A stretch of DNA of 42,406 nt, taken from NCBI GenBank assembly GCA_964511035.1, contig CAZEDP010000001.1, positions 1 through 42,406 of the forward strand, written 5' to 3'. Within the stretch, counting starts at the first letter, position 1. Each line of letters opens with the position of its first letter. This DNA comes from an uncultured Gammaproteobacteria bacterium (lineage in GTDB: Bacteria > Cyanobacteriota > Vampirovibrionia > Gastranaerophilales > CAZEDP01). Under the pieces are notes generated by a model, which had not been told where the DNA came from, searched no databases, and saw nothing but the letters and a program-made list of their open reading frames with translations. This document shows positions 1 to 42,406 of the stretch, one piece after another. The translations under genes and the position numbers were made by a program.

Positions 1-1707
1 ATTACAGGCCAGTGCATTAAACCTCCGGTATGTCCTCCTGTAACGCCACCGGTATGTCCGACAATTGCAGCTAAAGAATACGGATATATGACAGGCGACC
101 CTCATTTCAGAGGTGGCGACGGCGAATTGTACACAATAAAAGGAATATCAGGCAAAGTATACAGTATAGTTAAAGACAAAAAATTTGAATACGATGCAAA
201 ATTTGAAACTGTTAACTGTTGGGGAAACACAGGCGCAACAGGTTCAGCAGTTAAAGTTGGCAATACCTGCGGAACTAAAACCAGCATAATTTATTATGAT
301 AAAAAAGGATGCGCTAAACTTGTAAATGTTGTCAGCGGTAAATTAACCGAAACAACAATTCAAAGAGGCGTTACATATACACTCGCAGACGGCGGAACAG
401 TTAAATTTGGTCAGGCTTACGGCGGCGGATGCGACGGAAGCCAACTTGAAGAAAGACTTATCATCAAATCAGCAGAAGGTTATACATTAACACAAGTTGC
501 AAGATCAGGCGGATATATTGACAGCAACTTCGAAACAAGCTGTAAAGGTGTATATAGTGACTGCGTAATGCCTACCGGTTTACTTGGTGATACATTTGAT
601 GCCGGCTCTGCAAAAAGAGTAGCAACAAATGACATGGGCGGCGGAATCTTAAACAGCAGCCTCTGTTCTTATACATTAGGTACTGACCTAAAGACAGCTA
701 TTATGAAAGGCGTAACAATTACACCGACTTGCCCGCCTGCTGATCCTCCGGTATGTCCTCCTGTAAATCCACCGGTATGCCCACCGCCTGTAACACCTCC
801 TGTATGCCCACCACCAGTAACTCCGCCTGTATGCCCACCACCAGTAACTCCGCCTGTTTGCCCACCACCAGTAACTCCGCCTGTTTGCACTCCCAAAATA
901 GCAGTTAACGAATACGGCTACATGACAGGCGATCCTCATTTCAGAGGTGGTGACGGTGAATTATATACTATTACCGGCACATCAGGAAAAGTTTACAGTA
1001 TTGTTAAAGACAAAAATTTTGAATTCGACGCAAAATTTGAAAAATTAAACTGCTGGGGAACCACAGGTACAACAGGTTCGGCAGTTAAAGTCAGCAGCAG
1101 CTGCGGAAAATATACAAGCATAATTTATTATGATAAAACCGGATGCGCCAAACTTGTAAACATAGTTAACGGCAAAAAATGCGAAATAACAATTCAACGC
1201 GGTAAAGTATATCAGCTTGCTGACGGCGGATGTGTCAAATTCGGTCAGGCTTACGGCGGTGGAGCCGACGGCAGTCAGCTTGAAGAAAGACTTATTATTA
1301 AATCAAAAGAAGGCTATACTTTAAGTCAAGTTGCAAGAGCCGGCGGATATATCGACAGCAACTTCGAAACAGGATGCAAAGGCGTTTACAGTGACGGCGT
1401 CATGACATCCGGCTTATTAGGTGACACATTTGATGCAGGTTCTGCAAAAAGAGTCGCAACAGATAATATGGGCACCGGAATTTTAAACAGTTCTCTTTGC
1501 TCATACACATTAGGCACTGATTTAAAAGCAGCTATAATGAAAAACGTAGCACTTACAACAGGTTGTGGACTTTCAACAAGCGAAATTAACGGAATCATTC
1601 AGTATATGAGCGCATTTGATGCTAATTCCTCCGCATACTGCCAGTCAATTCAAACATGCGGTTCGGGACAGAACTTTGTATCTCTGTTCACAGGTGCAAC
1701 AGCATAG
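1..1707 (+). CDS. 5'-truncated multi-module protein: tandem VWD-like (GDPH-motif) modules joined by Pro/Cys-rich linkers, with a C-terminal tail
   Basis: Frame 1 is open from nt 1 (ITGQCIKPPVCPPVTPPVCPTIAAKEYGYMTGDPHF...). The ATG at 88 is therefore internal, and the gene starts upstream of the window. Two near-identical 219-aa modules occupy nt 76-732 and 910-1566. Each opens with GDPHFRGGDGELYTI.G.SGKVYSIVKDK and has GLLGDTFD about 160 aa later. These resemble the opening (GDPHY.TFDG..Y.F.G...Y.L..D) and closing (GLCGNFDG..DF) signatures of von Willebrand factor type D domains. Stop at 1705-1707, followed by a terminator hairpin. Confidence 0.8.
   Translation: MTGQCIKPPVCPPVTPPVCPTIAAKEYGYMTGDPHFRGGDGELYTIKGISGKVYSIVKDKKFEYDAKFETVNCWGNTGATGSAVKVGNTCGTKTSIIYYDKKGCAKLVNVVSGKLTETTIQRGVTYTLADGGTVKFGQAYGGGCDGSQLEERLIIKSAEGYTLTQVARSGGYIDSNFETSCKGVYSDCVMPTGLLGDTFDAGSAKRVATNDMGGGILNSSLCSYTLGTDLKTAIMKGVTITPTCPPADPPVCPPVNPPVCPPPVTPPVCPPPVTPPVCPPPVTPPVCPPPVTPPVCTPKIAVNEYGYMTGDPHFRGGDGELYTITGTSGKVYSIVKDKNFEFDAKFEKLNCWGTTGTTGSAVKVSSSCGKYTSIIYYDKTGCAKLVNIVNGKKCEITIQRGKVYQLADGGCVKFGQAYGGGADGSQLEERLIIKSKEGYTLSQVARAGGYIDSNFETGCKGVYSDGVMTSGLLGDTFDAGSAKRVATDNMGTGILNSSLCSYTLGTDLKAAIMKNVALTTGCGLSTSEINGIIQYMSAFDANSSAYCQSIQTCGSGQNFVSLFTGATA
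76..1566 (+). repeat. Two 657-nt direct repeats (76-732 and 910-1566) encoding modules A and B of the same protein
   Basis: By-eye alignment shows identical length and most nucleotide and amino-acid positions conserved. Example: gaatacggatatatgacaggcgaccctcatttcagaggtggcgacggcgaattg versus gaatacggctacatgacaggcgatcctcatttcagaggtggtgacggtgaatta. Confidence 0.85.
778..885 (+). repeat. In-frame 27-nt tandem repeat (4 units) encoding (CPPPVTPPV)n in the inter-module linker
   Basis: Units at 805-831, 832-858 and 859-885 read tgcccaccaccagtaactccgcctgt(a/t) and are near-perfect. The unit at 778-804 is degenerate. The wider Pro/Cys linker spans about 727-893 (TCPPADPPVCPPVNPPVCPPPVTPPVC...). Confidence 0.9.
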
Positions 1708-1740
1708 TCTGATATAACATAGAACCAATTAGTACAAAAA

Positions 1741-1767
1741 CTGAGGACAAAAGTCCTCAGTTTTTTA
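1741..1767 (+). terminator. Rho-independent terminator after the first VWD-like gene
   Basis: ctgaggac-aaaa-gtcctcag perfect 8-bp stem followed by ttttttt. Confidence 0.7.
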
Positions 1768-1927
1768 TTTCATTATCTAAATTAAACAGCAAGGTAATTG
1801 AATAACCTTACTGTTTTTTTTATATTTTAATAAATATGAAATTGTATTTATAAAAATCTTTCGAATTTTGCAGTCAATAGAGACAAATACACGGTAATTT
1901 CAGACAATTTTAAAAGGAGGAAAGGAA

Positions 1928-3310
1928 ATGAGTTACGGTCAATCAGCAAGCAGTTATTTGTCAAAATATATGTCATCGAGGTTATTTGGTTCAAGCAGCA
2001 CAGTAAATCAATCAAACACAGCAATCGGAGGAACTAACGTAAATCAAAACAACGTTGCTTTATTAACCAATGCCTTCTCAATTAACAGCCCTACCAATGT
2101 CAATCAGTCAAACATCTCTTTGGGAGGAGGAAATGTTAATCAGAATAACATAGCAGTGGTTAACGGTGGTGTCAGTATAGGAAGCCCAACTAACATTGGA
2201 CAATCTAATATTGCTATTGGAGCCGGCAATACAAATCAAAACAACATTGCATTGGTAAACAACGGCTTTTCAATCGGAAGTCCAACAAATATCGGACAAT
2301 CAAATATTTCTTTGGGAGGAGTGAATACCAATCAAAACAACATTGCTCTGGTAAACAACGGCTTTTCTTTATGCAGTCCGACAGATATTAATCAGAACAA
2401 CACGGCAATAGGCGGATGCAATACCAATCAAAATAACATTGCAATAGTAAATACCTGCACACCTTGTATTCCTTGTCCGCCTCCGCCGCCATGCAAACCT
2501 CCTGTTGCGCCTTGCGAATGGGGTTCTGTAACAGGTGACCCGCACTTTAGAGGCGGTGACGGAGAATCATACAATATTTATGCAGACGGTGGAACCGTCT
2601 TCAGTATAGTAAAAGACAAAAACTTCGACTACAATGCAAAATTCAACTACTGGGGCAACAACAGCGTAAGCGAATCCTCCGTAAGAGTTAAGAACGCAAT
2701 GGGCAATAAAACCAGCATTGTATATTACAAAGCTAACGGAACTGCTACGCTGGTAAATATCAACAACGGAGTAAAAACCGAGACAACTATTCAGCAGGGA
2801 CAAACTTACAACCTTGCTGACGGAGGAACTGTCAAATTCGGTTCCATAAAAGTCAATCCTAGTTCTTCAACAACTGAAACCAGGCTTATTGTAACATCAA
2901 GTGAAGGTTACACCCTATCTCAAAGAGCATATGGCAGCCATATTAACAGCACCTTCGAAACGAGTTCTAAAGGTACGGAATCTGACGGCGTAGCAACCAG
3001 CGGTCTGTTAGGAGATACCTTCGATCCGGATTCGGCAAAGAGAATTCCTACTGACAACAAAGGAACAGGTGTATTAAATAAAGCTCTCTCCGCATATGCT
3101 TTGGGAACAGACATAACTGCCATAGCAATGCAGGGTGTTAACACTACTGCTCAAACCGGATATGGTATGGATACAACCGGTATAAACGGTTTGATACAGA
3201 ATATGGGCTCATACGGAACAAACACAGGAAGCAGCTTCGGTTCATTCTTTAATACAGGATCCGGGCTTCAGAATTATCTTACATCCCTGTATTCCGGATA
3301 TGCCGCATAG
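1928..3310 (+). CDS. Asn/Gln-rich curlin-like repeat protein fused through a Pro/Cys linker to one Cys-free VWD-like (GDPH) module plus a C-terminal tail
   Basis: Strong RBS aaggaggaaaggaaATG. No hydrophobic signal peptide (MSYGQSASSYLSKYMSSRLFGSSS). Five 28-32-aa N/Q repeats are followed by the linker TPCIPCPPPPPCKPPVAPC. Then comes GDPHFRGGDGESYNIY...SIVKDK...GLLGDTFD, homologous to the modules of the upstream gene. Confidence 0.85.
   Translation: MSYGQSASSYLSKYMSSRLFGSSSTVNQSNTAIGGTNVNQNNVALLTNAFSINSPTNVNQSNISLGGGNVNQNNIAVVNGGVSIGSPTNIGQSNIAIGAGNTNQNNIALVNNGFSIGSPTNIGQSNISLGGVNTNQNNIALVNNGFSLCSPTDINQNNTAIGGCNTNQNNIAIVNTCTPCIPCPPPPPCKPPVAPCEWGSVTGDPHFRGGDGESYNIYADGGTVFSIVKDKNFDYNAKFNYWGNNSVSESSVRVKNAMGNKTSIVYYKANGTATLVNINNGVKTETTIQQGQTYNLADGGTVKFGSIKVNPSSSTTETRLIVTSSEGYTLSQRAYGSHINSTFETSSKGTESDGVATSGLLGDTFDPDSAKRIPTDNKGTGVLNKALSAYALGTDITAIAMQGVNTTAQTGYGMDTTGINGLIQNMGSYGTNTGSSFGSFFNTGSGLQNYLTSLYSGYAA
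1997..2458 (+). repeat. Five consecutive about 96-nt coding repeats (32-aa units, consensus SPTNIGQSNIAIGGGNTNQNNIALVNNGFSIG)
   Basis: Units start at nt 1997, 2087, 2183, 2279 and 2375. Units 3 and 4 are nearly identical at protein level. Confidence 0.85.
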
Positions 3311-3340
3311 AAAACCCTTGAACAGATATAGCATAATAAT

Positions 3341-3372
3341 AAAGCCACGGGAATTTATAACCGTGGCTTTTT
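3341..3372 (+). terminator. Rho-independent terminator after the second VWD-like gene
   Basis: aaagccacgg-(10-nt loop)-ccgtggcttt followed by a T-rich run. Confidence 0.7.
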
Positions 3373-3540
3373 CAAAACAAATGCAGATAAACAATAACAT
3401 TGTCCTAATCTCTTAGTATGAATTTAATCAATTGATATTAAGTTTTTTATTTGAACTTTCTATAATCATTAAAAAAATGTATAAATAAATGACATTTGAT
3501 TGAAATTTGCTAAAATTAAAATTAACATAGAGGAAAATAT

Positions 3541-3771
3541 ATGATTAACAACGTTATGAATATTTTAAACAGAACTTTATACCCTCAAAAATACACACCG
3601 CATACACCTTTAAAAACAAATTATTCAAGCAATCCGTTTGCGGAACCTTTTCAAGGTTCTAACAATTATAATAACTATGCAAAAAATAACCCTGTACAGG
3701 GGGGCATATTTGCAGGGTATTATAATGGCAAATCCAATATAGTAGGCTCAAAACTTTTCATTGAAGCCTAA
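3541..3771 (+). CDS. Hypothetical small N/Y/G-rich protein (76 aa)
   Basis: ORF preceded by gaggaaaatatATG. Composition is biased (GSNNYNNYAKNNPVQGGIFAGYYNGKSN). Its stop codon overlaps the stop of the convergent kinase gene (cTAa at 3768-3771). No recognisable domain. Confidence 0.3.
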   Translation: MINNVMNILNRTLYPQKYTPHTPLKTNYSSNPFAEPFQGSNNYNNYAKNNPVQGGIFAGYYNGKSNIVGSKLFIEA

Positions 3772-4394
3772 CTTTCAATAGGCAAATGCATTAAGAAGGT
3801 GCTTCCAGCTCCTGTTTTGGTTTCTGCGGTTATGAAACCTTTATGCGCTTCTGTTATAGTCTTTGCTATCAGCAAGTTTCTGCCAAATTCAGAACAGTCA
3901 TGTTTTAATATCAATGCTTCATCAAACAAAAAATTCAGAGCTTCGGCATTAATCCCTTTGCCAAAGTCTCTGAACGATAATACAACGTGTTTTTCATTCT
4001 TATAGCTTTTGATGATAATTTCTCCATATTTTGGACTGTGATGAATTGCGTTGGTAATTATATTAGCCACAGCTTGCTGCATAAACCAGAAATTGAATTG
4101 TACATTAATATCTTCGACTCCGGATAAATTTATCTTTATATGCTTATCTTGACTGTTTTGAAGACATATTTGAACGGATAATTCAACCAATTTCTTGATT
4201 GAATTATTTTCAAACGATATTATCCCTCTACCACAGCTCTCTTTAATTTTGTTTAAATACAAAACAGTTCCCAGAAGTTTGTCATTGTTAATATCAGTGT
4301 GATTTGGAATCATCTCAATAAATTCGCATCTCCAAACATAATCCTGCACAAAAAAATAAATAAACATAAAGTTATGTTTATTTATAAAAGACAA
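3768..4394 (-). CDS. Short sensor-less histidine kinase (H-box region plus HATPase_c only), possibly a remnant
   Basis: N-box QAVANIITNAIHHSP, G1 RDFGKGI, F-box LFDE and a C-terminal GAGSTFLMHLP. Candidate H-box NHTDINNDKLLGTVLYL resembles the CitA/DcuS-type H.....N.L..I.G motif. There is no TM or sensor domain. The longest ORF starts at a TTG, so the start is uncertain. The upstream region is non-coding and AT-rich. Confidence 0.6.
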   Translation of the reverse strand: MSFINKHNFMFIYFFVQDYVWRCEFIEMIPNHTDINNDKLLGTVLYLNKIKESCGRGIISFENNSIKKLVELSVQICLQNSQDKHIKINLSGVEDINVQFNFWFMQQAVANIITNAIHHSPKYGEIIIKSYKNEKHVVLSFRDFGKGINAEALNFLFDEALILKHDCSEFGRNLLIAKTITEAHKGFITAETKTGAGSTFLMHLPIES

Positions 4395-4641
4395 ATTAAT
4401 TGGTAAGTCTTTTTAAGTCTAAATAATAAATGTTAAATAATTATTTAAAAAACTGTTAGATTATTATTTTTTATAAGTTAGAATTCTTTTAAAAATAATT
4501 ATAAATTAATTATCTATTATCAAAGAAACGATTAAAAGAAATTTGAAACTTTATATATATTTACAATAGCCAATATTTAAGGAAATGATTTTCACTATGA
4601 ATGTAAAATAAAATTGTTTACAGTATTTTTGGAGACAAAAA

Positions 4642-5430
4642 ATGAAAAAAGTCCTCATTGCCTTAATTTTTGTATTTAGTTGTGCAATATTGGCATTTCC
4701 TGCATCAGCACACTATACATCTAATGTTTTAGACGTAAACATAACCACTGATGACGGTAATACACTGTCTATGTACAATGCTTACCCTGCAAAATATGTC
4801 CCCAACACACAGAGGTATTACATTGAAGCCCAAAAAGGTAAGAGATATGCAATTAACATAACAAACAATACAAACCGCAGAGTAGGGTTAGTAATTGCCG
4901 TTGACGGCAGAAACATAATATCGGGACAAAAATCTTATCTGAAAAATACTGAAAGAATGTATATTTTGAATCCATATTCGTCAGGCAGTTTTGAAGGATG
5001 GAGAACTTCACAGAATCAGATTAACAGGTTTTATTTTACATCTGATGACAAATCTTATGCAGGTGCTTGGGGAGATTATTCCGCTATGGGCGTGATTGCA
5101 GTGACCGCATTTTACGAAAAAAAGCCTCCGGAACCCCTATATGAAGACAAATCATTTAATGTAGTTCCCTGTGCAAGTATGAAAGGTAAATCCGCATCCG
5201 ATTCCGCCGCAAGAGAATCTCAGCCGGGAACAGGATTTGGCGAAGATAAATACTCACCAAGTTATTCCGTGGAGTTTGAGCCTGAAAACAGCTATGCGGA
5301 AAGATATTTCATAAAGTACGAATGGAGACAAACACTCTGCAATAAAAAGGTAATTAATTGCAGCATTCAAAAGAATAGATTCTGGGATGACAACAATGGT
5401 TATGCTCCTTATCCACCCTCAAAATATTGA
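4642..5430 (+). CDS. Secreted protein of unknown function (Sec signal peptide)
   Basis: RBS ggagacaaaaaATG. N-terminus MKKVLIALIFVFSCAILAFPASA-H is a typical signal peptide with an A-S-A cleavage site. No family recognised. Confidence 0.75.
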   Translation: MKKVLIALIFVFSCAILAFPASAHYTSNVLDVNITTDDGNTLSMYNAYPAKYVPNTQRYYIEAQKGKRYAINITNNTNRRVGLVIAVDGRNIISGQKSYLKNTERMYILNPYSSGSFEGWRTSQNQINRFYFTSDDKSYAGAWGDYSAMGVIAVTAFYEKKPPEPLYEDKSFNVVPCASMKGKSASDSAARESQPGTGFGEDKYSPSYSVEFEPENSYAERYFIKYEWRQTLCNKKVINCSIQKNRFWDDNNGYAPYPPSKY

Positions 5431-5463
5431 TATAATAATGATTTTTAAATCAACTCAGGTAAA

Positions 5464-5489
5464 ATGCAGGCATCAAACCTGCATTTTTT
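5464..5489 (+). terminator. Rho-independent terminator
   Basis: atgcagg-catcaaa-cctgcat followed by tttttt. Confidence 0.65.
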
Positions 5490-5623
5490 AAATAATACTT
5501 TTAAAAAAACTTTATAAAGTAATGTTAAAATCTTGACCTGATTATTTTTGCTTTGTCTTTGCTTATAGTAAAGTAGTCCTATTAGTGAAAAAATTATCTT
5601 TAATATATGGAGCACCAAATACT

Positions 5624-7186
5624 ATGAGTGAAAACCTACAAAAACAAGGAAATCAGACCTTTTTGCAAAAGATTTTCAGAAAAAAAGACGCTGACTTGCT
5701 AATCAGTAATGCAAAGAAATCCCACCTTAAGAAAACACTTAATGCCTTTGACTTAACCATCTTAGGCATTGGTGCAATTATAGGAGCCGGGATATTTACA
5801 CTTTCGGGTACAGCTGCTGCCGGCAGCGACACTCATGTGGGAGCAGGTCCTGCTCTGATTTTATCTTTTGTTTTTGCGGGTATAGCTTGTGCACTTGCGG
5901 CAATATGCTATGCAGAATTCGCTGCCATGATTCCGGTTGCCGGAAGCGCATATACATACACTCAGGCTACAATGGGAGAAATTGCCGCCTGGCTTATCGG
6001 TTGGATTTTGATGCTTGAATATGCCATTGGCAACATTACCGTTGCAAGCGGTTGGTCAGGTTATCTTATGCAATTTTTAAAAGGTTTCAACCACGTTCTG
6101 CCGAATTGGCTGGTTAATCCGCCTGTTTGGCTCACCCACGACTATCATACTGCAATATTAAAATTGAAAGAGCTTGGAGTTGCTAACCCTGATGCACATA
6201 TTCCGCATATAGGATTTATTCCGTTTTCAATAGATTTACCTGCAATATTAATAATTACGTTAATTACATCGATATTGTTCGTTGGAGTTAAGGAAAGTAC
6301 AAGAATGGCATCAGTAATGGTTGCTGTTAAATTAGCAGTTATTTTGCTTTTTATAGGAGCAGGTGCTTTTTATGTTCAGCCTCAAAACTGGACACCGTTT
6401 ATGCCAAACGGATGGCAGGGCGTGTTTACGGGAGCATTTCTTGTTTTCTTCGCTTATATAGGCTTTGATGCAGTATCAACCGCCGCTGAAGAAACAAAGA
6501 ACCCGCAACGTGATATACCTATCGGGATTATTGCTTCACTTGCCATTTGTACAGTTATATACATTGCGGTTGCAGCTATTTTGACAGGTATTATTCCGTG
6601 GAACCAAATCGATACGCATGCACCTGTCGCCGCTGCAATGAGAAGCATCCATCTTGACTGGGCAGCCGGCGTAATCTCTTTAGGTGCAATAGCAGGTTTG
6701 ACATCAGTTTTACTTGTACTTCAGCTTGGAACTACAAGAATTCTTTTCGCAATGGCAAGAGACAGACTTCTGCCGAAAGTTTTCTCTTCAGTTCACCCAA
6801 AATTCGGAACTCCGCATATTATCACGATTGCAGCCGGTATTCTTGTAGCAGCAGGTACATTGGTCCTGGATTTAAATGCCGCAGCAGAACTTTGTAATAT
6901 TGGCACACTGACTGCATTTTTAATTGTATGTCTCGGCGTTGTGATACTTAGAAAAACTGATCCTGACAGACCAAGAGCATTTAAAGTACCGTTTTCACCG
7001 GTTACACCAATAGCAGGTATCGTAGTTTGTTTAGGTTTAATCATACTGGGCGTACCGCACAGGACACTGGTATTGTTTGCAGGTTGGATAATCATTGGTT
7101 TGATAATCTATTTCGCTTACGGCTACAGAAATTCTCATAAAGCAGACGAAAATGAATTGTTGACCGAAGAAATCACGGTTGAATAG
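5624..7186 (+). CDS. APC-superfamily amino-acid permease (cationic amino-acid transporter-like)
   Basis: Multi-TM protein with the typical N-terminal block LKKTLNAFDLTILGIGAIIGAGIF.LSG and FAYIGFDAVSTAAEE.KNPQRDIP. I prefer the ATG at 5624 (ggag about 10 nt upstream) over the GTG at 5585 used by the ORF track. Confidence 0.9.
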   Translation: MSENLQKQGNQTFLQKIFRKKDADLLISNAKKSHLKKTLNAFDLTILGIGAIIGAGIFTLSGTAAAGSDTHVGAGPALILSFVFAGIACALAAICYAEFAAMIPVAGSAYTYTQATMGEIAAWLIGWILMLEYAIGNITVASGWSGYLMQFLKGFNHVLPNWLVNPPVWLTHDYHTAILKLKELGVANPDAHIPHIGFIPFSIDLPAILIITLITSILFVGVKESTRMASVMVAVKLAVILLFIGAGAFYVQPQNWTPFMPNGWQGVFTGAFLVFFAYIGFDAVSTAAEETKNPQRDIPIGIIASLAICTVIYIAVAAILTGIIPWNQIDTHAPVAAAMRSIHLDWAAGVISLGAIAGLTSVLLVLQLGTTRILFAMARDRLLPKVFSSVHPKFGTPHIITIAAGILVAAGTLVLDLNAAAELCNIGTLTAFLIVCLGVVILRKTDPDRPRAFKVPFSPVTPIAGIVVCLGLIILGVPHRTLVLFAGWIIIGLIIYFAYGYRNSHKADENELLTEEITVE

Positions 7187-7210
7187 ACTTTAATTACAAA
7201 ATACAAACAG

Positions 7211-7239
7211 GAAAGCCCTGAGAATTTCTCAGGGCTTTC
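7211..7239. terminator. Hairpin shared by convergent genes (permease, RTX protein)
   Basis: Perfect 12-bp stem gaaagccctgag-aattt-ctcagggctttc located between the two stop codons. The flanking U-tracts are weak. Confidence 0.6.
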
Positions 7240-7269
7240 TGTCGAATTTGTCAGAATTTAATAAGACTT

Positions 7270-8121
7270 TTAAACTATGTTTTCAATATATCCGGCACCA
7301 AAACCGTTTGTTGCATTGTCATAGTAATTTGCAATGAATACGGAATCCTCATACAGGTTATTTGCTTCAATAAACAACGAATCATAAAATCCGTTTTGAT
7401 CAACGTCCTGAGATTCTGTAGTATATCCGCCTGTCCAGCCGGTCAAATTCAAAGTATCACAACCGCTTGTATCGTAAATAGTATCGTGACCGGAACCGTC
7501 AAAGTAACCTGTATAGGTATCATCGCCGTCTCTGCCTTCAAGCCAATCGTTCCCTGCATTTCCAATTAAAGTATTATTACCGCTGTTTCCGCCGATATTG
7601 TTATTTAGGTCGTTTCCTGTTCCGTTCAGGTTGGCAGAACCTGTCAATGTTAAATCTTCAACATTTGAGGGAAGTGTATAACTTATTGAAGATAATACAT
7701 GATCATGTCCTTCTTCGGGATTTTCATGAACACCGTCAAGAGCAATATCAACATAATAAGTATCATCGCCGGCTTCGCCGTACATCATGTCCTTATTTGA
7801 TCCGCCGTCAAGAATATCATTCCCTTCTCCGCCATACAAAGTGTCGTCGCCTGCATCTCCAAGAAGCCAATCATTGCCGTTTTCACCCCAAATAATATCA
7901 TTTGAGTTACCGCCTCTCAGATAGTCATTACCGTCACCGCCCCAAATAAAATCATTGCCGTCACCACCGTTTGCACGGTCATTACCGGCTCCGCAGTAAA
8001 TCAAATCAGCTTTATCGCCGCCGACAATATAATCGTCACCGTCAAACCCTTTAATCTTATTGGTCTCACCCATAATTCCAAAGAGTGTGTCATCACCATT
8101 CGTTCCTAAAATAAGTGCCAT
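7270..8121 (-). CDS. RTX (hemolysin-type) calcium-binding repeat protein, probable T1SS substrate
   Basis: Consecutive GG.G.D nonapeptides (GGDGNDFIWGGDGNDYLRGGNSNDIIWGENGNDWLLGDAGDDTLYGGEGNDILDGG). No signal peptide. Strong RBS aaggaggaaagtATG. Confidence 0.9.
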   Translation of the reverse strand: MALILGTNGDDTLFGIMGETNKIKGFDGDDYIVGGDKADLIYCGAGNDRANGGDGNDFIWGGDGNDYLRGGNSNDIIWGENGNDWLLGDAGDDTLYGGEGNDILDGGSNKDMMYGEAGDDTYYVDIALDGVHENPEEGHDHVLSSISYTLPSNVEDLTLTGSANLNGTGNDLNNNIGGNSGNNTLIGNAGNDWLEGRDGDDTYTGYFDGSGHDTIYDTSGCDTLNLTGWTGGYTTESQDVDQNGFYDSLFIEANNLYEDSVFIANYYDNATNGFGAGYIENIV

Positions 8122-8287
8122 ACTTTCCTCCTTTTGCCTTTCTTAATTTAAATAACCAACAAACAACTATTATTTATATAGTTATATACATGTTTGTTGT
8201 ATTTTATACTGAAAAAATCAATTTCTATATCACTAATAGAGTAAAATATTGTTATTAAAACTTGATTTATTTGTTGTATATTAATTC

Positions 8288-8323
8288 AAAATACTATTCT
8301 AATAAATTATCAGAATAGTATTT
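8288..8323 (-). terminator. AT-rich hairpin downstream of the second RTX gene
   Basis: aaatactattct-(11-nt loop)-agaatagtattt, a 12-bp stem. On the minus strand it is followed by a T-rich stretch. Confidence 0.5.
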
Positions 8324-8353
8324 TTATATTTTAAATTATTTAAACAATATTTA

Positions 8354-9214
8354 CTAAACGGGATAAATTATGCATTCAATAAAACCCGCACCGTTTCCGG
8401 CTGCAATCGTGTCATCATAATAATTTTGAATGAAGACTGTATCCAACGACGTAAGGTTTTCAATAAACAAAGCATCAAGAAATCCGTTACCGTTACTGTC
8501 AACACCCGTTGTATCAACGCAATTAGACCATCCGCACAAGTCAAGTATGTCCAGGCAGCCGCCTGCATCCTTTATTGTGTCATGACCGGAACCGTCAAAA
8601 TAACCCTTATAAATATCATTGCCTAAACCTCCAATCAGCGTGTCATCACCGCAGTTACCGACCAGTTGGTTATTTCCGGTATTGCCTTTTATAATATTAT
8701 CCAGTTCATTTCCCGTTCCTCTTGTATCTTCTGTTCCGATAAGATTCAAATTCTCGACATGAGATGGGAGAACAAAACTGACTGTCGAATTTACTTCATC
8801 GATACCTTGATCGGCTAGCTCGATTACTTTATCTGTTTTGGTTTCGACATAATAGATATCATTTCCTGTCCCTCCTTCCATTCTATCGGCTCCGTCAAAA
8901 CCGTCCAAAATATCATTTCCGGACTCGCCTCGCAATATATCGTTGCCTGCACCGCCGTTTAGCACGTCATTGCCGCAACCTCCCCATAATATATCGTTAC
9001 CGTCTCCTCCGTAAAGTTTGTCATCGCCGTCTTCACCATAAATGAAGTCATTTCCGCAATCGCCGTAAATATAATCGTTACCTGTACCTCCATATAATAA
9101 ATCACCTGTACCTGATCCTTCAATGATGTCATTTCCACCAAGTCCATAAATTCTGTCACCAAATAGCGTACCAACAAGATGATCGTCGCCGTTTGTTCCA
9201 TAGATAATAACCAT
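8354..9214 (-). CDS. RTX calcium-binding repeat protein, paralogue of 7270-8121
   Basis: GTGNDYIYGDCGNDFIYGEDGDDKLYGGDGNDILWGGCGNDVLNGGAGNDILRGESGNDILDG. It shares the C-terminal blocks GYFDGSGHDTI.D and F(I)(A/Q)NYYD...GAG(Y/F)IE with the neighbour. RBS gaggaggagaacaATG. Confidence 0.9.
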   Translation of the reverse strand: MVIIYGTNGDDHLVGTLFGDRIYGLGGNDIIEGSGTGDLLYGGTGNDYIYGDCGNDFIYGEDGDDKLYGGDGNDILWGGCGNDVLNGGAGNDILRGESGNDILDGFDGADRMEGGTGNDIYYVETKTDKVIELADQGIDEVNSTVSFVLPSHVENLNLIGTEDTRGTGNELDNIIKGNTGNNQLVGNCGDDTLIGGLGNDIYKGYFDGSGHDTIKDAGGCLDILDLCGWSNCVDTTGVDSNGNGFLDALFIENLTSLDTVFIQNYYDDTIAAGNGAGFIECIIYPV

Positions 9215-9336
9215 TGTTCTCCTCCTCGTGACTTTTTCTTGTAAATAAATTATTCACATTTCAACGTAAATAATTTTAGTTCATAAATTTTATTTATACA
9301 TCGCTAATAGACTTATATCTGCATATAAAAATTGAT

Positions 9337-9365
9337 TTGCAAATATTTAGATTAACTTCTATTTA
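9337..9365 (+). promoter_or_regulatory. Candidate sigma70-type promoter (TTGCAA-N17-TATTTA) upstream of the TolC-like gene
   Basis: Sequence only. The same architecture recurs at 16757-16785 (aaaaWTTGATTTGC-N19-TATTTAAA). Confidence 0.25.
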
Positions 9366-9598
9366 AATTGTTTTTATATATTTTAAATAATTCCACCCAT
9401 CAAAAAGAATTCATATATGAAACCAAAAATTTAATACATCATTATTTAAAATGTTCATAAAAATTCAATTTGTTACAGTCCTGTAATAAATACTGTCTTA
9501 AATTAAAAATAAATATAAAATAGGTTAATGTAGGGATTGAAGAAATATTTACAAAACATCAGAATTGTAAGATGAGATTTTAATAAGGTCAAATATAA

Positions 9599-11086
9599 AT
9601 GAAAAAGCATCGGCAAAAATGTTTGTTATATAAGGCTGTAATTATTTTCACAGTATTTTTAGGAACTAATTGCACAGTTTTTTCTCAGGTACAAACCGAT
9701 GAGGCAAAGCCAAAATCGGATGAAAACATCCAACAAACCACAGATTTTATTCCCGCAGATTCAAATCAGTTTGCAGAAAATCAACTTGAAGCGCCTATAT
9801 TGTATTTAAAAAACCCAAATCCTGAAGAAGCTGTTGTGTTAAATCTTGAAACTATTATAGAGTTCCTGGAAGAACAAAATTTGGATATTAACCTTGCTCA
9901 ATCAAAAGTAAAACAGTCTAAAGACTATTACTGGGCTTCATATGCTCCGTTTTTACCTTCGTTTTCCGCACAGTTTTACGGGGAAAGAGTTCGCGGAAAG
10001 GACGTAATAATTTTAAACGAACCTGTTTCAACAGACAGAAATACTCTAAAGCCCGGATTGACCGGCGACTACAATTTCTCCCCGTCATTTAAACATGTCT
10101 TCAGAATAAAACTCATGAAAAGTCAGGTAAACAAATATAAAGACACTTATGACAGGACTTTTCAAACTGCACTTTACGATGCTGCCAAGCTCTACATAAA
10201 CTGGTACAAGAATTATATGGATATTGAGCAGGCAAAACAATCTTTGAAAGAAGCAGAAGAGCAACTCAAAGTTAATGAACTGAGGATGCAAAACGGTTTC
10301 GGGACTAGACTCGATGTTATGCAGTCTAAAGCCCTGCTTGCAGACAGAAAGAATGTTGTTTTAAATACAGAAAATCAAAAATCAGGTTCTGAAATCGATT
10401 TGATTACTTTATTAAACCTTCCGGTTATTTGCAAAATTCAGCCCGAAAAACTTTCCAATGAAGAAATCACATTTGATGAAAGTACTAAAGATATAAAAGA
10501 TCTTTTGAAAATTACCGAAACAAACAGAGCAGATGTAAAGGCGTTAAATGAAGAAATTAAAATGGCTAAATCTCAGCTGCTTTATTCGGTTGCAGATCTG
10601 GTACCGGATGTCCAGCTCAGATATACAGGTAAAAAAGTTGGTTCGTCAACCGGAGATTTAGACACCTATAAACAGGGTTCTTTATATATAAATCTTGATG
10701 TTCTCAAATATATGGGACTGGAGAAGTTTCAAAGCATTAAAGCTAACCGGGAAAAGATTACCGAAGCTGTGTTAAGCAAACAAAAAGCACTCAATGAAGC
10801 ATACAGCAAACTCTACAAAGTGCATAATGATTGCAGATATTACAAAGAGCAGCTTCAGGTTAATAAAGATAAACTGGCAGCAGCGGAAGAAGGATACAGG
10901 ATTGCTGATGCAAGGTACAAGGTGGGATTTGGCATAAACCTTGAAGTTATGCAATCCCTTACAGATTTGTCAAAAGCACGGCTGGAATATCAAAAATCCC
11001 TTTCTGACAGCAATACCGCTCAGATTGAACTTTTGTACCAACTGGGGATTTTAACTCCCGACAGAATCTTAGCCTCAGTAAAATAA
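9599..11086 (+). CDS. TolC-like outer-membrane efflux protein (T1SS outer-membrane factor)
   Basis: Signal peptide-like N-terminus (KAVIIFTVFLGTNCTVFSQ). Two-fold repeated coiled-coil-rich architecture with OEP-type blocks (LNLETIIEFLEEQNLDINLAQSKV... and NELRMQNGFGTRLDVMQSKALL; RYKVGFGINLEVMQSLTDL). Confidence 0.85.
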   Translation: MKKHRQKCLLYKAVIIFTVFLGTNCTVFSQVQTDEAKPKSDENIQQTTDFIPADSNQFAENQLEAPILYLKNPNPEEAVVLNLETIIEFLEEQNLDINLAQSKVKQSKDYYWASYAPFLPSFSAQFYGERVRGKDVIILNEPVSTDRNTLKPGLTGDYNFSPSFKHVFRIKLMKSQVNKYKDTYDRTFQTALYDAAKLYINWYKNYMDIEQAKQSLKEAEEQLKVNELRMQNGFGTRLDVMQSKALLADRKNVVLNTENQKSGSEIDLITLLNLPVICKIQPEKLSNEEITFDESTKDIKDLLKITETNRADVKALNEEIKMAKSQLLYSVADLVPDVQLRYTGKKVGSSTGDLDTYKQGSLYINLDVLKYMGLEKFQSIKANREKITEAVLSKQKALNEAYSKLYKVHNDCRYYKEQLQVNKDKLAAAEEGYRIADARYKVGFGINLEVMQSLTDLSKARLEYQKSLSDSNTAQIELLYQLGILTPDRILASVK

Positions 11087-11101
11087 TTTTTTAAAATACT
11101 G

Positions 11102-12382
11102 TCACTGCCTTGTTGAGGGTTCTTTAAACGCTTTTTCTACATTTTCTGAAATCGGCTCTGTAATGAAGCTAAGGATGTTTTTATCTCGTGTGATGAAATC
11201 AGCCATTACAGTCATACCGGATTTAATATAATGCCCATTACCTCGTCGGTTAGTAAGAAAAATTGTATCAGGTTTAACCCTGACCATATAATAGGGTCTG
11301 TTATTTTCATCGATCATAGTTGACGGAGAAACGGATAACACCTTTCCAGTCATTTTCCCGAATTGCTGATAGGGCAGGGCATCCATCCTTAATATAACTT
11401 TCTGGTCAGGTTTAATATAACTTAAATCCTTGTTACCGACTTTGATTTCAGCAACCAATCCGGCTCCTTCGGGTACTATCGTCATCAAAGTATCGCCCAT
11501 AGCAACTGTTTCACCCGGATTTCTAATAATTAAGTCATTAACATATCCGTTCGAAGGTGCAATAATACGCTGGCGTTTGGAGCTTAATCTGGCTTGTTGA
11601 ACCTGTGTAGCTATTTGAGCTATATCTCTTTGATGCCCCGAAAGCTTTTCAAGAATGTCCCTCTGATAACTCCCTGAAATTTTTCCAACAGCACGTTGAG
11701 ATTGGAGCAGTTCCATTTCTTTAGCTTTCAGTTCTTCAGAAGAAGAAGCTACAGTACCTCGCAAATCAATTACCCTTTGTTCATAATTTCTCAAATCTTT
11801 CTCTGATAATCCGCCTTGTTCGTATAAATTGTTATATGAACTCAATTGTTCTTCGCCTTTTTGAAGAAGATTTTGATTCTTTAATAATTCTTCTTTTACT
11901 TGCCCATATTCGTGTTTTAACCTTGTCATATTCATTTTTGCAGCTTCAATATCATTTTGATATTCATTTTGAGCTGCTCTTAGCCATGCTGAAGACACAC
12001 TTCCATCTGAGTATGCCTTTTTATTGGCATATGCCATTCTCAAGGCATTAGACTCCTGCATGAGTAAATTTAACTGTTGAGAGACACCTCTCTGTTCAAT
12101 AAGCGTCATCTCCGGATCAAGCTCAACCAGCACTTGTCCTTTTTTAACTTCCTGATCGGGCTTTACATACACTCTATAAACAATGCCGTTATAAGGCGAA
12201 GTAACTTTGTTCAGTCTTCCGTCAGGCATAATCTGTCCAACACCTGGGACAGCTTCATCCATTCTTCCGAACCATCCCCAGATTAATAAACCTGTAACAG
12301 TGATAAACAAGGCTAAAAGAAAAGAAAGTGAAATATAAAAACTTCTTGTTTTTTGAAATTGAGTTTGTCTTTCGTCAATCAT
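11102..12382 (-). CDS. HlyD-family membrane fusion protein (T1SS periplasmic adaptor)
   Basis: A single N-terminal TM (FYISLSFLLALFITVTGLLIWGWFG). Lipoyl-like hairpin (VTSPYNGIVYRVYVKPDQEVKKGQVLVELD ... IIAPSNGYVNDLIIRNPGETVAMGDTLMTIVP) flanking a long coiled coil. Confidence 0.9.
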   Translation of the reverse strand: MIDERQTQFQKTRSFYISLSFLLALFITVTGLLIWGWFGRMDEAVPGVGQIMPDGRLNKVTSPYNGIVYRVYVKPDQEVKKGQVLVELDPEMTLIEQRGVSQQLNLLMQESNALRMAYANKKAYSDGSVSSAWLRAAQNEYQNDIEAAKMNMTRLKHEYGQVKEELLKNQNLLQKGEEQLSSYNNLYEQGGLSEKDLRNYEQRVIDLRGTVASSSEELKAKEMELLQSQRAVGKISGSYQRDILEKLSGHQRDIAQIATQVQQARLSSKRQRIIAPSNGYVNDLIIRNPGETVAMGDTLMTIVPEGAGLVAEIKVGNKDLSYIKPDQKVILRMDALPYQQFGKMTGKVLSVSPSTMIDENNRPYYMVRVKPDTIFLTNRRGNGHYIKSGMTVMADFITRDKNILSFITEPISENVEKAFKEPSTRQ

Positions 12383-12425
12383 TATAATAATTCCTCAAGT
12401 ATCCGTTATTTGTACATTTTAGAAT

Positions 12426-14936
12426 TTACTTATAAACCCCCTGCTGAATGCTGTAAAGATGATAATAATAACCCTTTGATGAAATCAAGTCCGAGTATTT
12501 ACCTTCTTCTGCAACAAATCCTTCATTCAATACAACAATTCTATCTGACCATTGATGTGCAGGCAAAAAGTCCGTCACAAATATGCAGGTTTTATGCTTG
12601 TACCTTTCCAATAAATACTTAAATATTGACATTTGTTCGTTAAAATCAAGAGTATTTAAAGTTTCATCAATAATTAAAATATCGGGATTTGTTATCAGAA
12701 CTCTGGCTAAGGCTATTTTTGCAGCTTGACCTCCTGAAATATTAAGTCCCCCCGAAATCAAATTAGTATTAAGTCCGTTTGGAAGTTTTGAAATAAAGCT
12801 GTCAAGTTTTGCAAGAGAAACAGCATTTAAAAGATTTTCCATTGATGAATCGGGAGTACTGAGCATAATATTTTCTTTAATCGTCCCCGAGAAAATAGCC
12901 GGACGCTGAATAACTGTTCCAACGGAATATCTGAGTAATTCATGATCAATTGTTTGTATATTATACCCGTCTATGGAAATTTCCCCCGATACAGGCTTAT
13001 ATAATCCCTGAAGAAGCCTTATCAATGTGCTTTTACCGGAACCGCTTTTGCCTGTTAAAACAATCTTCTCACCTTGTTTGATACTGAGGTTTACGTTATT
13101 CAATATAAAATTAGAATCCTGAGAATAACGGAAATAAACATCCGAAAATTCTATATCTCCCTTTATGTTTCTCAGAAATATGCCTCTTCCTTCGTCTTCT
13201 GAAGGTAATGCAATTGTGTAAAGGTTCTTCAATTCCTGTCTTAGAGGCATAGTTTCCTGAAAAAGCTGGAAAGAGGTCAGCATTCTCTGAAAAGATCCGA
13301 TGAAATTCCTCCCCATCATACTTATAGCAAGATATACACCGTATGTAGTATGCCCCATAAGAACTTCGTAAGCACCGAAATATAATGTTGCAAGATAACC
13401 GAGGCTGCCCACCGTTCCCAGTAAATTGCCCCCTGAAATATTGCTGAATCTCGACATAAAATCTTTTTCAACGTATTCGTTAACATTTTTTCCGATGGAA
13501 TTCATCATAGTCCATTCAGCACTGACTGATTTAACGGTTTCTATATTAGATACCGCTTCCTGAAGCTTAATCTGGCTGTTTCGCTGATTCTTGCCCGACT
13601 GCATCAATCTGGCTTTTTGCATAGGCATAATAAAGAAGACTATCAATGCAATGGGAATAATAGGAGAAAGTGAAATAAAGGCAAGTTTTACATTTAACAT
13701 GAACAAAATTACAACCATAATAAGCGACAAACCAAGATCCAATGATGAAAGCAGTGTTGTGTATGCATACGCATAATTGATTTTTGAAATTTCCGCAAAT
13801 TTTTCAATGTGGTTTTTAATATCACCAGATACTGTATCCAGTGGCAGCGCAAAAATTCTCTTAAGAAAACTTTTGAAACTCAATTTATCTATGTTTTCGA
13901 GAAAATTCGCCAATACAAACGACCTGACAGATTTGACCGCTATATCAAATGTCAAAATCATAATCATACCGACAGACATAACATCCAGAGCCGAAATATT
14001 TTGTCGTCCGAATACTCGGTCAAATATGACGATATAAAATATCGGCATACCAAGAGCAAACAGCTGAATTAAGAAGGATGCTATTACCATTTGTAGCGTT
14101 ATATCAGCATTTCGTTTGTAAAGATTCATATACCAAAGGGTACTAAAGGGTTCTTCTTGTTCAACAACATCGCTTCTAGGTGCTCTTTCAATTTTTAAAA
14201 GATTAAGTTTTTCATTTGGTGAAACATCTTCAGGCAAAAATCTTTCGTTTGTTAACCCCTCAATCAGCGCATTTCCTTTTCTGCCGGTAATCCATATTAA
14301 CCCGCCGTCTTTGTTTTCAAGAACAAACGGAAAATTTGTATTTAACAGCTGTTTCCATTCAACTTTTCTGGAAACAGCTCTGAAATCTAAATCTTTAAGA
14401 AGACTTCTCAAATCTTCAAGACTTTCTATCGGACAGTTGTGATTTTTGTTCGGAAATTTGTAGTACTCAAAAAGCGCATCCAGAATATCAGATGGGTTAA
14501 ATGAACCGGAAAGTCCGGTTGATGTTGATTCAAAACCTTCATTATTTAGAAATGGGACTTTTTCTCTTTGATTATTTGTATTTCTGAGTTCATCAAGTTT
14601 ATTTAAATAAAAATCGTATGCTCTTTTTAAGTCCTCACGTTTCAAAACTTCATCCAACAGAATTTCAAAGATAACTGTTGCTTCTGATGCAAGATATTTA
14701 TAATCATCAACCGTAAAATCCCATAATTCGCCTTCGTTTATAAAAGAAACCGTGTAGTCTCCTTCGTCAGAAGGTTTAAGGATTCTAATCTTACCGGACT
14801 TAATAAAACAAATTCTGTCAGAAGCTCCTTCAAAGCCGCTAATTCTTTTACCCGGCGAAAATTTGAATTCCGTACTGTCCGAAAATAAATAGTCCGGACT
14901 GCCAACAGAAACATTTCTTAAACCATTATCCACCAT
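12426..14936 (-). CDS. T1SS ABC exporter: N-terminal cyclic-nucleotide-binding-like domain, degenerate C39-like domain, 6-TM domain and ATPase
   Basis: Walker A GKSGSGKST, Q-loop VIQRP, signature ISGGQAAKIALAR, Walker B ILIIDE. The N-terminus has a CAP-like pattern (FKFSPGKRISGFEGASDRICFIKSGKIRIL...FINEGELWDF...ASEATVIFEI). The following roughly 110 aa align to a C39 peptidase fold but lack the catalytic Cys and His, as in the HlyB C39-like domain. Confidence 0.9.
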   Translation of the reverse strand: MVDNGLRNVSVGSPDYLFSDSTEFKFSPGKRISGFEGASDRICFIKSGKIRILKPSDEGDYTVSFINEGELWDFTVDDYKYLASEATVIFEILLDEVLKREDLKRAYDFYLNKLDELRNTNNQREKVPFLNNEGFESTSTGLSGSFNPSDILDALFEYYKFPNKNHNCPIESLEDLRSLLKDLDFRAVSRKVEWKQLLNTNFPFVLENKDGGLIWITGRKGNALIEGLTNERFLPEDVSPNEKLNLLKIERAPRSDVVEQEEPFSTLWYMNLYKRNADITLQMVIASFLIQLFALGMPIFYIVIFDRVFGRQNISALDVMSVGMIMILTFDIAVKSVRSFVLANFLENIDKLSFKSFLKRIFALPLDTVSGDIKNHIEKFAEISKINYAYAYTTLLSSLDLGLSLIMVVILFMLNVKLAFISLSPIIPIALIVFFIMPMQKARLMQSGKNQRNSQIKLQEAVSNIETVKSVSAEWTMMNSIGKNVNEYVEKDFMSRFSNISGGNLLGTVGSLGYLATLYFGAYEVLMGHTTYGVYLAISMMGRNFIGSFQRMLTSFQLFQETMPLRQELKNLYTIALPSEDEGRGIFLRNIKGDIEFSDVYFRYSQDSNFILNNVNLSIKQGEKIVLTGKSGSGKSTLIRLLQGLYKPVSGEISIDGYNIQTIDHELLRYSVGTVIQRPAIFSGTIKENIMLSTPDSSMENLLNAVSLAKLDSFISKLPNGLNTNLISGGLNISGGQAAKIALARVLITNPDILIIDETLNTLDFNEQMSIFKYLLERYKHKTCIFVTDFLPAHQWSDRIVVLNEGFVAEEGKYSDLISSKGYYYHLYSIQQGVYK

Positions 14937-14948
14937 TAAATCCTCTTA

Positions 14949-15722
14949 TTATGCTTTATTAACTGCTAAATCTTCTTTTTTGGCAATATTTAACTGAGTA
15001 GTAAGCCATTTTTCAAATAATTCATTAAGCAAAACTCTTTCTTTTTCCTTGCTTAATCCTGCGGTATCTTTCCGCAGCATTCTCACAACCATGTAAGTTT
15101 TACCGTTCAAAGTGAATGGTTCCGCTATCTGACCGTTCTGAAGTCTGCTTAATTTTGATTTAAGTTCGGCATTTAGAGTATTCAATGAAACAGGTCCAAC
15201 TATTCCGCCATTTTTACCTTCCGCCGATACGGAATAATTCTGAGCAATCTGATAAAAATCCGCCCCATCGTCTTTAATTCTGTAATAAAGCTCCCATGCC
15301 AGTTCTTCACTCTTTAAATTCAAAGTCTGAAAAAGAACTGTATCCGCCTTGGCTTTTTCTCTCAAAAAAATCTCATTAACATCCTGCTTGTTAATAACAG
15401 TTCTCTTTAATTTTTCAAGTTTTTCATTATAAATGAGCTTCTCAAGCAGAATGTCTTTGCTGATATTATTATTTTTTAAAAATTGCTCAAATTGTTCATT
15501 ATTATGGATGTTTTGGGAAGCGCAGAAGTTTTCGAAAATCTTATCCCTGTGCGCAGAAAAGTCTATATCATTAAAATTGAATTCTTCAAAATAATGTTCA
15601 ATTATCAATTTCTTGGCTGTTTCCGTTAGGATAGCATCAACTGCCGATGCAGACATAATACTCTCTACTGCTTCGTTCAGCGGTATTTCTTTTGTCAACA
15701 CTTTATGCCATATAAGTTCCAT
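14949..15722 (-). CDS. PpiC/parvulin-type peptidyl-prolyl isomerase with a SurA-N-like helical N-domain and no signal peptide
   Basis: DGADFYQIAQNYSVSAEGKNGGIVGPVSLNTLNAELKSKLSRLQNGQIAEPFTLNGKTYMVVRML matches the parvulin pattern (gadF..lA..yS.....GG.lG......l...f......l..G.i..P......G.h.i.v). It sits 12 nt upstream of the ABC gene on the same strand. Confidence 0.8.
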   Translation of the reverse strand: MELIWHKVLTKEIPLNEAVESIMSASAVDAILTETAKKLIIEHYFEEFNFNDIDFSAHRDKIFENFCASQNIHNNEQFEQFLKNNNISKDILLEKLIYNEKLEKLKRTVINKQDVNEIFLREKAKADTVLFQTLNLKSEELAWELYYRIKDDGADFYQIAQNYSVSAEGKNGGIVGPVSLNTLNAELKSKLSRLQNGQIAEPFTLNGKTYMVVRMLRKDTAGLSKEKERVLLNELFEKWLTTQLNIAKKEDLAVNKA

Positions 15723-15797
15723 TCATTCATTCCTTCTTGGCAACAATAAGCAGCTGTAATTATTGGAACAGACTTTATTTTACGTTTAATTATAACG

Positions 15798-15836
15798 AAA
15801 AAAAAAAGAAGCACATTATCAACATGGATAAGTGCT
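15798..15836 (-). terminator. Rho-independent terminator downstream of the sugar transferase gene
   Basis: Minus strand reads agcacttatc-catgtt-gataa(t)gtgct followed by tc + ttttttttttt. Confidence 0.65.
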
Positions 15837-15866
15837 CAAAAATGGGATAGATAATGTGGGTTATCA

Positions 15867-16598
15867 TTAAGCTGAATCCTTGCCCAGAATGACAATAGGC
15901 AAAGTCTTAAATAATATTTTTATATCCAGAAGAAAATTCCAAGTATCAATGTACATATAATCAAGCTTCACAACATTATCAAAGTCCTTAATCCTTGAGC
16001 GACCGCTCACCTGCCACATTCCGGTTAATCCCGGCAAAGTTGCAAATCTGATATAATGCCAGTTTTTATAAACTTTCAGCTCTTTTTTTATTGGAGGTCT
16101 CGGACCAACCAGACTCATTTCACCTCTGATAACGTTCAACAATTGAGGAAGCTCATCAAGACTGTATTTTCTCAGAAATCTGCCTACCTTTGTTACTCGT
16201 GGATCATTGAATAATTTAAACATTCCGTCATTAGTTTCGTTTAAATGTTTTATTTCATCGAGTCTGGTTTCAGCGTCAACAACCATGCTTCGGAATTTGT
16301 ACATATAAAACTCATTTCCGTTAAGTCCTATTCTTTTTTGTTTGAAAAAAATCGGTCCTCTAGATTCAAGTTTTATTGCAAGAGCGATTAACATAAATAA
16401 GGGCATTATTAAAAACAACCCGACAGTTGTTCCGGCTATATCCAAAAATCTTTTTAAAAACCATTGTATCGGTTTAGTATTTAAAAAATTATAATGTTTT
16501 GATATCCAAAACGGATCAGATATTGTTTCATTATTATCTTTGCTTTTGTTAATTTTATTAATTAATCCGGAAATACTAATCGTTTCCGCTGTGCTCAT
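15867..16598 (-). CDS. Polyprenyl-phosphate sugar-phosphate transferase (bacterial sugar transferase family, WbaP/EpsL-like priming enzyme)
   Basis: One TM, then the conserved C-terminal block: PIFFKQKRIGLNGNEFYMYKFRSM...DELPQLLNVIRGEMSLVGPRPP...GLTGMWQVSGRS. Confidence 0.9.
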   Translation of the reverse strand: MSTAETISISGLINKINKSKDNNETISDPFWISKHYNFLNTKPIQWFLKRFLDIAGTTVGLFLIMPLFMLIALAIKLESRGPIFFKQKRIGLNGNEFYMYKFRSMVVDAETRLDEIKHLNETNDGMFKLFNDPRVTKVGRFLRKYSLDELPQLLNVIRGEMSLVGPRPPIKKELKVYKNWHYIRFATLPGLTGMWQVSGRSRIKDFDNVVKLDYMYIDTWNFLLDIKILFKTLPIVILGKDSA

Positions 16599-16756
16599 TA
16601 CAAATTACCTCCTCAGAATACTACTCACACTCATTAAAGCGTTACAAATATCACTTGTCTTGTTTTATGAAATCCAATTTGTACTAACCATTATGTTTTA
16701 ATCTTAAAGGGCAATTAATTTTATAGTATTCGTATTTTTTCATATTAAAATTTGAT

Positions 16757-16785
16757 TTGCTATTGTACCGACTGTCTAATATTTA
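16757..16785 (+). promoter_or_regulatory. Candidate sigma70-type promoter (TTGCTA-N17-TATTTA) upstream of ssb
   Basis: Sequence only. Same spacing and flanks as the element at 9337-9365. Confidence 0.25.
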
Positions 16786-17003
16786 AAAACCTGTAAACTA
16801 TTTTAAACAATCTGTTTTTTGAAAATGCCTAGTCCTTAAGGCATAAGAGAAAATTGAATTAATGTAAAAAAATGTTAATTTAATGTATAAATAACTCGAC
16901 CGCTGTAAAATTGAATAAATTCAAATAATTATAATTCATTTTACTAAGTTATAATTTGTTAGTGCTTGTGCTAACATTAAACACGAAGAATGTTGAGGTA
17001 CAA

Positions 17004-17333
17004 ATGATTAATTCAGTCGTAATAGTAGGAAGAGTCGGGCAAGATCCCGAAATGAAATATTTTGAATCCGGCAAGGTAAAAACGACATTCAGCATAGCGG
17101 TCAACAGATGGTCTAAAGAAGGCGAAAAAACTGACTGGTTTAATATCGAACTTTGGGATAAAAATGCTGAAATTGCCGGAGAATATGTAAAAAAAGGTTC
17201 GCTTGTCGGAATTGAAGGCAGGCTAGATTTGAGCAAATGGACAGATTCCTCAGGTTCATCAAGAGAAAGATTTATCATCAGAGCCACTAATATAAGGCTT
17301 ATGGGTGGCAGAAGAGAAGAAATTCCGGCTTAA
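17004..17333 (+). CDS. ssb: Single-stranded DNA-binding protein (short form)
   Basis: MINSVVIVGRVGQDPEMKYFESGKVKTTFSIAVNR......DWFNIELWDKNAEIAGEYVKKGSLVGIEGRL is a canonical SSB OB-fold. I prefer the ATG at 17004 (gagg 6 nt upstream) over the upstream longest-ORF start. Confidence 0.85.
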   Translation: MINSVVIVGRVGQDPEMKYFESGKVKTTFSIAVNRWSKEGEKTDWFNIELWDKNAEIAGEYVKKGSLVGIEGRLDLSKWTDSSGSSRERFIIRATNIRLMGGRREEIPA

Positions 17334-17335
17334 TT

Positions 17336-18643
17336 ATGACACTAACTACCGGAACAATAGGCATTATAGCCGATGATCTTACGGGCGCAAATGATACAGC
17401 ACTTCAGTTTCATTTGAGCGGTTGCAATACACAAATATTGTTCGATTATAATGAAATCCCAAGAGGCATTGCCAATACTCATGCATGGGCATTATCAACG
17501 GAAACAAGGCATGTAGACTCGCAGACCGCCTATCAGACAGTACATCAAGCTGCTAAAACCATTGTCGAAAATCTCAAAGTTGAACACGTATATAAAAAGC
17601 TTGATTCCACTTTAAGAGGCAATATTGCGCAGGAAGCTCTTGCAATTATCAATGCCCTCGAGTGGGATGCGGCTGTGATAGTACCGGCATTCCCAACTGA
17701 AGGAAGAATAACGGTCGGCGGTTATCACCTTTTGAAAGGAATACCGCTAGAAAGAACCGAATTTGCACGAGATCCCAAAGCCCCTATTTCCCAGTCAAAT
17801 ATACCTGCATTACTTTCACAGCAAACCGATAATAAAGAAATAACAGGTCATATTGAACTTATGACTGTAATGAAGGGTGCAGGACCAATATTGAGCGCAT
17901 TGAATGAACAGGTTAAAAACGGCAAGAAATTAATTGCAATCGATGCTGCTTCAACAACCGATCTGGAACAGGTTGCTCTTGCCGTAAATAAATCCGGTTA
18001 CACAATTCTGCCCTGCGGTTCAGCAGGTCTGGCACAGGCAATGACTAAATGTTGGCTACCTGATATGAAATCACAGCATATTCAGAAAGTTATACCGGAT
18101 TTGCCTTGTCTAATTGTCAGCGGAAGCACTACTGAAGTTACACGTCTTCAAATTAAGAGATTAATGGAATCGGACGAATTTGAACCTCATTTTATAGAAC
18201 TTTTACCGGAACAAATATTAACGGAACCGACCGGCGAGCTAATTAACAGAGTCAGCAGTCATTTGCACTCCGACAAGATTGTACTTGTCCACTCAGCTCC
18301 TCTTGACGGTAACATAAACAGGATAATAGAATTCGCCGACAGAAAAGGGTTGAGTTCAGCTAATATTACCGAAATAATCAGTGACTTTCTGGCTACTTTA
18401 ACCGGTATTATTGTTGAAAATGAAAACCTTATTCTTGTTTTAATCGGAGGAGAAACAGCATACAAGTCATGTAATGCCATCAACAGCAAGCAATTACAAC
18501 TTATTGACGAGGTAGACAAGGCTATCCCACTGTGCTTAGACCATAAGGCTCAGTGGATTGTCACTAAATCCGGAAATCTTGGTACTCCTAACACTCTGGT
18601 TGAAATTTTAAGATATTTCAAAAGACATCAGGAAGAAAAATAA
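17336..18643 (+). CDS. Four-carbon acid-sugar kinase family protein (DUF1537; D-threonate / D-erythronate / 3-oxo-tetronate kinase-like)
   Basis: N-terminal IGIIADDLTGANDTALQF and C-terminal LIGGETA....A are hallmarks of the DUF1537 family. The gene is translationally coupled (TAATG overlap at 18640-18645) to a PdxA-family gene. Confidence 0.8.
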   Translation: MTLTTGTIGIIADDLTGANDTALQFHLSGCNTQILFDYNEIPRGIANTHAWALSTETRHVDSQTAYQTVHQAAKTIVENLKVEHVYKKLDSTLRGNIAQEALAIINALEWDAAVIVPAFPTEGRITVGGYHLLKGIPLERTEFARDPKAPISQSNIPALLSQQTDNKEITGHIELMTVMKGAGPILSALNEQVKNGKKLIAIDAASTTDLEQVALAVNKSGYTILPCGSAGLAQAMTKCWLPDMKSQHIQKVIPDLPCLIVSGSTTEVTRLQIKRLMESDEFEPHFIELLPEQILTEPTGELINRVSSHLHSDKIVLVHSAPLDGNINRIIEFADRKGLSSANITEIISDFLATLTGIIVENENLILVLIGGETAYKSCNAINSKQLQLIDEVDKAIPLCLDHKAQWIVTKSGNLGTPNTLVEILRYFKRHQEEK

Positions 18644-19623
18644 TGTCTAAAAAAATTGCCGTAACAATGGGCGATCCTTCAGGGATAGGTCCGGAAGTTA
18701 TATTAAAAGCGCTGAATAAACTTAAAACGGTAGATGATAATTTAATTCTCATCGGCAATAAGACCATTTTTAAACAGACTGAAAAAAACACAGGCATAAA
18801 TCTCAGCAATAAAATTCAGATAATTGACTTGCCTTGCGATTTGACAAAGATAATAATCGGACAAAATTGCTTAGAAAGCGGAAGACTTGCCTATAAATGC
18901 TTGGAAACGGCTTGCGAAATGGCAAAAAAAAACGAAATATCAGCCATAGTAACCGCTCCATTATCTAAAGCAGCACTTCACATGGCAGGCTACAATTTTT
19001 CAGGTCAGACTGAAATTTTAAATACACTCATTGCCCCTGAAGATGAGGCTCAAATGCTTTTTGTTGCAGATGGACTAAGAGTATTATTATTAACCAGACA
19101 CATTGCACTCAAAGATGTACCCAAATTCGTTACTGAAGATAAAATTATTAGTACAACTCTAATTTTGAACAATTCATTAAAAAGCCTTTTTAAAATTAAT
19201 AACCCAAAACTGGCTATATGTTCAATGAACCCGCACTCAGGCGAAAATGGTTCAATGGGTATTGAAGAAGCTAAAATAATCATTCCTGCAGTTAACAAAC
19301 TGCGAAAAAAACATAATATTTTAATCGACGGACCATATCCTGCTGACGGCATTTGGGCAAAAACAGCTCAAGAATATCATTCAGGCAAAGGAGTTTCCTT
19401 TGATGCATACATTTGTATGTACCATGATCAGGCATTAATTCCTCTTAAGCTGCTGGCAAGGAATAAGTCAGTGAATATGACAATTAATCTTCCGATTATT
19501 AGGACATCACCTGCACATGGAACTGCATTTGACATAGCAGGCAAAAATATTGCCAATTACGAAAGTATGCTCCAATCCATAAAATCTGCAATGGACTTAA
19601 TCAAGTTGCTAAAAGTTGATTAA
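18643..19623 (+). CDS. pdxA: PdxA-family 4-hydroxythreonine-4-phosphate / 4-phospho-acid-sugar dehydrogenase (decarboxylating)
   Basis: IAVTMGDPSGIGPEVILKAL..., GQTE, NPHSGENG, MYHDQALIPLK and IRTSPAHGTAFDIAGK are conserved PdxA blocks. Confidence 0.85.
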   Translation: MSKKIAVTMGDPSGIGPEVILKALNKLKTVDDNLILIGNKTIFKQTEKNTGINLSNKIQIIDLPCDLTKIIIGQNCLESGRLAYKCLETACEMAKKNEISAIVTAPLSKAALHMAGYNFSGQTEILNTLIAPEDEAQMLFVADGLRVLLLTRHIALKDVPKFVTEDKIISTTLILNNSLKSLFKINNPKLAICSMNPHSGENGSMGIEEAKIIIPAVNKLRKKHNILIDGPYPADGIWAKTAQEYHSGKGVSFDAYICMYHDQALIPLKLLARNKSVNMTINLPIIRTSPAHGTAFDIAGKNIANYESMLQSIKSAMDLIKLLKVD

Positions 19624-19630
19624 AAATATT

Positions 19631-19987
19631 TTAGATAATTTTTTCAACTGCCTCAATAATTTCCTCAGGAACAAACGGTTTTACAATATAGCCTGATATA
19701 CCGGATTTTACGGCTTCTTCTCTGTGATAATGCTGTCCCATTGAAGTACAAACAATGATTTTTGCATCCGCATTAAGCTCAATTATCTGCCTTACTACTT
19801 CCAAACCGCTTAATTCAGGCATAATAACATCAACTATCAACAGATCCGGTCTTAATTTTTCATACAGTTCAATAGCTTTAAAACCGTCATCAGCTTCCCC
19901 TACGACATCATACCCTGATTTGGTTAGAGTCCTCCTGAGAAAATTTCTCATTGTTGAAGAGTCATCGGCAACTAATATTTTTTTCAT
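19631..19987 (-). CDS. CheY-like single-domain response regulator
   Basis: MKKILVADDS...DLLIVDVIMPELSGLEV...TS....K are receiver-domain signatures. The start could instead be 20011 (longest ORF). Confidence 0.85.
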   Translation of the reverse strand: MKKILVADDSSTMRNFLRRTLTKSGYDVVGEADDGFKAIELYEKLRPDLLIVDVIMPELSGLEVVRQIIELNADAKIIVCTSMGQHYHREEAVKSGISGYIVKPFVPEEIIEAVEKII

Positions 19988-20087
19988 ACTCTGGAATTTC
20001 TCATAAAACAAAAGTTGAAATTAACATACAGTTAATTATATCCGTTAATGAATATTGAGTATATAGTTCGTATTTCGTATAAAAAAT

Positions 20088-23000
20088 TTAAGGATTCAGT
20101 AATCCTTGTATATATTTTTTCATGGATTGTATAAGCGAAGAACACAGCGCTTTATCTTCATTTTTACCTGCTGTTTCAAGCTCTGTTGAATATTCCGTTA
20201 ATTTTTGAATCCTTAAATTTGCGCTTGAGCCTTTCAAAAAATGAGCAACTGAATGAATGGTTTTGAAATCATCGGTTTTTTCTGCATTTTCCAGTTTTTC
20301 AATATTTTCAGGGAGAATTGCCAAATAATCATTTAAGAGATTTTGTGCGTCAATCCTCTGGAAACCATGAGCATCCATAATAATCTGCACCATGTCTTTG
20401 CTATCCTGAAGAGCTTCTTTATTCTGTTCTATGTCGGCAACAGCTTCAATATGTGCAAAACCGGAATATTTCTTTATTAATTCAATAAGTTTTTTAGAAT
20501 CTATCGGTTTAGACAAATAATCATCCATTCCGGAATCCAAGCAGCTTTGAATGTCTACTTCTAAAACATTTGCAGTCAATGCAATAATAGGAATATGTTT
20601 CGGTTTTTTCCCGTCGGATTTTTGTGTTTTTTCATACTCTCTAATGGAACGTGATGCTTCAAATCCGTCCATAATAGGCATTTGACAATCCATAAGTATA
20701 AGATCATATGATTTCTTTTTGTATGCTTCAACTGCAGCCTGTCCATCTCCAGCAATATCGCAATTAAATCCGGCCATATTCAACAGTTTTACCGCGAGTT
20801 TCTGGTTAACTTCGTTGTCTTCGGCAAGAAGAATTTTGATTTTAGTATTATATTTGTATTCTTTAATTGTATGCTTAGTAACAAGAATATCGCTTGCTAT
20901 TTCGTGAATATTATCTTTTGCTTCCAAAGTCAACAGGACACAGTTTAATAAATCTTTTTTCTTCACCGGTTTAGTTAAATAGCCTGAGAATCCGCATTTT
21001 TTGGCAACAGCAGAATCCCCTCTGCGAGCCAGTGAAGTGAGTAAAATTAGAGAAACGTTTCTGGTTAATTCATTGGATTTAATAAGTTTGGCCAGCTCAA
21101 AACCATCTTTGTCCGGCATGTTAAAATCGAGGATTGCAACGCTAAAGCCCTTCTCAACGCTTAGAACTTCCATAGCTTCATCAGCAGAAGTGGCTTCAAA
21201 AACGACACATCCGTTTTCTTCAAGGTAATAGCGTATTATTTTCAAATTTGTCGGATTATCATCAACTATAAGAATTTTTGAACCTTTTAATGATTTTTGA
21301 TATTTAACAGTATTAACATCGGCAGATTTGCCGCATTTCGCAAACTGTGCAGTAAATGAGAATGTAGAACCTTCTCCCAGTTTGCTGGTCAATGATATTT
21401 TTCCGTTCATCATTTCGACAATTTTTTTGGAAATTGTTAATCCAAGCCCGGTACCGCCAAATTTTCTGGTTGCCGATGCATCTGCTTGTGTAAATGCTTC
21501 AAATATTTTTTCTTTTGCGCTGTCAGAAATTCCAATGCCGGTGTCTTTTACGTCAAAATTAACAGTAACCGTATCTTTATCTTCAGAAACCAATTTAACG
21601 GTAATACTAATTTCGCCTGTTTTAGTGAATTTAACCGCATTACTGACAAGATTGTTTAATACCTGCTTTAACCTAATCGGATCACCGCTTACTTTCTGAG
21701 GTACATCGGAATAAATCAAAGCATTGATTTCTATTCCCTTTTGAGTTGCGGCATAAATTGACAAAACAGCAACATCTTCAACCGTAGAAGGAAGGTCAAA
21801 AATTATTTTTTCCATCATCATTTTACCCGCTTCCATTTTAGAAACGTCTAAAATGTCATTTATTATGCTTAATAAGGCTTCCGAAGATTTTTTGGCTTCA
21901 TTAATAAATTCAGTTTGCTCTGCATCAATTTTAGTCTCAGACAACAGTTGCAAGAAACCTATAACACCGTTCATAGGAGTTCGTATTTCGTGACTCATAT
22001 TAGCCAAAAATTCGCTTTTTGACCTGTTTGCTGCTTCAGCTAAATCTCTTGCAGCAATTATAGCTTCTTCGTTTTTCTTTCGTTTTGTAATATCACGCGC
22101 AATTCCTGTTATGCCGGCGAGATTGCCAAATTGGTCATAAATAGGAGTTTTGATAACTTCATACCAAATTTTATGCTCCTTGGCAGGAATCTGCACTTCT
22201 TCATACCAAGGTTTCTTTGATTTCATTACATCCGAATCGTTTTCCCAAAAAATCTTAGCCGGCGAGTCGGTTTTTATTTCTGTTTCGAGTTTCCCCACAA
22301 TTTGTTTTTCTTGCATATTCATACTTTTAAGGAAATTTTGATTAACAGCTATAAATACTCCATTTTCATCTTTCAGCCAAGCTGAATACGGCAAATTATC
22401 AAGTATAGCCTGTAGTTGAGCCTTTCCTTCAAGAAGCTTGTCAATTACGGGACTGGATATAGTTTCTGATACTTTAAATGCGATAAAACAACCAAAAGCC
22501 ATTATTGCCGTTATTACCATAACCATTAAATAAGTCATATTGTTCATCTCGGAAAGTATTTCCGAGACAGGCGCACTTATAAGAAGAATAAAACCGTTAG
22601 GAAGAGTTGTAAACGATACTATTTTCTTTATCCCTTCATCGTTATATTCAACAAAACCGTTTTTCTGAAAGATTAACGGCATTACCAAAAATTTATAAAA
22701 CCCGTCTCTTGTTAGAAGAAGATTATCACCTGTTTTGTATATATCTCCCGCAATAAAATTGTATTTTGCATCTATAATAAATGCGTCTGTGGTCTTGTAA
22801 ATGCGAATATCTTTTAACCTTTTGTTCAACTCATCCAGAGTTATATCCATACCGGCAACGCCTATTAAATTTCCGTTTCTATAAAAAGGTACGGAATATG
22901 TAATCATATCAATTTTAAGACTGGTATCAAAATAAGGTTTACTCCAAACACCCCCCTTATCAATAACAGGTTGAAAATACCACGGATCATCCTGTGAATT

Positions 23001-23456
23001 ATAAATTAAATTAGTAATCTTTCTTTTAAAATTCCCATCTTCCTTAACAAACCAAGCTCCGTCATAATAACCGGCATAATCTAGATTGTAGTAAAAATAT
23101 GCCCCCACACACATATTAGTATTATCACCCAGTTTTTTCGGTATATTCCTGATTTTTGAATATGTTTTTTCAAGATTAGAAAAGCTTTTTAATTTTTTTA
23201 AATCATTTGTACTGTTGATTGAACTCACATCAAGTACAAAACTCCCCAAAAGATTTACGTTTTTCTCAACCTGTTTAAGTTCATTGTAAATTTCCTTGGA
23301 AATATTAGCAGCATTTACAGTGAGCATTTTTTTCGCCATGGTTGAAATGATTCGTTCACTGGAAAAAATGCTGATATACCCGATTATCAAAACCGTAAAA
23401 AAGAGTGTAGCCGATATACTAAGAATTATGCTTAATTTTAAAGAATTTGAATTCAT
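20088..23456 (-). CDS. Hybrid sensor histidine kinase: TM, Cache-like periplasmic domain, TM, PAS, HisKA, HATPase_c, REC, REC, HPt
   Basis: Two hydrophobic segments bracket an extracytoplasmic region of about 270 aa. H-box [15 protein letters not shown]; N-box [10 protein letters not shown]; G-boxes DTGIGI and GGTGLGL. Two receivers ([10 protein letters not shown]...[10 protein letters not shown]; [11 protein letters not shown]...[10 protein letters not shown]). C-terminal HPt ([14 protein letters not shown]). Confidence 0.9.
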
Positions 23457-23494
23457 CTATTATACGATTCTTTCATTTTAACGGCAGACCAAAC

Positions 23495-23896
23495 TTAGGA
23501 TTCTTCTATGAGACCAAATTCAATCAATTTTGCTACCAGACTGTCTTTATCAATGGGTTTGACCAGATACCCCTCACACTGTTCTCTAAAAGCGTGGCGA
23601 ATATTTTCAGAATCACCTAAAGCTGTTGTCATTATTATTTTTACACTGTCACTGCCGTAAATATTAAATTCTTCTTCAATTTCCCTGATGGTTTTAAGAA
23701 CGTCATGTCCATTACACTCCGGCATCATAATATCTAGAGTTATTACATCATATGGAGAATTGTCTTCAATAGAAGCCTTAAATGCTTCAATAGCCTCCTG
23801 CCCGTTTACTGCAATATGACACTCGCCATACTTAGACAAATATGCCTGCAAAATCCTTCTGCAAGTGAAATCATCGTCAACAATTAAACTTCTCAT
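23495..23896 (-). CDS. CheY-like single-domain response regulator
   Basis: MRSLIVDDD...VITLDIMMPECNGHDV...TTALGD...YLVKP. Confidence 0.9.
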   Translation of the reverse strand: MRSLIVDDDFTCRRILQAYLSKYGECHIAVNGQEAIEAFKASIEDNSPYDVITLDIMMPECNGHDVLKTIREIEEEFNIYGSDSVKIIMTTALGDSENIRHAFREQCEGYLVKPIDKDSLVAKLIEFGLIEES

Positions 23897-23974
23897 CTTG
23901 TGTATCTCCTGTTCAGCTTATTATTACTTCAATATTATACTTATTCAAATATATCGTCCTTACAATTGTGTTAA

Positions 23975-26560
23975 TCAGGTGTTAAATAAGTTTTCAACAT
24001 CCAAGACCAGACAGGGCTCATCATCTTCCAAAATTGAAATTCCCGCAACAAAATCCAACTTTATAAAATCTTCTTCCTGAGGTTTTACAAGCACTTTTTT
24101 GTTTTCAATAATCTTTTTAGCAGGTAGAGCCTTAATCTCACCGTTAAATTCCAATAAAATAACTATTTCATTTTCTGATTCATAATTTTCTGTTCCCAAA
24201 AAATCAGAAATGTAAACGGTAGGGATTATTTCATCATTTAAAACAAATTGCGGATATCTGTTTAGTTCTTTGCTCCAATTGTCGTCAGTCGGATTTAAAA
24301 CCTGTTTAATATTTACTAAAGGGATTATATAAATAGTACCCTGAATGTCAGTGACAGCACCGTTGATGACTGCATTATCCGTGGGTATTATCATGGTAAA
24401 TGTTGATCCTTCATTAAGCTTTGACTTAATACTTATCTCTCCGTTCATTTTTTGTATTTCAGTTTTGACTACATCCATCCCAACCCCTCTGCCTGAAACA
24501 CTGTCAACCGACTCAGCTGTGGTAAAACCGGGGTTAAAAATAAACTCAATAATTTCATTTTCACTATAATTTCTATCGGTAGTAACCAAATTCTTCTGAA
24601 CTGCTTTTTTGTAAATTTTATCTGTATCCAGCCCCTTTCCGTCATCAACAACATTAATAATAATCTTCCCGTTTTTGCTGTATGCAGAAACTTTGATATT
24701 TCCTGTCGGTGATTTTCCAAGGTTTTTGCGAACCTCAGAATTTTCGATTCCGTGCGCTACAGCATTTCTGACAATATGAATCAACGGATCCAAAATTTTA
24801 TCGGCAACCTGCCTGTCTATTTCAATATCCTCACCGGACAGCGAGAAATTAATCTCCTTTTTAAGTTCAAACATTGTATCTTCAGCAATACGTTTGATTT
24901 TCTGGAAAGCAGACTCAAGCGAAACTGTTTTTATGGTTATGGCTATATCTTTCAGAATCTTTAATTTCCTCGTCAGAGCCTTTATATTATTATAAAGAAC
25001 GCCCGACGAACTGCATTGAAATGCTTCTTTATCAATACATGCTTGAATTTTAATAATCTCGTCGATATTTTCAGAGAGTTTTTCAATTTTATTTTTTGGA
25101 ATCCTAACCGCATCAAATGAATAACGTTCTTTAGAATTTTCATTAACATTAATAGAGTCTGACTCTTCTTTGAAATTCAAATTTTCTTTCATTAATTTAT
25201 TATAGTTATCTCTTTGAACTTCAAGTTTTTTTTCTGTTTCATTATTATTGGGTTGCATCTCATCAGCCGATGCTTGAATATCTTCCAATAGTTTAAGATG
25301 TTCATTAATCATATTAAGGAAAGATTGGTTCCTGTTTAAAGAAATATCACTGCATATTTGCCGTATGCAATCAGTTGAACTTAAAATAACGTCTATCAAA
25401 GTATTATTAATTTTAATAGCACCTTTCATACAGCCATCAAGGACAGTTTCGGTTTTATGTGCTATTTCCTGAATTAAATTTTGATTAACGAAACCTGCTA
25501 AACCTTTAATTGTATGGAAAGCCCTGAAAATGGCATTTATTACTTTGAGATTGGTTGCATCCCTTTCAATATGCTGAACGTTTGCTTCTATTGCCTCAAT
25601 ATGCTCTTTTGTTTCCGAAATAAAATCCTGCCAAAACTCATTATCAATGGTAAATTCCTTTTTGAAATTCGAAACTTTCATACTCTCAAGATGATTAAGT
25701 ATTTTGTTTAAGAAACTTTCATCTTTAATCAGGCTAAAATCATCACATATACCTCTTATAAAAGATACTGAGTTATAGATGAGCGCAATAATTTTATCGT
25801 TTATTGCAATTTCATCTCGCCGGCATGCTTCTAAAAGAACTTCCAGCTCGTAAGAAATTCTTTTTATCAGCATCTGCCCAGAATAACCGGCAATTCCGTT
25901 TATAGTATGGACTGCCCTATATACGCTGTTCAATATCTTTTTATCAGGATTTTTGCTCAGCTGTTCAGTTTTTTGCTCAATAACCTTTAAATCTTCTTCA
26001 ATTTCAGGCTTAAATTCCAGCAACAATTCACAGTTAATTTTATACGTTAAATATTCTTTATCTTTAACTATTACCTCGTCTTCACAGCCGTCCTGATAAA
26101 TAACATCGTCAATTTCCTTAAGATGATTAAAGATTCCGTTAGTAAATTCATCATTTGCATTCAAAGAAATATCGTTACAGATTTTTCTTATTAGCCTCGT
26201 AGAAGTTTTGATTAAAGAAATTGTTTCTTTATCAGTTGGAACAACAGATTCATTGCAGGATACCATTAAAGTTTCAGTCTGATGAGCAATTTTTTGAATG
26301 GTATATTGACCGACCAAACTGGAAGAACCTTTTATATTGTGATAATAACGAAACATTTCATTAAAAATATCAAGTATAGCTTGTTCATTACCTATATTAT
26401 CTTCCAGTAATTTTATATTCTCATCAATTAAATCCAGATTTTCCAATGCCTTAGAAACAAATTCAGGTAAAAACTCCTCAAAATCAGGAGTTTTGCAGTT
26501 TGCAAAATCCGCTTCCTCCAGAATTTTCTTAAGCAATTCATCTACATTAATATTATCCAA
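23975..26560 (-). CDS. cheA: CheA-type histidine kinase with three N-terminal HPt (P1) domains and a C-terminal CheW-like domain
   Basis: Three HPt motifs (FRYYHNIKGSSSLVG; YRAVHTINGIAGYSG; FRAFHTIKGLAGFVN). CheA catalytic core DPLIHIVRNAVAHGIE...DDGKGLD...PGFTTAESVDSVSGRGVGMDVVKTEIQKMNGEISIKSKLNEGSTFTMIIP. A CheW-like tail follows. Confidence 0.9.
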   Translation of the reverse strand: MDNINVDELLKKILEEADFANCKTPDFEEFLPEFVSKALENLDLIDENIKLLEDNIGNEQAILDIFNEMFRYYHNIKGSSSLVGQYTIQKIAHQTETLMVSCNESVVPTDKETISLIKTSTRLIRKICNDISLNANDEFTNGIFNHLKEIDDVIYQDGCEDEVIVKDKEYLTYKINCELLLEFKPEIEEDLKVIEQKTEQLSKNPDKKILNSVYRAVHTINGIAGYSGQMLIKRISYELEVLLEACRRDEIAINDKIIALIYNSVSFIRGICDDFSLIKDESFLNKILNHLESMKVSNFKKEFTIDNEFWQDFISETKEHIEAIEANVQHIERDATNLKVINAIFRAFHTIKGLAGFVNQNLIQEIAHKTETVLDGCMKGAIKINNTLIDVILSSTDCIRQICSDISLNRNQSFLNMINEHLKLLEDIQASADEMQPNNNETEKKLEVQRDNYNKLMKENLNFKEESDSINVNENSKERYSFDAVRIPKNKIEKLSENIDEIIKIQACIDKEAFQCSSSGVLYNNIKALTRKLKILKDIAITIKTVSLESAFQKIKRIAEDTMFELKKEINFSLSGEDIEIDRQVADKILDPLIHIVRNAVAHGIENSEVRKNLGKSPTGNIKVSAYSKNGKIIINVVDDGKGLDTDKIYKKAVQKNLVTTDRNYSENEIIEFIFNPGFTTAESVDSVSGRGVGMDVVKTEIQKMNGEISIKSKLNEGSTFTMIIPTDNAVINGAVTDIQGTIYIIPLVNIKQVLNPTDDNWSKELNRYPQFVLNDEIIPTVYISDFLGTENYESENEIVILLEFNGEIKALPAKKIIENKKVLVKPQEEDFIKLDFVAGISILEDDEPCLVLDVENLFNT

Positions 26561-26584
26561 AGTGATATTCTCCCAAGATTATGT

Positions 26585-26953
26585 TTACTTTAAAATGTTG
26601 CGTACTTTAATGACCAGATCCTGTGATGTAAAGGGTTTTAACAGATAATGTCTTACTCCTGCTTCAATAGCTTTTCTGATATATTCTTCCTGTCCGATTG
26701 CAGTAATCATAAGAAGTTTTTGATTGGGGTTATGTTTAAAAATTTGTTTGGCGGTTTCTATACCGTCAATCCCCGGCATTGTTATATCACAGGTAATAAG
26801 GTTGTAGTTCATCTTTGACGCCATCTCCAAACCTATTATTCCGCTGGGAGCATAATCAACATGCTTTATGTCCAAGATGGATAACGTTTTTTTTATTACT
26901 GAAAACAAAATTTCCTGATCATCAATAACTAAAACCCTGAATTTTTCAAACAT
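26585..26953 (-). CDS. CheY-like single-domain response regulator
   Basis: FRVLVIDDQ...LITCDITMPGIDGIE...ITA....YLLKPF. Confidence 0.9.
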   Translation of the reverse strand: MFEKFRVLVIDDQEILFSVIKKTLSILDIKHVDYAPSGIIGLEMASKMNYNLITCDITMPGIDGIETAKQIFKHNPNQKLLMITAIGQEEYIRKAIEAGVRHYLLKPFTSQDLVIKVRNILK

Positions 26954-27214
26954 AACCGGTACCTATGAACTGTCTTTCTCTTTGATTTTTATTAGTCAAA
27001 ATGCTAATGATTTCTAAAATTACATAATTTCATCAATTATATCATTATTTCATATACATTTAATACATGGAATATATGCTATTTATAAACAGATTCAACG
27101 AATACTTTTAAACCTTGAACATAAGCCTGCTAATTGTTTAGGGTTATAAAGTCCAATAATAAAAACCTACAGGCTTTATAAAGAAATGTAACATATCAGT
27201 ATATATTTTAAAAC

Positions 27215-28945
27215 TTAAATAATTAATGATTTACCTGTCATTTCGACAGGCTGCTCCAAATCCATTAGCTCAAGAACAGTTGGTGCAACATCAGCCAGAC
27301 ATCCGTTTTTTCTAAGTTCAATATTCCTGTCTGATTCGCCCGCATTATCGATAAGTACAAACGGTACAGGGTTGGTCGTATGTGCAGTGTGCGGTTTTCC
27401 CTTTTCGTCTTTCATTTTTTCGGCATTACCGTGGTCTGCAGTAATAATCATCGTTGTTTGAGTTTCTTCGGCAGCATCGGCAATTTCTTTAATACACTTA
27501 TCAACTGTTTTCAACGCATTTTCCGTTGCTTCATAGCTGCCTGTATGCCCGACCATATCAGGATTGGCAAAATTTACAAGAATAAAGTCTTTATCCTTTT
27601 GGTTTCTCAAAGCATCTATTACGTTATCTTTTACTTCAACCGCACTCATTTCAGGTTGCAAGTCATATGTAGCAACTTTTGGGGACGGAACAACTTGTCT
27701 TTCTTCATTTGGAAACTGCAGCTCTTTACCGCCGTTGAAGAAAAATGTGATATGAGGATTTTTTTCACTTTCAGCAGTTCGGAATTGTTTTATTCCTTTT
27801 TTAGAGATAACCTCTCCCAATGTATTTACCACGTCTTCTTTCGGGAAAGCAATTGGGAGATTAAAACTGTTATCATATTTAGTCATACATACATAAGACA
27901 GACCGCTGACTTTTGTGGGAAATTCGTTAAACTTTTCGTCAGTAAGAGCTCTTGTCAGCTCCCTTGCTCTATCCGACCTGAAATTAAAGAAAATAACAGA
28001 ATCATTGCTCTTAACTCTTGATTTTTTAACTATTTCGTCATTTCCAATTGCCGTAGGCAATACAAATTCATCGCCTTTAGCGGCATTTGTGTAAAAATTA
28101 GTGATTGCCTGCTCGGCAGTTTCAGCTGTATCGTCTGTTACTTCTGTCAGATTTTTATATGCTTTTTCAACTCTATCCCATCTGTTATCTCTGTCCATAG
28201 CGTAATATCTACCCATCACTGAAGAAACCTCTCCGTAACCGCATTCTTTAAGGACTTCATTAATTTCATTAACATAACCCACAGCACTCCTCGGGGGAGT
28301 ATCTCTGCCGTCAAGGAAGGCATGGACGTATACGTTCTTTATGCCTTCTTTTTTCGCCATCCTAATCAGAGCTTTTAAGTGGTTGTTATGACTGTGCACT
28401 CCACCGTTACTAACAAGCCCCATTAAGTGCAGAGACCTTGTCTGAATACCGTTTTCATCAGTAATCTTAGCATTATTCATTGCTTGAAGGAGCACTTGAT
28501 TTTCATAAATAGCACCGCTTTCTATAGCTTTATCAATAATTGTTATATCTTGATCAACAATTCTTCCAGCGCCCAAATTAAGATGCCCGACTTCAGAGTT
28601 CCCCATTTGTCCTTTAGGTAGTCCTACTTCCCAACCTGAAGCGTGAAGCTCCTTGTAAGGATTAGACTTCATCAAATTCATAATATTCGGAACGTTAGCC
28701 CGAGTTATCGGATTACGTTTTTCATCCGGTGATCTGTCAGGCTTATCGATTCCAAAACCGTCAAGAATTGCCAGAAGAACTCTTCCTGCAAAGCTTATAT
28801 TGAATTGCACAGTATTAACCCGCTTTTGATTATGAACTATCAATCTGTCATTTTGAGCAGCTTCATTTTGCTGTCTGAAAGCATTGGCTCCCGACAGATT
28901 GGAATACTTCGGAATAAATAAATTACAGTTAAAATTGACTTGCAT
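27215..28945 (-). CDS. gpmI: 2,3-bisphosphoglycerate-independent phosphoglycerate mutase with an N-terminal extension of about 55 aa
   Basis: LLAILDGFG, GNSEVGHLNLGAGR, GLVSNGGVHSH, HAFLDGRDTPP, NFANPDMVGHTG, ITADHGNAE. Strong RBS gaggagaatatcATG at the longest-ORF start. Confidence 0.92.
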   Translation of the reverse strand: MQVNFNCNLFIPKYSNLSGANAFRQQNEAAQNDRLIVHNQKRVNTVQFNISFAGRVLLAILDGFGIDKPDRSPDEKRNPITRANVPNIMNLMKSNPYKELHASGWEVGLPKGQMGNSEVGHLNLGAGRIVDQDITIIDKAIESGAIYENQVLLQAMNNAKITDENGIQTRSLHLMGLVSNGGVHSHNNHLKALIRMAKKEGIKNVYVHAFLDGRDTPPRSAVGYVNEINEVLKECGYGEVSSVMGRYYAMDRDNRWDRVEKAYKNLTEVTDDTAETAEQAITNFYTNAAKGDEFVLPTAIGNDEIVKKSRVKSNDSVIFFNFRSDRARELTRALTDEKFNEFPTKVSGLSYVCMTKYDNSFNLPIAFPKEDVVNTLGEVISKKGIKQFRTAESEKNPHITFFFNGGKELQFPNEERQVVPSPKVATYDLQPEMSAVEVKDNVIDALRNQKDKDFILVNFANPDMVGHTGSYEATENALKTVDKCIKEIADAAEETQTTMIITADHGNAEKMKDEKGKPHTAHTTNPVPFVLIDNAGESDRNIELRKNGCLADVAPTVLELMDLEQPVEMTGKSLII

Positions 28946-29430
28946 GATATTCTCCTCAAATAATTTCTTGATTGCTTAAACAAAAAACAAAAAATAGTTT
29001 GCGCGTTTACGGAGAATTATTTTTTTATAATTAACTAACTTTCAATAATAAGTGAAAAAAAATTATCTTAATATTACTTATGAAAATACTGTAAAGCACT
29101 GCAAATGTTAAACCTGTAAAACATTTTTTTATATTTTATCTTTAATTTTGCCCCATTGATTTTGCAGAATATCCACAATTTTTATTTACGGTTATCTTAT
29201 AATTTAACATAAAGTATATATATAAATTACCATTGATTTTGGTTTAACGAATTGCCGTTTTGTAAAATTTTTTTTTGTAACTACGACATCTGTAAGATAG
29301 CGGCAACAAGGCATTAATTTGATATCTATGAAGTAATCAAATGTAAACAAATTAACTTATCGGGTTGCCTATGGCAATATCGTTGTATTAGCATTTATTA
29401 TGTCAATCAAATTATGTATAAGGGAAAGTA

Positions 29431-30291
29431 ATGATATATGATGAGTTGATAGCTAATAAAAATACTTTAAAATTTAGTGTTTTAATTCCAATTTATTTTA
29501 AAGAAAAACCTGAATATTTTGAACAAGCTATAAATAGTATTTTAAATCAAAGCCTAAAACCTGATGAAATTTTAATATGTAAAGATGGGCCTTTAACAAA
29601 TGAACTTAACAAGTTAATTACAAGTTTTGTTAATAAATACCCAAGATTGTTTAAAATAATCGAACTTGATAAGAATAGAGGTGCAGGAGCCGCAAGGAAG
29701 CTTTCAGTAGAGAAAACATCTCATGATATTATTGCAATTATGGATTCAGATGATATTGCAAAGCCTGAAAGATTTGAAAAGCAAATAAAATTTTTACAAG
29801 AAAATCCTGATATTGATGCCGTTGGTTCATATGTTTCAGAATTTGAACATTGTCCCCAAAAACCATATTCAATAAGAAAAGTTCCGCTGACTCATAATGA
29901 TATAGTCAAATACTCGAAATGGCGATGCCCTATGAACCAACAGACAGTAATAACAAAAAAAGAAAATATATTAAAGGCAGGAAATTATTCCGATGAATAT
30001 ATGCTTATGGAAGATTATCATTTGTGGGTAAGAATGATACTATCAGGTGCCAAGTTTGCGAATATTCCCGAATGCCTTGTCGATATGAGAGCGGGACCTA
30101 CCATGATTAAAAGAAGGGGGCTTAGAGTTTTTAAGTATGAAATGAAATTTTTTCAGGAATTATATTTATTAAATTTTATTTCCAAAATTGAACTTTGCAG
30201 GAATTTGTTCTGTAAATTTTGGCTAAGAATATTGCCTCCAAATTTTAGAATTCTTGCCTATGATTTGTTTTTACGTAAAAGGATAAAATAA
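29431..30291 (+). CDS. Family 2 glycosyltransferase
   Basis: FSVLIPIYFKEKPEYFEQAINSILNQS...ILICKDG...MDSDDIA...EDYHLW is a GT-A fold with the D.D motif. Confidence 0.85.
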   Translation: MIYDELIANKNTLKFSVLIPIYFKEKPEYFEQAINSILNQSLKPDEILICKDGPLTNELNKLITSFVNKYPRLFKIIELDKNRGAGAARKLSVEKTSHDIIAIMDSDDIAKPERFEKQIKFLQENPDIDAVGSYVSEFEHCPQKPYSIRKVPLTHNDIVKYSKWRCPMNQQTVITKKENILKAGNYSDEYMLMEDYHLWVRMILSGAKFANIPECLVDMRAGPTMIKRRGLRVFKYEMKFFQELYLLNFISKIELCRNLFCKFWLRILPPNFRILAYDLFLRKRIK

Positions 30292-30321
30292 TTATAAAAA
30301 AGTAGATTATTTGTTTAAAAT

Positions 30322-31200
30322 CTATCTTTTTATCCAACTATCAGGAATAACATCGATTGTGTTTCGTTTCAATTTAAATGAATTTTTAAACCAAATTTCA
30401 GGGGCAATAATTATTTTGTTAGGATTTTCATTAAGCCAAGCACCCCACCAAGCATATGTCGAATTTGATATAATAGCATGCTTACAATGCTTTATGAGAC
30501 AAATACCTGCAGCGTATCCGTTTTTCATATCATAACTGTTGCATATAGTAAGCGGGTATTTTATTTTAATATTGTCAAAACACCAATCACTATTATCTGT
30601 AAACAAGTAAAAATGGGGATTTTCAATTTTCTCTGCAATTTCGTTTATACTTCTTAAATAATAGTCTCTTTCAAGAGCCCAACCTAACTTTACATAATCA
30701 GCTCCTCTTCTTACTGAAACTGCAACTGAATTTTCCGACATAATATTTTGTAGAATTTGGTTGTTTTTTGCTTCCATTTCATATTTTAAACTGAAATCAT
30801 ACAATAATTCTTTTCTGTAATTTAGAAAATATTTCTCGTTTACAAAATAACCATCATAATAAACATTATCTCTATCAATATTTTGTAGGTCAGGCTGATA
30901 TTGATTTCTGACTTTTTCATATGTTCTGTTTGTAGGGAATAATTTAATACCGCTAATTTTATAAATATTTGTATATAATTCAGCTAATTTGTTCTCGCTA
31001 AGGCATTTTTTTATTTCTTCGTTAGTAGCAAATTTCAAATCTGCATTAAATGAACCTAATGCGTATTTGACCCAGTGTCTTTCCTCCTTCTTTCTTGCAA
31101 AATAGGATAAATCAAATAAGACCTGATCTCCTAATGCTTTTGAAAAAGCATATTGAAACATTTGATTACCCAGTCCGCCCATTAATTTTATTATTATCAA
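30322..31200 (-). CDS. Family 11 glycosyltransferase (alpha-1,2-fucosyltransferase-like)
   Basis: MIIIKLMGGLGNQMFQYAF (GT11 motif I), VAVSVRRGADYV (HVRRGDY-like), and ISNSTYAWWGAWLN. Confidence 0.85.
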   Translation of the reverse strand: MIIIKLMGGLGNQMFQYAFSKALGDQVLFDLSYFARKKEERHWVKYALGSFNADLKFATNEEIKKCLSENKLAELYTNIYKISGIKLFPTNRTYEKVRNQYQPDLQNIDRDNVYYDGYFVNEKYFLNYRKELLYDFSLKYEMEAKNNQILQNIMSENSVAVSVRRGADYVKLGWALERDYYLRSINEIAEKIENPHFYLFTDNSDWCFDNIKIKYPLTICNSYDMKNGYAAGICLIKHCKHAIISNSTYAWWGAWLNENPNKIIIAPEIWFKNSFKLKRNTIDVIPDSWIKR

Positions 31201-31259
31201 TTTTTCACCACAAACAATTCTTATTTTTATTGTTTTATAACCTATAATAAATTTTTTTT

Positions 31260-32768
31260 ATGTTAACATCTACAAATAAGGTTAAATCTATGAAAACTGT
31301 TAATTTATTAAAAAGTGTTTTAATTCTAACATTAATTTTAATATTTTTTTATGACTTTTCTTTTATATTTGGACCAACAATTTTAAGCTGTTACTTTTTG
31401 ACATTAATTCCCTTGTATTTGCTTTTTATATTGAAAGCTCCTGAAAAATTTATTAACAATATTGCTTTTCTCTATAAAAAGACCCCGGCAAAATATTTTG
31501 TTTGGACTATAGCAGGTTTTTTAATTACTTCCCTGATTGCAATAATTTCAGGGAAATACTCGGTTTCTAACGCAATTTATCGTATTCCGCGTGAATTATT
31601 TTTTATAATACCCTTAACTTATTTTTTTCCGATATATTTCATTCCAAGATATTTATCTTATAAATTGTTAATTAAATTTTCTGTCATTGTTACGTATGTA
31701 ATACTTTTTCTAGGTATAGTTGACCTTATTGGTATCTTTTTTGATATCGAACATATAAGAACGGTTCTTGGTTCTTTAGGTAATTTCAAGCTTCTTGGAG
31801 CTATAAGAAGTAATATCAAAGACCCAATGCATGTATTAACGAGTTTTGAGGTAATTTCAGGATTTCCGAGAATTCAAAGTGTTTTCCACGAACCCGGTGC
31901 TTACTCAAAATTTATTCTGATAATGCTTCCTATAATCTACAAATTCTCAACAACCTCTTACAAAATATTCAGTAATCCATATTTAAACTTACTTGCTAAA
32001 AGAACATTTATATTATTTGCTTGGGCTGGACTTTTGTTTGCGCAGTCTCCAATTTACTTTATTTTTGCGGTAATGTTCACTGCTATGTATTTTTATAAAT
32101 CATTAATTTCTTCAATCAAAAAAAATATTCACACATATTCAATGTTATTTCTTTTGTTTGGTGTTATTACGAGTTTAATATTAATTAATATAAATTTCTC
32201 CCAAACCTTTTTAATGAGAGTTTGGCGAGTTTATGAAAGTCTGGGAAGTTTCGACAAATTTATCTTTTATGAACCGTCGCTTGCTACCCGAATCATTTCA
32301 TTTATTAATTGCATTGATGTATTTCTTAAGAATCCAATTGTTGGTGTTGGCTTTAGTAATCAAGTTTATGTTATGTATGAACAACTTCTTGCCTCACCCG
32401 TTCCGCTTACAGATGAATTAATGCGAGGTATGTACGCAGACTCTGATATTACAAGAGTATCGTTCTCCACATTTTATTATTTGCTTGCGGGCTCCGGAAT
32501 AGTTGGTACTTCAATATATTATTATTTTGTATATAAAAATATTAAAATTTTAAACAAAATTAAAACATATTACATCGGAATAGAAAAAGATTTTTTGTAT
32601 GCACTTGAAAATAGTTTATACATAATAATTTTCCTTGGATTTTATAGTTTTAATTTTTTAAATGGATTATCTTGGTTTTTCTTTGGCTTGATCACTTCAT
32701 TTGTTTTAGGGTATCTGAAAAATAAAAATGATATAAAAATTGAGGATAGAGATGTTTCAAAACAATAA
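31260..32768 (+). CDS. Polytopic membrane protein, O-antigen/EPS polymerase (Wzy)-like
   Basis: Ten or more hydrophobic segments with a larger loop region, in a Wzx/GT context. There is no strong sequence motif, which is typical for Wzy. Alternative start at ATG 31290 (aagg upstream). Confidence 0.7.
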   Translation: MLTSTNKVKSMKTVNLLKSVLILTLILIFFYDFSFIFGPTILSCYFLTLIPLYLLFILKAPEKFINNIAFLYKKTPAKYFVWTIAGFLITSLIAIISGKYSVSNAIYRIPRELFFIIPLTYFFPIYFIPRYLSYKLLIKFSVIVTYVILFLGIVDLIGIFFDIEHIRTVLGSLGNFKLLGAIRSNIKDPMHVLTSFEVISGFPRIQSVFHEPGAYSKFILIMLPIIYKFSTTSYKIFSNPYLNLLAKRTFILFAWAGLLFAQSPIYFIFAVMFTAMYFYKSLISSIKKNIHTYSMLFLLFGVITSLILININFSQTFLMRVWRVYESLGSFDKFIFYEPSLATRIISFINCIDVFLKNPIVGVGFSNQVYVMYEQLLASPVPLTDELMRGMYADSDITRVSFSTFYYLLAGSGIVGTSIYYYFVYKNIKILNKIKTYYIGIEKDFLYALENSLYIIIFLGFYSFNFLNGLSWFFFGLITSFVLGYLKNKNDIKIEDRDVSKQ

Positions 32769-33642
32769 TGGCAGAATAGTTATTTTTGCCCATTGGGACA
32801 AGGATAATTTAATTGATGATTATGTAATATATTATCTTAATGCATTAAAAAATATTGCAAATATCATTATCTTTTCATCTGACTGCGATATTAAAGATAC
32901 TGAGCTTAAAAAATTAGAAAATATTACACCTTATATTATTTCAAAATGTCACGGTGAATATGATTTTGGTTCATATAAAAGAGGCTATGTTTATGCTCAA
33001 AGGCATAATTTATTAAAAAATGCTGAAGAATTGCTAATATGCAATGATAGTTGCATCGGACCTTTTCATCCGCTTGAAGATATTTTTGAAGAAATGAAAA
33101 ATAATAGTTGTGATTTTTGGGGATTAAATTATAACAAATATATTACCTCACATCTTCAAAGCTTTTTTCTCGTATTTAAAAAAAATGTATTTAATTCAAA
33201 GCAATTTGAAGAGTTTCTGTTAAACGTAAGGATCGAAAGAAATAAAAATATTGTTGTAAAAAAATATGAATTGAATTTTACTGAATATTTGCTGCAAGCA
33301 GGCTTTAATTATTCTTATTGCTTTGATAAGCCAATACCTCATAGACTATATTCAACAATATTCAGCGAAATGGGAAATACAAAATATCCATTCATAAAAA
33401 AAAGTATGTTGAATAATTATTTAAATAAATCAGTCTCATTTTTTGTTAATAAAATGAGGAAAAATATTTATTGTAACTATCCCTTTGAAATTATTGAAAA
33501 ATACTATGAAAGAATTAATAGAGGAAATATTCAGTCAAAATTTGTAAACTTTATTAAACTTTGGGTTTCTTACTATATTATATTTCCAAGAACAAGAGAT
33601 AGGTTATACTTTATAAATAAATGGTATTACTTTAATAAATAA
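32752..33642 (+). CDS. Rhamnan synthesis protein F (RgpF)-like glycosyltransferase
   Basis: IVIFAHWDKDNLIDDYVIYYLNAL...GEYDFGSYK...ICNDSCIGPFHPLEDIFEEM....CDFWGL........HLQSFFLVFKK matches the RgpF family pattern. ATG at 32752 is preceded by gagga. Confidence 0.8.
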   Translation: MFQNNNGRIVIFAHWDKDNLIDDYVIYYLNALKNIANIIIFSSDCDIKDTELKKLENITPYIISKCHGEYDFGSYKRGYVYAQRHNLLKNAEELLICNDSCIGPFHPLEDIFEEMKNNSCDFWGLNYNKYITSHLQSFFLVFKKNVFNSKQFEEFLLNVRIERNKNIVVKKYELNFTEYLLQAGFNYSYCFDKPIPHRLYSTIFSEMGNTKYPFIKKSMLNNYLNKSVSFFVNKMRKNIYCNYPFEIIEKYYERINRGNIQSKFVNFIKLWVSYYIIFPRTRDRLYFINKWYYFNK

Positions 33643-33724
33643 TTGGATACTATGTCTTAAATTGGATACTGTAAAAATTTATGCTATATTTTGAAAATCA
33701 GAGTATGTATGGTTTCTAAGTTAT

Positions 33725-34927
33725 ATGAAAAAAGTTAGATTTGTAATCGGTGGTTTATTACGATTTTTAATTGGAAATTTATTGTCTTTATTTATTAAAA
33801 GAGATAAAAGTTATTGGGTGTTTAACTGTTCTTCAATTGTTACGTTACCACAAATGTTTACGCACAATACAAAATATTTGTTTCTTTTTCTGTCTACTAA
33901 TAAACAATATGGTATTACGCCGGTTTGGATTTCAAAAAATAAACAAATCATAAGCAGGTTAAAAGAATGCGGTTACAAAGCATATTATAAGTATAGTTTT
34001 CAAAATTTGTATTACTGTCTTAAATCTAAATATTATTTTGTTGATAGTGCTGCAGATGATATTTCAAAATATTTATCAGTTGGTGCTGTAATAATAAATT
34101 TTTGGCACGGAGTATCTTTAAAAAAAATTGGTCTTGATGCTGATACAAAATGTATTTCTAGAAACCTATCTGGTTTTCAGAAATCTTTTTATAACGCATT
34201 TAAAATAAAAGAAAATTACTTTGTTTCAAATAGTGATTATGATTCAAAGATTTTCAAGTCAGCTTACAATGTTGATAACAGTTCAATTCTAAAATTAGGT
34301 TCACCGCGTTTAGATATCCTTTTTAACAATATAAAAGATTCTGATCTTTTTATGGAAGAAAATGTTGAAAATATAATCAAACTAAAGCAAGAAAGCAGAA
34401 AATTACTGATTTATGTTCCAACATTTAGAGATACGGGTAAAGATATTTCAGGATGGTTACAATCAAATCATTTAAAAGAGGTATTAGCCAAAAATAATAT
34501 TACATTAGTTTGCAAACTACATATGGCTGACAATAACAAGTTAACTACGGACAATTGCAAAGAATTTTATAAAATGGCAAATAATGCAGACATTTATGCT
34601 GTTTTAAAATATACAGATGCTTTAATTACAGATTATTCGTCAGTATATTTCGACTATTTACTACTTGATAAACCGATTATATTTTATCCGTTTGACTTAA
34701 ATGAATATATTTCACAAGACAGAGAATTATATGTAAATTATAACGACTATACACCCGGAATCAAAGCTTATAATGAAAAAGACTTAATTGATGCAATTCA
34801 ACGAACTATCAACGGAGAGGATAACTATATGCAAGCTCGTTCTGATTTAAGAAATGAACTGTTTGATCATCAGGACGGCAAAAATTGCCAAAGGATAGTA
34901 GAATTTGTTAAAAATTTAGACAAATGA
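33725..34927 (+). CDS. CDP-glycerol glycerophosphotransferase family (TagB/TagF-like) transferase
   Basis: [14 protein letters not shown], and [30 protein letters not shown] are signature blocks of the Glyphos_transf family. Confidence 0.85.
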
Positions 34928-36231
34928 ATTTTATAATGTTTTCTTTATCAACAATAAAAACTTTATCAAACGACAAAAAAAGATTTTTTAAAAATTTTGC
35001 CTCTTTGTCTATTATGCAGATAGCAGGCTATATATTGCCTCTTTTAACTTTACCCTATCTTGCAAGAGTTTTGGATGCAGAGAAATTTGGTCTGGTATTT
35101 TTTGCTCAGGCATTTATTCAATATTTTATGATATTGACTGATTTCGGGTTTAACCTTTCAGCGACAAAAGAAATTTCAGTTAATAGAGAAAATCCTGACA
35201 AAGTTGCAGAAATATTCAATTCAGTAATGCTAATCAGATTTGTTTTATTATTAGTGAGCTTATTGATATTGGTTATTGTTGTATTTGGCTTTAGCAAATT
35301 CCGAAACGATTGGGCAGTATATTTTTTAACATTCGGAATGGCTGTAGGAAATGTATTGTTCCCAATATGGTTTTTTCAGGGAATGGAGCGAATGAAATTC
35401 GTTACTATATTAAATATACTTTCAAGAGTTATTTTCACCGTTTTAATCTTTGTATTTATAAAAAAATCTTCGGATTTTATATATGTTCCTTTACTGAATT
35501 CTATCGGCTTTTTAGCTTCAGGCATTTTATCTCTTTGGATTGTTTATAAGTATTTTGATGTCAAATTTTTCGTGCCTGATTTGAAAACAATTATTGTCCA
35601 CCTGAAAGACAGCACGCAGTTTTTTCTCTCAAGGGTTTCCGTGTCTTTATACACTTCAAGCAATGCTTTTGTTTTAGGTTTATTTACAAGTAATCAGGCG
35701 GTCGGGTATTATGTAGCGGCAGAAAAATTATATCAGGCATTACAGTACATATATTTCCCTATAAACAGCTCGCTCTATCCTTATATGTCAAAAGAAAAAA
35801 ATATACGATTCTTCAAAAAGCTTTTTGGGGGCGCATTCATATTAAACATTGTTCTATCATTGTTAATATTTATTTTCGCAAAAGAAATAATTCATATTTT
35901 TTACGGTGCAGATTTGGTCAAAAGCACAGGTGTACTGCAAATATTCTCAATGGCTGCACTTTTATTAATTCCTTCTATCTTCCTCGGGTACCCTTTTTTA
36001 GCAGCACTTGGTCAATCCAAATACGCCAATAACAGCGTTATAATAGGTTCTGTTATTCATATATTGGGGTTAGGAACGCTTATCTTATTCTCAGCTCTAA
36101 ATATATATACTGTTGCTATTATGGTAATATTTACAGAAGGAACAGTTTTGGCAATAAGAATATACGGTATAAAAAGACACAAGTTGTGGAACATTTCAAA
36201 TAAATTAGAAGAAAGTAAACCGGTATCATAA
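34924..36231 (+). CDS. wzx: Wzx-type polysaccharide flippase (MOP superfamily)
   Basis: About 12-14 TM segments. N-terminal [42 protein letters not shown] is typical of Wzx/RfbX. ATGA overlap with the upstream gene. Confidence 0.8.
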
Positions 36232-36243
36232 AGGAAAAATAGA

Positions 36244-37545
36244 ATGACTAAAAAAGTATACGTCGGAATGAGTGCTGATTTGATCCACCCGGGACATTTG
36301 AATATTTTGCGAGAAGCTCAAAAACTGGGTGATGTTACTGTCGGGTTACTCACAGACAGTGCTATTGCAAGCTACAAAAGACTTCCGTATTTAACATATG
36401 AACAAAGAAAAGAAATCGTTGAAAATATCAAAGGCGTAAAAGAAGTAGTACCCCAGGAAACTCTTGACTATGTACCAAATTTAAGAAAGCTCAAACCCGA
36501 TTTTGTCGTTCATGGTGACGACTGGAAAACAGGAATTCAAAGGGAAGTCAGGCAAAGAGTAGTTGATGTTATGAGCGAATGGGGTGGCAAAGTTGTTGAT
36601 ATAGAATACACCAAAGGAATTTCATCAACTGCTTTGCATAAAGCATTGAAAGAAATTGGCACAACTCCTCAAATAAGAATGAAAAGACTGAGGAGGCTAA
36701 TTGAATCTAAGCCTCTTGTAAAAATTATGGAAGCCCACAACGGATTAACAGGGTTGATTGTTGAAAATATTAACATTAAAGAAAACGGCTGTATCAATGA
36801 ATTTGACGGCATGTGGCTGAGCAGTTTAACTGAATCAACAGCAAAAGGGAAACCCGACATAGAATTTGTTGATTTAACTTCAAGGATAACAACAATAAAC
36901 GACATTTCAGAAATCACAACCAAACCGATTATTTATGACGGAGATACAGGCGGAATTCCCGAACACTTTGTATTCACAGTCAAAACTCTTGAAAGACTTG
37001 GAGTCTCAGCTATTATCATTGAAGACAAAATCGGGCTTAAGAAAAATTCCCTTTTTGGAACTGAAGTTGAACAAACACAAGACTGTATTGAAGATTTTGC
37101 CAGAAAAATCCAAATGGGGAAACAAGCCAGAGTTACGGATGATTTTATGATTATTGCCCGCATCGAAAGTCTTATATTAAATAAAGGACTTGATGATGCA
37201 ATAACAAGAGCTAGGGCATATATAGAAGCAGGAGCCGATGGAATAATGATTCACAGCAAGCAAAAGGATTTTAAAGAAGTGTACGAGTTCTGTAATTTAT
37301 ACAAAAAACTTGATTACAGGGTTCCGTTAATTGCCATACCCACCACTTATAATCAGGTTTACGAAAAAGATTTAATAGATGCAGGTGTTAATGTGGTAAT
37401 TTATGCTAATCATTTGCTCAGAGCTGCCTACCCTGCCATGTTAAAAGCTGCACAAACAATTCTTAAGAATGAAAGATCTTTTGAAACAAACGAAATATGT
37501 ATGCCCATTAGAGAAATTTTGACTCTTATACCGGGAGGTTGCTAA
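36244..37545 (+). CDS. pepM: Bifunctional cytidylyltransferase (TagD-like, H.GH) / phosphoenolpyruvate phosphomutase
   Basis: N-terminal domain: [26 protein letters not shown]...VVHGDDW...GISST. C-terminal domain: [12 protein letters not shown]...[19 protein letters not shown]...IIYDGDTGG...[19 protein letters not shown]...IARIES, which are conserved PEP mutase blocks. Confidence 0.9.
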
Positions 37546-38673
37546 TTGCTTAACTGTGCTGATTTCTATAATGCGTTAACTGCTCATGGTATTGATTTTT
37601 TTTGCGGTGTGCCGGATTCATTATTAAAAGATTTTTGTGCATACATAACAGATAATGCACCTCAAGGAAAACATATCATAACAGCAAATGAAGGTAACGC
37701 CATTGCTCTTGCAGCAGGAGTTTATCTTTCAACCGGAAAGCCTGCTCTTGTATATATGCAGAATTCGGGGCAGGGAAATGCCGTCAACCCGCTTGTCTCA
37801 CTTGCAGATGAAGATGTTTATCAAATCCCTTTACTTATGCTGATCGGATGGAGAGGAGAACCAGGTATAAAAGACGAGCCTCAGCATGCCAAACAGGGAA
37901 AAATTACTCTAAAATTGTTGGAAACTTTAAATATTCCTTACTCAATACTTCCTGATAATAAATCAGATATGGAAAACTGCCTTAACAATGCCATTTCTGA
38001 AATGCGAATTTCCAACGCTCCTTACGCATTAATTATCAAGAAAGGGACTTTTGAAACATATAAATTACAAAACAACACTTTTAATAATTATGAAATGACC
38101 CGAGAAGACGCAATTAAAATTATAGTTGACAATCTGGGCAGCACTGATGTAATTATCTCAACCACAGGAATGACCTCAAGAGAACTTTACGAATACAGGG
38201 AAGCGTTAAATCAAACAGGTTCATCTGATTTTTTAACGGTAGGTTCGATGGGGCATTCTTCTGCCATTGCATTGGGGATGGCTTTGAATAAGCCAAGTAA
38301 ACAAGTATTTTGTCTTGATGGAGACGGAGCGGCAATAATGCACCTTGGTGCTTTTACAACAATCGGAACAAATGCACCAACGAATTTCAAACATATCTTA
38401 ATAAATAACGGTGCCCATGATTCTGTCGGCGGTCAACCAACTTGTGGATTTAAGATTGATTTTTGCAAAATTGCGATAGCCAGTAATTATGAAGATGCAT
38501 TTTCAGTAGATAATGCACATGCCTTAAAAGATAAAATTATCACTTTAAAGGAAATTGAAGGTCCTGCATTACTTGAAATCAAAGTTAAAAAAGGTGCAAG
38601 AAAGGATTTAGGAAGACCTAAAAGCACTCCAATTGAAAACAAAAATAAATTCATGGAATTTTTAAGACAATGA
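37546..38673 (+). CDS. ppd: Phosphonopyruvate decarboxylase (ThDP-dependent)
   Basis: FFCGVPDSLLKDFCAYI, MQNSGQGNAVNPL.SL, and the ThDP motif LDGDGAAIMHLGAFTTIG......HILINNGAHDSVGGQ. TTG start lies directly after the pepM stop, with gggagg 7 nt upstream. Confidence 0.9.
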   Translation: MLNCADFYNALTAHGIDFFCGVPDSLLKDFCAYITDNAPQGKHIITANEGNAIALAAGVYLSTGKPALVYMQNSGQGNAVNPLVSLADEDVYQIPLLMLIGWRGEPGIKDEPQHAKQGKITLKLLETLNIPYSILPDNKSDMENCLNNAISEMRISNAPYALIIKKGTFETYKLQNNTFNNYEMTREDAIKIIVDNLGSTDVIISTTGMTSRELYEYREALNQTGSSDFLTVGSMGHSSAIALGMALNKPSKQVFCLDGDGAAIMHLGAFTTIGTNAPTNFKHILINNGAHDSVGGQPTCGFKIDFCKIAIASNYEDAFSVDNAHALKDKIITLKEIEGPALLEIKVKKGARKDLGRPKSTPIENKNKFMEFLRQ

Positions 38674-39794
38674 AACAAAAAGAATTCATCGGATTCAACA
38701 GCATAGACTTCTTGGAAAAAATTTTATCCAAAAATGAACCACAAAATATTTTTTTAGTTTCAGCGAAAAACTCTTTTATTTCTAGTGGAGCAAAGAAAGT
38801 CATATTCAATAAGCTGCAACACATCAACACATATCATTTTTTTGATTTTTCGCCGAATATAAAACTGGAAGAACTTGAAAAAGCCATTCAGATATTCCAA
38901 AAAGGAAACTATGACTTAATAATCGCTGTCGGTGGCGGCAGTGTAATTGATATGGCTAAATTAATCAATATTTTTTCTTGCCAAAGAGAACCTATTGAAA
39001 AGTATTTAAACAGTAATGCAAAAATATCGATAAAGCCGTTGCCTTTAATAGCTATACCAACTACATCAGGTTCCGGTAGTGAAGCTACCCATTTCGCTGT
39101 TTTGTATAAGGATAAAACCAAGTTTTCAGTTGCCCATCAATATATTTTGCCTGATATAGCCATTGTAGACCCACAATTTACAATGAATCTTCCTTCTAAT
39201 ATTACCGCCGAAACCGGAGCAGACGCTTTATGTCAGGCAATAGAATCCTATTGGAGTATTTACTCAACTGATGAGTCTTTAAAATATGCTAAAGAAGCAA
39301 TTCAACTTATCAGAAAATCACTGTATCAAGCTGTAACCAATCCTAACAAAGAAGCGAGAGAAAATATGGCATTAGCTTCGCACCTTGCCGGCAAAGCCAT
39401 TAATATCACCAAAACCACTGCCCCACATGCTATATCCTATCCATTTACTTCCTATTACGGAATTAACCATGGTCACGCAGTTGCTTTAACCCTTGGTGCA
39501 ATATTAGTTTATAATTACGATGTTACCGAGAATGATATCCAAGACACACGGGGTACTGTATTTGTTAAAAATAGAATTTCAGACATTTGCGATATGTTTG
39601 AATGTAAAACAGTTCATGAATGCCAACATGCCATCAACAATCTGCTAAATAATATTGGCATTGAATTAAGCTTAAATAAGTTAAATGTCAACAATATTGA
39701 AATAATTGTTAATAATGTAAACACAGAACGCTTAATCAATAACCCAAGAATAATTACTAAGGAAAAATTAAGAAAAATGCTGTTAAACTTATAA
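38670..39794 (+). CDS. Iron-containing (group III) alcohol dehydrogenase, probable phosphonoacetaldehyde reductase
   Basis: AVGGGSVIDMAKL, IAIPTTSGSGSE, and the metal-binding region APHAISYPF....INHGHAVAL. ATGA overlap with ppd. The function is inferred from position after PepM and Ppd. Confidence 0.8.
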   Translation: MKQKEFIGFNSIDFLEKILSKNEPQNIFLVSAKNSFISSGAKKVIFNKLQHINTYHFFDFSPNIKLEELEKAIQIFQKGNYDLIIAVGGGSVIDMAKLINIFSCQREPIEKYLNSNAKISIKPLPLIAIPTTSGSGSEATHFAVLYKDKTKFSVAHQYILPDIAIVDPQFTMNLPSNITAETGADALCQAIESYWSIYSTDESLKYAKEAIQLIRKSLYQAVTNPNKEARENMALASHLAGKAINITKTTAPHAISYPFTSYYGINHGHAVALTLGAILVYNYDVTENDIQDTRGTVFVKNRISDICDMFECKTVHECQHAINNLLNNIGIELSLNKLNVNNIEIIVNNVNTERLINNPRIITKEKLRKMLLNL

Positions 39795-39810
39795 AGGAGA
39801 CAAGCAAAAC

Positions 39811-40383
39811 ATGCCCTTTAATTTTACAAATTTAAACATACCTGACGTCATATTGGTAACTCCAAAGGTTTTTGCTGATGAGCGCGGGTTTTTTATGGAA
39901 ACATATAAATCAGAAGATTTTATAACGGCAGGAATAACAACTCAGTTTCTTCAGGACAATCATTCCAAATCAACAAAGGGGACTCTAAGAGGACTTCATT
40001 ACCAACTTAATCCCAAAGCACAGGCAAAGCTTGTTCGATGTGCATCCGGTGAGATTTTTGACGTTGCAGTTGATATAAGAAAAGGTTCTCCGACATTTGG
40101 AAAATGGGCAGGGGCTAAATTATCCGATGAAAACAAACAAATGCTTTTCATCCCGGAGGGATTCGCTCATGGTTTCTTAGTTTTGAGCGAAACTGCCGAG
40201 GTTCTTTACAAAGCCGGAGAAGTCTATTCCCCTGAATTTGATGCAGGGATACTATGGAATGACCCCGATATCGGAATCGATTGGGGAATTGGAAGTCCAA
40301 TTCTTTCTGAAAAGGACAAAAATCATCCGTTGTTAAAAAATGCCAGAAATAATTTCGTTTATTCCAAGTTTTTGATATATTAG
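39811..40383 (+). CDS. rfbC: dTDP-4-dehydrorhamnose 3,5-epimerase
   Basis: F.DERGFFME......F.Q.NHS.S.KGTLRGLHYQ......KLVRC..GEIFDVAVDIRKGSPTFGKW....LS.EN..MLFIPEGFAHGF. Confidence 0.92.
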   Translation: MPFNFTNLNIPDVILVTPKVFADERGFFMETYKSEDFITAGITTQFLQDNHSKSTKGTLRGLHYQLNPKAQAKLVRCASGEIFDVAVDIRKGSPTFGKWAGAKLSDENKQMLFIPEGFAHGFLVLSETAEVLYKAGEVYSPEFDAGILWNDPDIGIDWGIGSPILSEKDKNHPLLKNARNNFVYSKFLIY

Positions 40384-40413
40384 TCTTAATAGCAAATATT
40401 AGGAAATATTTAT

Positions 40414-41391
40414 ATGAAGTTACTCGTTACAGGCGGATGCGGATTTATAGGCAGTTGTTTTATCAGGCATATGTTTAATAAATATCCTGACAGTAAAATC
40501 ATTAATCTTGACCTTTTAACCTATGCAGGCAACCCCGAAAATTTGAGAGATTTGGAAAATAATCCGCATTATACATTTGTGCAAGGTGATATCTGCAATA
40601 AAAGACTGGTTAACCAGTTAATGAGCGATGTTGACTGCTGTCTGAATTTTGCTGCCGAGAGCCATGTTGACAGAAGTATTCAGGGACCGGAAATTTTCGT
40701 TCAAACTAATGTTCTGGGAACGCAAACACTTCTTCAGGCAGCAAAAGATGCAAATATACAGAGATTCGTTCAGATTTCCACCGATGAAGTATATGGAACA
40801 CTAGGAGCAAAAGGGTATTTTACCGAAGAAACTCCGCTTTCGCCAAATAGTCCTTATTCAGCAAGCAAAGCCTCGGCGGATATGTTTGCCAGAGCTTATT
40901 TTGAAACATATAAAATGCCTGTCTTGATAACAAGATGTTCAAATAATTACGGACCTTATCAATACCCCGAAAAATTAATTCCTTTGTTTATAAATAATCT
41001 GCTTGCCGACAAATGCGTACCGGTATACGGCGACGGTATGAACGTCAGGGATTGGCTTTATGTTTATGATCACTGTAGCGCAATAGACACTGTTCTTCAC
41101 AAAGGCAGAGAAGGTCAGGTTTACAACATCGGCGGAAATAACGAAAAAACAAATAATGAAATTACAAAAATCCTTCTGAAAGAACTCAATAAGCCGCAAA
41201 AGCTAATCAGCTTTGTTGAAGACAGGCCGGGTCATGACCGCAGATATGCGATTGACAGTTCAAAAATCCAACGGGAACTTGGTTGGAAGCCGTCGGTTAC
41301 ATTTGAGGAAGGCATTAAACAGACAATCCAATGGTATATCAGCAATACCCAGTGGATAAAAAACATTGAATCAAGAAAGCTGTCAGTATAG
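40414..41391 (+). CDS. rfbB: dTDP-glucose 4,6-dehydratase
   Basis: MKLLVTGGCGFIGS, LTYAGN, AAESHVDRSI, ISTDEVYG, PYSASKA, NNYGPYQYPEKLIP, RPGHDRRYAID. Confidence 0.95.
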   Translation: MKLLVTGGCGFIGSCFIRHMFNKYPDSKIINLDLLTYAGNPENLRDLENNPHYTFVQGDICNKRLVNQLMSDVDCCLNFAAESHVDRSIQGPEIFVQTNVLGTQTLLQAAKDANIQRFVQISTDEVYGTLGAKGYFTEETPLSPNSPYSASKASADMFARAYFETYKMPVLITRCSNNYGPYQYPEKLIPLFINNLLADKCVPVYGDGMNVRDWLYVYDHCSAIDTVLHKGREGQVYNIGGNNEKTNNEITKILLKELNKPQKLISFVEDRPGHDRRYAIDSSKIQRELGWKPSVTFEEGIKQTIQWYISNTQWIKNIESRKLSV

Positions 41392-41404
41392 AACGGGAAA
41401 AAAC

Positions 41405-42247
41405 ATGAAGATAATGGTAACGGGAGCAAACGGAATGTTGGGGCAGGATTTAGTCCCGATATCAGAAAAGGAAGACTTTGAAGTAATTCCTACGGACTTG
41501 CATAATCTGGATATTACCGATGAAGTAGCAGTTAAACAATTCATTAATGAATCAATGCCGGATTTTATTATCCATGCCGCGGCTTACACAGATGTTGACG
41601 GTGCTGAGAGTAATCAAGAAAAGGCTTTTTTGATAAATGAAAAAGGAACTGAAAACCTTGCGAAGTATTCCGCGTCTTCCGATATCCCAATACTTTATAT
41701 AAGTACGGATTACGTTTTTGACGGTACAAAGAACGAACCTTATTTGCCGAGTGACAAAACAAATCCCATAAATGTTTACGGACTGTCAAAATTAAAAGGC
41801 GAACAAGCTCTGCAAAAACACTGCACGAAATTTTATATAACAAGGACAAGTTGGCTTTACGGGCATCACGGAAAGAATTTTGTTGAAACAATGATTAATC
41901 TTGCACAAAAGAATCCTGAGCTTAAAGTTGTTTCAGACCAGATCGGATGTCCGACATGGACAGTAGAGCTGTCAAATGCCTTAGTTAAAATAATTAAAGG
42001 GAATTCTCCTTACGGAATATACCATACGTGCGGTTCCGGATATACAAGTTGGCACGGTTTTTCTTCAGAAATTATGAGACTTATGAATTTAAACGTGAAA
42101 GTTACTCCGGTAAATACAGAACACTTCCCGAGACCTGCTAAAAGACCTTTATATTCCGTTATGGACAATAACGGCATTTGCCCCGAGTGGAAACAATCAC
42201 TTAAGCAATATATTAATCTCAGAACATTAACAGGAGCGTGTAAATGA
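41405..42247 (+). CDS. rfbD: dTDP-4-dehydrorhamnose reductase
   Basis: [48 protein letters not shown] prefer the ATG at 41405 over the longest ORF, which would overlap rfbB. Confidence 0.9.
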
Positions 42248-42406
42248 AAGGAATCATACTTGCAGGAGGCAGCGGCACAAGGCTTTACCCTGTAACTAAA
42301 GTTATATCAAAACAATTACTGCCGATTTATGACAAACCTATGATATATTATCCTTTGTCAGTACTGATGCTCGCCGGTATCAGAGAAATTCTTGTTATCT
42401 CCACAC
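42244..42406 (+). CDS. rfbA: Glucose-1-phosphate thymidylyltransferase (3'-truncated by the window end)
   Basis: [53 protein letters not shown] is the canonical RmlA N-terminus. ATGA overlap with rfbD. Confidence 0.9.

Follow-up and report, generated by a model that had tools for sequence, protein, structure and literature searches.

[quoted passage not shown] The genes lie at the beginning of the window (i.e., the whole stretch of 42,406 nucleotides analysed here), where the following features are found:

1..1707 (+), gene 1, 5′ part missing; 568 codons and a stop (1705-1707), frame 1 open from nucleotide 1
64..729 (+), VWD-like module 1 (HMM core 61-681); GDPH 94-105, GLLGDTFD 577-600; 7 Cys, pI 8.1
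721..897 (+), Pro/Cys hinge between modules 1 and 2; TPTCPPADPPVCPPVNPPVC, then (PPPVTPPVC) x4, then TPK
898..1563 (+), VWD-like module 2 (HMM core 895-1515); GDPH 928-939, GLLGDTFD 1411-1434
1564..1704 (+), C-terminal tail of gene 1, 47 aa, with SEINGIIQYMSAF and further on GSGQNFVSLFTGATA; read off the sequence
1736..1765 (+), intrinsic terminator 3′ of gene 1; 13-bp stem then T-run, from the terminator scan
1928..3310 (+), gene 2, 460 aa; AGGAGG 8 nt 5′ of the ATG
1997..2455 (+), Asn/Gln-rich repeats, 5 x 32 aa; TRF period 96
2456..2515 (+), Cys/Pro linker of gene 2; CTPCIPCPPPPPCKPPVAPC
2504..3172 (+), VWD-like module 3 (HMM core 2501-3106); GDPH 2534-2545, GLLGDTFD 3002-3025
3173..3307 (+), tail of gene 2, 45 aa, with TGINGLIQNMGSY and further on GSGLQNYLTSLYSGYAA
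3342..3372 (+), terminator-like hairpin 3′ of gene 2; AAGCCACGG, 10-nt loop, CCGTGGCTT, then TTT; read off the sequence

Gene 1 runs from a Cys/Pro linker through module 1, a PPVCPP hinge and module 2 to its tail. Its first residue aligns with residue 55 of a syntenic orthologue of 607 aa and 91% identity (L002:9782-11605), which places some 54 N-terminal codons upstream of the window. This orthologue and a second full-length one (P0013, 573 aa) start with MT... and continue with 30-60 aa of Asn/Gln-rich repeats, a CPPV linker and just two modules, so that the further upstream module expected in a preliminary description of this DNA does not seem to exist. The hinge, whose 59 aa include 30 Pro and 7 Cys, is a tandem repeat with a period of 27 nt (4.7 copies at 763-888, TRF), in agreement with the Pro/Cys linkers described earlier, and its number of units varies among near-identical contigs (PPPVTPPVC x2 in L015 vs x4 in the window). 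Linkers across both genes measure 20-59 aa. Each module of gene 1 contains 7 Cys, the total for this gene being 27, and a strong terminator stands between genes 1 and 2.

No earlier in-frame start is possible upstream of the ATG of gene 2, whose orthologues include P0008, P0009 and P0010 and a 92% identical one in L002; related MAGs preserve the gene pair, and the clade occurs in MAGs of uncultured bacteria under the labels Gammaproteobacteria, Gastranaerophilales and Cyanobacteriota. The N-terminal 176 aa of gene 2 are five repeats of 32 aa, with the consensus N(V/I)(N/G)QSNI(S/A)(L/I)GGxN(V/T)NQNNIA(L/V)VNxG(F/V)SIGSPT and an Asn share of 24% of the repeat residues. They had no match in Pfam, PDB or homologue searches, nor any Curlin_rpt match at E<=10, and are not like CsgA (BLASTP against a CsgA sequence, E=19). 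Module 3 has a pI of 5.4 and zero Cys inside the fold. The tails of both genes (45-47 aa) are homologous, that of gene 1 being kept in P0013 and L002; in Pfam the latter had no match and that of gene 2 no credible one, and the gene 1 tail may serve as a signal for secretion or anchoring. The hairpin 3′ of gene 2 was overlooked by the terminator scan because this allows loops only to 8 nt.

A family HMM finds three modules, and no more, in the six-frame translation of the 42 kb (E 2e-65 to 7e-61). Taken with their C-terminal extension, as in the module entries of the list above, they correspond well to the three modules of about 215 aa delimited beforehand at 76-732, 910-1566 and 2516-3160, and the GDPH opening and the GLLGDTFD motif announced some 160 aa further on were located in all of them, 161 aa apart in gene 1 and 156 aa apart in gene 2. 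Between modules 1 and 2 the identity amounts to 79%, between modules 1 and 3 to 55%. GDPH, located at the domain's first strands, is also conserved among homologues: 120 of 130 domain copies retain it and in alignments A1 and A3 it is invariant, its losses being confined to a few extra copies in multi-domain relatives.

Are these modules VWD domains? The preliminary description regarded them as a bacterial VWD-module family, a view that holds for family-level profiles and for the fold but not for direct recognition, as neither VWD (PF00094) nor RGM_C matches the modules or the whole proteins in Pfam, even at E<=10. Searched exhaustively with HMMER, the close-clade profile reaches 427 protein clusters at E<=1e-3; of 101 relatives, 43 match PF00094 and nine match PF07481 (gathering cutoffs 22.9 and 23.6 bits, respectively). 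Relatives above the PF00094 cutoff include P0125 (34.0 bits), which the close-clade profile reaches at E ~1e-13, and P0203 (30.7 bits); in P0215, P0140 and P0115 one and the same segment matches both Pfam families. Profile comparison (hhalign) aligns the close clade with the VWD-positive relatives at 99.5% (E 2.8e-23), and against PDB the family profile finds FCGBP (5.6e-24) and MUC5B (7e-4), with GDPH opposite GDPH in FCGBP, where one alignment spans 113 profile positions.

The fold points the same way. The AF2 model of module 1 (pLDDT 94, pTM 0.90) has as its best 25 Foldseek matches in PDB D assemblies of MUC5AC, MUC2, MUC5B or VWF and no others (probability 1.0, TM ~0.55, E 1e-6 to 3e-4), as the structural check proposed earlier had anticipated. 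Pfam VWD matches in relatives cover model positions 2-127 of 156 and end before the closing GLCGN-type motif; the Foldseek alignment covers 212-219 columns, and the equivalence of GLLGDTFD with GLCGNFNG is a proposed one. Profiles and model together support the interpretation of the modules as bacterial VWD-type domains with the VWD beta-sandwich. With eukaryotic VWD domains (VWF, MUC2/5AC/5B, FCGBP, RGM) they have in common this sandwich and, motif to motif, the GDPH(F/Y)xxxDG opening, whose xxxDG is present in the window modules. They differ in being prokaryotic, without ER or Sec signal, without C8/TIL/E partners, without the conserved VWD disulfides and without a direct Pfam match.

The comparison with gel-forming mucins is less close than first thought. 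VWD modules on Pro-rich, Cys-bearing linkers are indeed common to both, but the window proteins carry two modules (gene 1) or a single one (gene 2), with short linkers, and have neither PTS/O-glycosylation tracts nor CK knot nor D assemblies, and Pfam finds no C8, TIL or E module after the VWD domain in either protein. The layout had been called mucin-like; in the absence of C8/TIL domains and PTS tracts this is an overstatement.

Contrary to the earlier statement that no characterised prokaryotic system of this type is known, one does exist, because the family includes the self-cleaving DUF1521/MIIA domain. It is found in the T3SS effectors NopE1/NopE2 and in Vibrio VIC_001052 and cuts itself at GD|PH upon Ca2+ binding (PMC6506597); such autocleavage was demonstrated for MIIA/NopE (PMC6506597, PMC8367979). 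PF07481 has no Pfam match in the window modules, and the connection runs through relatives: hhalign aligns the close clade with DUF1521-positive ones at 99.4% (E 1.8e-21, 190 columns), and P0137, with 27.6 bits against PF07481, is reached by the close-clade profile at 4.3e-13. The DUF1521/MIIA proteins (NopE1/NopE2 of Bradyrhizobium, MdcE, Vibrio coralliilyticus VIC_001052) are bacterial and signal-peptide-less like those of the window, and GD|PH opens a domain of ~170-200 aa in both. The effectors, however, are acidic and Cys-free, whereas the window clade is Cys-rich, neutral to basic, and joined to Asn/Gln repeats and PPVCPP hinges, with no T3SS nearby. Among the open-access papers searched, none mentions DUF1521 together with von Willebrand, and one mucin paper cites NopE1 where it refers to GDPH proteins ‘without vWD domains’ (PMC8267560).

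Taken together, we consider it likely, with a probability of about 0.6, that both genes encode signal-peptide-less, exported, self-processing surface or matrix proteins of a bacterial VWD branch shared with DUF1521/MIIA. Asp-Pro autocleavage at GD|PH is documented for VWD domains (PMC8267560, PMC10880436), although cleavage fails in some VWD domains with GDPH, e.g., in recombinant MUC2 D4, and the mechanism and purpose of the cleavage are still debated (PMC10880436). By analogy, we infer autocleavage at GDPH in the window modules as well. The module would fold after export, possibly aided by Ca2+, and strain the Asp-Pro bond of GDPH, whereupon the Asp side chain could attack its own carbonyl and the chain would break between D and P. 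Predicted cut sites are D33|P34 and D311|P312 in gene 1 (window numbering) and D204|P205 in gene 2, yielding three fragments from the former and two from the latter. N-terminal fragments, carrying the Asn/Gln-rich repeats and the Cys/Pro hinge, would be left with a terminal Asp anhydride open to hydrolysis or capture by a nucleophile, whilst the evenly spaced hinge Cys could form inter-chain disulfides. The end product would be a protein of the surface or matrix that has processed itself and is possibly cross-linked. The T3SS-linked relatives have a pI of 4.0-4.8 and are nearly Cys-free, as opposed to pI 8.1 and 5.4 in the window modules, and this contrast in composition means that Ca2+ dependence may not transfer. 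The proteins may act as components of a matrix or sheath, or as adhesins.

A similar chemistry is found in the FrpC-type SPM, which folds upon Ca2+ outside the cell and cuts Asp-Pro via an Asp anhydride able to link covalently (PMC7078468, PMC7846742); in L007, moreover, a GDPH module is paired with C-terminal RTX repeats of T1SS type. SPM was described as a novel fold (PDB 6SJW, PMC7078468) and is not among the Foldseek PDB matches listed for the window modules. SPM is analogous rather than homologous to these modules.

How could such proteins leave the cell? Neither gene product has a signal peptide or a recognisable secretion motif, no Sec leader was found among the family members examined, and N-termini across the family are leaderless and rich in Ser/Thr/Asn. 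A T1SS and two RTX proteins are encoded at 7270-14936, the T1SS ~6-11 kb downstream of the gene pair, with GGxGxD repeats in the RTX neighbours at 7270-9214; genes 1 and 2 themselves have no GGxGxD/HemolysinCabind match in Pfam. Linked to the gene pair only by proximity, this T1SS is the sole export candidate visible in the window, and no secretion gene is conserved next to the close-clade homologues of L001, L003 and L004. Variable repeats upstream of the putative cut site recur in the family (Asn/Gln, AYAQG or GSGDD repeats), and some relatives carry dockerin or cadherin-type domains. P0001 adjoins a bcs cellulose operon, and P0137 lies near GH8 and Bac_transf genes.

The kinship with NopE raises the alternative that the window proteins are themselves effectors, which a T3SS or another contact-dependent route would inject into a eukaryotic or prey cell or hand over to it, and which would cleave themselves on host Ca2+ into active fragments. 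Three relatives (P0203, P0182 and P0195) are located inside T3SS injectisome clusters, the function of NopE1/NopE2 in plants requires autocleavage (PMC8367979), and the leaderless Ser/Thr/Asn-rich N-termini would suit such a route. Gene 1 also has two GD|PH modules, the number that Wenzel et al. in 2010 reportedly described for NopE1. We nonetheless find this alternative unlikely: T3SS genes are absent from the 42-kb window and from the syntenic L002, the 27 Cys and near-neutral modules of gene 1 are at odds with the Cys-free acidic relatives linked to T3SS, and Asn/Gln repeats with PPVCPP hinges resemble a structural protein more than an effector. Should one then return to the preliminary description, in which a disulfide-linked polymer of mucin-like or extracellular-matrix type is purely structural and GDPH is a signature of the fold, never cleaved? 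Regularly spaced hinge Cys, the 7 Cys of each gene 1 module and the relatives near polysaccharide genes (P0001 bcs; P0137 GH8, Bac_transf) agree with it; proteins of one or two modules, without C8/TIL/CK polymerisation domains or PTS tracts, and a gene 2 module without internal Cys do not, and the invariance of GDPH exceeds what the fold requires, all of which makes this view improbable. Proteins that never leave the cytoplasm, e.g., as an inclusion or storage structure, would render the missing signal peptide and secretion motif meaningless, but high Cys and Pro/Cys hinges suit an oxidising compartment and all characterised or context-informative relatives are exported (T3SS, RTX repeats, dockerin/cadherin-type domains), and we regard this as very unlikely indeed.

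Within the preferred reading of exported, self-processing proteins, it is tempting to speculate on a ‘clip-and-link’ process, where Asp-anhydride fragments would be grafted after export onto surface polysaccharide or neighbouring subunits and hinge Cys would cross-link the chains into a covalently netted, mucin-like bacterial matrix; MIIA, published as disordered and EF-hand-like, would then really be a VWD sandwich. We hold this bolder version to be a long shot.

The window clade combines Asn/Gln repeats and Cys/Pro hinges with modules that are Cys-rich and neutral to basic, in what seems to be a new, so far undescribed architecture. The VWD fold and profile space takes in at least 427 clusters of bacterial proteins, among them the MIIA/NopE domain, which lends itself to biochemistry. 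Small single-domain bacterial versions, some of them disulfide-free as in gene 2, might be used as simple models of the cleavage mechanism and as engineering parts, akin to NeissLock.

Exactly three modules are found in the 42 kb when the family HMM is run against its six-frame translation (E 2e-65 to 7e-61), two of them in gene 1, which stays open in frame 1 from nt 1 to its stop at 1705-1707, and one in a second ORF, gene 2 (1928-3310):

61-681, HMM core of module 1 (family HMM)
895-1515, HMM core of module 2 (family HMM)
2501-3106, HMM core of module 3 (family HMM)
94-105, 928-939 and 2534-2545, GDPH motifs
1736-1765, terminator with a 13-bp stem, between gene 1 and gene 2

Module 2 is 79% and module 3 55% identical to module 1, and GDPH is followed by GLLGDTFD at a spacing of 161 aa in gene 1 and 156 aa in gene 2. 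The inter-module hinge of gene 1 spans 59 aa, of which 30 are Pro and 7 are Cys, and is underlain by a 27-nt tandem repeat encoding the unit PPPVTPPVC. The ORFs, the HMM, the motifs and the hinge repeat thus confirm the three modules, motifs and Pro/Cys linkers of the preliminary description, at the positions where it had placed them. The number of PPPVTPPVC copies varies among near-identical contigs (763-888; four in the window, two in L015, a differing pattern in the syntenic contig L002), which reflects either strain-level length variation or assembly repeat collapse. The gene 2 product opens with an Asn/Gln-rich region of 176 aa (five copies of a 32-aa repeat, 24% Asn), after which comes the linker CTPCIPCPPPPPC, and its C-terminal tail is homologous to that of the gene 1 product (45-47 aa). 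The two genes are separate transcription units; an AGGAGG site lies 5′ of the gene 2 ATG, and a start further upstream is ruled out. Neither product has a signal peptide, and an Rfam scan of the whole window gave no match.

The missing N-terminus of gene 1 was deduced from two orthologues, the syntenic one of L002, which has 607 aa and 91% identity, and P0013 (573 aa), which is more distant. In both, an MT start is followed by Asn/Gln-rich repeats (30-60 aa), a CPPV linker and two modules only, so that the additional module supposed to lie upstream of the window is not borne out, and the portion cut off by the window edge amounts to about 54 codons. The gene pair is retained in L002, L015-L017 and L018, and a contig edge falls within gene 1 in three independent assemblies (position 1 of the window, L015:2-1576 and L016:2-1339). 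The 27-nt tandem repeat and the 79% identity between the two modules are the probable cause, and the recurrence of these breaks makes it likely that the 5′ truncation is an artefact of assembly and not biology.

The assignment of the modules to the von Willebrand type D (VWD) domains stands at the superfamily level, on profiles, AF2 modelling and structure matches, and fails as a direct Pfam match, since neither Pfam VWD nor RGM_C matches any of them even at E<=10. Scanned against Pfam and NCBIfam, the modules gave noise only (e.g., FmdA, Torus, CsgH), and a single-sequence PDB search returned PTX3 alone (E 0.09). A word-indexed search found six relatives only; an exhaustive HMMER search with the alignment of those six retrieved 427 cluster representatives at E<=1e-3. 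When 101 relatives were scanned with Pfam, PF00094 (VWD) matched 43 and PF07481 (DUF1521) matched nine, with the curated VWD cutoff exceeded by P0125 (34.0 bits) and P0203 (30.7 bits) and that of DUF1521 by P0137 (27.6 bits), and in P0215, P0140 and P0115 both models match one shared segment. The nine-sequence close clade (i.e., the nearest homologues) aligned by hhalign to VWD-positive relatives at 99.5% and to DUF1521-positive ones at 99.4%. Against the PDB, a 39-sequence family profile matched FCGBP (5.6e-24), MUC5B (7e-4), MUC5AC and MUC2, with GDPH opposite GDPH and one alignment covering 113 positions. An AF2 model built from nine sequences (pLDDT 70, GDPH region unmodelled) was superseded by one from the 39 sequences (pLDDT 94, pTM 0.90), whose best 25 PDB structure matches are mucin or VWF D assemblies only (probability 1.0, TM ~0.55, 212-219 columns). 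GDPH is kept in 120 of the 130 domain copies of the family, and GLLGDTFD is proposed to be the counterpart of GLCGN. This family-level evidence from profiles and fold therefore supports the VWD fold and superfamily assignment well.

The closest characterised relative is bacterial: the DUF1521/MIIA domain of NopE1 and NopE2. A characterised prokaryotic system thus does exist, contrary to the preliminary description, which knew of none; its mucin-like reading is also overstated. NopE1 reportedly has two such self-cleaving domains. On binding Ca2+, DUF1521/MIIA cleaves itself after the Asp of GDPH (PMC6506597, PMC9185962), and NopE function requires this cleavage (PMC8367979). Three sampled relatives (P0203, P0182 and P0195, the last from the complete Paracoccus sediminicola genome) lie in injectisome clusters, and a tblastn search of plasmids with a DUF1521-type relative gave a single unannotated Paracoccus match. 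A VWD/DUF1521-type gene occupies the identical slot of the injectisome cluster, beside sctU (Bac_export_2), in three unrelated Pseudomonadota contexts (L012, L013, L014, L019), which suggests a conserved T3SS-associated role of that subfamily; a T3SS_needle_E-like gene flanks it on the side opposite sctU in L012/L013 and L019. Elsewhere in the family, the relative in L007 joins the module to RTX repeats at the C-terminus, of the kind that T1SS substrates typically carry, and Vampirovibrio-type members adjoin SpoIID, with no secretion genes found nearby. Every family N-terminus inspected lacks a Sec leader.

The window clade differs from these T3SS-linked relatives in its physicochemistry. The latter are acidic (pI 4.0-4.8) and nearly devoid of Cys, whereas each gene 1 module contains 7 Cys (pI 8.1), and the gene 2 module (pI 5.4) lacks internal Cys. 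No T3SS genes occur in the 42-kb window, and no neighbourhood is shared by the close clade across L001 (a bcs operon), L003 and L004 (unrelated genes). The Asn/Gln repeats have no match in the PDB, and a search for their homologues returned nothing, their own cluster being likewise missed; curli-type membership was rejected, there being no CsgA similarity, and a beta-solenoid or amyloid-like fold is a guess.

Judging from the chemistry of the family, the two proteins would be exported without a Sec signal and each module would adopt the VWD sandwich, in which the Asp side chain may attack the strained Gly-Asp-Pro bond and cut the chain between GD and PH, yielding a predicted three fragments from gene 1 and two from gene 2. 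The N-terminal fragments, with their repeats and Cys/Pro hinge, would then end in an anhydride, open to hydrolysis or to linkage to a nucleophile, as occurs in ITIH and in the FrpC SPM (PMC8267560, PMC7078468), the latter being analogous to, and not homologous with, the GDPH modules; hinge Cys could in addition join chains by cross-links. A variable repeat region upstream of the cut site recurs across the family, which fits a cargo region placed ahead of a self-cleaving module. On the other hand, certain GDPH-bearing VWD domains stay uncleaved (PMC10880436), and the non-acidic composition of the window modules weakens the Ca2+ analogy.

The rest of the window holds the following loci:

7270-8121, minus strand, small RTX protein 1
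8354-9214, minus strand, small RTX protein 2
9599-11086, TolC-like OEP
11102-12382, minus strand, HlyD
12426-14936, minus strand, ABC exporter of 836 aa
19631-26953, minus strand, chemotaxis-like signalling cluster
29431-42247, surface-polysaccharide (polysaccharide/phosphonate) cluster
36244-37545, PEP mutase-cytidylyltransferase fusion, within the polysaccharide cluster

The T1SS set at 7270-14936, kept in L002 and L015 and partly in L016, is the sole export system visible close to the VWD-like genes; its exporter has an N-terminal extension of ~280 aa with just a faint cNMP-binding hint. A conserved 76-aa Asn/Tyr-rich ORF (3541-3771, plus strand) has a GAGG ribosome-binding site and neither signal peptide nor Pfam match, a gene being called at the matching position in L015-L017, and an ORF of ~200 aa with a TTG start (3768-4394, minus strand; conserved at 190-199 aa in relatives) has HATPase_c (histidine-kinase ATPase) as its sole domain, with no HisKA or sensor part. 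The chemotaxis-like cluster comprises a CheA-type kinase in which CheW accompanies three Hpt stretches, a hybrid Cache/PAS kinase of 1122 aa that bears an Hpt and two receiver domains, and three single receiver proteins. The polysaccharide cluster includes a phosphonopyruvate-decarboxylase-like TPP enzyme, Fe-ADH, CDP-glycerol glycerophosphotransferase, RgpF, GT2 and GT11 transferases, a flippase and dTDP-rhamnose genes, a content that suggests a phosphonate-decorated glycan. As to the organism, the nearest contig is labelled Gammaproteobacteria and the remaining labelled close-clade homologues Gastranaerophilales. The gene order efp-accB-accC in L002 (268-2768) is reminiscent of Cyanobacteriota or Melainabacteria, and the Gammaproteobacteria label may be wrong.

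None of the open-access papers searched joins DUF1521 with VWD or von Willebrand, and one mucin paper cites NopE1 among its references on GDPH proteins ‘without vWD domains’ (PMC8267560). Given the segments shared by the two models, the 99% hhalign link and the lack of any searched paper naming both, MIIA may be an unrecognised VWD fold. The window modules themselves are a divergent version of a known self-cleaving domain family, and what is new in them is their architecture and physicochemistry.

Follow-up and report, generated by a model that had tools for sequence, protein, structure and literature searches.

The window analysed here, a stretch of 42,406 nucleotides at the start of a contig, comes from a gut-type non-photosynthetic relative of the cyanobacteria and opens with two adjacent genes on the forward strand. 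ORF1 (nt 1-1707), whose 5' end is lost at the contig start, encodes a two-module protein. What is left of it begins with the end of a run of short N-terminal repeats and a first Pro/Cys linker, ITGQCIKPPVCPPVTPPVCP (nt 1-60). Then follow VWD-fold module A (nt 61-720), in which a conserved lead-in strand leads through the tetrapeptide GDPH into a predicted beta-sandwich, a long Pro/Cys linker of the form (CPPPVTPPV)n (nt 721-894), VWD-fold module B (nt 895-1563) and a C-terminal tail of about 47 amino acids past the last module (nt 1564-1707), which is a possible candidate for a non-Sec export signal. ORF2 (nt 1928-3310; 460 aa) consists of Asn/Gln-rich repeats, a Pro/Cys linker, a single VWD-fold module C (nt 2495-3160), which is almost without Cys and 57% identical to module B, and a C-terminal tail. 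Farther along, 4-13 kb downstream of the two genes, lies a type I secretion system (nt 7270-14936) with genes for two RTX proteins, a TolC-like OEP, HlyD and an ABC exporter. An earlier reading of this DNA, the sequence-only reading, had taken the linker at nt 1-60 as a sign of an extra module upstream. The full-length orthologue P0002 (locus L008; 607 aa, 96% identical to ORF1) rules such a module out: it has two modules only, and about 55 residues of short Asn/Gln-rich repeats stand ahead of its first linker.

Six-frame translation locates the GDPH codons at nt 94-105 (module A, frame 1, with the predicted scissile Asp-Pro bond between nt 99 and 100), nt 928-939 (module B, frame 1) and nt 2534-2545 (module C, frame 2, G203-D204-P205-H206 of ORF2), just where they had been reported before, and the flanking peptides, ...CPTIAAKEYGYMTGDPHF, ...CTPKIAVNEYGYMTGDPHF and ...APCEWGSVTGDPHF, are also those quoted previously. 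It is equally correct that GDPH comes shortly after a Pro/Cys linker, namely 10-13 residues past it in each case and 12, 13 and 6 residues, respectively, from the last linker Cys. The meaning attached to this placement, as if the site had been set exactly at the junction of linker and module, holds only in part. GDPH does stand near each linker, but this is nothing special: a conserved strand precedes it within the domain itself, seen in the alignment of the three copies as a common lead-in of 10-13 residues, [PK]-[VI]-A-[AVP]-[NKC]-E-x-G-x-x-T, and the site has the usual VWD position, at about 2-5 of the Pfam VWD model. In other words, GDPH is found at the junction because the VWD fold puts it there, and the three striking motifs of the window are an ordinary consequence of domain homology. 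Since the three copies are paralogous, they do not count as independent events, and the test that carries weight is whether homologues conserve the motif.

As to the nature of the modules, neither Pfam nor NCBIfam nor the PDB sequences gave a meaningful match when searched with the window proteins as single sequences. Both proteins fall below all Pfam and NCBIfam thresholds, which counts against an assignment. Pfam VWD (PF00094; gathering cut-off 22.9 bits) matches no window protein at E<=1, and its best score in the genome, 16.5 bits, belongs to a paralogue (C44) elsewhere in the genome; the RTX repeat model HemolysinCabind has no match in the window proteins in the Pfam scan. AlphaFold2 gave no usable model from six paralogues (pLDDT 44), but a 53-sequence alignment yielded a model of module B with pLDDT 92.7 and pTM 0.91. 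This model is an all-beta sandwich, in which the DSSP strands 12-15 and 20-22 flank G17-H20. When it was compared with PDB by Foldseek, the top 27 matches were all VWD-domain proteins (probability 1.00, TM 0.52-0.55), the best being MUC5AC (9gvj; E 4.9e-7, TM 0.52), followed by MUC5B, MUC2, VWF and FCGBP. The family profile in turn matches FCGBP (8rde) at E 5.4e-21 and is aligned on five GDPHYxTFDG sites. Judged by this model, module B has the VWD fold, and GDPH or GDxH followed by xxxDG occupies the turn that joins strand 1 to strand 2. Thus the fold match, the FCGBP profile matches and the strand 1-strand 2 turn all support the earlier proposition that GDPH here is homologous to the VWD autocleavage site. 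Relatives bridge the gap to Pfam as well: the VWD model matches 56 of 114 homologues at E<0.01, several of them above the gathering cut-off. The larger D assembly (VWD-C8-TIL-E) is not present, for C8 and TIL are absent from the Pfam scans and the domains are mostly Cys-free (103 of 157 family domains have no Cys at all).

A word-indexed homologue search gave few relatives (5 and 16 proteins), and an exhaustive HMMER search gave 531 representatives of clusters at 50% identity with E<=1e-3. Among 157 near-full-length domain copies from the best 150 of these cluster representatives, GDPH occurs in 151, the remainder having SDPH (two copies), GEPH (one) or a degenerate site (three), and the Asp-Pro pair is retained in 153. 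The motif is also invariant across the 53-sequence alignment and kept in all 27 distinct copies from genomes of the same order. Such conservation rules out a chance occurrence of GDPH, and a frequent loss of Asp-Pro among homologues, which had been named as an observation that would speak against self-cleavage, is not seen. Four acidic positions of the module, E11, D25, D44 and D185, are conserved too and could bind metal.

It may be argued that GDPH is kept only for the VWD fold, in which it would make a structural turn or contribute to a metal site, and that the proteins stay intact. G, D and H are indeed common in VWD domains that do not cleave, where PDB alignments show GDFH, GGAH or GDGH at the same place (GDFH and GDGH in MUC5B and MUC5AC). 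Moreover, the Gln at Asp+14, which is common in the bacterial family (85 of 151 domains) and has the same position as the Q4094 that assists cleavage in FCGBP (PMC10880436), is replaced in the window modules by Thr, Lys or Tyr, and this counts against cleavage. However, the Pro is dispensable for the fold and is the residue specific to cleavage, so the fact that about 97% of copies, from Cyanobacteriota, Myxococcota, Alpha- and Gammaproteobacteria, retain it points to selection acting on the scissile bond. Furthermore, in the papers considered here (PMC6506597, PMC8267560, PMC10880436) every GDPH examined within a VWD or MIIA domain had been cleaved. All GDPH-bearing VWD domains of FCGBP are cut (PMC8267560). 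D-to-A/N and H-to-N mutations block cleavage at this motif, which lies between strands 1 and 2 (PMC10880436). Intact proteins are in our view unlikely, and we regard self-cleavage of the window modules at GDPH, for which homology gives good support, as fairly probable.

The course of such a self-cleavage can be sketched as follows. The two adjacent genes would give Sec-independent exported proteins of one common plan, with Asn/Gln-rich repeats at the front, then a Pro/Cys linker, then VWD-fold modules, one or two in number, and a short tail. In each module the lead-in of 10-13 residues ([VI]-A-A-N-E-x-G-x-hydrophobic) makes up strand 1, G-D-P-H the tight turn, and the residues after it strand 2. 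After folding, the Asp carboxylate would most likely attack its own backbone carbonyl, a cyclic anhydride would form and the Asp-Pro bond would break, as in FCGBP, MUC2, RGM and the bacterial MIIA. The trigger may be folding alone, Ca2+ or low pH. For ORF2, the predicted pieces are a 20.7 kDa repeat-and-linker piece ending in ...SVTGD and a 26.9 kDa piece starting with PHFRGG; for ORF1, they are an N-terminal piece, a 28.9 kDa piece in which a module and the linker are followed by strand 1 of the second module, and a 26.9 kDa C-terminal piece. Because strand 1 would still be hydrogen-bonded in the sheet and no conserved disulfide joins the fragments, the pieces probably associate non-covalently, and would part only when pulled or denatured. 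With strand 1 docked in this way after the cut, the two outcomes foreseen by the sequence-only reading, release of unit-length pieces and cross-linking through the anhydride, are speculative.

The second of these outcomes deserves some attention, since the cut might be the first half of a ligation, in which a hydroxyl or amine on a surface glycan or on another protein traps the C-terminal Asp anhydride of the repeat-and-linker piece and the cargo is thereby anchored or polymerised covalently, like the ester of the inter-alpha-inhibitor heavy chains (ITIH) with chondroitin sulfate or the Asp-Lys isopeptide of FrpC. Reactions of this kind are established for modules with GDPH or Asp-Pro (PMC8267560, PMC7078468, PMC7846742), and in ITIH, whose fold is VWD-like, GDPH likewise separates strand 1 from strand 2 (PMC10880436). 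The architecture of the family also suits it: what precedes GDPH is a cargo that varies greatly (Asn/Gln repeats, collagen repeats, EF-hands, SdrD-B, extensin-like) in front of a constant VWD-fold module, and in 68 of 151 proteins the domain lies no more than 60 residues from the C-terminus. In 53 of the 151, however, more than 100 residues follow the domain, no acceptor is identifiable, and the anhydride of FCGBP is buried and simply hydrolysed (PMC8267560). We consider a ligation of this kind quite improbable.

Returning to self-cleavage as such, the sequence-only reading had supposed that maturation of this kind was undescribed for bacterial surface proteins, which turns out otherwise. Ca2+-induced autocleavage at GD|PH is known for DUF1521/MIIA in NopE1, NopE2 and VIC_001052 (PMC6506597), and FrpC-type RTX proteins perform a Ca2+-dependent Asp-Pro clip-and-link reaction (PMC7078468). 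The window modules are likely bacterial VWD-fold domains with an autoproteolysis motif, and their self-cutting chemistry is one already known in bacteria. Direct membership of the window proteins in DUF1521 was considered and rejected, since PF07481 (gathering cut-off 23.6 bits) has no match in the entire genome, window proteins included, at E<=10. In the wider family, DUF1521 matches 16 of 114 homologues, and the Paracoccus homologues match Pfam VWD and DUF1521 on identical residues, one of them (L028) above both gathering cut-offs. Comparison of the family with genuine NopE-like DUF1521 by hhalign gave a probability of 92.6% (E 4.6e-7), although the alignment covers just 61 columns in the region of GDPH, and the DUF1521 profile searched against PDB found no VWD, only spurious matches to designed beta-trefoils. 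The family thus appears to link Pfam VWD to DUF1521/MIIA through these intermediates and the 61 aligned columns. A 2019 paper gives the MIIA structure as unknown, and among the open papers searched none was found that treats DUF1521 and von Willebrand together.

This kinship suggests a more specific version of self-cleavage, which would fix both the trigger and the export route: the module would be unfolded in the cell, leave through a type III (flagellar-type) or type I channel, and fold and cut itself only upon meeting extracellular Ca2+, as NopE1 and VIC_001052 do. A signal-peptide-like N-terminus occurs in only 2 of 114 family proteins and no signal peptide is found on the window proteins; five Rhodobacterales homologues directly adjoin an flhB-like gene, with fliP, fliR and flhA close by; the window itself offers the type I system with its RTX proteins, by gene proximity a candidate export route; and the conserved acidic residues named above might serve as metal ligands. 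Against this, FlhA-type genes are present in 41 of 41 sampled genomes of the same order, with or without the family, so that no co-occurrence signal exists, and the silence of PF07481 on the genome tells in the same direction. The window modules also differ from MIIA in charge: their pI values are 8.2, 8.4 and 6.2, with D+E about equal to K+R and nothing of a strongly acidic character, whereas NopE-like domains have pI 4.7-5.0. As the former are basic to neutral and MIIA is very acidic, the Ca2+-induced folding seen in MIIA may not hold for them, and we consider this version to be a tentative and somewhat doubtful one.

For self-cleavage in general, the significance lies in the family. The unannotated window proteins are members of a bacterial family that comprises over 500 clusters at 50% identity, in which GDPH is near-invariant, and which seems to join eukaryotic VWD and bacterial MIIA/DUF1521, two groups treated separately in the papers considered here. 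If cleavage is confirmed, GDPH in the VWD strand 1-2 turn would provide a structural frame for MIIA-type autocleavage, a bacterial origin of the mucin and RGM chemistry would be suggested, and compact, often Cys-free self-cleaving modules would become available for tag removal or anhydride ligation, purposes that MIIA and the FrpC SPM serve already. The most far-reaching picture is a sortase-independent system of anchoring and polymerisation: Sec-independent export, the GD|PH cut, and ligation of the cargo anhydride to a partner protein or to a glycan on the cell surface, while the pieces of two-module proteins stay chained via strand-1 complementation. The cargo would here be the array of Asn/Gln repeats carried on its Pro/Cys stalk. 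If the picture were true, mucins, RGM and ITIH would have inherited their GDPH chemistry from a widespread bacterial module which includes the MIIA of NopE. Taken as a whole, anchoring system and bacterial origin together, this is a very unlikely picture.

Among known systems, the self-processing module of FrpC and ApxIVA is expected to differ from the window modules in fold, and it is also unlike them in having no GDPH consensus. The likeness is one of chemistry, taken from the literature, together with the RTX proteins and type I system near the window genes: these type I-secreted proteins undergo Ca2+-dependent autocatalytic Asp-Pro cleavage via an aspartic anhydride, with optional isopeptide cross-linking (PMC7078468). 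ITIH, a eukaryotic serum protein likened here by its description in the literature, resembles the window modules in the VWD-like sandwich and the position of GDPH (PMC10880436), and its cleavage activates the C-terminal Asp of the cargo for an ester linkage to glycan (PMC10880436, PMC8267560). The eukaryotic VWD domains that cleave at GDPH (FCGBP, MUC2 D4, MUC5AC, RGM/hemojuvelin, BMPER, MUC4 and SUSD2) share with the bacterial family the beta-sandwich and GDPH[FY]xxxDGxxY[DT] at the strand 1-strand 2 turn, and their GLCGNFNG is paralleled by a bacterial GLxGxxxD block near the domain end. Unlike them, the bacterial family is without C8, TIL and E modules, without signal peptide and without a conserved disulfide between the two fragments; its hosts are bacteria, and the window sequences are too divergent for the Pfam VWD threshold. 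MIIA/DUF1521 of Bradyrhizobium NopE1/NopE2 and Vibrio coralliilyticus VIC_001052 has a length of about 170 aa, is strongly acidic and stays disordered unless Ca2+ is present, with GDPH about 44 residues into the model, whereas the window module has about 200 aa, is basic to neutral and is predicted to form a complete VWD sandwich, its GDPH lying 13 residues from the start. Asp-Pro autocleavage is experimentally shown for MIIA and predicted for the window modules. Both are bacterial and Sec-independent with an internal GDPH, their profiles are related around this motif, and MIIA proteins with two domains, like ORF1, also occur.

The window holds two genes of the family on the forward strand, ORF1 (1..1707), which carries modules A and B and has lost its 5' end at the start of contig C1, and ORF2 (1928..3310, 460 aa), which carries module C. 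In a six-frame translation, ORF1 encodes GDPH at nt 94-105 and 928-939, and ORF2 does so at nt 2534-2545; the peptides around these sites are those quoted in the sequence-only reading. The host is a non-photosynthetic relative of cyanobacteria (Vampirovibrionia), and its genome is metagenome-assembled, 1.73 Mb in size and 73% complete. A full-length orthologue of ORF1 has 607 aa, thus ORF1 lacks only about 55 residues, and three or more modules in this gene are ruled out, since the orthologue has two. The same genome encodes three further copies of about 190-210 aa each, two on contig C34 and one on C44; in each, GDPH aligns with that of the window modules and follows short repeats rich in Asn/Gln/Glu and a linker rich in Pro/Cys or Pro/Lys/Glu. 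The agreement among the three window copies says little alone, because they are paralogues; what counts as a test is how well homologues keep the motif.

Several other features of the locus were recorded. At the N-terminus of ORF2, upstream of its module, lie Asn/Gln-rich repeats of about 32 aa (NIGQSNIAIGxGNTNQNNIALVNNGFSIGSPT, 1997-2458), and paralogues at two related loci (L004 and L005) carry (IEQENxAVQxGGGK)n repeats; both look curlin-like, and neither gave a Pfam match to Curlin_rpt. Each ORF1 module has 8 Cys against 2 in the ORF2 module (46-1563 versus 2486-3160), and the Cys-rich state is a lineage-specific outlier. Just downstream of ORF2, a 208-aa protein on the minus strand (3768-4394), whose only domain is HATPase_c, is a histidine kinase fragment without sensor. 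A related locus from a same-genus genome (L008, CAZXPD010000003.1) shares synteny with the window, with a nucleotide identity of about 83%.

Searches with both window proteins against Pfam and NCBIfam gave no match at E<=1, and a search of PDB sequences with one module gave none either. The family was gathered by exhaustive HMMER search with a six-module alignment, which at E<=1e-3 recovered 531 cluster representatives (clustering at 50% identity), 280 of them at E<=1e-10, sharing the N-terminal consensus P-V-A-A-N-E-x-G-x-I-W-G-D-P-H-F-x-G-G-D-G-G-K-Y-D-V-Q-G; two very long multi-VWD proteins were matched repeatedly, solely on WGDPHYTTFDG segments. Members also occur in Myxococcota, Paracoccus, Thiofilum, Bosea and other Hyphomicrobiales, and a Pfam scan of 114 of them found VWD (PF00094) in 56 and DUF1521 (PF07481) in 16. 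The family profile matched the FCGBP structure 8rde (E 5.4e-21) via five GDPHYxTFDG sites, and MUC5B, MUC5AC and MUC2 weakly. An AlphaFold2 model from six sequences was not usable (pLDDT 44), and one of module B from 53 sequences, which came from the window and its genome, from related loci and from homologues in databases, was taken instead (pLDDT 92.7, pTM 0.91). In a Foldseek search of this model against the PDB, the top 27 matches were all VWD-domain proteins (MUC5AC, MUC5B, MUC2, VWF and FCGBP; probability 1.00, E down to 4.9e-7, query TM 0.52-0.55) and nothing else was credible, which indicates that the module is, as modelled, a bacterial VWD-fold domain. As to other domains, one protein of a Pseudomonadota MAG (locus L042, 691-3378) combines collagen triple-helix repeats, an EF-hand and a GDPH VWD-fold domain, and in others the N-terminal cargo is an SdrD-B, extensin-like or PA-IL lectin domain.

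In the model, strand 1 (residues 12-15, GYMT) is followed by a turn at T16-G17-D18-P19 and by strand 2 (residues 20-22, HFR). The 10-13 residues preceding GDPH are kept across the family, with A8 and E11 nearly invariant, and are part of the domain, not of the linker; the Pfam VWD model starts on homologues at its positions 2-3, right at the motif. Yeshaya et al. (PMC10880436) place the FCGBP motif, too, between strands 1 and 2, strand 1 being part of the peptide that is lost upon cleavage. A position near the linker is therefore common to all VWD domains, and the special placement at linker-to-module junctions proposed earlier is not supported.

Frequent absence of the Asp-Pro pair from homologues had been named as counter-evidence to self-cleavage; among 157 near-full-length domain copies from the 150 best representatives, however, the pair is retained in 153 and GDPH in 151, the others being 2 SDPH, 1 GEPH and 3 degenerate. 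The 53-sequence alignment shows GDPH without exception, and within the same order, where the family occurs in 16/41 genomes, the motif is kept in all 27 distinct copies. In the PDB alignments, VWD domains that are not cleaved have GDFH, GGAH or GDGH here, so the fold can do without the Pro, and its retention argues for selection on the scissile bond in the bacterial family. At Asp+14, where FCGBP has Q4094 and where its mutation blocks cleavage in part (PMC10880436), Gln is found in 85/151 family domains, and Thr, Lys or Tyr in the window modules.

The fold, the position of the motif, its conservation and relatives studied by experiment thus lend good support to the predicted self-cleavage at GDPH. 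The products expected for ORF2 are a fragment of 20.7 kDa with the repeats, the linker and strand 1 (C-terminus VTGD) and one of 26.9 kDa (N-terminus PHFRGG); those expected for ORF1 are an N-terminal fragment, a middle one of 28.9 kDa and a C-terminal one of 26.9 kDa. Strand 1 would stay within the sheet once cut. FCGBP fragments are held by short strand pairing and one disulfide (PMC8267560); 103/157 family domains are Cys-free, so fragment association there would be non-covalent. Cross-linking through the anhydride may be considered a minority possibility; in FCGBP the anhydride is buried and then hydrolysed, not used for linkage (PMC8267560).

A crude hydrophobicity test found a signal-peptide-like N-terminus in only 2/114 family proteins. 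At 4-13 kb downstream in the window lies a type I secretion set (7270-14936), consisting of a pair of small RTX paralogues (7270-8121 and 8354-9214, minus strand), a TolC-like OEP (9599-11086), HlyD (11102-12382) and an 836-aa ABC exporter (12426-14936), which is a candidate export route for VWD-fold proteins without signal peptide, a hint but not decisive. Equally a hint and not decisive, an flhB-like gene (Bac_export_2) directly adjoins, convergently, the family gene at five loci of Paracoccus and other Rhodobacterales (L028, L029, L032, L036 and L039), with fliP, fliR and flhA (FHIPEP) nearby, which suggests a link to type III or flagellar-type export, as for NopE. Co-occurrence of the family with FlhA is uninformative because all 41 sampled relatives have FlhA-type genes. 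The FlhA/FHIPEP survey covered contigs C128, C40 and C41 of the window's genome as well as the genomes of 40 relatives. Almost all genomes of the order encode two paralogues of full length, scoring about 885 and about 715 bits, and a third protein of about 495 aa matching the cytoplasmic half only. One taxonomic family (f3) lacks the high-scoring copy and also the VWD-fold family (0/10).

The proposition that such maturation is undescribed in bacteria was not sustained: Ca2+-induced GDPH cleavage is documented for the bacterial DUF1521 or MIIA domain of NopE1, NopE2 and VIC_001052 (PMC6506597), as is Ca2+-dependent Asp-Pro self-processing, able to cross-link too, for FrpC-type RTX proteins (PMC7078468). 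A PF07481 search of the window's genome gave no match. In Paracoccus members, DUF1521 (model 40-116) and VWD (model 2-128) match the same residues, one member scoring above both gathering scores. When genuine NopE-like proteins with two domains each, taken from a Hyphomicrobiales genome of 8 Mb, were aligned, profile-profile comparison linked their DUF1521 to the window family (92.6% probability, E 4.6e-7, 61 columns centred on GDPH); the DUF1521 profile alone found no VWD in the PDB. The link, resting on intermediates, is probable, and our literature search found no paper naming DUF1521 together with von Willebrand. More distant copies in same-order genomes (loci L070-L093) read WGDPHYHLKGEDGNDIKFDHKG and are nearer to NopE-type DUF1521 (HGDPHVDANGDGKDDFDFKK) than the window modules are, so both flavours coexist in Gastranaerophilales. 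That the family connects VWD with MIIA adds modestly to its interest. The window modules, previously unannotated, belong to a known kind of autoprocessing domain; they differ from MIIA domains in charge, with a pI of 8.2, 8.4 and 6.2 against about 4.7-5.0, and we class them as VWD-fold relatives, not as members of MIIA.

Follow-up and report, generated by a model that had tools for sequence, protein, structure and literature searches.

The window, by which is meant the whole 42,406-nucleotide stretch of DNA analysed here, carries a gene (gene 2) whose 460-residue product begins with a tandem array of Asn/Gln-rich repeats and continues into a module resembling the von Willebrand factor D (VWD) domain. 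The first-pass annotation likened the repeats to those of curlin and proposed a beta-solenoid or amyloid-type fibre displaying or anchoring the module. The question raised by this locus is what kind of repeat the array represents and how it relates to the module to which it is joined. The reading preferred here, at a probability of about 45%, is that of a protein exported independently of Sec, consisting of a repeat rod and a self-cleaving VWD body, with an array that is not curlin. It builds on what the analysis established: the anatomy and conservation of the repeats, the VWD fold, the conservation of a GDPH motif, a protein without a signal peptide, and a family found in association with type I and type III secretion (T1SS/T3SS).

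Gene 2 and the anatomy of the repeat array

Gene 2 was taken from the list of open reading frames (ORFs), and its translation is the protein quoted in the first-pass annotation. The gene, its upstream signals and the parts of its product outside the VWD module are as follows.

1736..1765, forward strand: intrinsic terminator after gene 1, a 13-bp stem followed by a T run
1916..1920, forward strand: Shine-Dalgarno sequence GGAGG, 7 nt 5' of the gene 2 ATG (1928)
1928..3310, forward strand: gene 2, encoding the 460-aa protein
1928..1993, forward strand: Ser-rich N-terminus, residues 1-22 (MSYGQSASSYLSKYMSSRLFGS), pLDDT <50, hydrophobic core of a signal peptide absent
1994..2458, forward strand: repeat array, five tandem Asn/Gln-rich units of ~32 aa, residues 23-177
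1994-2086, forward strand: repeat R1, residues 23-53 (31 aa)
2087-2182, forward strand: repeat R2, residues 54-85
2183-2278, forward strand: repeat R3, residues 86-117
2279-2374, forward strand: repeat R4, residues 118-149
2375-2458, forward strand: repeat R5, residues 150-177 (28 aa)
2459..2521, forward strand: Cys/Pro-rich linker TPCIPCPPPPPCKPPVAPCEW, residues 178-198, 4 Cys in 21 residues, dN/dS 0.04
3128..3307, forward strand: uncharged Gly/Ser/Asn-rich tail, residues 401-460, ending LTSLYSGYAA, dN/dS 0.08

No rival ORF of at least 60 aa was present on the opposite strand of gene 2. Neither gene 2 nor its upstream paralogue, gene 1, was assigned to a Pfam or NCBIfam family, and scanning the window for tRNAs and Rfam families returned nothing. 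The gene 2 orthologue (P0001/P0044) is 98% identical, and dN/dS along gene 2 ranges from 0.02 to 0.10 relative to the syntenic orthologue in locus L001.

The five consecutive units of about 32 residues described in the first-pass annotation were recovered as written, both in the translation and by Tandem Repeats Finder, which detected a period of 96 nt (75-83% matches) from 2177 to 2451. The start of the array was refined from 1997 (residue 24) to 1994 (residue 23), while its end at 2458 was left unchanged. The two half-sites per unit were likewise found, ten in all, starting at residues 25, 37, 57, 69, 89, 101, 121, 133, 153 and 165. Their spacing was refined to an alternation of 12 and 20 residues, and the unit is therefore composed of 12 + 12 + 8, namely two 12-residue N-x-N-Q-(S/N)-N-x-A-x-G-G-G half-sites and an 8-residue G-F-S-I-G-S-P-T segment. 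The half-site pattern [NDT][VITS][NGT]Q[SN]N[ITV][AS][ILV] occurs ten times in the array, against a maximum of one occurrence in any of 20,000 shuffles in which the residues of the same segment were permuted. Asparagine, glycine and isoleucine account for 26%, 12% and 11% of the array, respectively, and its 155 residues include one acidic and no basic residue. About 32% are aliphatic or aromatic, strictly alternating. Over the eight units compared, 9 of the 32 unit columns are invariant.

An array of this kind might be a spurious ORF or junk repeats arising from slippage, a suspicion prompted by its low-complexity look and by nothing else. Gene 2 is, however, preceded by a terminator and a strong Shine-Dalgarno sequence, and its product was recovered from independent assemblies as four members of its cluster. 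The L001 orthologue retains the frame, copy number, motif and five-unit register of the array at a dS of 0.59 and a dN of 0.057 (dN/dS 0.10). This comparison refutes the suspicion, to which a negligible probability is attached; the array is genuinely coding and evolves under purifying selection.

The 12-mer is also N-terminal in P0002 and P0003, orthologues of the gene 1 paralogue (four and two copies, respectively), and other relatives possess x-A-[FYI]-A-[YI]-[AG] motifs inside their first ~40 residues. The 12-residue NQ motif is an N-terminal element of the family.

Relatives and predicted fold of the array

The first-pass annotation did not recognise the domain combination as described, and this agrees with an exhaustive search of 1.84 billion representative proteins, in which no relative of the array was found outside its own orthologue cluster. 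A local phmmer search with the array as query returned P0001 (99% identical) at 7e-76. Two additional matches of the exhaustive search, the ankyrin repeat protein P0053 and the eukaryote-like repeat protein P0054, were rejected as spurious, with 23-26% identity reflecting repeat composition only. Neither the array sequence nor a profile of the 32-aa unit matched any PDB sequence at E<=10.

The structure prediction called for by the first-pass annotation gave a mixed result. Two independent AlphaFold runs, one of them performed on the array alone as a single sequence and used for Foldseek, placed strands at unit positions 8-12, 21-26 and 29-31 in every repeat, at low confidence (pLDDT 45-65). 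No significant structural neighbour of the array model was found by Foldseek, the best match being the FapC amyloid (9u4u; E 0.03, probability 0.09, TM 0.16). A beta-solenoid is a plausible reading of the array, and the models leave a solenoid fold at even odds.

The low pLDDT, mostly <65, would also suit an array that does not fold and serves as a low-complexity spacer or leader: either a flexible, uncharged and possibly glycosylated stalk, or an extended N-terminal region for export or chaperone binding. The N-terminal regions of the family vary greatly from clade to clade, residues 1-200 contain five N-x-S/T sequons and the array lacks homologues, all of which would fit such a role. Against this stand the position-specific conservation of the units, the dN/dS of 0.10, the strict alternation of aliphatic and aromatic residues, and a near-zero charge, contrary to what disordered linkers typically show. 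The hydrophobic residues of the array are periodic, and this periodicity, together with a single charged residue in 155, argues against a classical disordered spacer. An unfolded array is accordingly regarded as unlikely, though it is the least improbable of the alternatives.

Known beta-helical adhesin repeats were also considered, comprising the YadA/Hep_Hag head, the hexapeptide left-handed beta-helix, the RTX beta-roll and the ice-binding N-x-V-x-G roll. The S-N-x-A-I-G of the array bears a loose likeness to the N-S-V-A-I-G of YadA heads, and the left-handed beta-helix enzymes LpxD, LpxA and GlmU appeared among the weak Foldseek matches. These latter matches had TM-scores <0.12, however, and no repeat family of Pfam or NCBIfam was matched at E<=10 or E<=0.01. 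The PDB searches with array sequence and profile were equally blank, GG.G.D nonapeptides are absent, and the protein has neither an autotransporter anchor nor a signal peptide. The profile searches largely refute membership of these repeat classes, which is considered very improbable.

The VWD module and its GDPH motif

The C-terminal part of the protein comprises the following features.

2522..3127, forward strand: VWD-fold module lacking cysteines, residues 199-400, from AlphaFold, Foldseek and the Pfam matches of relatives
2534-2545, forward strand: GDPH, residues 203-206, predicted scissile bond D204-P205 between 2539 and 2540
3002-3025, forward strand: GLLGDTFD, within the VWD-fold module

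AlphaFold was confident over residues ~195-395 (pLDDT 80-98), and all 35 Foldseek matches to the PDB at E<=1e-3 were mucin/VWF D assemblies, the best being MUC5AC (9gvj; E 5e-7, probability 1.0). Although the window protein itself did not match Pfam VWD (PF00094) at E<=10, 19 of 40 family members did so (best E 5.4e-7), and a profile search connects these homologues with the window protein at E values of 1e-10 to 1e-78. The VWD-like module proposed in the first-pass annotation is borne out by these results, and the C-terminal module is, as modelled, a VWD fold. PDB sequence matches of the C-module profile (MacA, alphavirus E2; E>=0.05) were dismissed as chance.

Animal mucins, VWF and RGM are nearly the only known sources of a VWD fold that carries a GDPH motif for self-cleavage. 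The eukaryotic mucin/VWF D assemblies share with the gene 2 module the fold, a domain-start motif of GDPH[FY]..(F/G)DG..Y, a domain-end motif of GL(C/L)G..(F/N)D and the placement of GDPH on the strands that open the domain. They differ in that the gene 2 module has no cysteine within residues 199-400, and so no conserved disulfides, and in that C8 and TIL partner modules gave no Pfam match in the protein or the 40 members. The gene 2 protein is, moreover, bacterial, devoid of a signal peptide and below Pfam detection. The fragments of cleaved eukaryotic VWD domains stay joined by disulfides; those of the gene 2 protein could not be held together in this way after cleavage because the module is free of cysteines.

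All 40 sequences have G203 and H206, and at least 90% of them retain D204 and P205. VWD domains undergo autocleavage at GD-PH (PMC10880436). Self-cleavage of the gene 2 protein at this motif is considered probable from its sequence, and the near-invariance of GDPH suggests that the repeat and VWD parts would be separated by self-cleavage rather than the one displaying the other on a fibre.

Gene 1 shows the same module in duplicate.

1..1707, forward strand: gene 1, paralogue cut off at the left window edge, frame 1 open from base 1, matching P0002 (607 aa)
763..888, forward strand: 27-nt tandem repeat in gene 1 (Tandem Repeats Finder: period 27, 4.7 copies, 90% matches)

It encodes two VWD/GDPH modules, whose GDPH codons lie at 94-105 and 928-939; each module has 7 Cys, and a Cys/Pro linker stands between them. 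The 27-nt repeat codes for this linker as (VCPPPVTPP)n, and the C-terminal tail ends FVSLFTGATA.

The T3SS-secreted proteins NopE1, NopE2 and VIC_001052 exhibit Ca2+-induced autocleavage at GD-PH (PMC6506597). The MIIA (DUF1521) domains of NopE1 and NopE2 (Bradyrhizobium) and VIC_001052 (Vibrio coralliilyticus) resemble the present family in that the GDPH self-cleavage motif lies in bacterial proteins that are secreted, or in the present family are probably secreted, independently of Sec. Each protein contains one or two modules, as do the products of gene 2 and gene 1, and like the distant relatives of gene 2 they are located in T3SS gene clusters. Pfam DUF1521 was nevertheless not matched in any of the 40 members at E<=1. 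Alignment of the family modules by hhalign to five DUF1521 copies, whose sequences were taken from the machine-read text of the PMC6506597 supplement with apparent reading errors corrected by hand, gave a probability of 18% over only 28 columns around GDPH. The motif is located mid-domain in MIIA and at the domain start in gene 2. MIIA is acidic and disordered without Ca2+, whereas the gene 2 module is near-neutral (pI 6.2) and modelled as a full VWD sandwich. Homology of the C-module to DUF1521/MIIA was rejected, since only the surroundings of GDPH align, and MIIA was retained as a functional analogue.

Secretion context

No Sec signal peptide was found in gene 2; the top hydrophobic 10-aa window within the first 45 residues scored 0.2 (Kyte-Doolittle). 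Downstream in the window lie the following secretion-related genes.

7270..9214, reverse strand: two RTX (HemolysinCabind) proteins of 283 and 286 aa, matching NCBIfam RTX_toxin and serralysin-type repeats
9599..14936, both strands: type I secretion system, with TolC-like, HlyD and HlyB-type ABC proteins
9599-11086, forward strand: TolC-like protein (TIGR01844)
11102-12382, reverse strand: HlyD (TIGR01843, 232.7 bits, above cut-off; Pfam HlyD)
12426-14936, reverse strand: HlyB-type ABC protein (TIGR01846, E 2e-113; Pfam ABC_membrane and ABC_tran)

The two RTX proteins are candidate type I secretion substrates, and the arrangement of the RTX genes and the type I system is syntenic in L001. The linkage of gene 2 to this system is suggestive only, as the two are 6 kb apart with four unrelated genes between them. 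Proximity to a T1SS was observed in the window lineage only: L013 and L015, which encode close relatives, lack secretion genes in the vicinity, and none of the neighbouring genes of the window was found beside close relatives, with the exception of the RTX fusions in L006 and L007. In these two loci the relatives are 755-aa proteins in which the VWD/GDPH module lies inside an RTX protein. Five loci (L016, L017, L018/19, L020 and L021, the last a Paracoccus plasmid) encode distant relatives beside sctU/sctN/sctV and further genes of the injectisome; no T3SS genes were present within the 42-kb window. No paper combining a VWD domain, bacteria and T3SS was found in the literature.

Gene 2 shares with RTX type I substrates a neighbourhood of RTX proteins and HlyB/HlyD/TolC, the lack of an N-terminal signal peptide and, as proposed here, repeat domains that would fold after export. 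It differs from them in lacking GG.G.D nonapeptides; a regular-expression search for GG-x-G-x-D had no match in either gene 1 or gene 2, whereas the L006 and L007 relatives carry them. Ca2+-driven beta-roll folding is inapplicable to the array because the nonapeptides are absent and there are almost no acidic residues. Substrates of a T1SS or T3SS do not usually contain as many cysteines as the linker and gene 1 do. The gene 2 tail bears no resemblance to a known T1SS signal. AlphaFold predicted three short helices within it at low pLDDT (416-427, 436-443 and 447-455), two amphipathic helices recur in the C-termini of relatives, and the tail is a candidate C-terminal export or assembly element. 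Export of the gene 2 protein independently of Sec is considered likely; export specifically through the adjacent HlyB/HlyD/TolC system is a tentative proposal, at somewhat less than even odds.

Comparison with curlin and functional amyloids

Curli CsgA/CsgB and the array both consist of tandem Asn/Gln/Gly-rich strand-turn repeats in five units, and for both a beta-solenoid with polar ladders is plausible. The likeness to curlin drawn by the first-pass annotation did not survive comparison beyond this level. The profile check that it called for, against Curlin_rpt (PF07012), gave no match at E<=10 in the full protein or the isolated array, and none at E<=1 in the 40 family members; aligning the 32-aa unit profile to CsgA R1-R5 with hhalign yielded a probability of 2% with just 'GGGN' aligned. 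Curlin repeats of 23 ± 5 aa contain two N-$-Psi-$-Psi-$-Q kernels (QX10Q) separated by X-G-X-X arcs (PMC10192328). The array, in contrast, has a period of 32, a Q-Q spacing of 12/20, three or four strands per unit where curlin has two, and no such kernel. Gene 2 also lacks a Sec leader, and csg-like genes were absent from the ORFs scanned in the window. Curlin identity was rejected on profile, period, spacing and the missing Sec signal.

A functional amyloid unrelated to curlin by descent is a separate matter. In such a case the array, perhaps freed by GD-PH cleavage, would polymerise head-to-tail or cross-beta into extracellular fibres, as a curli- or Fap-like matrix component from an unrelated family. 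The array is rich in N, Q and G, uncharged and has alternating aliphatic residues, its models show strand-turn periodicity, and some relatives possess short N-terminal strand-turn repeats of AYAQAGN type. FapC of Pseudomonas, likewise an N/Q-rich imperfect repeat protein, was the top structural neighbour, although this match was non-significant and unaccompanied by a sequence match at E<=10. Similarity to the curlin profile and sequence matches to amyloids of the PDB are, on the other hand, absent. Curli and Fap subunits both require a Sec signal, which the array protein lacks; neither csgEFG-like nor fapF-like genes occur among the ORFs scanned in the 42-kb window, and no fap genes lie near gene 2. 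The fixation of the five-unit array between orthologues suits a monomeric rod equally well as a fibre subunit. An amyloid array is considered improbable, slightly more so than an unfolded spacer.

Proposed mechanism and significance

The preferred reading of a repeat rod joined to a self-cleaving VWD body would operate as follows. The gene 2 product would be extracellular and exported without Sec, most likely by the HlyB/HlyD/TolC system 6 kb away, as a protein comprising, in order, a Ser-rich N-terminus, the array, a Cys/Pro linker, a cysteine-free VWD module with GDPH and a helical tail. The array, a lineage-specific set of ten 12-residue motifs, each a polar strand and Gly turn, arranged as five 32-residue coils, would fold once exported and form an uncharged rod resembling a beta-solenoid, in which Asn/Gln are stacked and Ile/Leu/Val/Phe make up the core. 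The VWD module would self-cleave between D204 and P205, freeing a ~20-kDa fragment of repeat rod and linker from the VWD body, much as eukaryotic VWD domains and the T3SS effectors NopE1 and NopE2 cleave themselves at GD-PH.

A bolder extension, for which the odds are long, is that bacterial VWD/GDPH constitutes a general self-cleaving release cassette of one-step (T1SS and T3SS) substrates, which in this lineage would free an uncharged Asn/Gln-ladder beta-solenoid that polymerises extracellularly and belongs to a new, Sec-independent class of functional amyloids unrelated to curli and Fap. If true, this would tie NopE-type GD-PH autocleavage mechanistically to the eukaryotic VWD fold.

The array, an orphan that is strongly constrained and almost free of charge, is for these reasons a candidate for a new type of beta-solenoid or self-assembling repeat. 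According to Hoyer et al. 2019 (PMC6506597), GD-PH autocleavage of NopE effectors is without an experimentally determined structure. What is seen here is a conserved bacterial VWD/GDPH family that lacks a Sec signal, resides in injectisome clusters and is found fused to RTX repeats. If this holds, the family would supply a structural framework against which the Ca2+-triggered GD-PH autocleavage of the NopE effectors can be compared.

Organisation of the locus

The residues quoted in the first-pass annotation are reproduced exactly in the translation of an ORF here termed gene 2. A GGAGG motif lies 7 nt 5' of its ATG and a strong intrinsic terminator closes the preceding gene; gene 2 therefore has its own start.

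763-888: 27-nt tandem repeat in gene 1, encoding the (VCPPPVTPP)n linker that joins its two VWD/GDPH modules
1736-1765: strong intrinsic terminator, ending the gene that precedes gene 2
1928-3310 (+): gene 2, ORF encoding a 460-aa protein
1994-2458 (+): array R1-R5 (residues 23-177 of gene 2), five tandem units of 31, 32, 32, 32 and 28 residues

Gene 1 (1-1707) is a paralogue of gene 2 with two VWD/GDPH modules, each containing 7 Cys. It is truncated by the left edge of the window, and the ORF start listed at 88 is an internal Met. Directly 3' of gene 2, ORF 3541-3771(+) encodes an Asn/Tyr-rich product of 76 aa that matches no Pfam family and has 82% identity in L001, the syntenic locus of MAG GCA_964643065.1. 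Of the domains of a histidine kinase, ORF 3768-4394(-), which has a TTG start, contains just HATPase_c; HisKA and a sensor domain are absent. Its identity to the L001 orthologue is 63%, as against 90-96% for neighbouring genes, and the ORF may be a kinase remnant that is decaying or evolving fast. G+C content is 26-29% over positions 30000-36000 and 33-41% elsewhere in the window, and this region fits a horizontally acquired surface-glycan locus.

30000-36000: low-GC cluster of glycosyltransferase, RgpF, CDP-glycerol glycerophosphotransferase and flippase genes

The C-terminal VWD module

The C-terminal part of gene 2 had been called VWD-like, a call upheld by structural comparison: all 35 Foldseek matches in the PDB at E<=1e-3 were mucin/VWF D assemblies, and AlphaFold modelled residues ~195-395 at pLDDT 80-98. 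Pfam VWD was matched by 19 of the 40 aligned members of the family, and profile A1, built from seven modules, recovered 37 proteins. Canonical VWD domains start with GDPHY.TFDG..Y and end with GLCGN.NG, to which the module motifs GDPHF-x-GGDG-x-x-Y and GLLGDTFD correspond respectively. Within the GDPH of the family, G203 and H206 are invariant, with D204 and P205 conserved at >=90%. Unlike a D assembly, however, the gene 2 module contains no Cys and is accompanied by neither C8 nor TIL, a bacterial VWD in stripped-down form.

Anatomy and conservation of the repeat array

Tandem Repeats Finder detected a 96-nt period in the array, and the five consecutive Asn/Gln-rich units of the first-pass annotation are present at residues 23-177. 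Its half-site likewise proved real: it occurs 10 times, whereas the count never exceeded 1 when the array residues were shuffled 20,000 times. Half-site spacing alternates between 12 and 20 residues, and each unit therefore consists of two 12-residue N-x-N-Q-(S/N)-N-x-A-x-G-G-G elements and an 8-residue G-F-S-I-G-S-P-T element. Asn accounts for 26% of the array and aliphatic or aromatic residues for ~32%; of its 155 residues one is acidic and none is basic. A count over residues 1-200 (window 1928-2527) gave five N-x-S/T sequons, all in the array (NQS twice, NIS twice, NNT once), which is compatible with N-glycosylation, although no transferase to match was identified.

The L001 orthologue retains five units in unchanged register. 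Between the two arrays dS was 0.59 and dN 0.057 (dN/dS 0.10), the ratio being 0.02 for the C-terminal domain and 0.08 for the tail (residues 401-460); judged by its sequence, the array is functional. R3 (2183-2278) shares 72% DNA identity with R3 of L001, whereas the other orthologous units share 89-96%. The window R3 resembles R4 (79%) and that of L001 resembles R5 (81%), a pattern of gene conversion among the units at R3.

The array belongs to no family in Pfam or NCBIfam, and phmmer, run exhaustively against 1.84 billion representative proteins, confined its relatives to the orthologue cluster. Two additional matches were spurious repeat proteins, and a word-index search that returned a false negative was set aside. 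As a repeat type the array is an orphan. The 12-residue element does occur at the N-termini of gene 1 orthologues, four copies opening P0002 and two P0003 (ITQSNTALGSG / LISQLNVAIGSG / ...), and strand-turn motifs of the form x-A-[FYI]-A-[YI]-[AG] are present within the first ~40 residues of many remoter members. In gene 2, thus, an element common at the N-terminus in this family has been expanded.

Curlin, amyloid or solenoid

The proposed resemblance to curlin did not hold, as the Curlin_rpt profile matched neither the gene 2 protein nor any of 40 relatives. Alignment of the unit profile with CsgA R1-R5 gave an hhalign probability of 2%. Curlin repeats have a period of 23±5 with a QX10Q kernel, whereas the array has a period of 32 and no such kernel; the protein also lacks a Sec leader, and no csg genes were found in the window. 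Curlin identity was rejected on every point that could be tested.

Neither the array nor the unit profile matched any PDB sequence at E<=10. AlphaFold was run on the full-length protein with a 40-sequence alignment and, in single-sequence mode, on the array alone. In both runs beta-strands fell at positions 8-12, 21-26 and 29-31 of each repeat, the array-alone run adding a fourth short strand, at low confidence in each case (pLDDT 45-65, pTM 0.51). The array model had no significant structural neighbour, the best non-significant ones being the FapC amyloid (E 0.03, TM 0.16) and, at TM <0.12, left-handed beta-helix enzymes. Periodicity, composition and constraint make a beta-solenoid type of fold plausible for the array, though unproven. 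A fibre-forming amyloid is less likely. Conservation position by position and a near-absence of charge (1 charged residue in 155) speak against a purely disordered spacer.

Secretion context of the family

Every family member lacks a signal peptide. In five independent loci, remote VWD/GDPH relatives are encoded inside or adjoining genes of the injectisome (T3SS):

L016: sctJ, N, Q, R, S, T, U
L017: sctU
L018/L019: sctL, N, Q, R, S, T, U
L020: sctV, sctC and a Y4YQ-like gene
L021: Paracoccus sanguinis plasmid pPspOM122, NZ_CP051543.1 24070-25122, WP_168783995.1 (annotated 'hypothetical protein')

On pPspOM122 the gene is flanked by sctU and a YscE-type needle co-chaperone gene. In L016 (1542-3809) and L017 (5811-9080) the VWD/GDPH gene is preceded, a few kb upstream, by genes for DUF4781-containing proteins, which may be co-secreted partners.

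Two relatives of 755 aa (L007, 7146-9410; L006, 1159-3426) carry the same module between Pro-rich linkers, with N-terminal GSGDD repeats and canonical C-terminal RTX nonapeptides, a layout typical of a type I secretion system (T1SS) substrate. Their MAGs also encode a short non-RTX form (L004, L005). Closely matching architectures come from records labelled 'uncultured Gammaproteobacteria' (L003, L004, L007) and 'Cyanobacteriota bacterium' (L005, L006), and one or more of these labels is probably wrong. The syntenic MAG GCA_964643065.1 also bears the label 'uncultured Gammaproteobacteria', in conflict with the labels Cyanobacteriota, Myxococcales or Pseudomonadota of relatives whose architectures are near-identical.

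Within 6 kb after gene 2 lie RTX genes and a TolC/HlyD/HlyB-type system, an arrangement repeated in L001:

7270-9214: two small RTX genes
9599-14936: TolC-like, HlyD and HlyB-type ABC transporter (835 aa) genes

The transporter matches the HlyB profile from residue ~170 onwards, leaving an unassigned N-terminal extension. Given the absence of signal peptides, the T3SS loci, the RTX fusions and the T1SS neighbourhood, members of the family appear to leave the cell in one step, independently of Sec. For the gene 2 protein, which itself contains no RTX repeats, the leading candidate exporter is the neighbouring T1SS; close relatives in L013 and L015 have no secretion genes beside them.

Proposed self-cleavage mechanism

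Self-cleavage at GD|PH is established for eukaryotic VWD domains (PMC10880436) and, in Ca2+-inducible form, for the MIIA/DUF1521 domain of the T3SS effectors NopE1, NopE2 and VIC_001052, which occurs once or twice per protein (PMC6506597). The module parallels DUF1521 in motif and secretion context, and also in number, with a single copy in gene 2 and two copies in gene 1. Membership of DUF1521 was rejected, at an hhalign probability of 18% with the alignment confined to the GDPH neighbourhood.

Taken singly, the components are all of known types: a stalk of repeats, the VWD fold, autocleavage at GD|PH and substrates of T1SS or T3SS. The combination in gene 2 is undescribed, as the first-pass annotation suggested, and a literature search found no paper joining VWD domain, bacteria and T3SS. 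In the mechanism proposed, the gene 2 protein would be exported unfolded, fold outside the cell and cleave itself at the predicted D204|P205 bond, releasing an N-terminal ~20-kDa uncharged repeat rod with its Cys/Pro linker, for which adhesion, matrix building or polymerisation are candidate roles, and, separately, a VWD body with a helical tail.

Follow-up and report, generated by a model that had tools for sequence, protein, structure and literature searches.

A predicted 2-hydroxyethylphosphonate cassette within a Wzx/Wzy-type glycan locus, and a candidate enzyme for attaching its product

The presence of phosphonate genes in a polysaccharide locus raises the question of which phosphonate they make and, if it is destined for the glycan, of which enzyme would attach it. 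A first-pass annotation of the window (the whole stretch of DNA analysed, 42,406 nucleotides) had proposed that 2-hydroxyethylphosphonate (HEP) is made, activated as CMP-HEP and installed on a polysaccharide by a TagF-like transferase. The open reading frames it named are all present where it had placed them, and the locus is best explained as an O-antigen or capsule cluster of the Wzx/Wzy-dependent type, in an uncultured gammaproteobacterium with low G+C content, and it carries the widespread three-gene HEP cassette:

29431..30291, + strand: family 2 glycosyltransferase, opening the glycan cluster (PF00535, E 1.3e-25)
30322..31200, - strand: family 11 glycosyltransferase, alpha-1,2-fucosyltransferase family (PF01531, E 1e-21)
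31260..32768, + strand: polytopic membrane protein, probable Wzy-type polymerase (no Pfam match, strongly hydrophobic translation)
32740..33642, + strand: RgpF-like rhamnan-synthesis transferase (PF05045, E 9.7e-33)
33725..34927, + strand: TagF-family CDP-alcohol phosphotransferase (TagF1), candidate HEP-phosphonyl transferase (PF04464 Glyphos_transf, E 3.6e-67)
34924..36231, + strand: Wzx flippase (PF01943, E 2.4e-70)
36244-37545, + strand: cytidylyltransferase (CyTase)-PepM fusion, whole gene (PF01467 over residues 10-131, and TIGR02320)
36244..36660, + strand: Fom1-type cytidylyltransferase domain, fusion residues 1-139 (PF01467, E 1.2e-16)
36682..37545, + strand: PEP phosphomutase domain, fusion residues 147-433 (TIGR02320, 398.6 bits, cut-off 319.6)
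37546..38673, + strand: phosphonopyruvate decarboxylase, Ppd (TIGR03297, 512 bits, cut-off 312.5)
38670..39794, + strand: group III metal-dependent alcohol dehydrogenase, predicted phosphonoacetaldehyde reductase of the PhpC/FomC type (PF00465 and PF25137)
39811..40383, + strand: rmlC (TIGR01221, 264 bits, cut-off 155.8)
40414..41391, + strand: rmlB, dTDP-glucose 4,6-dehydratase type (PF16363, E 2e-89)
41405..42247 (= L001:15162-16004), + strand: rmlD (TIGR01214, 317.9 bits, cut-off 224)
42244..42406, + strand: start of rmlA, truncated at the window end (L001:16001-16963, TIGR01207, 505.8 bits)

From wzx to rmlC, the cassette lies inside a single co-directional string of overlapping genes. Direct reading reveals ATGA overlaps at the TagF1/Wzx and Ppd/alcohol dehydrogenase junctions, a 12-nt gap between wzx and the fusion gene, and a TTG start codon for Ppd immediately after the TAA stop of the fusion, with GGAGG 8 nt upstream; the coupled gene set and the upstream Wzx and TagF-family genes thus agree with what had been described. 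The probable Wzy has phmmer matches to 478-482-aa proteins of two related loci, L085 and L086, the former with a weak Wzy_C match and the latter with no Pfam hit on record. As for the rhamnose/fucose repeat unit proposed earlier, its fucose is only inferred, since the window holds no GDP-fucose genes.

The PepM domain carries the [10 protein letters not shown] motif and matches PDB 1m1b (E 1e-38), and both PepM and Ppd exceed their NCBIfam equivalog cut-offs. Ppd has the thiamine-diphosphate motif GDG...NN, and the motif check of the cassette also found [23 protein letters not shown]...NN and GGGS. The best PDB match of the alcohol dehydrogenase is 6jko/6jkp (E 5e-47), a sulfoacetaldehyde reductase (PMC13576164); the metal ligands (Asp-x3-Gln and two His) are kept, and a Tyr occupies the position that is strictly conserved among PhpC enzymes (PMC13576164). 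On TIGR03405, the only phosphonate-linked alcohol dehydrogenase model, the protein scores 182 bits, under the equivalog cut-off of 424. No aminotransferase was found among the window ORFs scanned with Pfam, as the first-pass annotation had noted, and the one that it feared might lie further along the operon was not called on the source contig up to about 5 kb beyond the window end, past the last glycan gene. More generally, neither the window nor the continuation of the cluster on the source contig contains a competing branch enzyme. With PepM, Ppd and a PhpC-like reductase but no transaminase, HEP is therefore the predicted product, and its synthesis is very probable.

Activation of HEP would fall to the N-terminal domain of the fusion. 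Its earlier description as TagD-like holds for the family (PF01467, a cytidylyltransferase), but the domain is 72% identical to the Fom1 CyTase (PDB 5x3d; 96/134 residues, E 2.1e-64), against only 31-39% for TagD-like proteins, and has HPGH and TKGISS motifs. This value is the highest of all fusions compared; the median for HEP-type fusions is 62%, and the two aminotransferase-type ones give 51-54%. The Fom1 domain cytidylylates HEP, according to a passage of PMC6697681 that cites Cho 2017. Because the N-domain is such a close homologue, CMP-HEP is the expected activated donor, as had been proposed, and it is likely to be made. Synthesis of HEP and CMP-HEP is thus well supported but ordinary: close relatives of the fusion number in the thousands, in bacteria and archaea, and both cytidylyltransferase-PepM fusions and HEP-bearing glycans have already been described (PMC6697681, PMC8942020), so that the pathway as a whole is not new and had been overstated.

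Besides the source contig, the comparison of the cassette took in 80 related genome loci; of this whole set, 74 have Ppd and 65 an Fe-dependent alcohol dehydrogenase, and six loci encode Ppd-alcohol dehydrogenase fusion proteins. Transferases were counted only in the related loci that reach 12 kb or more, 53 in all. Of these, 21 have a TagF-like gene, which lies no more than 4 kb from the fusion gene in 19 and is often its immediate neighbour, and such genes recur beside the cassette across many phyla. Other potential partners are LicD-like genes (14/53) and CDP-alcohol phosphatidyltransferases (7/53), and a 1844-aa fusion protein of Clostridia joins the reductase directly to a LicD domain plus a TagF domain. 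Attachment of HEP to the glycan of the present locus is probable, and its transfer by a TagF-like enzyme rather likely.

TagF1 is the first candidate for this role. It matches TarL (1.8e-24) and TagF (5.5e-23) in the PDB, its H128 and H266 correspond in the alignment to both essential histidines of TagF, H444 and H584, and its AlphaFold model (pLDDT 91) has TagF 3l7j as top fold match (TM 0.72). Its closest relatives (45-54% identity) all adjoin glycerol-phosphate-type activating genes, and the Wzx shares 52-61% identity with its counterparts in TagF-Wzx-TagD modules. In the relatives, the TagF-Wzx pair is followed by a 131-139-aa TagD-like gene or a nucleotidyltransferase-HAD fusion; here, the CyTase-PepM fusion occupies the TagD position of this conserved module. 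In a related metagenome-assembled genome (MAG) whose fusion is 96% identical, a TagF1-family gene also adjoins wzx, but is only 37% identical. PepM was found in none of the 85 loci of TagF1 relatives, and no residue signature separates TagF1 from its glycerol-phosphate-type relatives. No stand-alone glycerol-phosphate or ribitol-phosphate cytidylyltransferase is present in the window, as stated in the first-pass annotation, although a LicC-like gene does lie outside it; nor was a tagD found on the source contig (51.8 kb), in those parts of it that were read. TagF1 could be a conventional glycerophosphotransferase whose donor comes from a tagD located elsewhere in the genome. The earlier assignment of TagF1 as the HEP transferase is thus plausible from its coupling, the recurrence of such genes near the cassette and the TagD position; it is weakened by the glycerol-phosphate-type relatives, the missing signature, the LicD and CDP-alcohol partners elsewhere and a second TagF-like gene with its LicC-like neighbour, and the chance that TagF1 specifically transfers HEP is close to even. 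No paper linking a TagF or glycerophosphotransferase enzyme to phosphonates was found in the literature library searched, and the view that the transferase step is undefined therefore holds, as far as could be checked.

From family membership, motifs, gene order and comparative context, which can be read in the DNA, we infer the chemical steps and the identity of the transferase as follows. PEP mutase would convert PEP to phosphonopyruvate, whose decarboxylation by Ppd to phosphonoacetaldehyde would pull the unfavourable mutase reaction forward; the Zn/Fe alcohol dehydrogenase would reduce phosphonoacetaldehyde to HEP, and the Fom1-type N-domain of the mutase fusion would form CMP-HEP from HEP and CTP. 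Compared with CDP-glycerol, of which it is an analogue, CMP-HEP is shorter by one bridging atom and contains a C-P bond. At the cytoplasmic face, a TagF-family enzyme, most likely the 33725-34927 product, would transfer the hydroxyethylphosphonyl group, with release of CMP, to a hydroxyl on the rhamnose-containing repeat unit while this is linked to undecaprenyl diphosphate; the neighbouring Wzx would flip the decorated unit and the Wzy-like protein polymerise it. The arrangement may have originated from a glycerol-phosphate decoration module (TagF-Wzx-TagD) in which the phosphonate cassette took the place of the gene supplying the donor. Taken as a whole, this reading, with the cassette feeding the glycan and TagF1 as the most likely transferase, is the best explanation, if only somewhat better than an even bet.

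The window cuts the cluster, which goes on along the source contig with the rest of rmlA and two further genes:

L001:16977-18260: TagF2, a second, divergent Glyphos_transf-like gene, about 0.8 kb past the window end
L001:18273-19025: 250-aa LicC-like nucleotidyltransferase (cytidylyltransferase)

These could mean that TagF2 attaches HEP, that the adjoining LicC/PntC-like enzyme supplies, or also supplies, CMP-HEP, and that TagF1 acts as an ordinary glycerophosphotransferase on CDP-glycerol made elsewhere in the genome. The two genes form a conserved adjacent pair, present in a sister MAG (85% and 87% identical), a 67% homologue is likewise followed by a 250-aa NTP_transferase, and the pair belongs to a block conserved with the cassette while TagF1 lies in a variable one. 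In two Melainabacteria-type MAGs (L018 and L046), relatives of TagF2 immediately precede the fusion gene. Many cassettes contain LicC-like nucleotidyltransferases or have them fused on, and the relatives of TagF1 are found beside TagD-like or other nucleotidyltransferase genes but in no case with PepM. However, TagF2 is only loosely TagF-like: its C-terminal half alone can be aligned to the TagF1 family (97% probability in hhalign), it lacks the WHG catalytic histidine, and UDP-GlcNAc 2-epimerases match its model as well as TarL does (TM ~0.55). Other relatives of TagF2 occur with TagD, IspD or HAD modules, without PepM, and in L051 the closest LicC-like counterpart adjoins its own TagF-like gene, apart from the nucleotidyltransferase embedded in the cassette, which suggests a separate donor. 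The lack of a tagD on the contig parts read also argues against this alternative, which appears unlikely.

Less likely still, both TagF-like enzymes might use CMP-HEP, either to decorate two sites in each repeat unit or with one enzyme priming and the other extending, via the free hydroxyl of HEP, to a short poly(hydroxyethylphosphonate), in the manner of TagB/TagF in teichoic acid synthesis. The cluster does contain two TagF-like genes and two cytidylyltransferases for one unusual substrate, tandem TagF-like genes directly follow the cassette in L048, L052 and L058, and HEP has a free hydroxyl, which would make extension chemically possible. Nevertheless, a chemical precedent was not found in the literature library searched, each TagF-like gene in comparable loci usually lies beside its own nucleotidyltransferase, suggesting different donors, and TagF1 relatives occur in Wzx/Wzy repeat-unit loci, for which one side-group is the simplest expectation.

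It is quite improbable that the cassette is merely located inside the glycan locus, with CMP-HEP destined for a phosphonolipid, a protein modification or a further-tailored small phosphonate. Lipid-type CDP-alcohol phosphatidyltransferases do adjoin the cassette in the 7 loci mentioned above, B12 radical SAM enzymes, the gene set of the Fom3 step, do so in others, and CMP-HEP is a transient intermediate of fosfomycin synthesis (PMC6697681, PMC8158854). Here, however, the cassette is embedded in the wzx-rmlC string, neither the window nor the contig extension has a lipid, radical SAM, dioxygenase or peptide-ligase gene, and the TagF-like proteins are the only candidates nearby for a CMP-releasing transferase. 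Finally, that the N-domain makes CDP-glycerol for TagF1 from glycerol-3-phosphate, HEP being activated or used otherwise, would fit its exact TagD position and shared Pfam family but is very hard to reconcile with its resemblance to the HEP-activating Fom1 domain, a TIGR01518 score of 55.9 bits, far under the 165.4 cut-off, and a match to Bacillus TagD of only E 2.7e-10.

The prediction from this locus is thus a polysaccharide decorated with a phosphonate, of a type already known, with TagF1 as a candidate for the uncharacterised enzyme that would attach the phosphonate.

From its gene content, the locus is predicted to be a 2-hydroxyethylphosphonate (HEP)-type phosphonoglycan cluster, which is a known kind. 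Its genes form a string that runs on one strand from a Wzy-like gene (31260) onward, and the five genes of interest are all present where the first-pass annotation had placed them:

33725-34927, + strand, TagF1, a TagF-family transferase (PF04464, Glyphos_transf, E 3.6e-67)
34924-36231, + strand, Wzx-type flippase (PF01943)
36244-37545, + strand, fusion of a cytidylyltransferase (CyTase) domain (PF01467, residues 10-131) and PEP mutase (TIGR02320)
37546-38673, + strand, phosphonopyruvate decarboxylase, Ppd (TIGR03297)
38670-39794, + strand, group III iron-dependent alcohol dehydrogenase, ADH (PF00465, PF25137)

Reading the junctions directly reveals ATGA overlaps between tagF1 and wzx and between ppd and the ADH gene, a gap of 12 bases between wzx and the fusion gene, and a ppd TTG start that directly follows the TAA of the fusion gene, with GGAGG 8 nt upstream of the TTG. 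Promoter and terminator scans of the cluster gave hits no more frequently than in shuffled sequence and thus leave the operon undefined. G+C content is 0.26-0.29 over 29-36 kb, versus 0.33-0.41 in the rest of the window; low G+C is usual for exchanged surface-glycan loci. The exact fusion protein was found on one contig, the 51.8-kb source contig (L001), which runs past the 3' end of the window and on which the cassette (fusion, Ppd and ADH) is followed by rmlC, rmlB, rmlD and rmlA and then by four more cluster genes:

L001:16977-18260, TagF2, a second TagF-like gene (Glyphos_transf-annotated, 427 aa)
L001:18273-19025, LicC-like enzyme (NTP_transferase, 250 aa; best solved relative pneumococcal LicC, E 2e-12)
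after the LicC-like gene, convergent, methyltransferase of TIGR04325 (LIC12133 family)
fourth gene of the continuation, TPR protein

The span from TagF2 to the methyltransferase (L001:16977-19898) lies about 0.8-3.7 kb past the window. The absence of an aminotransferase, pointed out earlier, holds for the window ORFs, and the called genes of the L001 cluster continuation, where one might have redirected the pathway, include none either.

Elsewhere in the window, two - strand genes for RTX nonapeptide-repeat proteins (7270-8121, 8354-9214) adjoin a type I secretion set, composed of a TolC-like protein (9599-11086), HlyD (11102-12382) and an ABC exporter (12426-14936), the whole occupying 7270-14936 and being consistent with a Gram-negative host. 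Between an isolated Bac_transf gene (15867-16598, - strand) and a chemosensory/two-component block (20088-26953, - strand) are a DUF1537-type (SBD_N/NBD_C) sugar-acid kinase and a PdxA-like dehydrogenase (17336-19623), the kinase stop running into the dehydrogenase start. The signalling block encodes a hybrid kinase of 1122 aa (dCache, PAS, HisKA, Hpt and two receiver domains) and an 861-aa CheA-like protein carrying three Hpt domains; two further proteins are single-domain receivers.

The N-domain of the fusion is an HxGH-class cytidylyltransferase (PF01467, E 1.2e-16), with HPGH at residue 15 and TKGISS at residue 123, the motifs expected of such domains being HxGH and (R/K)TxGIS(S/T)T-like. 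It matches the Fom1 CyTase (PDB 5x3d) at E 2.1e-64, with 96 of 134 residues identical (72%), versus E 2.7e-10 for TagD (PDB 1coz); TagD-like neighbours are 31-39% identical to it, and it scores 55.9 bits on the glycerol-3-phosphate cytidylyltransferase model, under the cut-off of 165.4. Of the initial description of this domain as TagD-like with an H.GH motif, the motif thus stands, whereas the likeness is far nearer to the Fom1 CyTase. The C-domain is a true PEP mutase (TIGR02320, 398.6 bits, cut-off 319.6); it falls under the cut-offs of the phosphonopyruvate hydrolase and methylisocitrate lyase models, and the EDKxxxxxNS motif, singled out beforehand as diagnostic, is found as [10 protein letters not shown] at residue 260. 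The Fom1 CyTase is reported to turn HEP and CTP into CMP-HEP, the activated form (Cho 2017, as cited in PMC6697681), and formation of CMP-HEP from HEP is a well-supported prediction for the N-domain as well. The two-domain architecture is shared with Fom1 of Streptomyces wedmorensis (fosfomycin), as are the partners Ppd (Fom2) and group III ADH (the reductase FomC), so that the predicted chemistry up to CMP-HEP is the same as in the fosfomycin pathway. In contrast to that pathway, the locus is without a Fom3-type B12 radical SAM methyltransferase, FomD or epoxidase, and its cassette genes lie within a Gram-negative Wzx/Wzy glycan cluster; CMP-HEP is therefore predicted to be a surface-glycan donor here, rather than a transient antibiotic intermediate.

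The motif set of the cassette proteins ([23 protein letters not shown]-x25-NN and GGGS) is as expected. Ppd reaches 512 bits on TIGR03297 (cut-off 312.5), carries the GDG-x25-NN thiamine-diphosphate motif and is under the cut-offs of the sulfopyruvate decarboxylase models. The natural substrate expected of the ADH, phosphonoacetaldehyde, has a sulfonate analogue, sulfoacetaldehyde. The best solved relative of the ADH, 6jko/6jkp, is a sulfoacetaldehyde reductase (PMC13576164), and the ADH has GGGS at residue 88 and Asp-x3-Gln, His and His aligned with the 6jko/6jkp metal ligands as listed in that paper. Four residues past the third ligand, a Tyr is strictly conserved in PhpC, in contrast to a Phe in sulfoacetaldehyde reductases (PMC13576164); HAISY of the ADH aligns with HACSF of 6jko, which puts a Tyr at the PhpC-specific position. 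The ADH scores below the curated phosphonate-linked model TIGR03405 (PsrA/Phn_Fe-ADH; 181.9 bits versus a cut-off of 423.7), and its top-scoring model, ErcA (194 bits), is likewise short of its cut-off. With no equivalog cut-off reached, it is genomic context and active-site residues that point to a predicted phosphonoacetaldehyde reductase of the PhpC/FomC type. Pfam and NCBIfam searches of the window ORFs and the called extension genes returned no AEP transaminase, HEPD/MpnS-type oxygenase, phnX or phnA; a degradative role for the ADH was rejected, PepM and Ppd being present and phnX, phnA and phnW not.

The cassette is widespread. Over 8000 database proteins match the fusion at E <= 1e-30; among the top 120, identity is never below 70%, and some of these 120 already bear the name 'PEP phosphomutase / 2-hydroxyethylphosphonate cytidylyltransferase'. 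The source contig was compared with 80 genome loci from bacteria, CPR and DPANN archaea that carry fusion relatives (55-96% identity). Ppd is present in 74 of these 81 loci and Fe-ADH in 65, the usual order being fusion-Ppd-ADH, and Ppd and ADH are joined as one protein in six loci. Two loci without ADH (L055 and L073) have a class-V aminotransferase in its place, and their fusions are the least Fom1-like (N-domain 51-54%, versus a median of 62% in ADH-type, i.e., HEP-type, loci), a difference that gives indirect support to HEP-specific cytidylyl transfer. L055, from Parabacteroides segnis, has a LicD-like gene as well. More broadly, a PF01467-type domain is fused to 23.6% of PEP mutases (PMC6697681), HEP branches account for 8.5% of the neighbourhoods surveyed, and a HEP-bearing exopolysaccharide has been isolated (PMC8942020). 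Campylobacter jejuni and Helicobacter cinaedi are listed in the latter paper as having neighbourhoods of the PhpC type. The strong cassette context across loci makes HEP and CMP-HEP well-founded predictions; the formation of HEP and then of CMP-HEP, as first drawn for this locus, is well supported by the Fom1-like N-domain, the PhpC-like residues and the conserved cassette. Both predictions are also ordinary ones, not special to this locus. Glycomyces and Stackebrandtia are known to make HEP-bearing exopolysaccharides (Yu et al. 2014, cited in both PMC8942020 and PMC13576164); the product class predicted here, HEP esterified to polysaccharide, is the same, as is the route through PepM, Ppd and a PhpC-type reductase, but those are actinomycete exopolysaccharides, whereas the carrier here is probably an O-antigen or capsule repeat unit.

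Other gene sets accompany the cassette in some relatives. In CPR and DPANN genomes, B12-binding radical SAM cluster genes follow or flank it (L038:13639-15063, identified by Pfam; L041, L043, L063, L006 and L027, by cluster membership), which amounts to the Fom1-Fom2-FomC-Fom3 gene set and makes a methylated (2-hydroxypropyl) phosphonate decoration conceivable there. In an Akkermansia MAG (L047:6942-10602), the next gene after the cassette encodes 791 aa with a YidC-like (60KD_IMP) N-terminus, and a divergent Glyphos_transf gene comes after that; the same pair, seen in these two loci only, comes directly after CyT-PepM in a second Akkermansia MAG (L053), in which no Ppd or Fe-ADH was detected.

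The question of which enzyme would transfer HEP to the glycan turns first on TagF1, proposed for this role from the outset. Its model (pLDDT 91.1) shows the GT-B-like fold of the TagF type, with TagF (3l7j) as top fold match (E 1.6e-23, TM 0.72), TarL and Cps capsule polymerases (multienzymes) being the other best matches. H128 (in WHG) and H266 are invariant in 40 homologues and align with TagF H444 and H584, which we take from TagF structural work to be essential (H444N is named in PDB titles), so that TagF1 shares the fold and essential histidines of the TagF/TarF/TagB glycerophosphotransferases. With scores far under the equivalog cut-offs for TarF (132.8 versus 550 bits), TarL (96.1 versus 1000) and TarB (79.3 versus 500), TagF1 is a member of the family and the orthologue of no characterised enzyme. 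As in the TagF-type mechanism, an acceptor hydroxyl would be expected to attack the distal phosphorus, with CMP leaving.

Homologues of TagF1 at 45-54% identity sit in TagF-Wzx-X modules. In some, X is TagD-like and encodes 131-139 aa; in others, a nucleotidyltransferase-HAD fusion takes this place, accompanied by a gene resembling glycerol-3-phosphate dehydrogenase. The Wzx of the window shares 52-61% identity with the Wzx proteins encoded there, a likeness suggesting that TagF-Wzx travels as a unit. A metagenome scan retrieved no loci with the TagF1 sequence alone and 80 with an alignment, and among 85 loci with TagF1 relatives a TagD-like gene occurs in 32, a nucleotidyltransferase in 22 and a PEP mutase in none. 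The window thereby resembles the TagF-Wzx-TagD side-group modules of capsule and O-antigen loci in gene order, but a stand-alone TagD is missing, its position being held by the CyTase domain of the fusion, together with Ppd and reductase. Indeed, no tagD was found among the window ORFs or the called genes of the contig extension, which bears out, for the window, the earlier remark on the missing stand-alone glycerol-3-phosphate cytidylyltransferase. This arrangement has the appearance of a donor swap and gives the strongest reason to assign CMP-HEP to TagF1; with TagD replaced by a phosphonate cassette, the predicted donor has a C-P bond and a two-carbon alcohol. TagF1 itself bears no signature of such a change: compared with TagD-associated relatives over conserved columns and the DYSS/RxxY region, it shows only nine deviations, all conservative, and its 'DRELY' variant is shared with relatives adjoining a TagD-like gene, which makes donor use unreadable from the protein.

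Transferase partners of the cassette were counted in those 53 of the related loci that span 12 kb or more, by phmmer with single-domain queries only, a second-round expansion being discarded because its hits crossed families via giant multi-domain proteins. The families found were:

TagF-like: 21 of 53 loci, 19 of them within 4 kb of the fusion gene
LicD-like: 14 of 53 loci, 13 within 4 kb
CDP-alcohol phosphatidyltransferase: 7 of 53 loci, 6 within 4 kb
any of the three: 36 of 53 loci

CMP-releasing phosphotransferases hence recur beside the cassette, TagF-like ones being the commonest and often directly adjacent; several are too divergent for phmmer and were confirmed by Pfam. In Clostridia MAGs, giant proteins of up to 1844-1847 aa (L072:12615-18149, L074:3255-8798, L071:2790-6524) come directly after CyT-PepM and Ppd. 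Their domains (NTP_transf_3, Fe-ADH, LicD, GT2 and Glyphos_transf), assigned by Pfam in L072 and L071 and by phmmer labels in L074, would place almost the whole HEP-decoration pathway in one polypeptide, the 1844-aa protein containing by Pfam a nucleotidyltransferase, Fe-ADH, LicD, GT2 and Glyphos_transf. This giant fusion was rejected as proof of a TagF-HEP link: its LicD domain sits directly after the reductase and so favours LicD at least as much as TagF. No LicD was found in the present cluster. In the Pnt pathway (Rice et al. 2019, PMC6697681), the phosphonate is likewise activated as a CMP conjugate before transfer to the cell surface, but it is AEP rather than HEP, the activating enzyme (PntC, which makes CMP-AEP) is of the LicC fold rather than HxGH-type PF01467, and the transferases proposed are LicD-like, whereas the adjacent candidate here belongs to the TagF family. 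The only transferases that Rice et al. bring up are LicD-like phosphotransferases and glycosyltransferases (PMC6697681). Full-text literature searches, with subscription papers outside their scope, returned no link of TagF or glycerophosphotransferase enzymes to phosphonates, and the full-text-searchable papers define no enzyme moving activated phosphonate onto a glycan, in agreement with the first reading of this step as biochemically undefined.

The nearest genome, an uncultured gammaproteobacterial sister MAG (L002, CAZXPD01; fusion 96% identical), shares the rml genes with the source contig, as well as Wzx (81% identity), the cassette (72-96%), TagF2 (85%) and the LicC-like enzyme (87%). 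For the TagF1-family gene, which is inverted, identity is just 37%, and the upstream glycosyltransferases differ. A TagF1-type gene beside wzx is thus retained, as judged from these two genomes, but as part of the variable, serotype-like portion of the locus; the block kept from wzx to the LicC-like gene, next to differing glycosyltransferases, suggests a recombination boundary between tagF1 and wzx.

TagF2, just outside the window, is a real rival to TagF1 as the HEP transferase: it forms a conserved pair with the LicC-like enzyme, and relatives of it abut the fusion gene in two Melainabacteria-type MAGs. However, TagF2 aligns with the TagF1 family over the nucleotide-binding half only, is without the WHG histidine, and has a predicted structure no closer to TarL than to UDP-GlcNAc 2-epimerases. 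Further relatives adjoin TagD, IspD or HAD/nucleotidyltransferase/B12 radical SAM genes, with PEP mutase absent, and in L051 the nearest counterpart of the LicC-like enzyme pairs with its own TagF-like gene, a different nucleotidyltransferase lying inside the cassette. Most simply, each TagF-like enzyme would draw on the donor from the adjoining cytidylyltransferase, a rule that favours TagF1 for CMP-HEP and another donor for TagF2, by a modest margin. A tagD elsewhere in the genome may also supply TagF1. The proposal that TagF1 transfers HEP is hence plausible from its place in a TagD-type module and from the partner counts, and is weakened by its TagD-type relatives, the lack of a signature and the rival outside the window; we give specific transfer of HEP by TagF1 an even chance at best.

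Two other settings of TagF2 relatives were seen. A module of TagF2-like, HAD phosphatase, IspD/NTP_transf_3 and B12 radical SAM genes recurs in L169:9001-14541, L170 and L171:3254-7255, with a class-V aminotransferase next in line in L169 and L170; no PEP mutase lies within reach. In L168:175-10829, three PEP_mutase-family genes, including a CyT-PepM fusion, adjoin a 51% TagF2 relative. Toxin-antitoxin and Fic genes are scattered among them, and a HIT protein and a stand-alone TagD-like protein are encoded there too; Ppd was not seen.

Cell-surface decoration is the presumed role of about half of the phosphonate pathways of microbes (PMC8942020). The main value of the locus is one clear TagF-like candidate for the uncharacterised phosphonyl-transfer step, with an evolutionary rationale; the window alone, with a common cassette in an uncultured organism, contributes little further. 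If TagF-family enzymes carry out this step with CMP-HEP, the window would record an evolutionary step in which the donor gene of a TagF-Wzx-TagD module was exchanged for a Fom1-like CyTase-PepM/Ppd/reductase cassette, and the product would mimic a glycerol-phosphate side group in the form of a phosphonate that resists nucleases and phosphatases; given two TagF-like genes, even a short oligo(HEP) chain resembling teichoic acid is conceivable. Together with its relatives, the locus names TagF-like enzymes as a testable candidate family for phosphonyl transfer onto glycan. We suggest, tentatively and with doubt somewhat outweighing belief, that the phosphonyl transferases still missing from a large share of HEP pathways belong to the TagF family and would accept CMP-HEP instead of CDP-glycerol. 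If this is true, many 'CDP-glycerol glycerophosphotransferase' annotations in bacteria and DPANN/CPR would be mis-assigned, and phosphatase-resistant, phosphonate-bearing O-antigens would become predictable from sequence.
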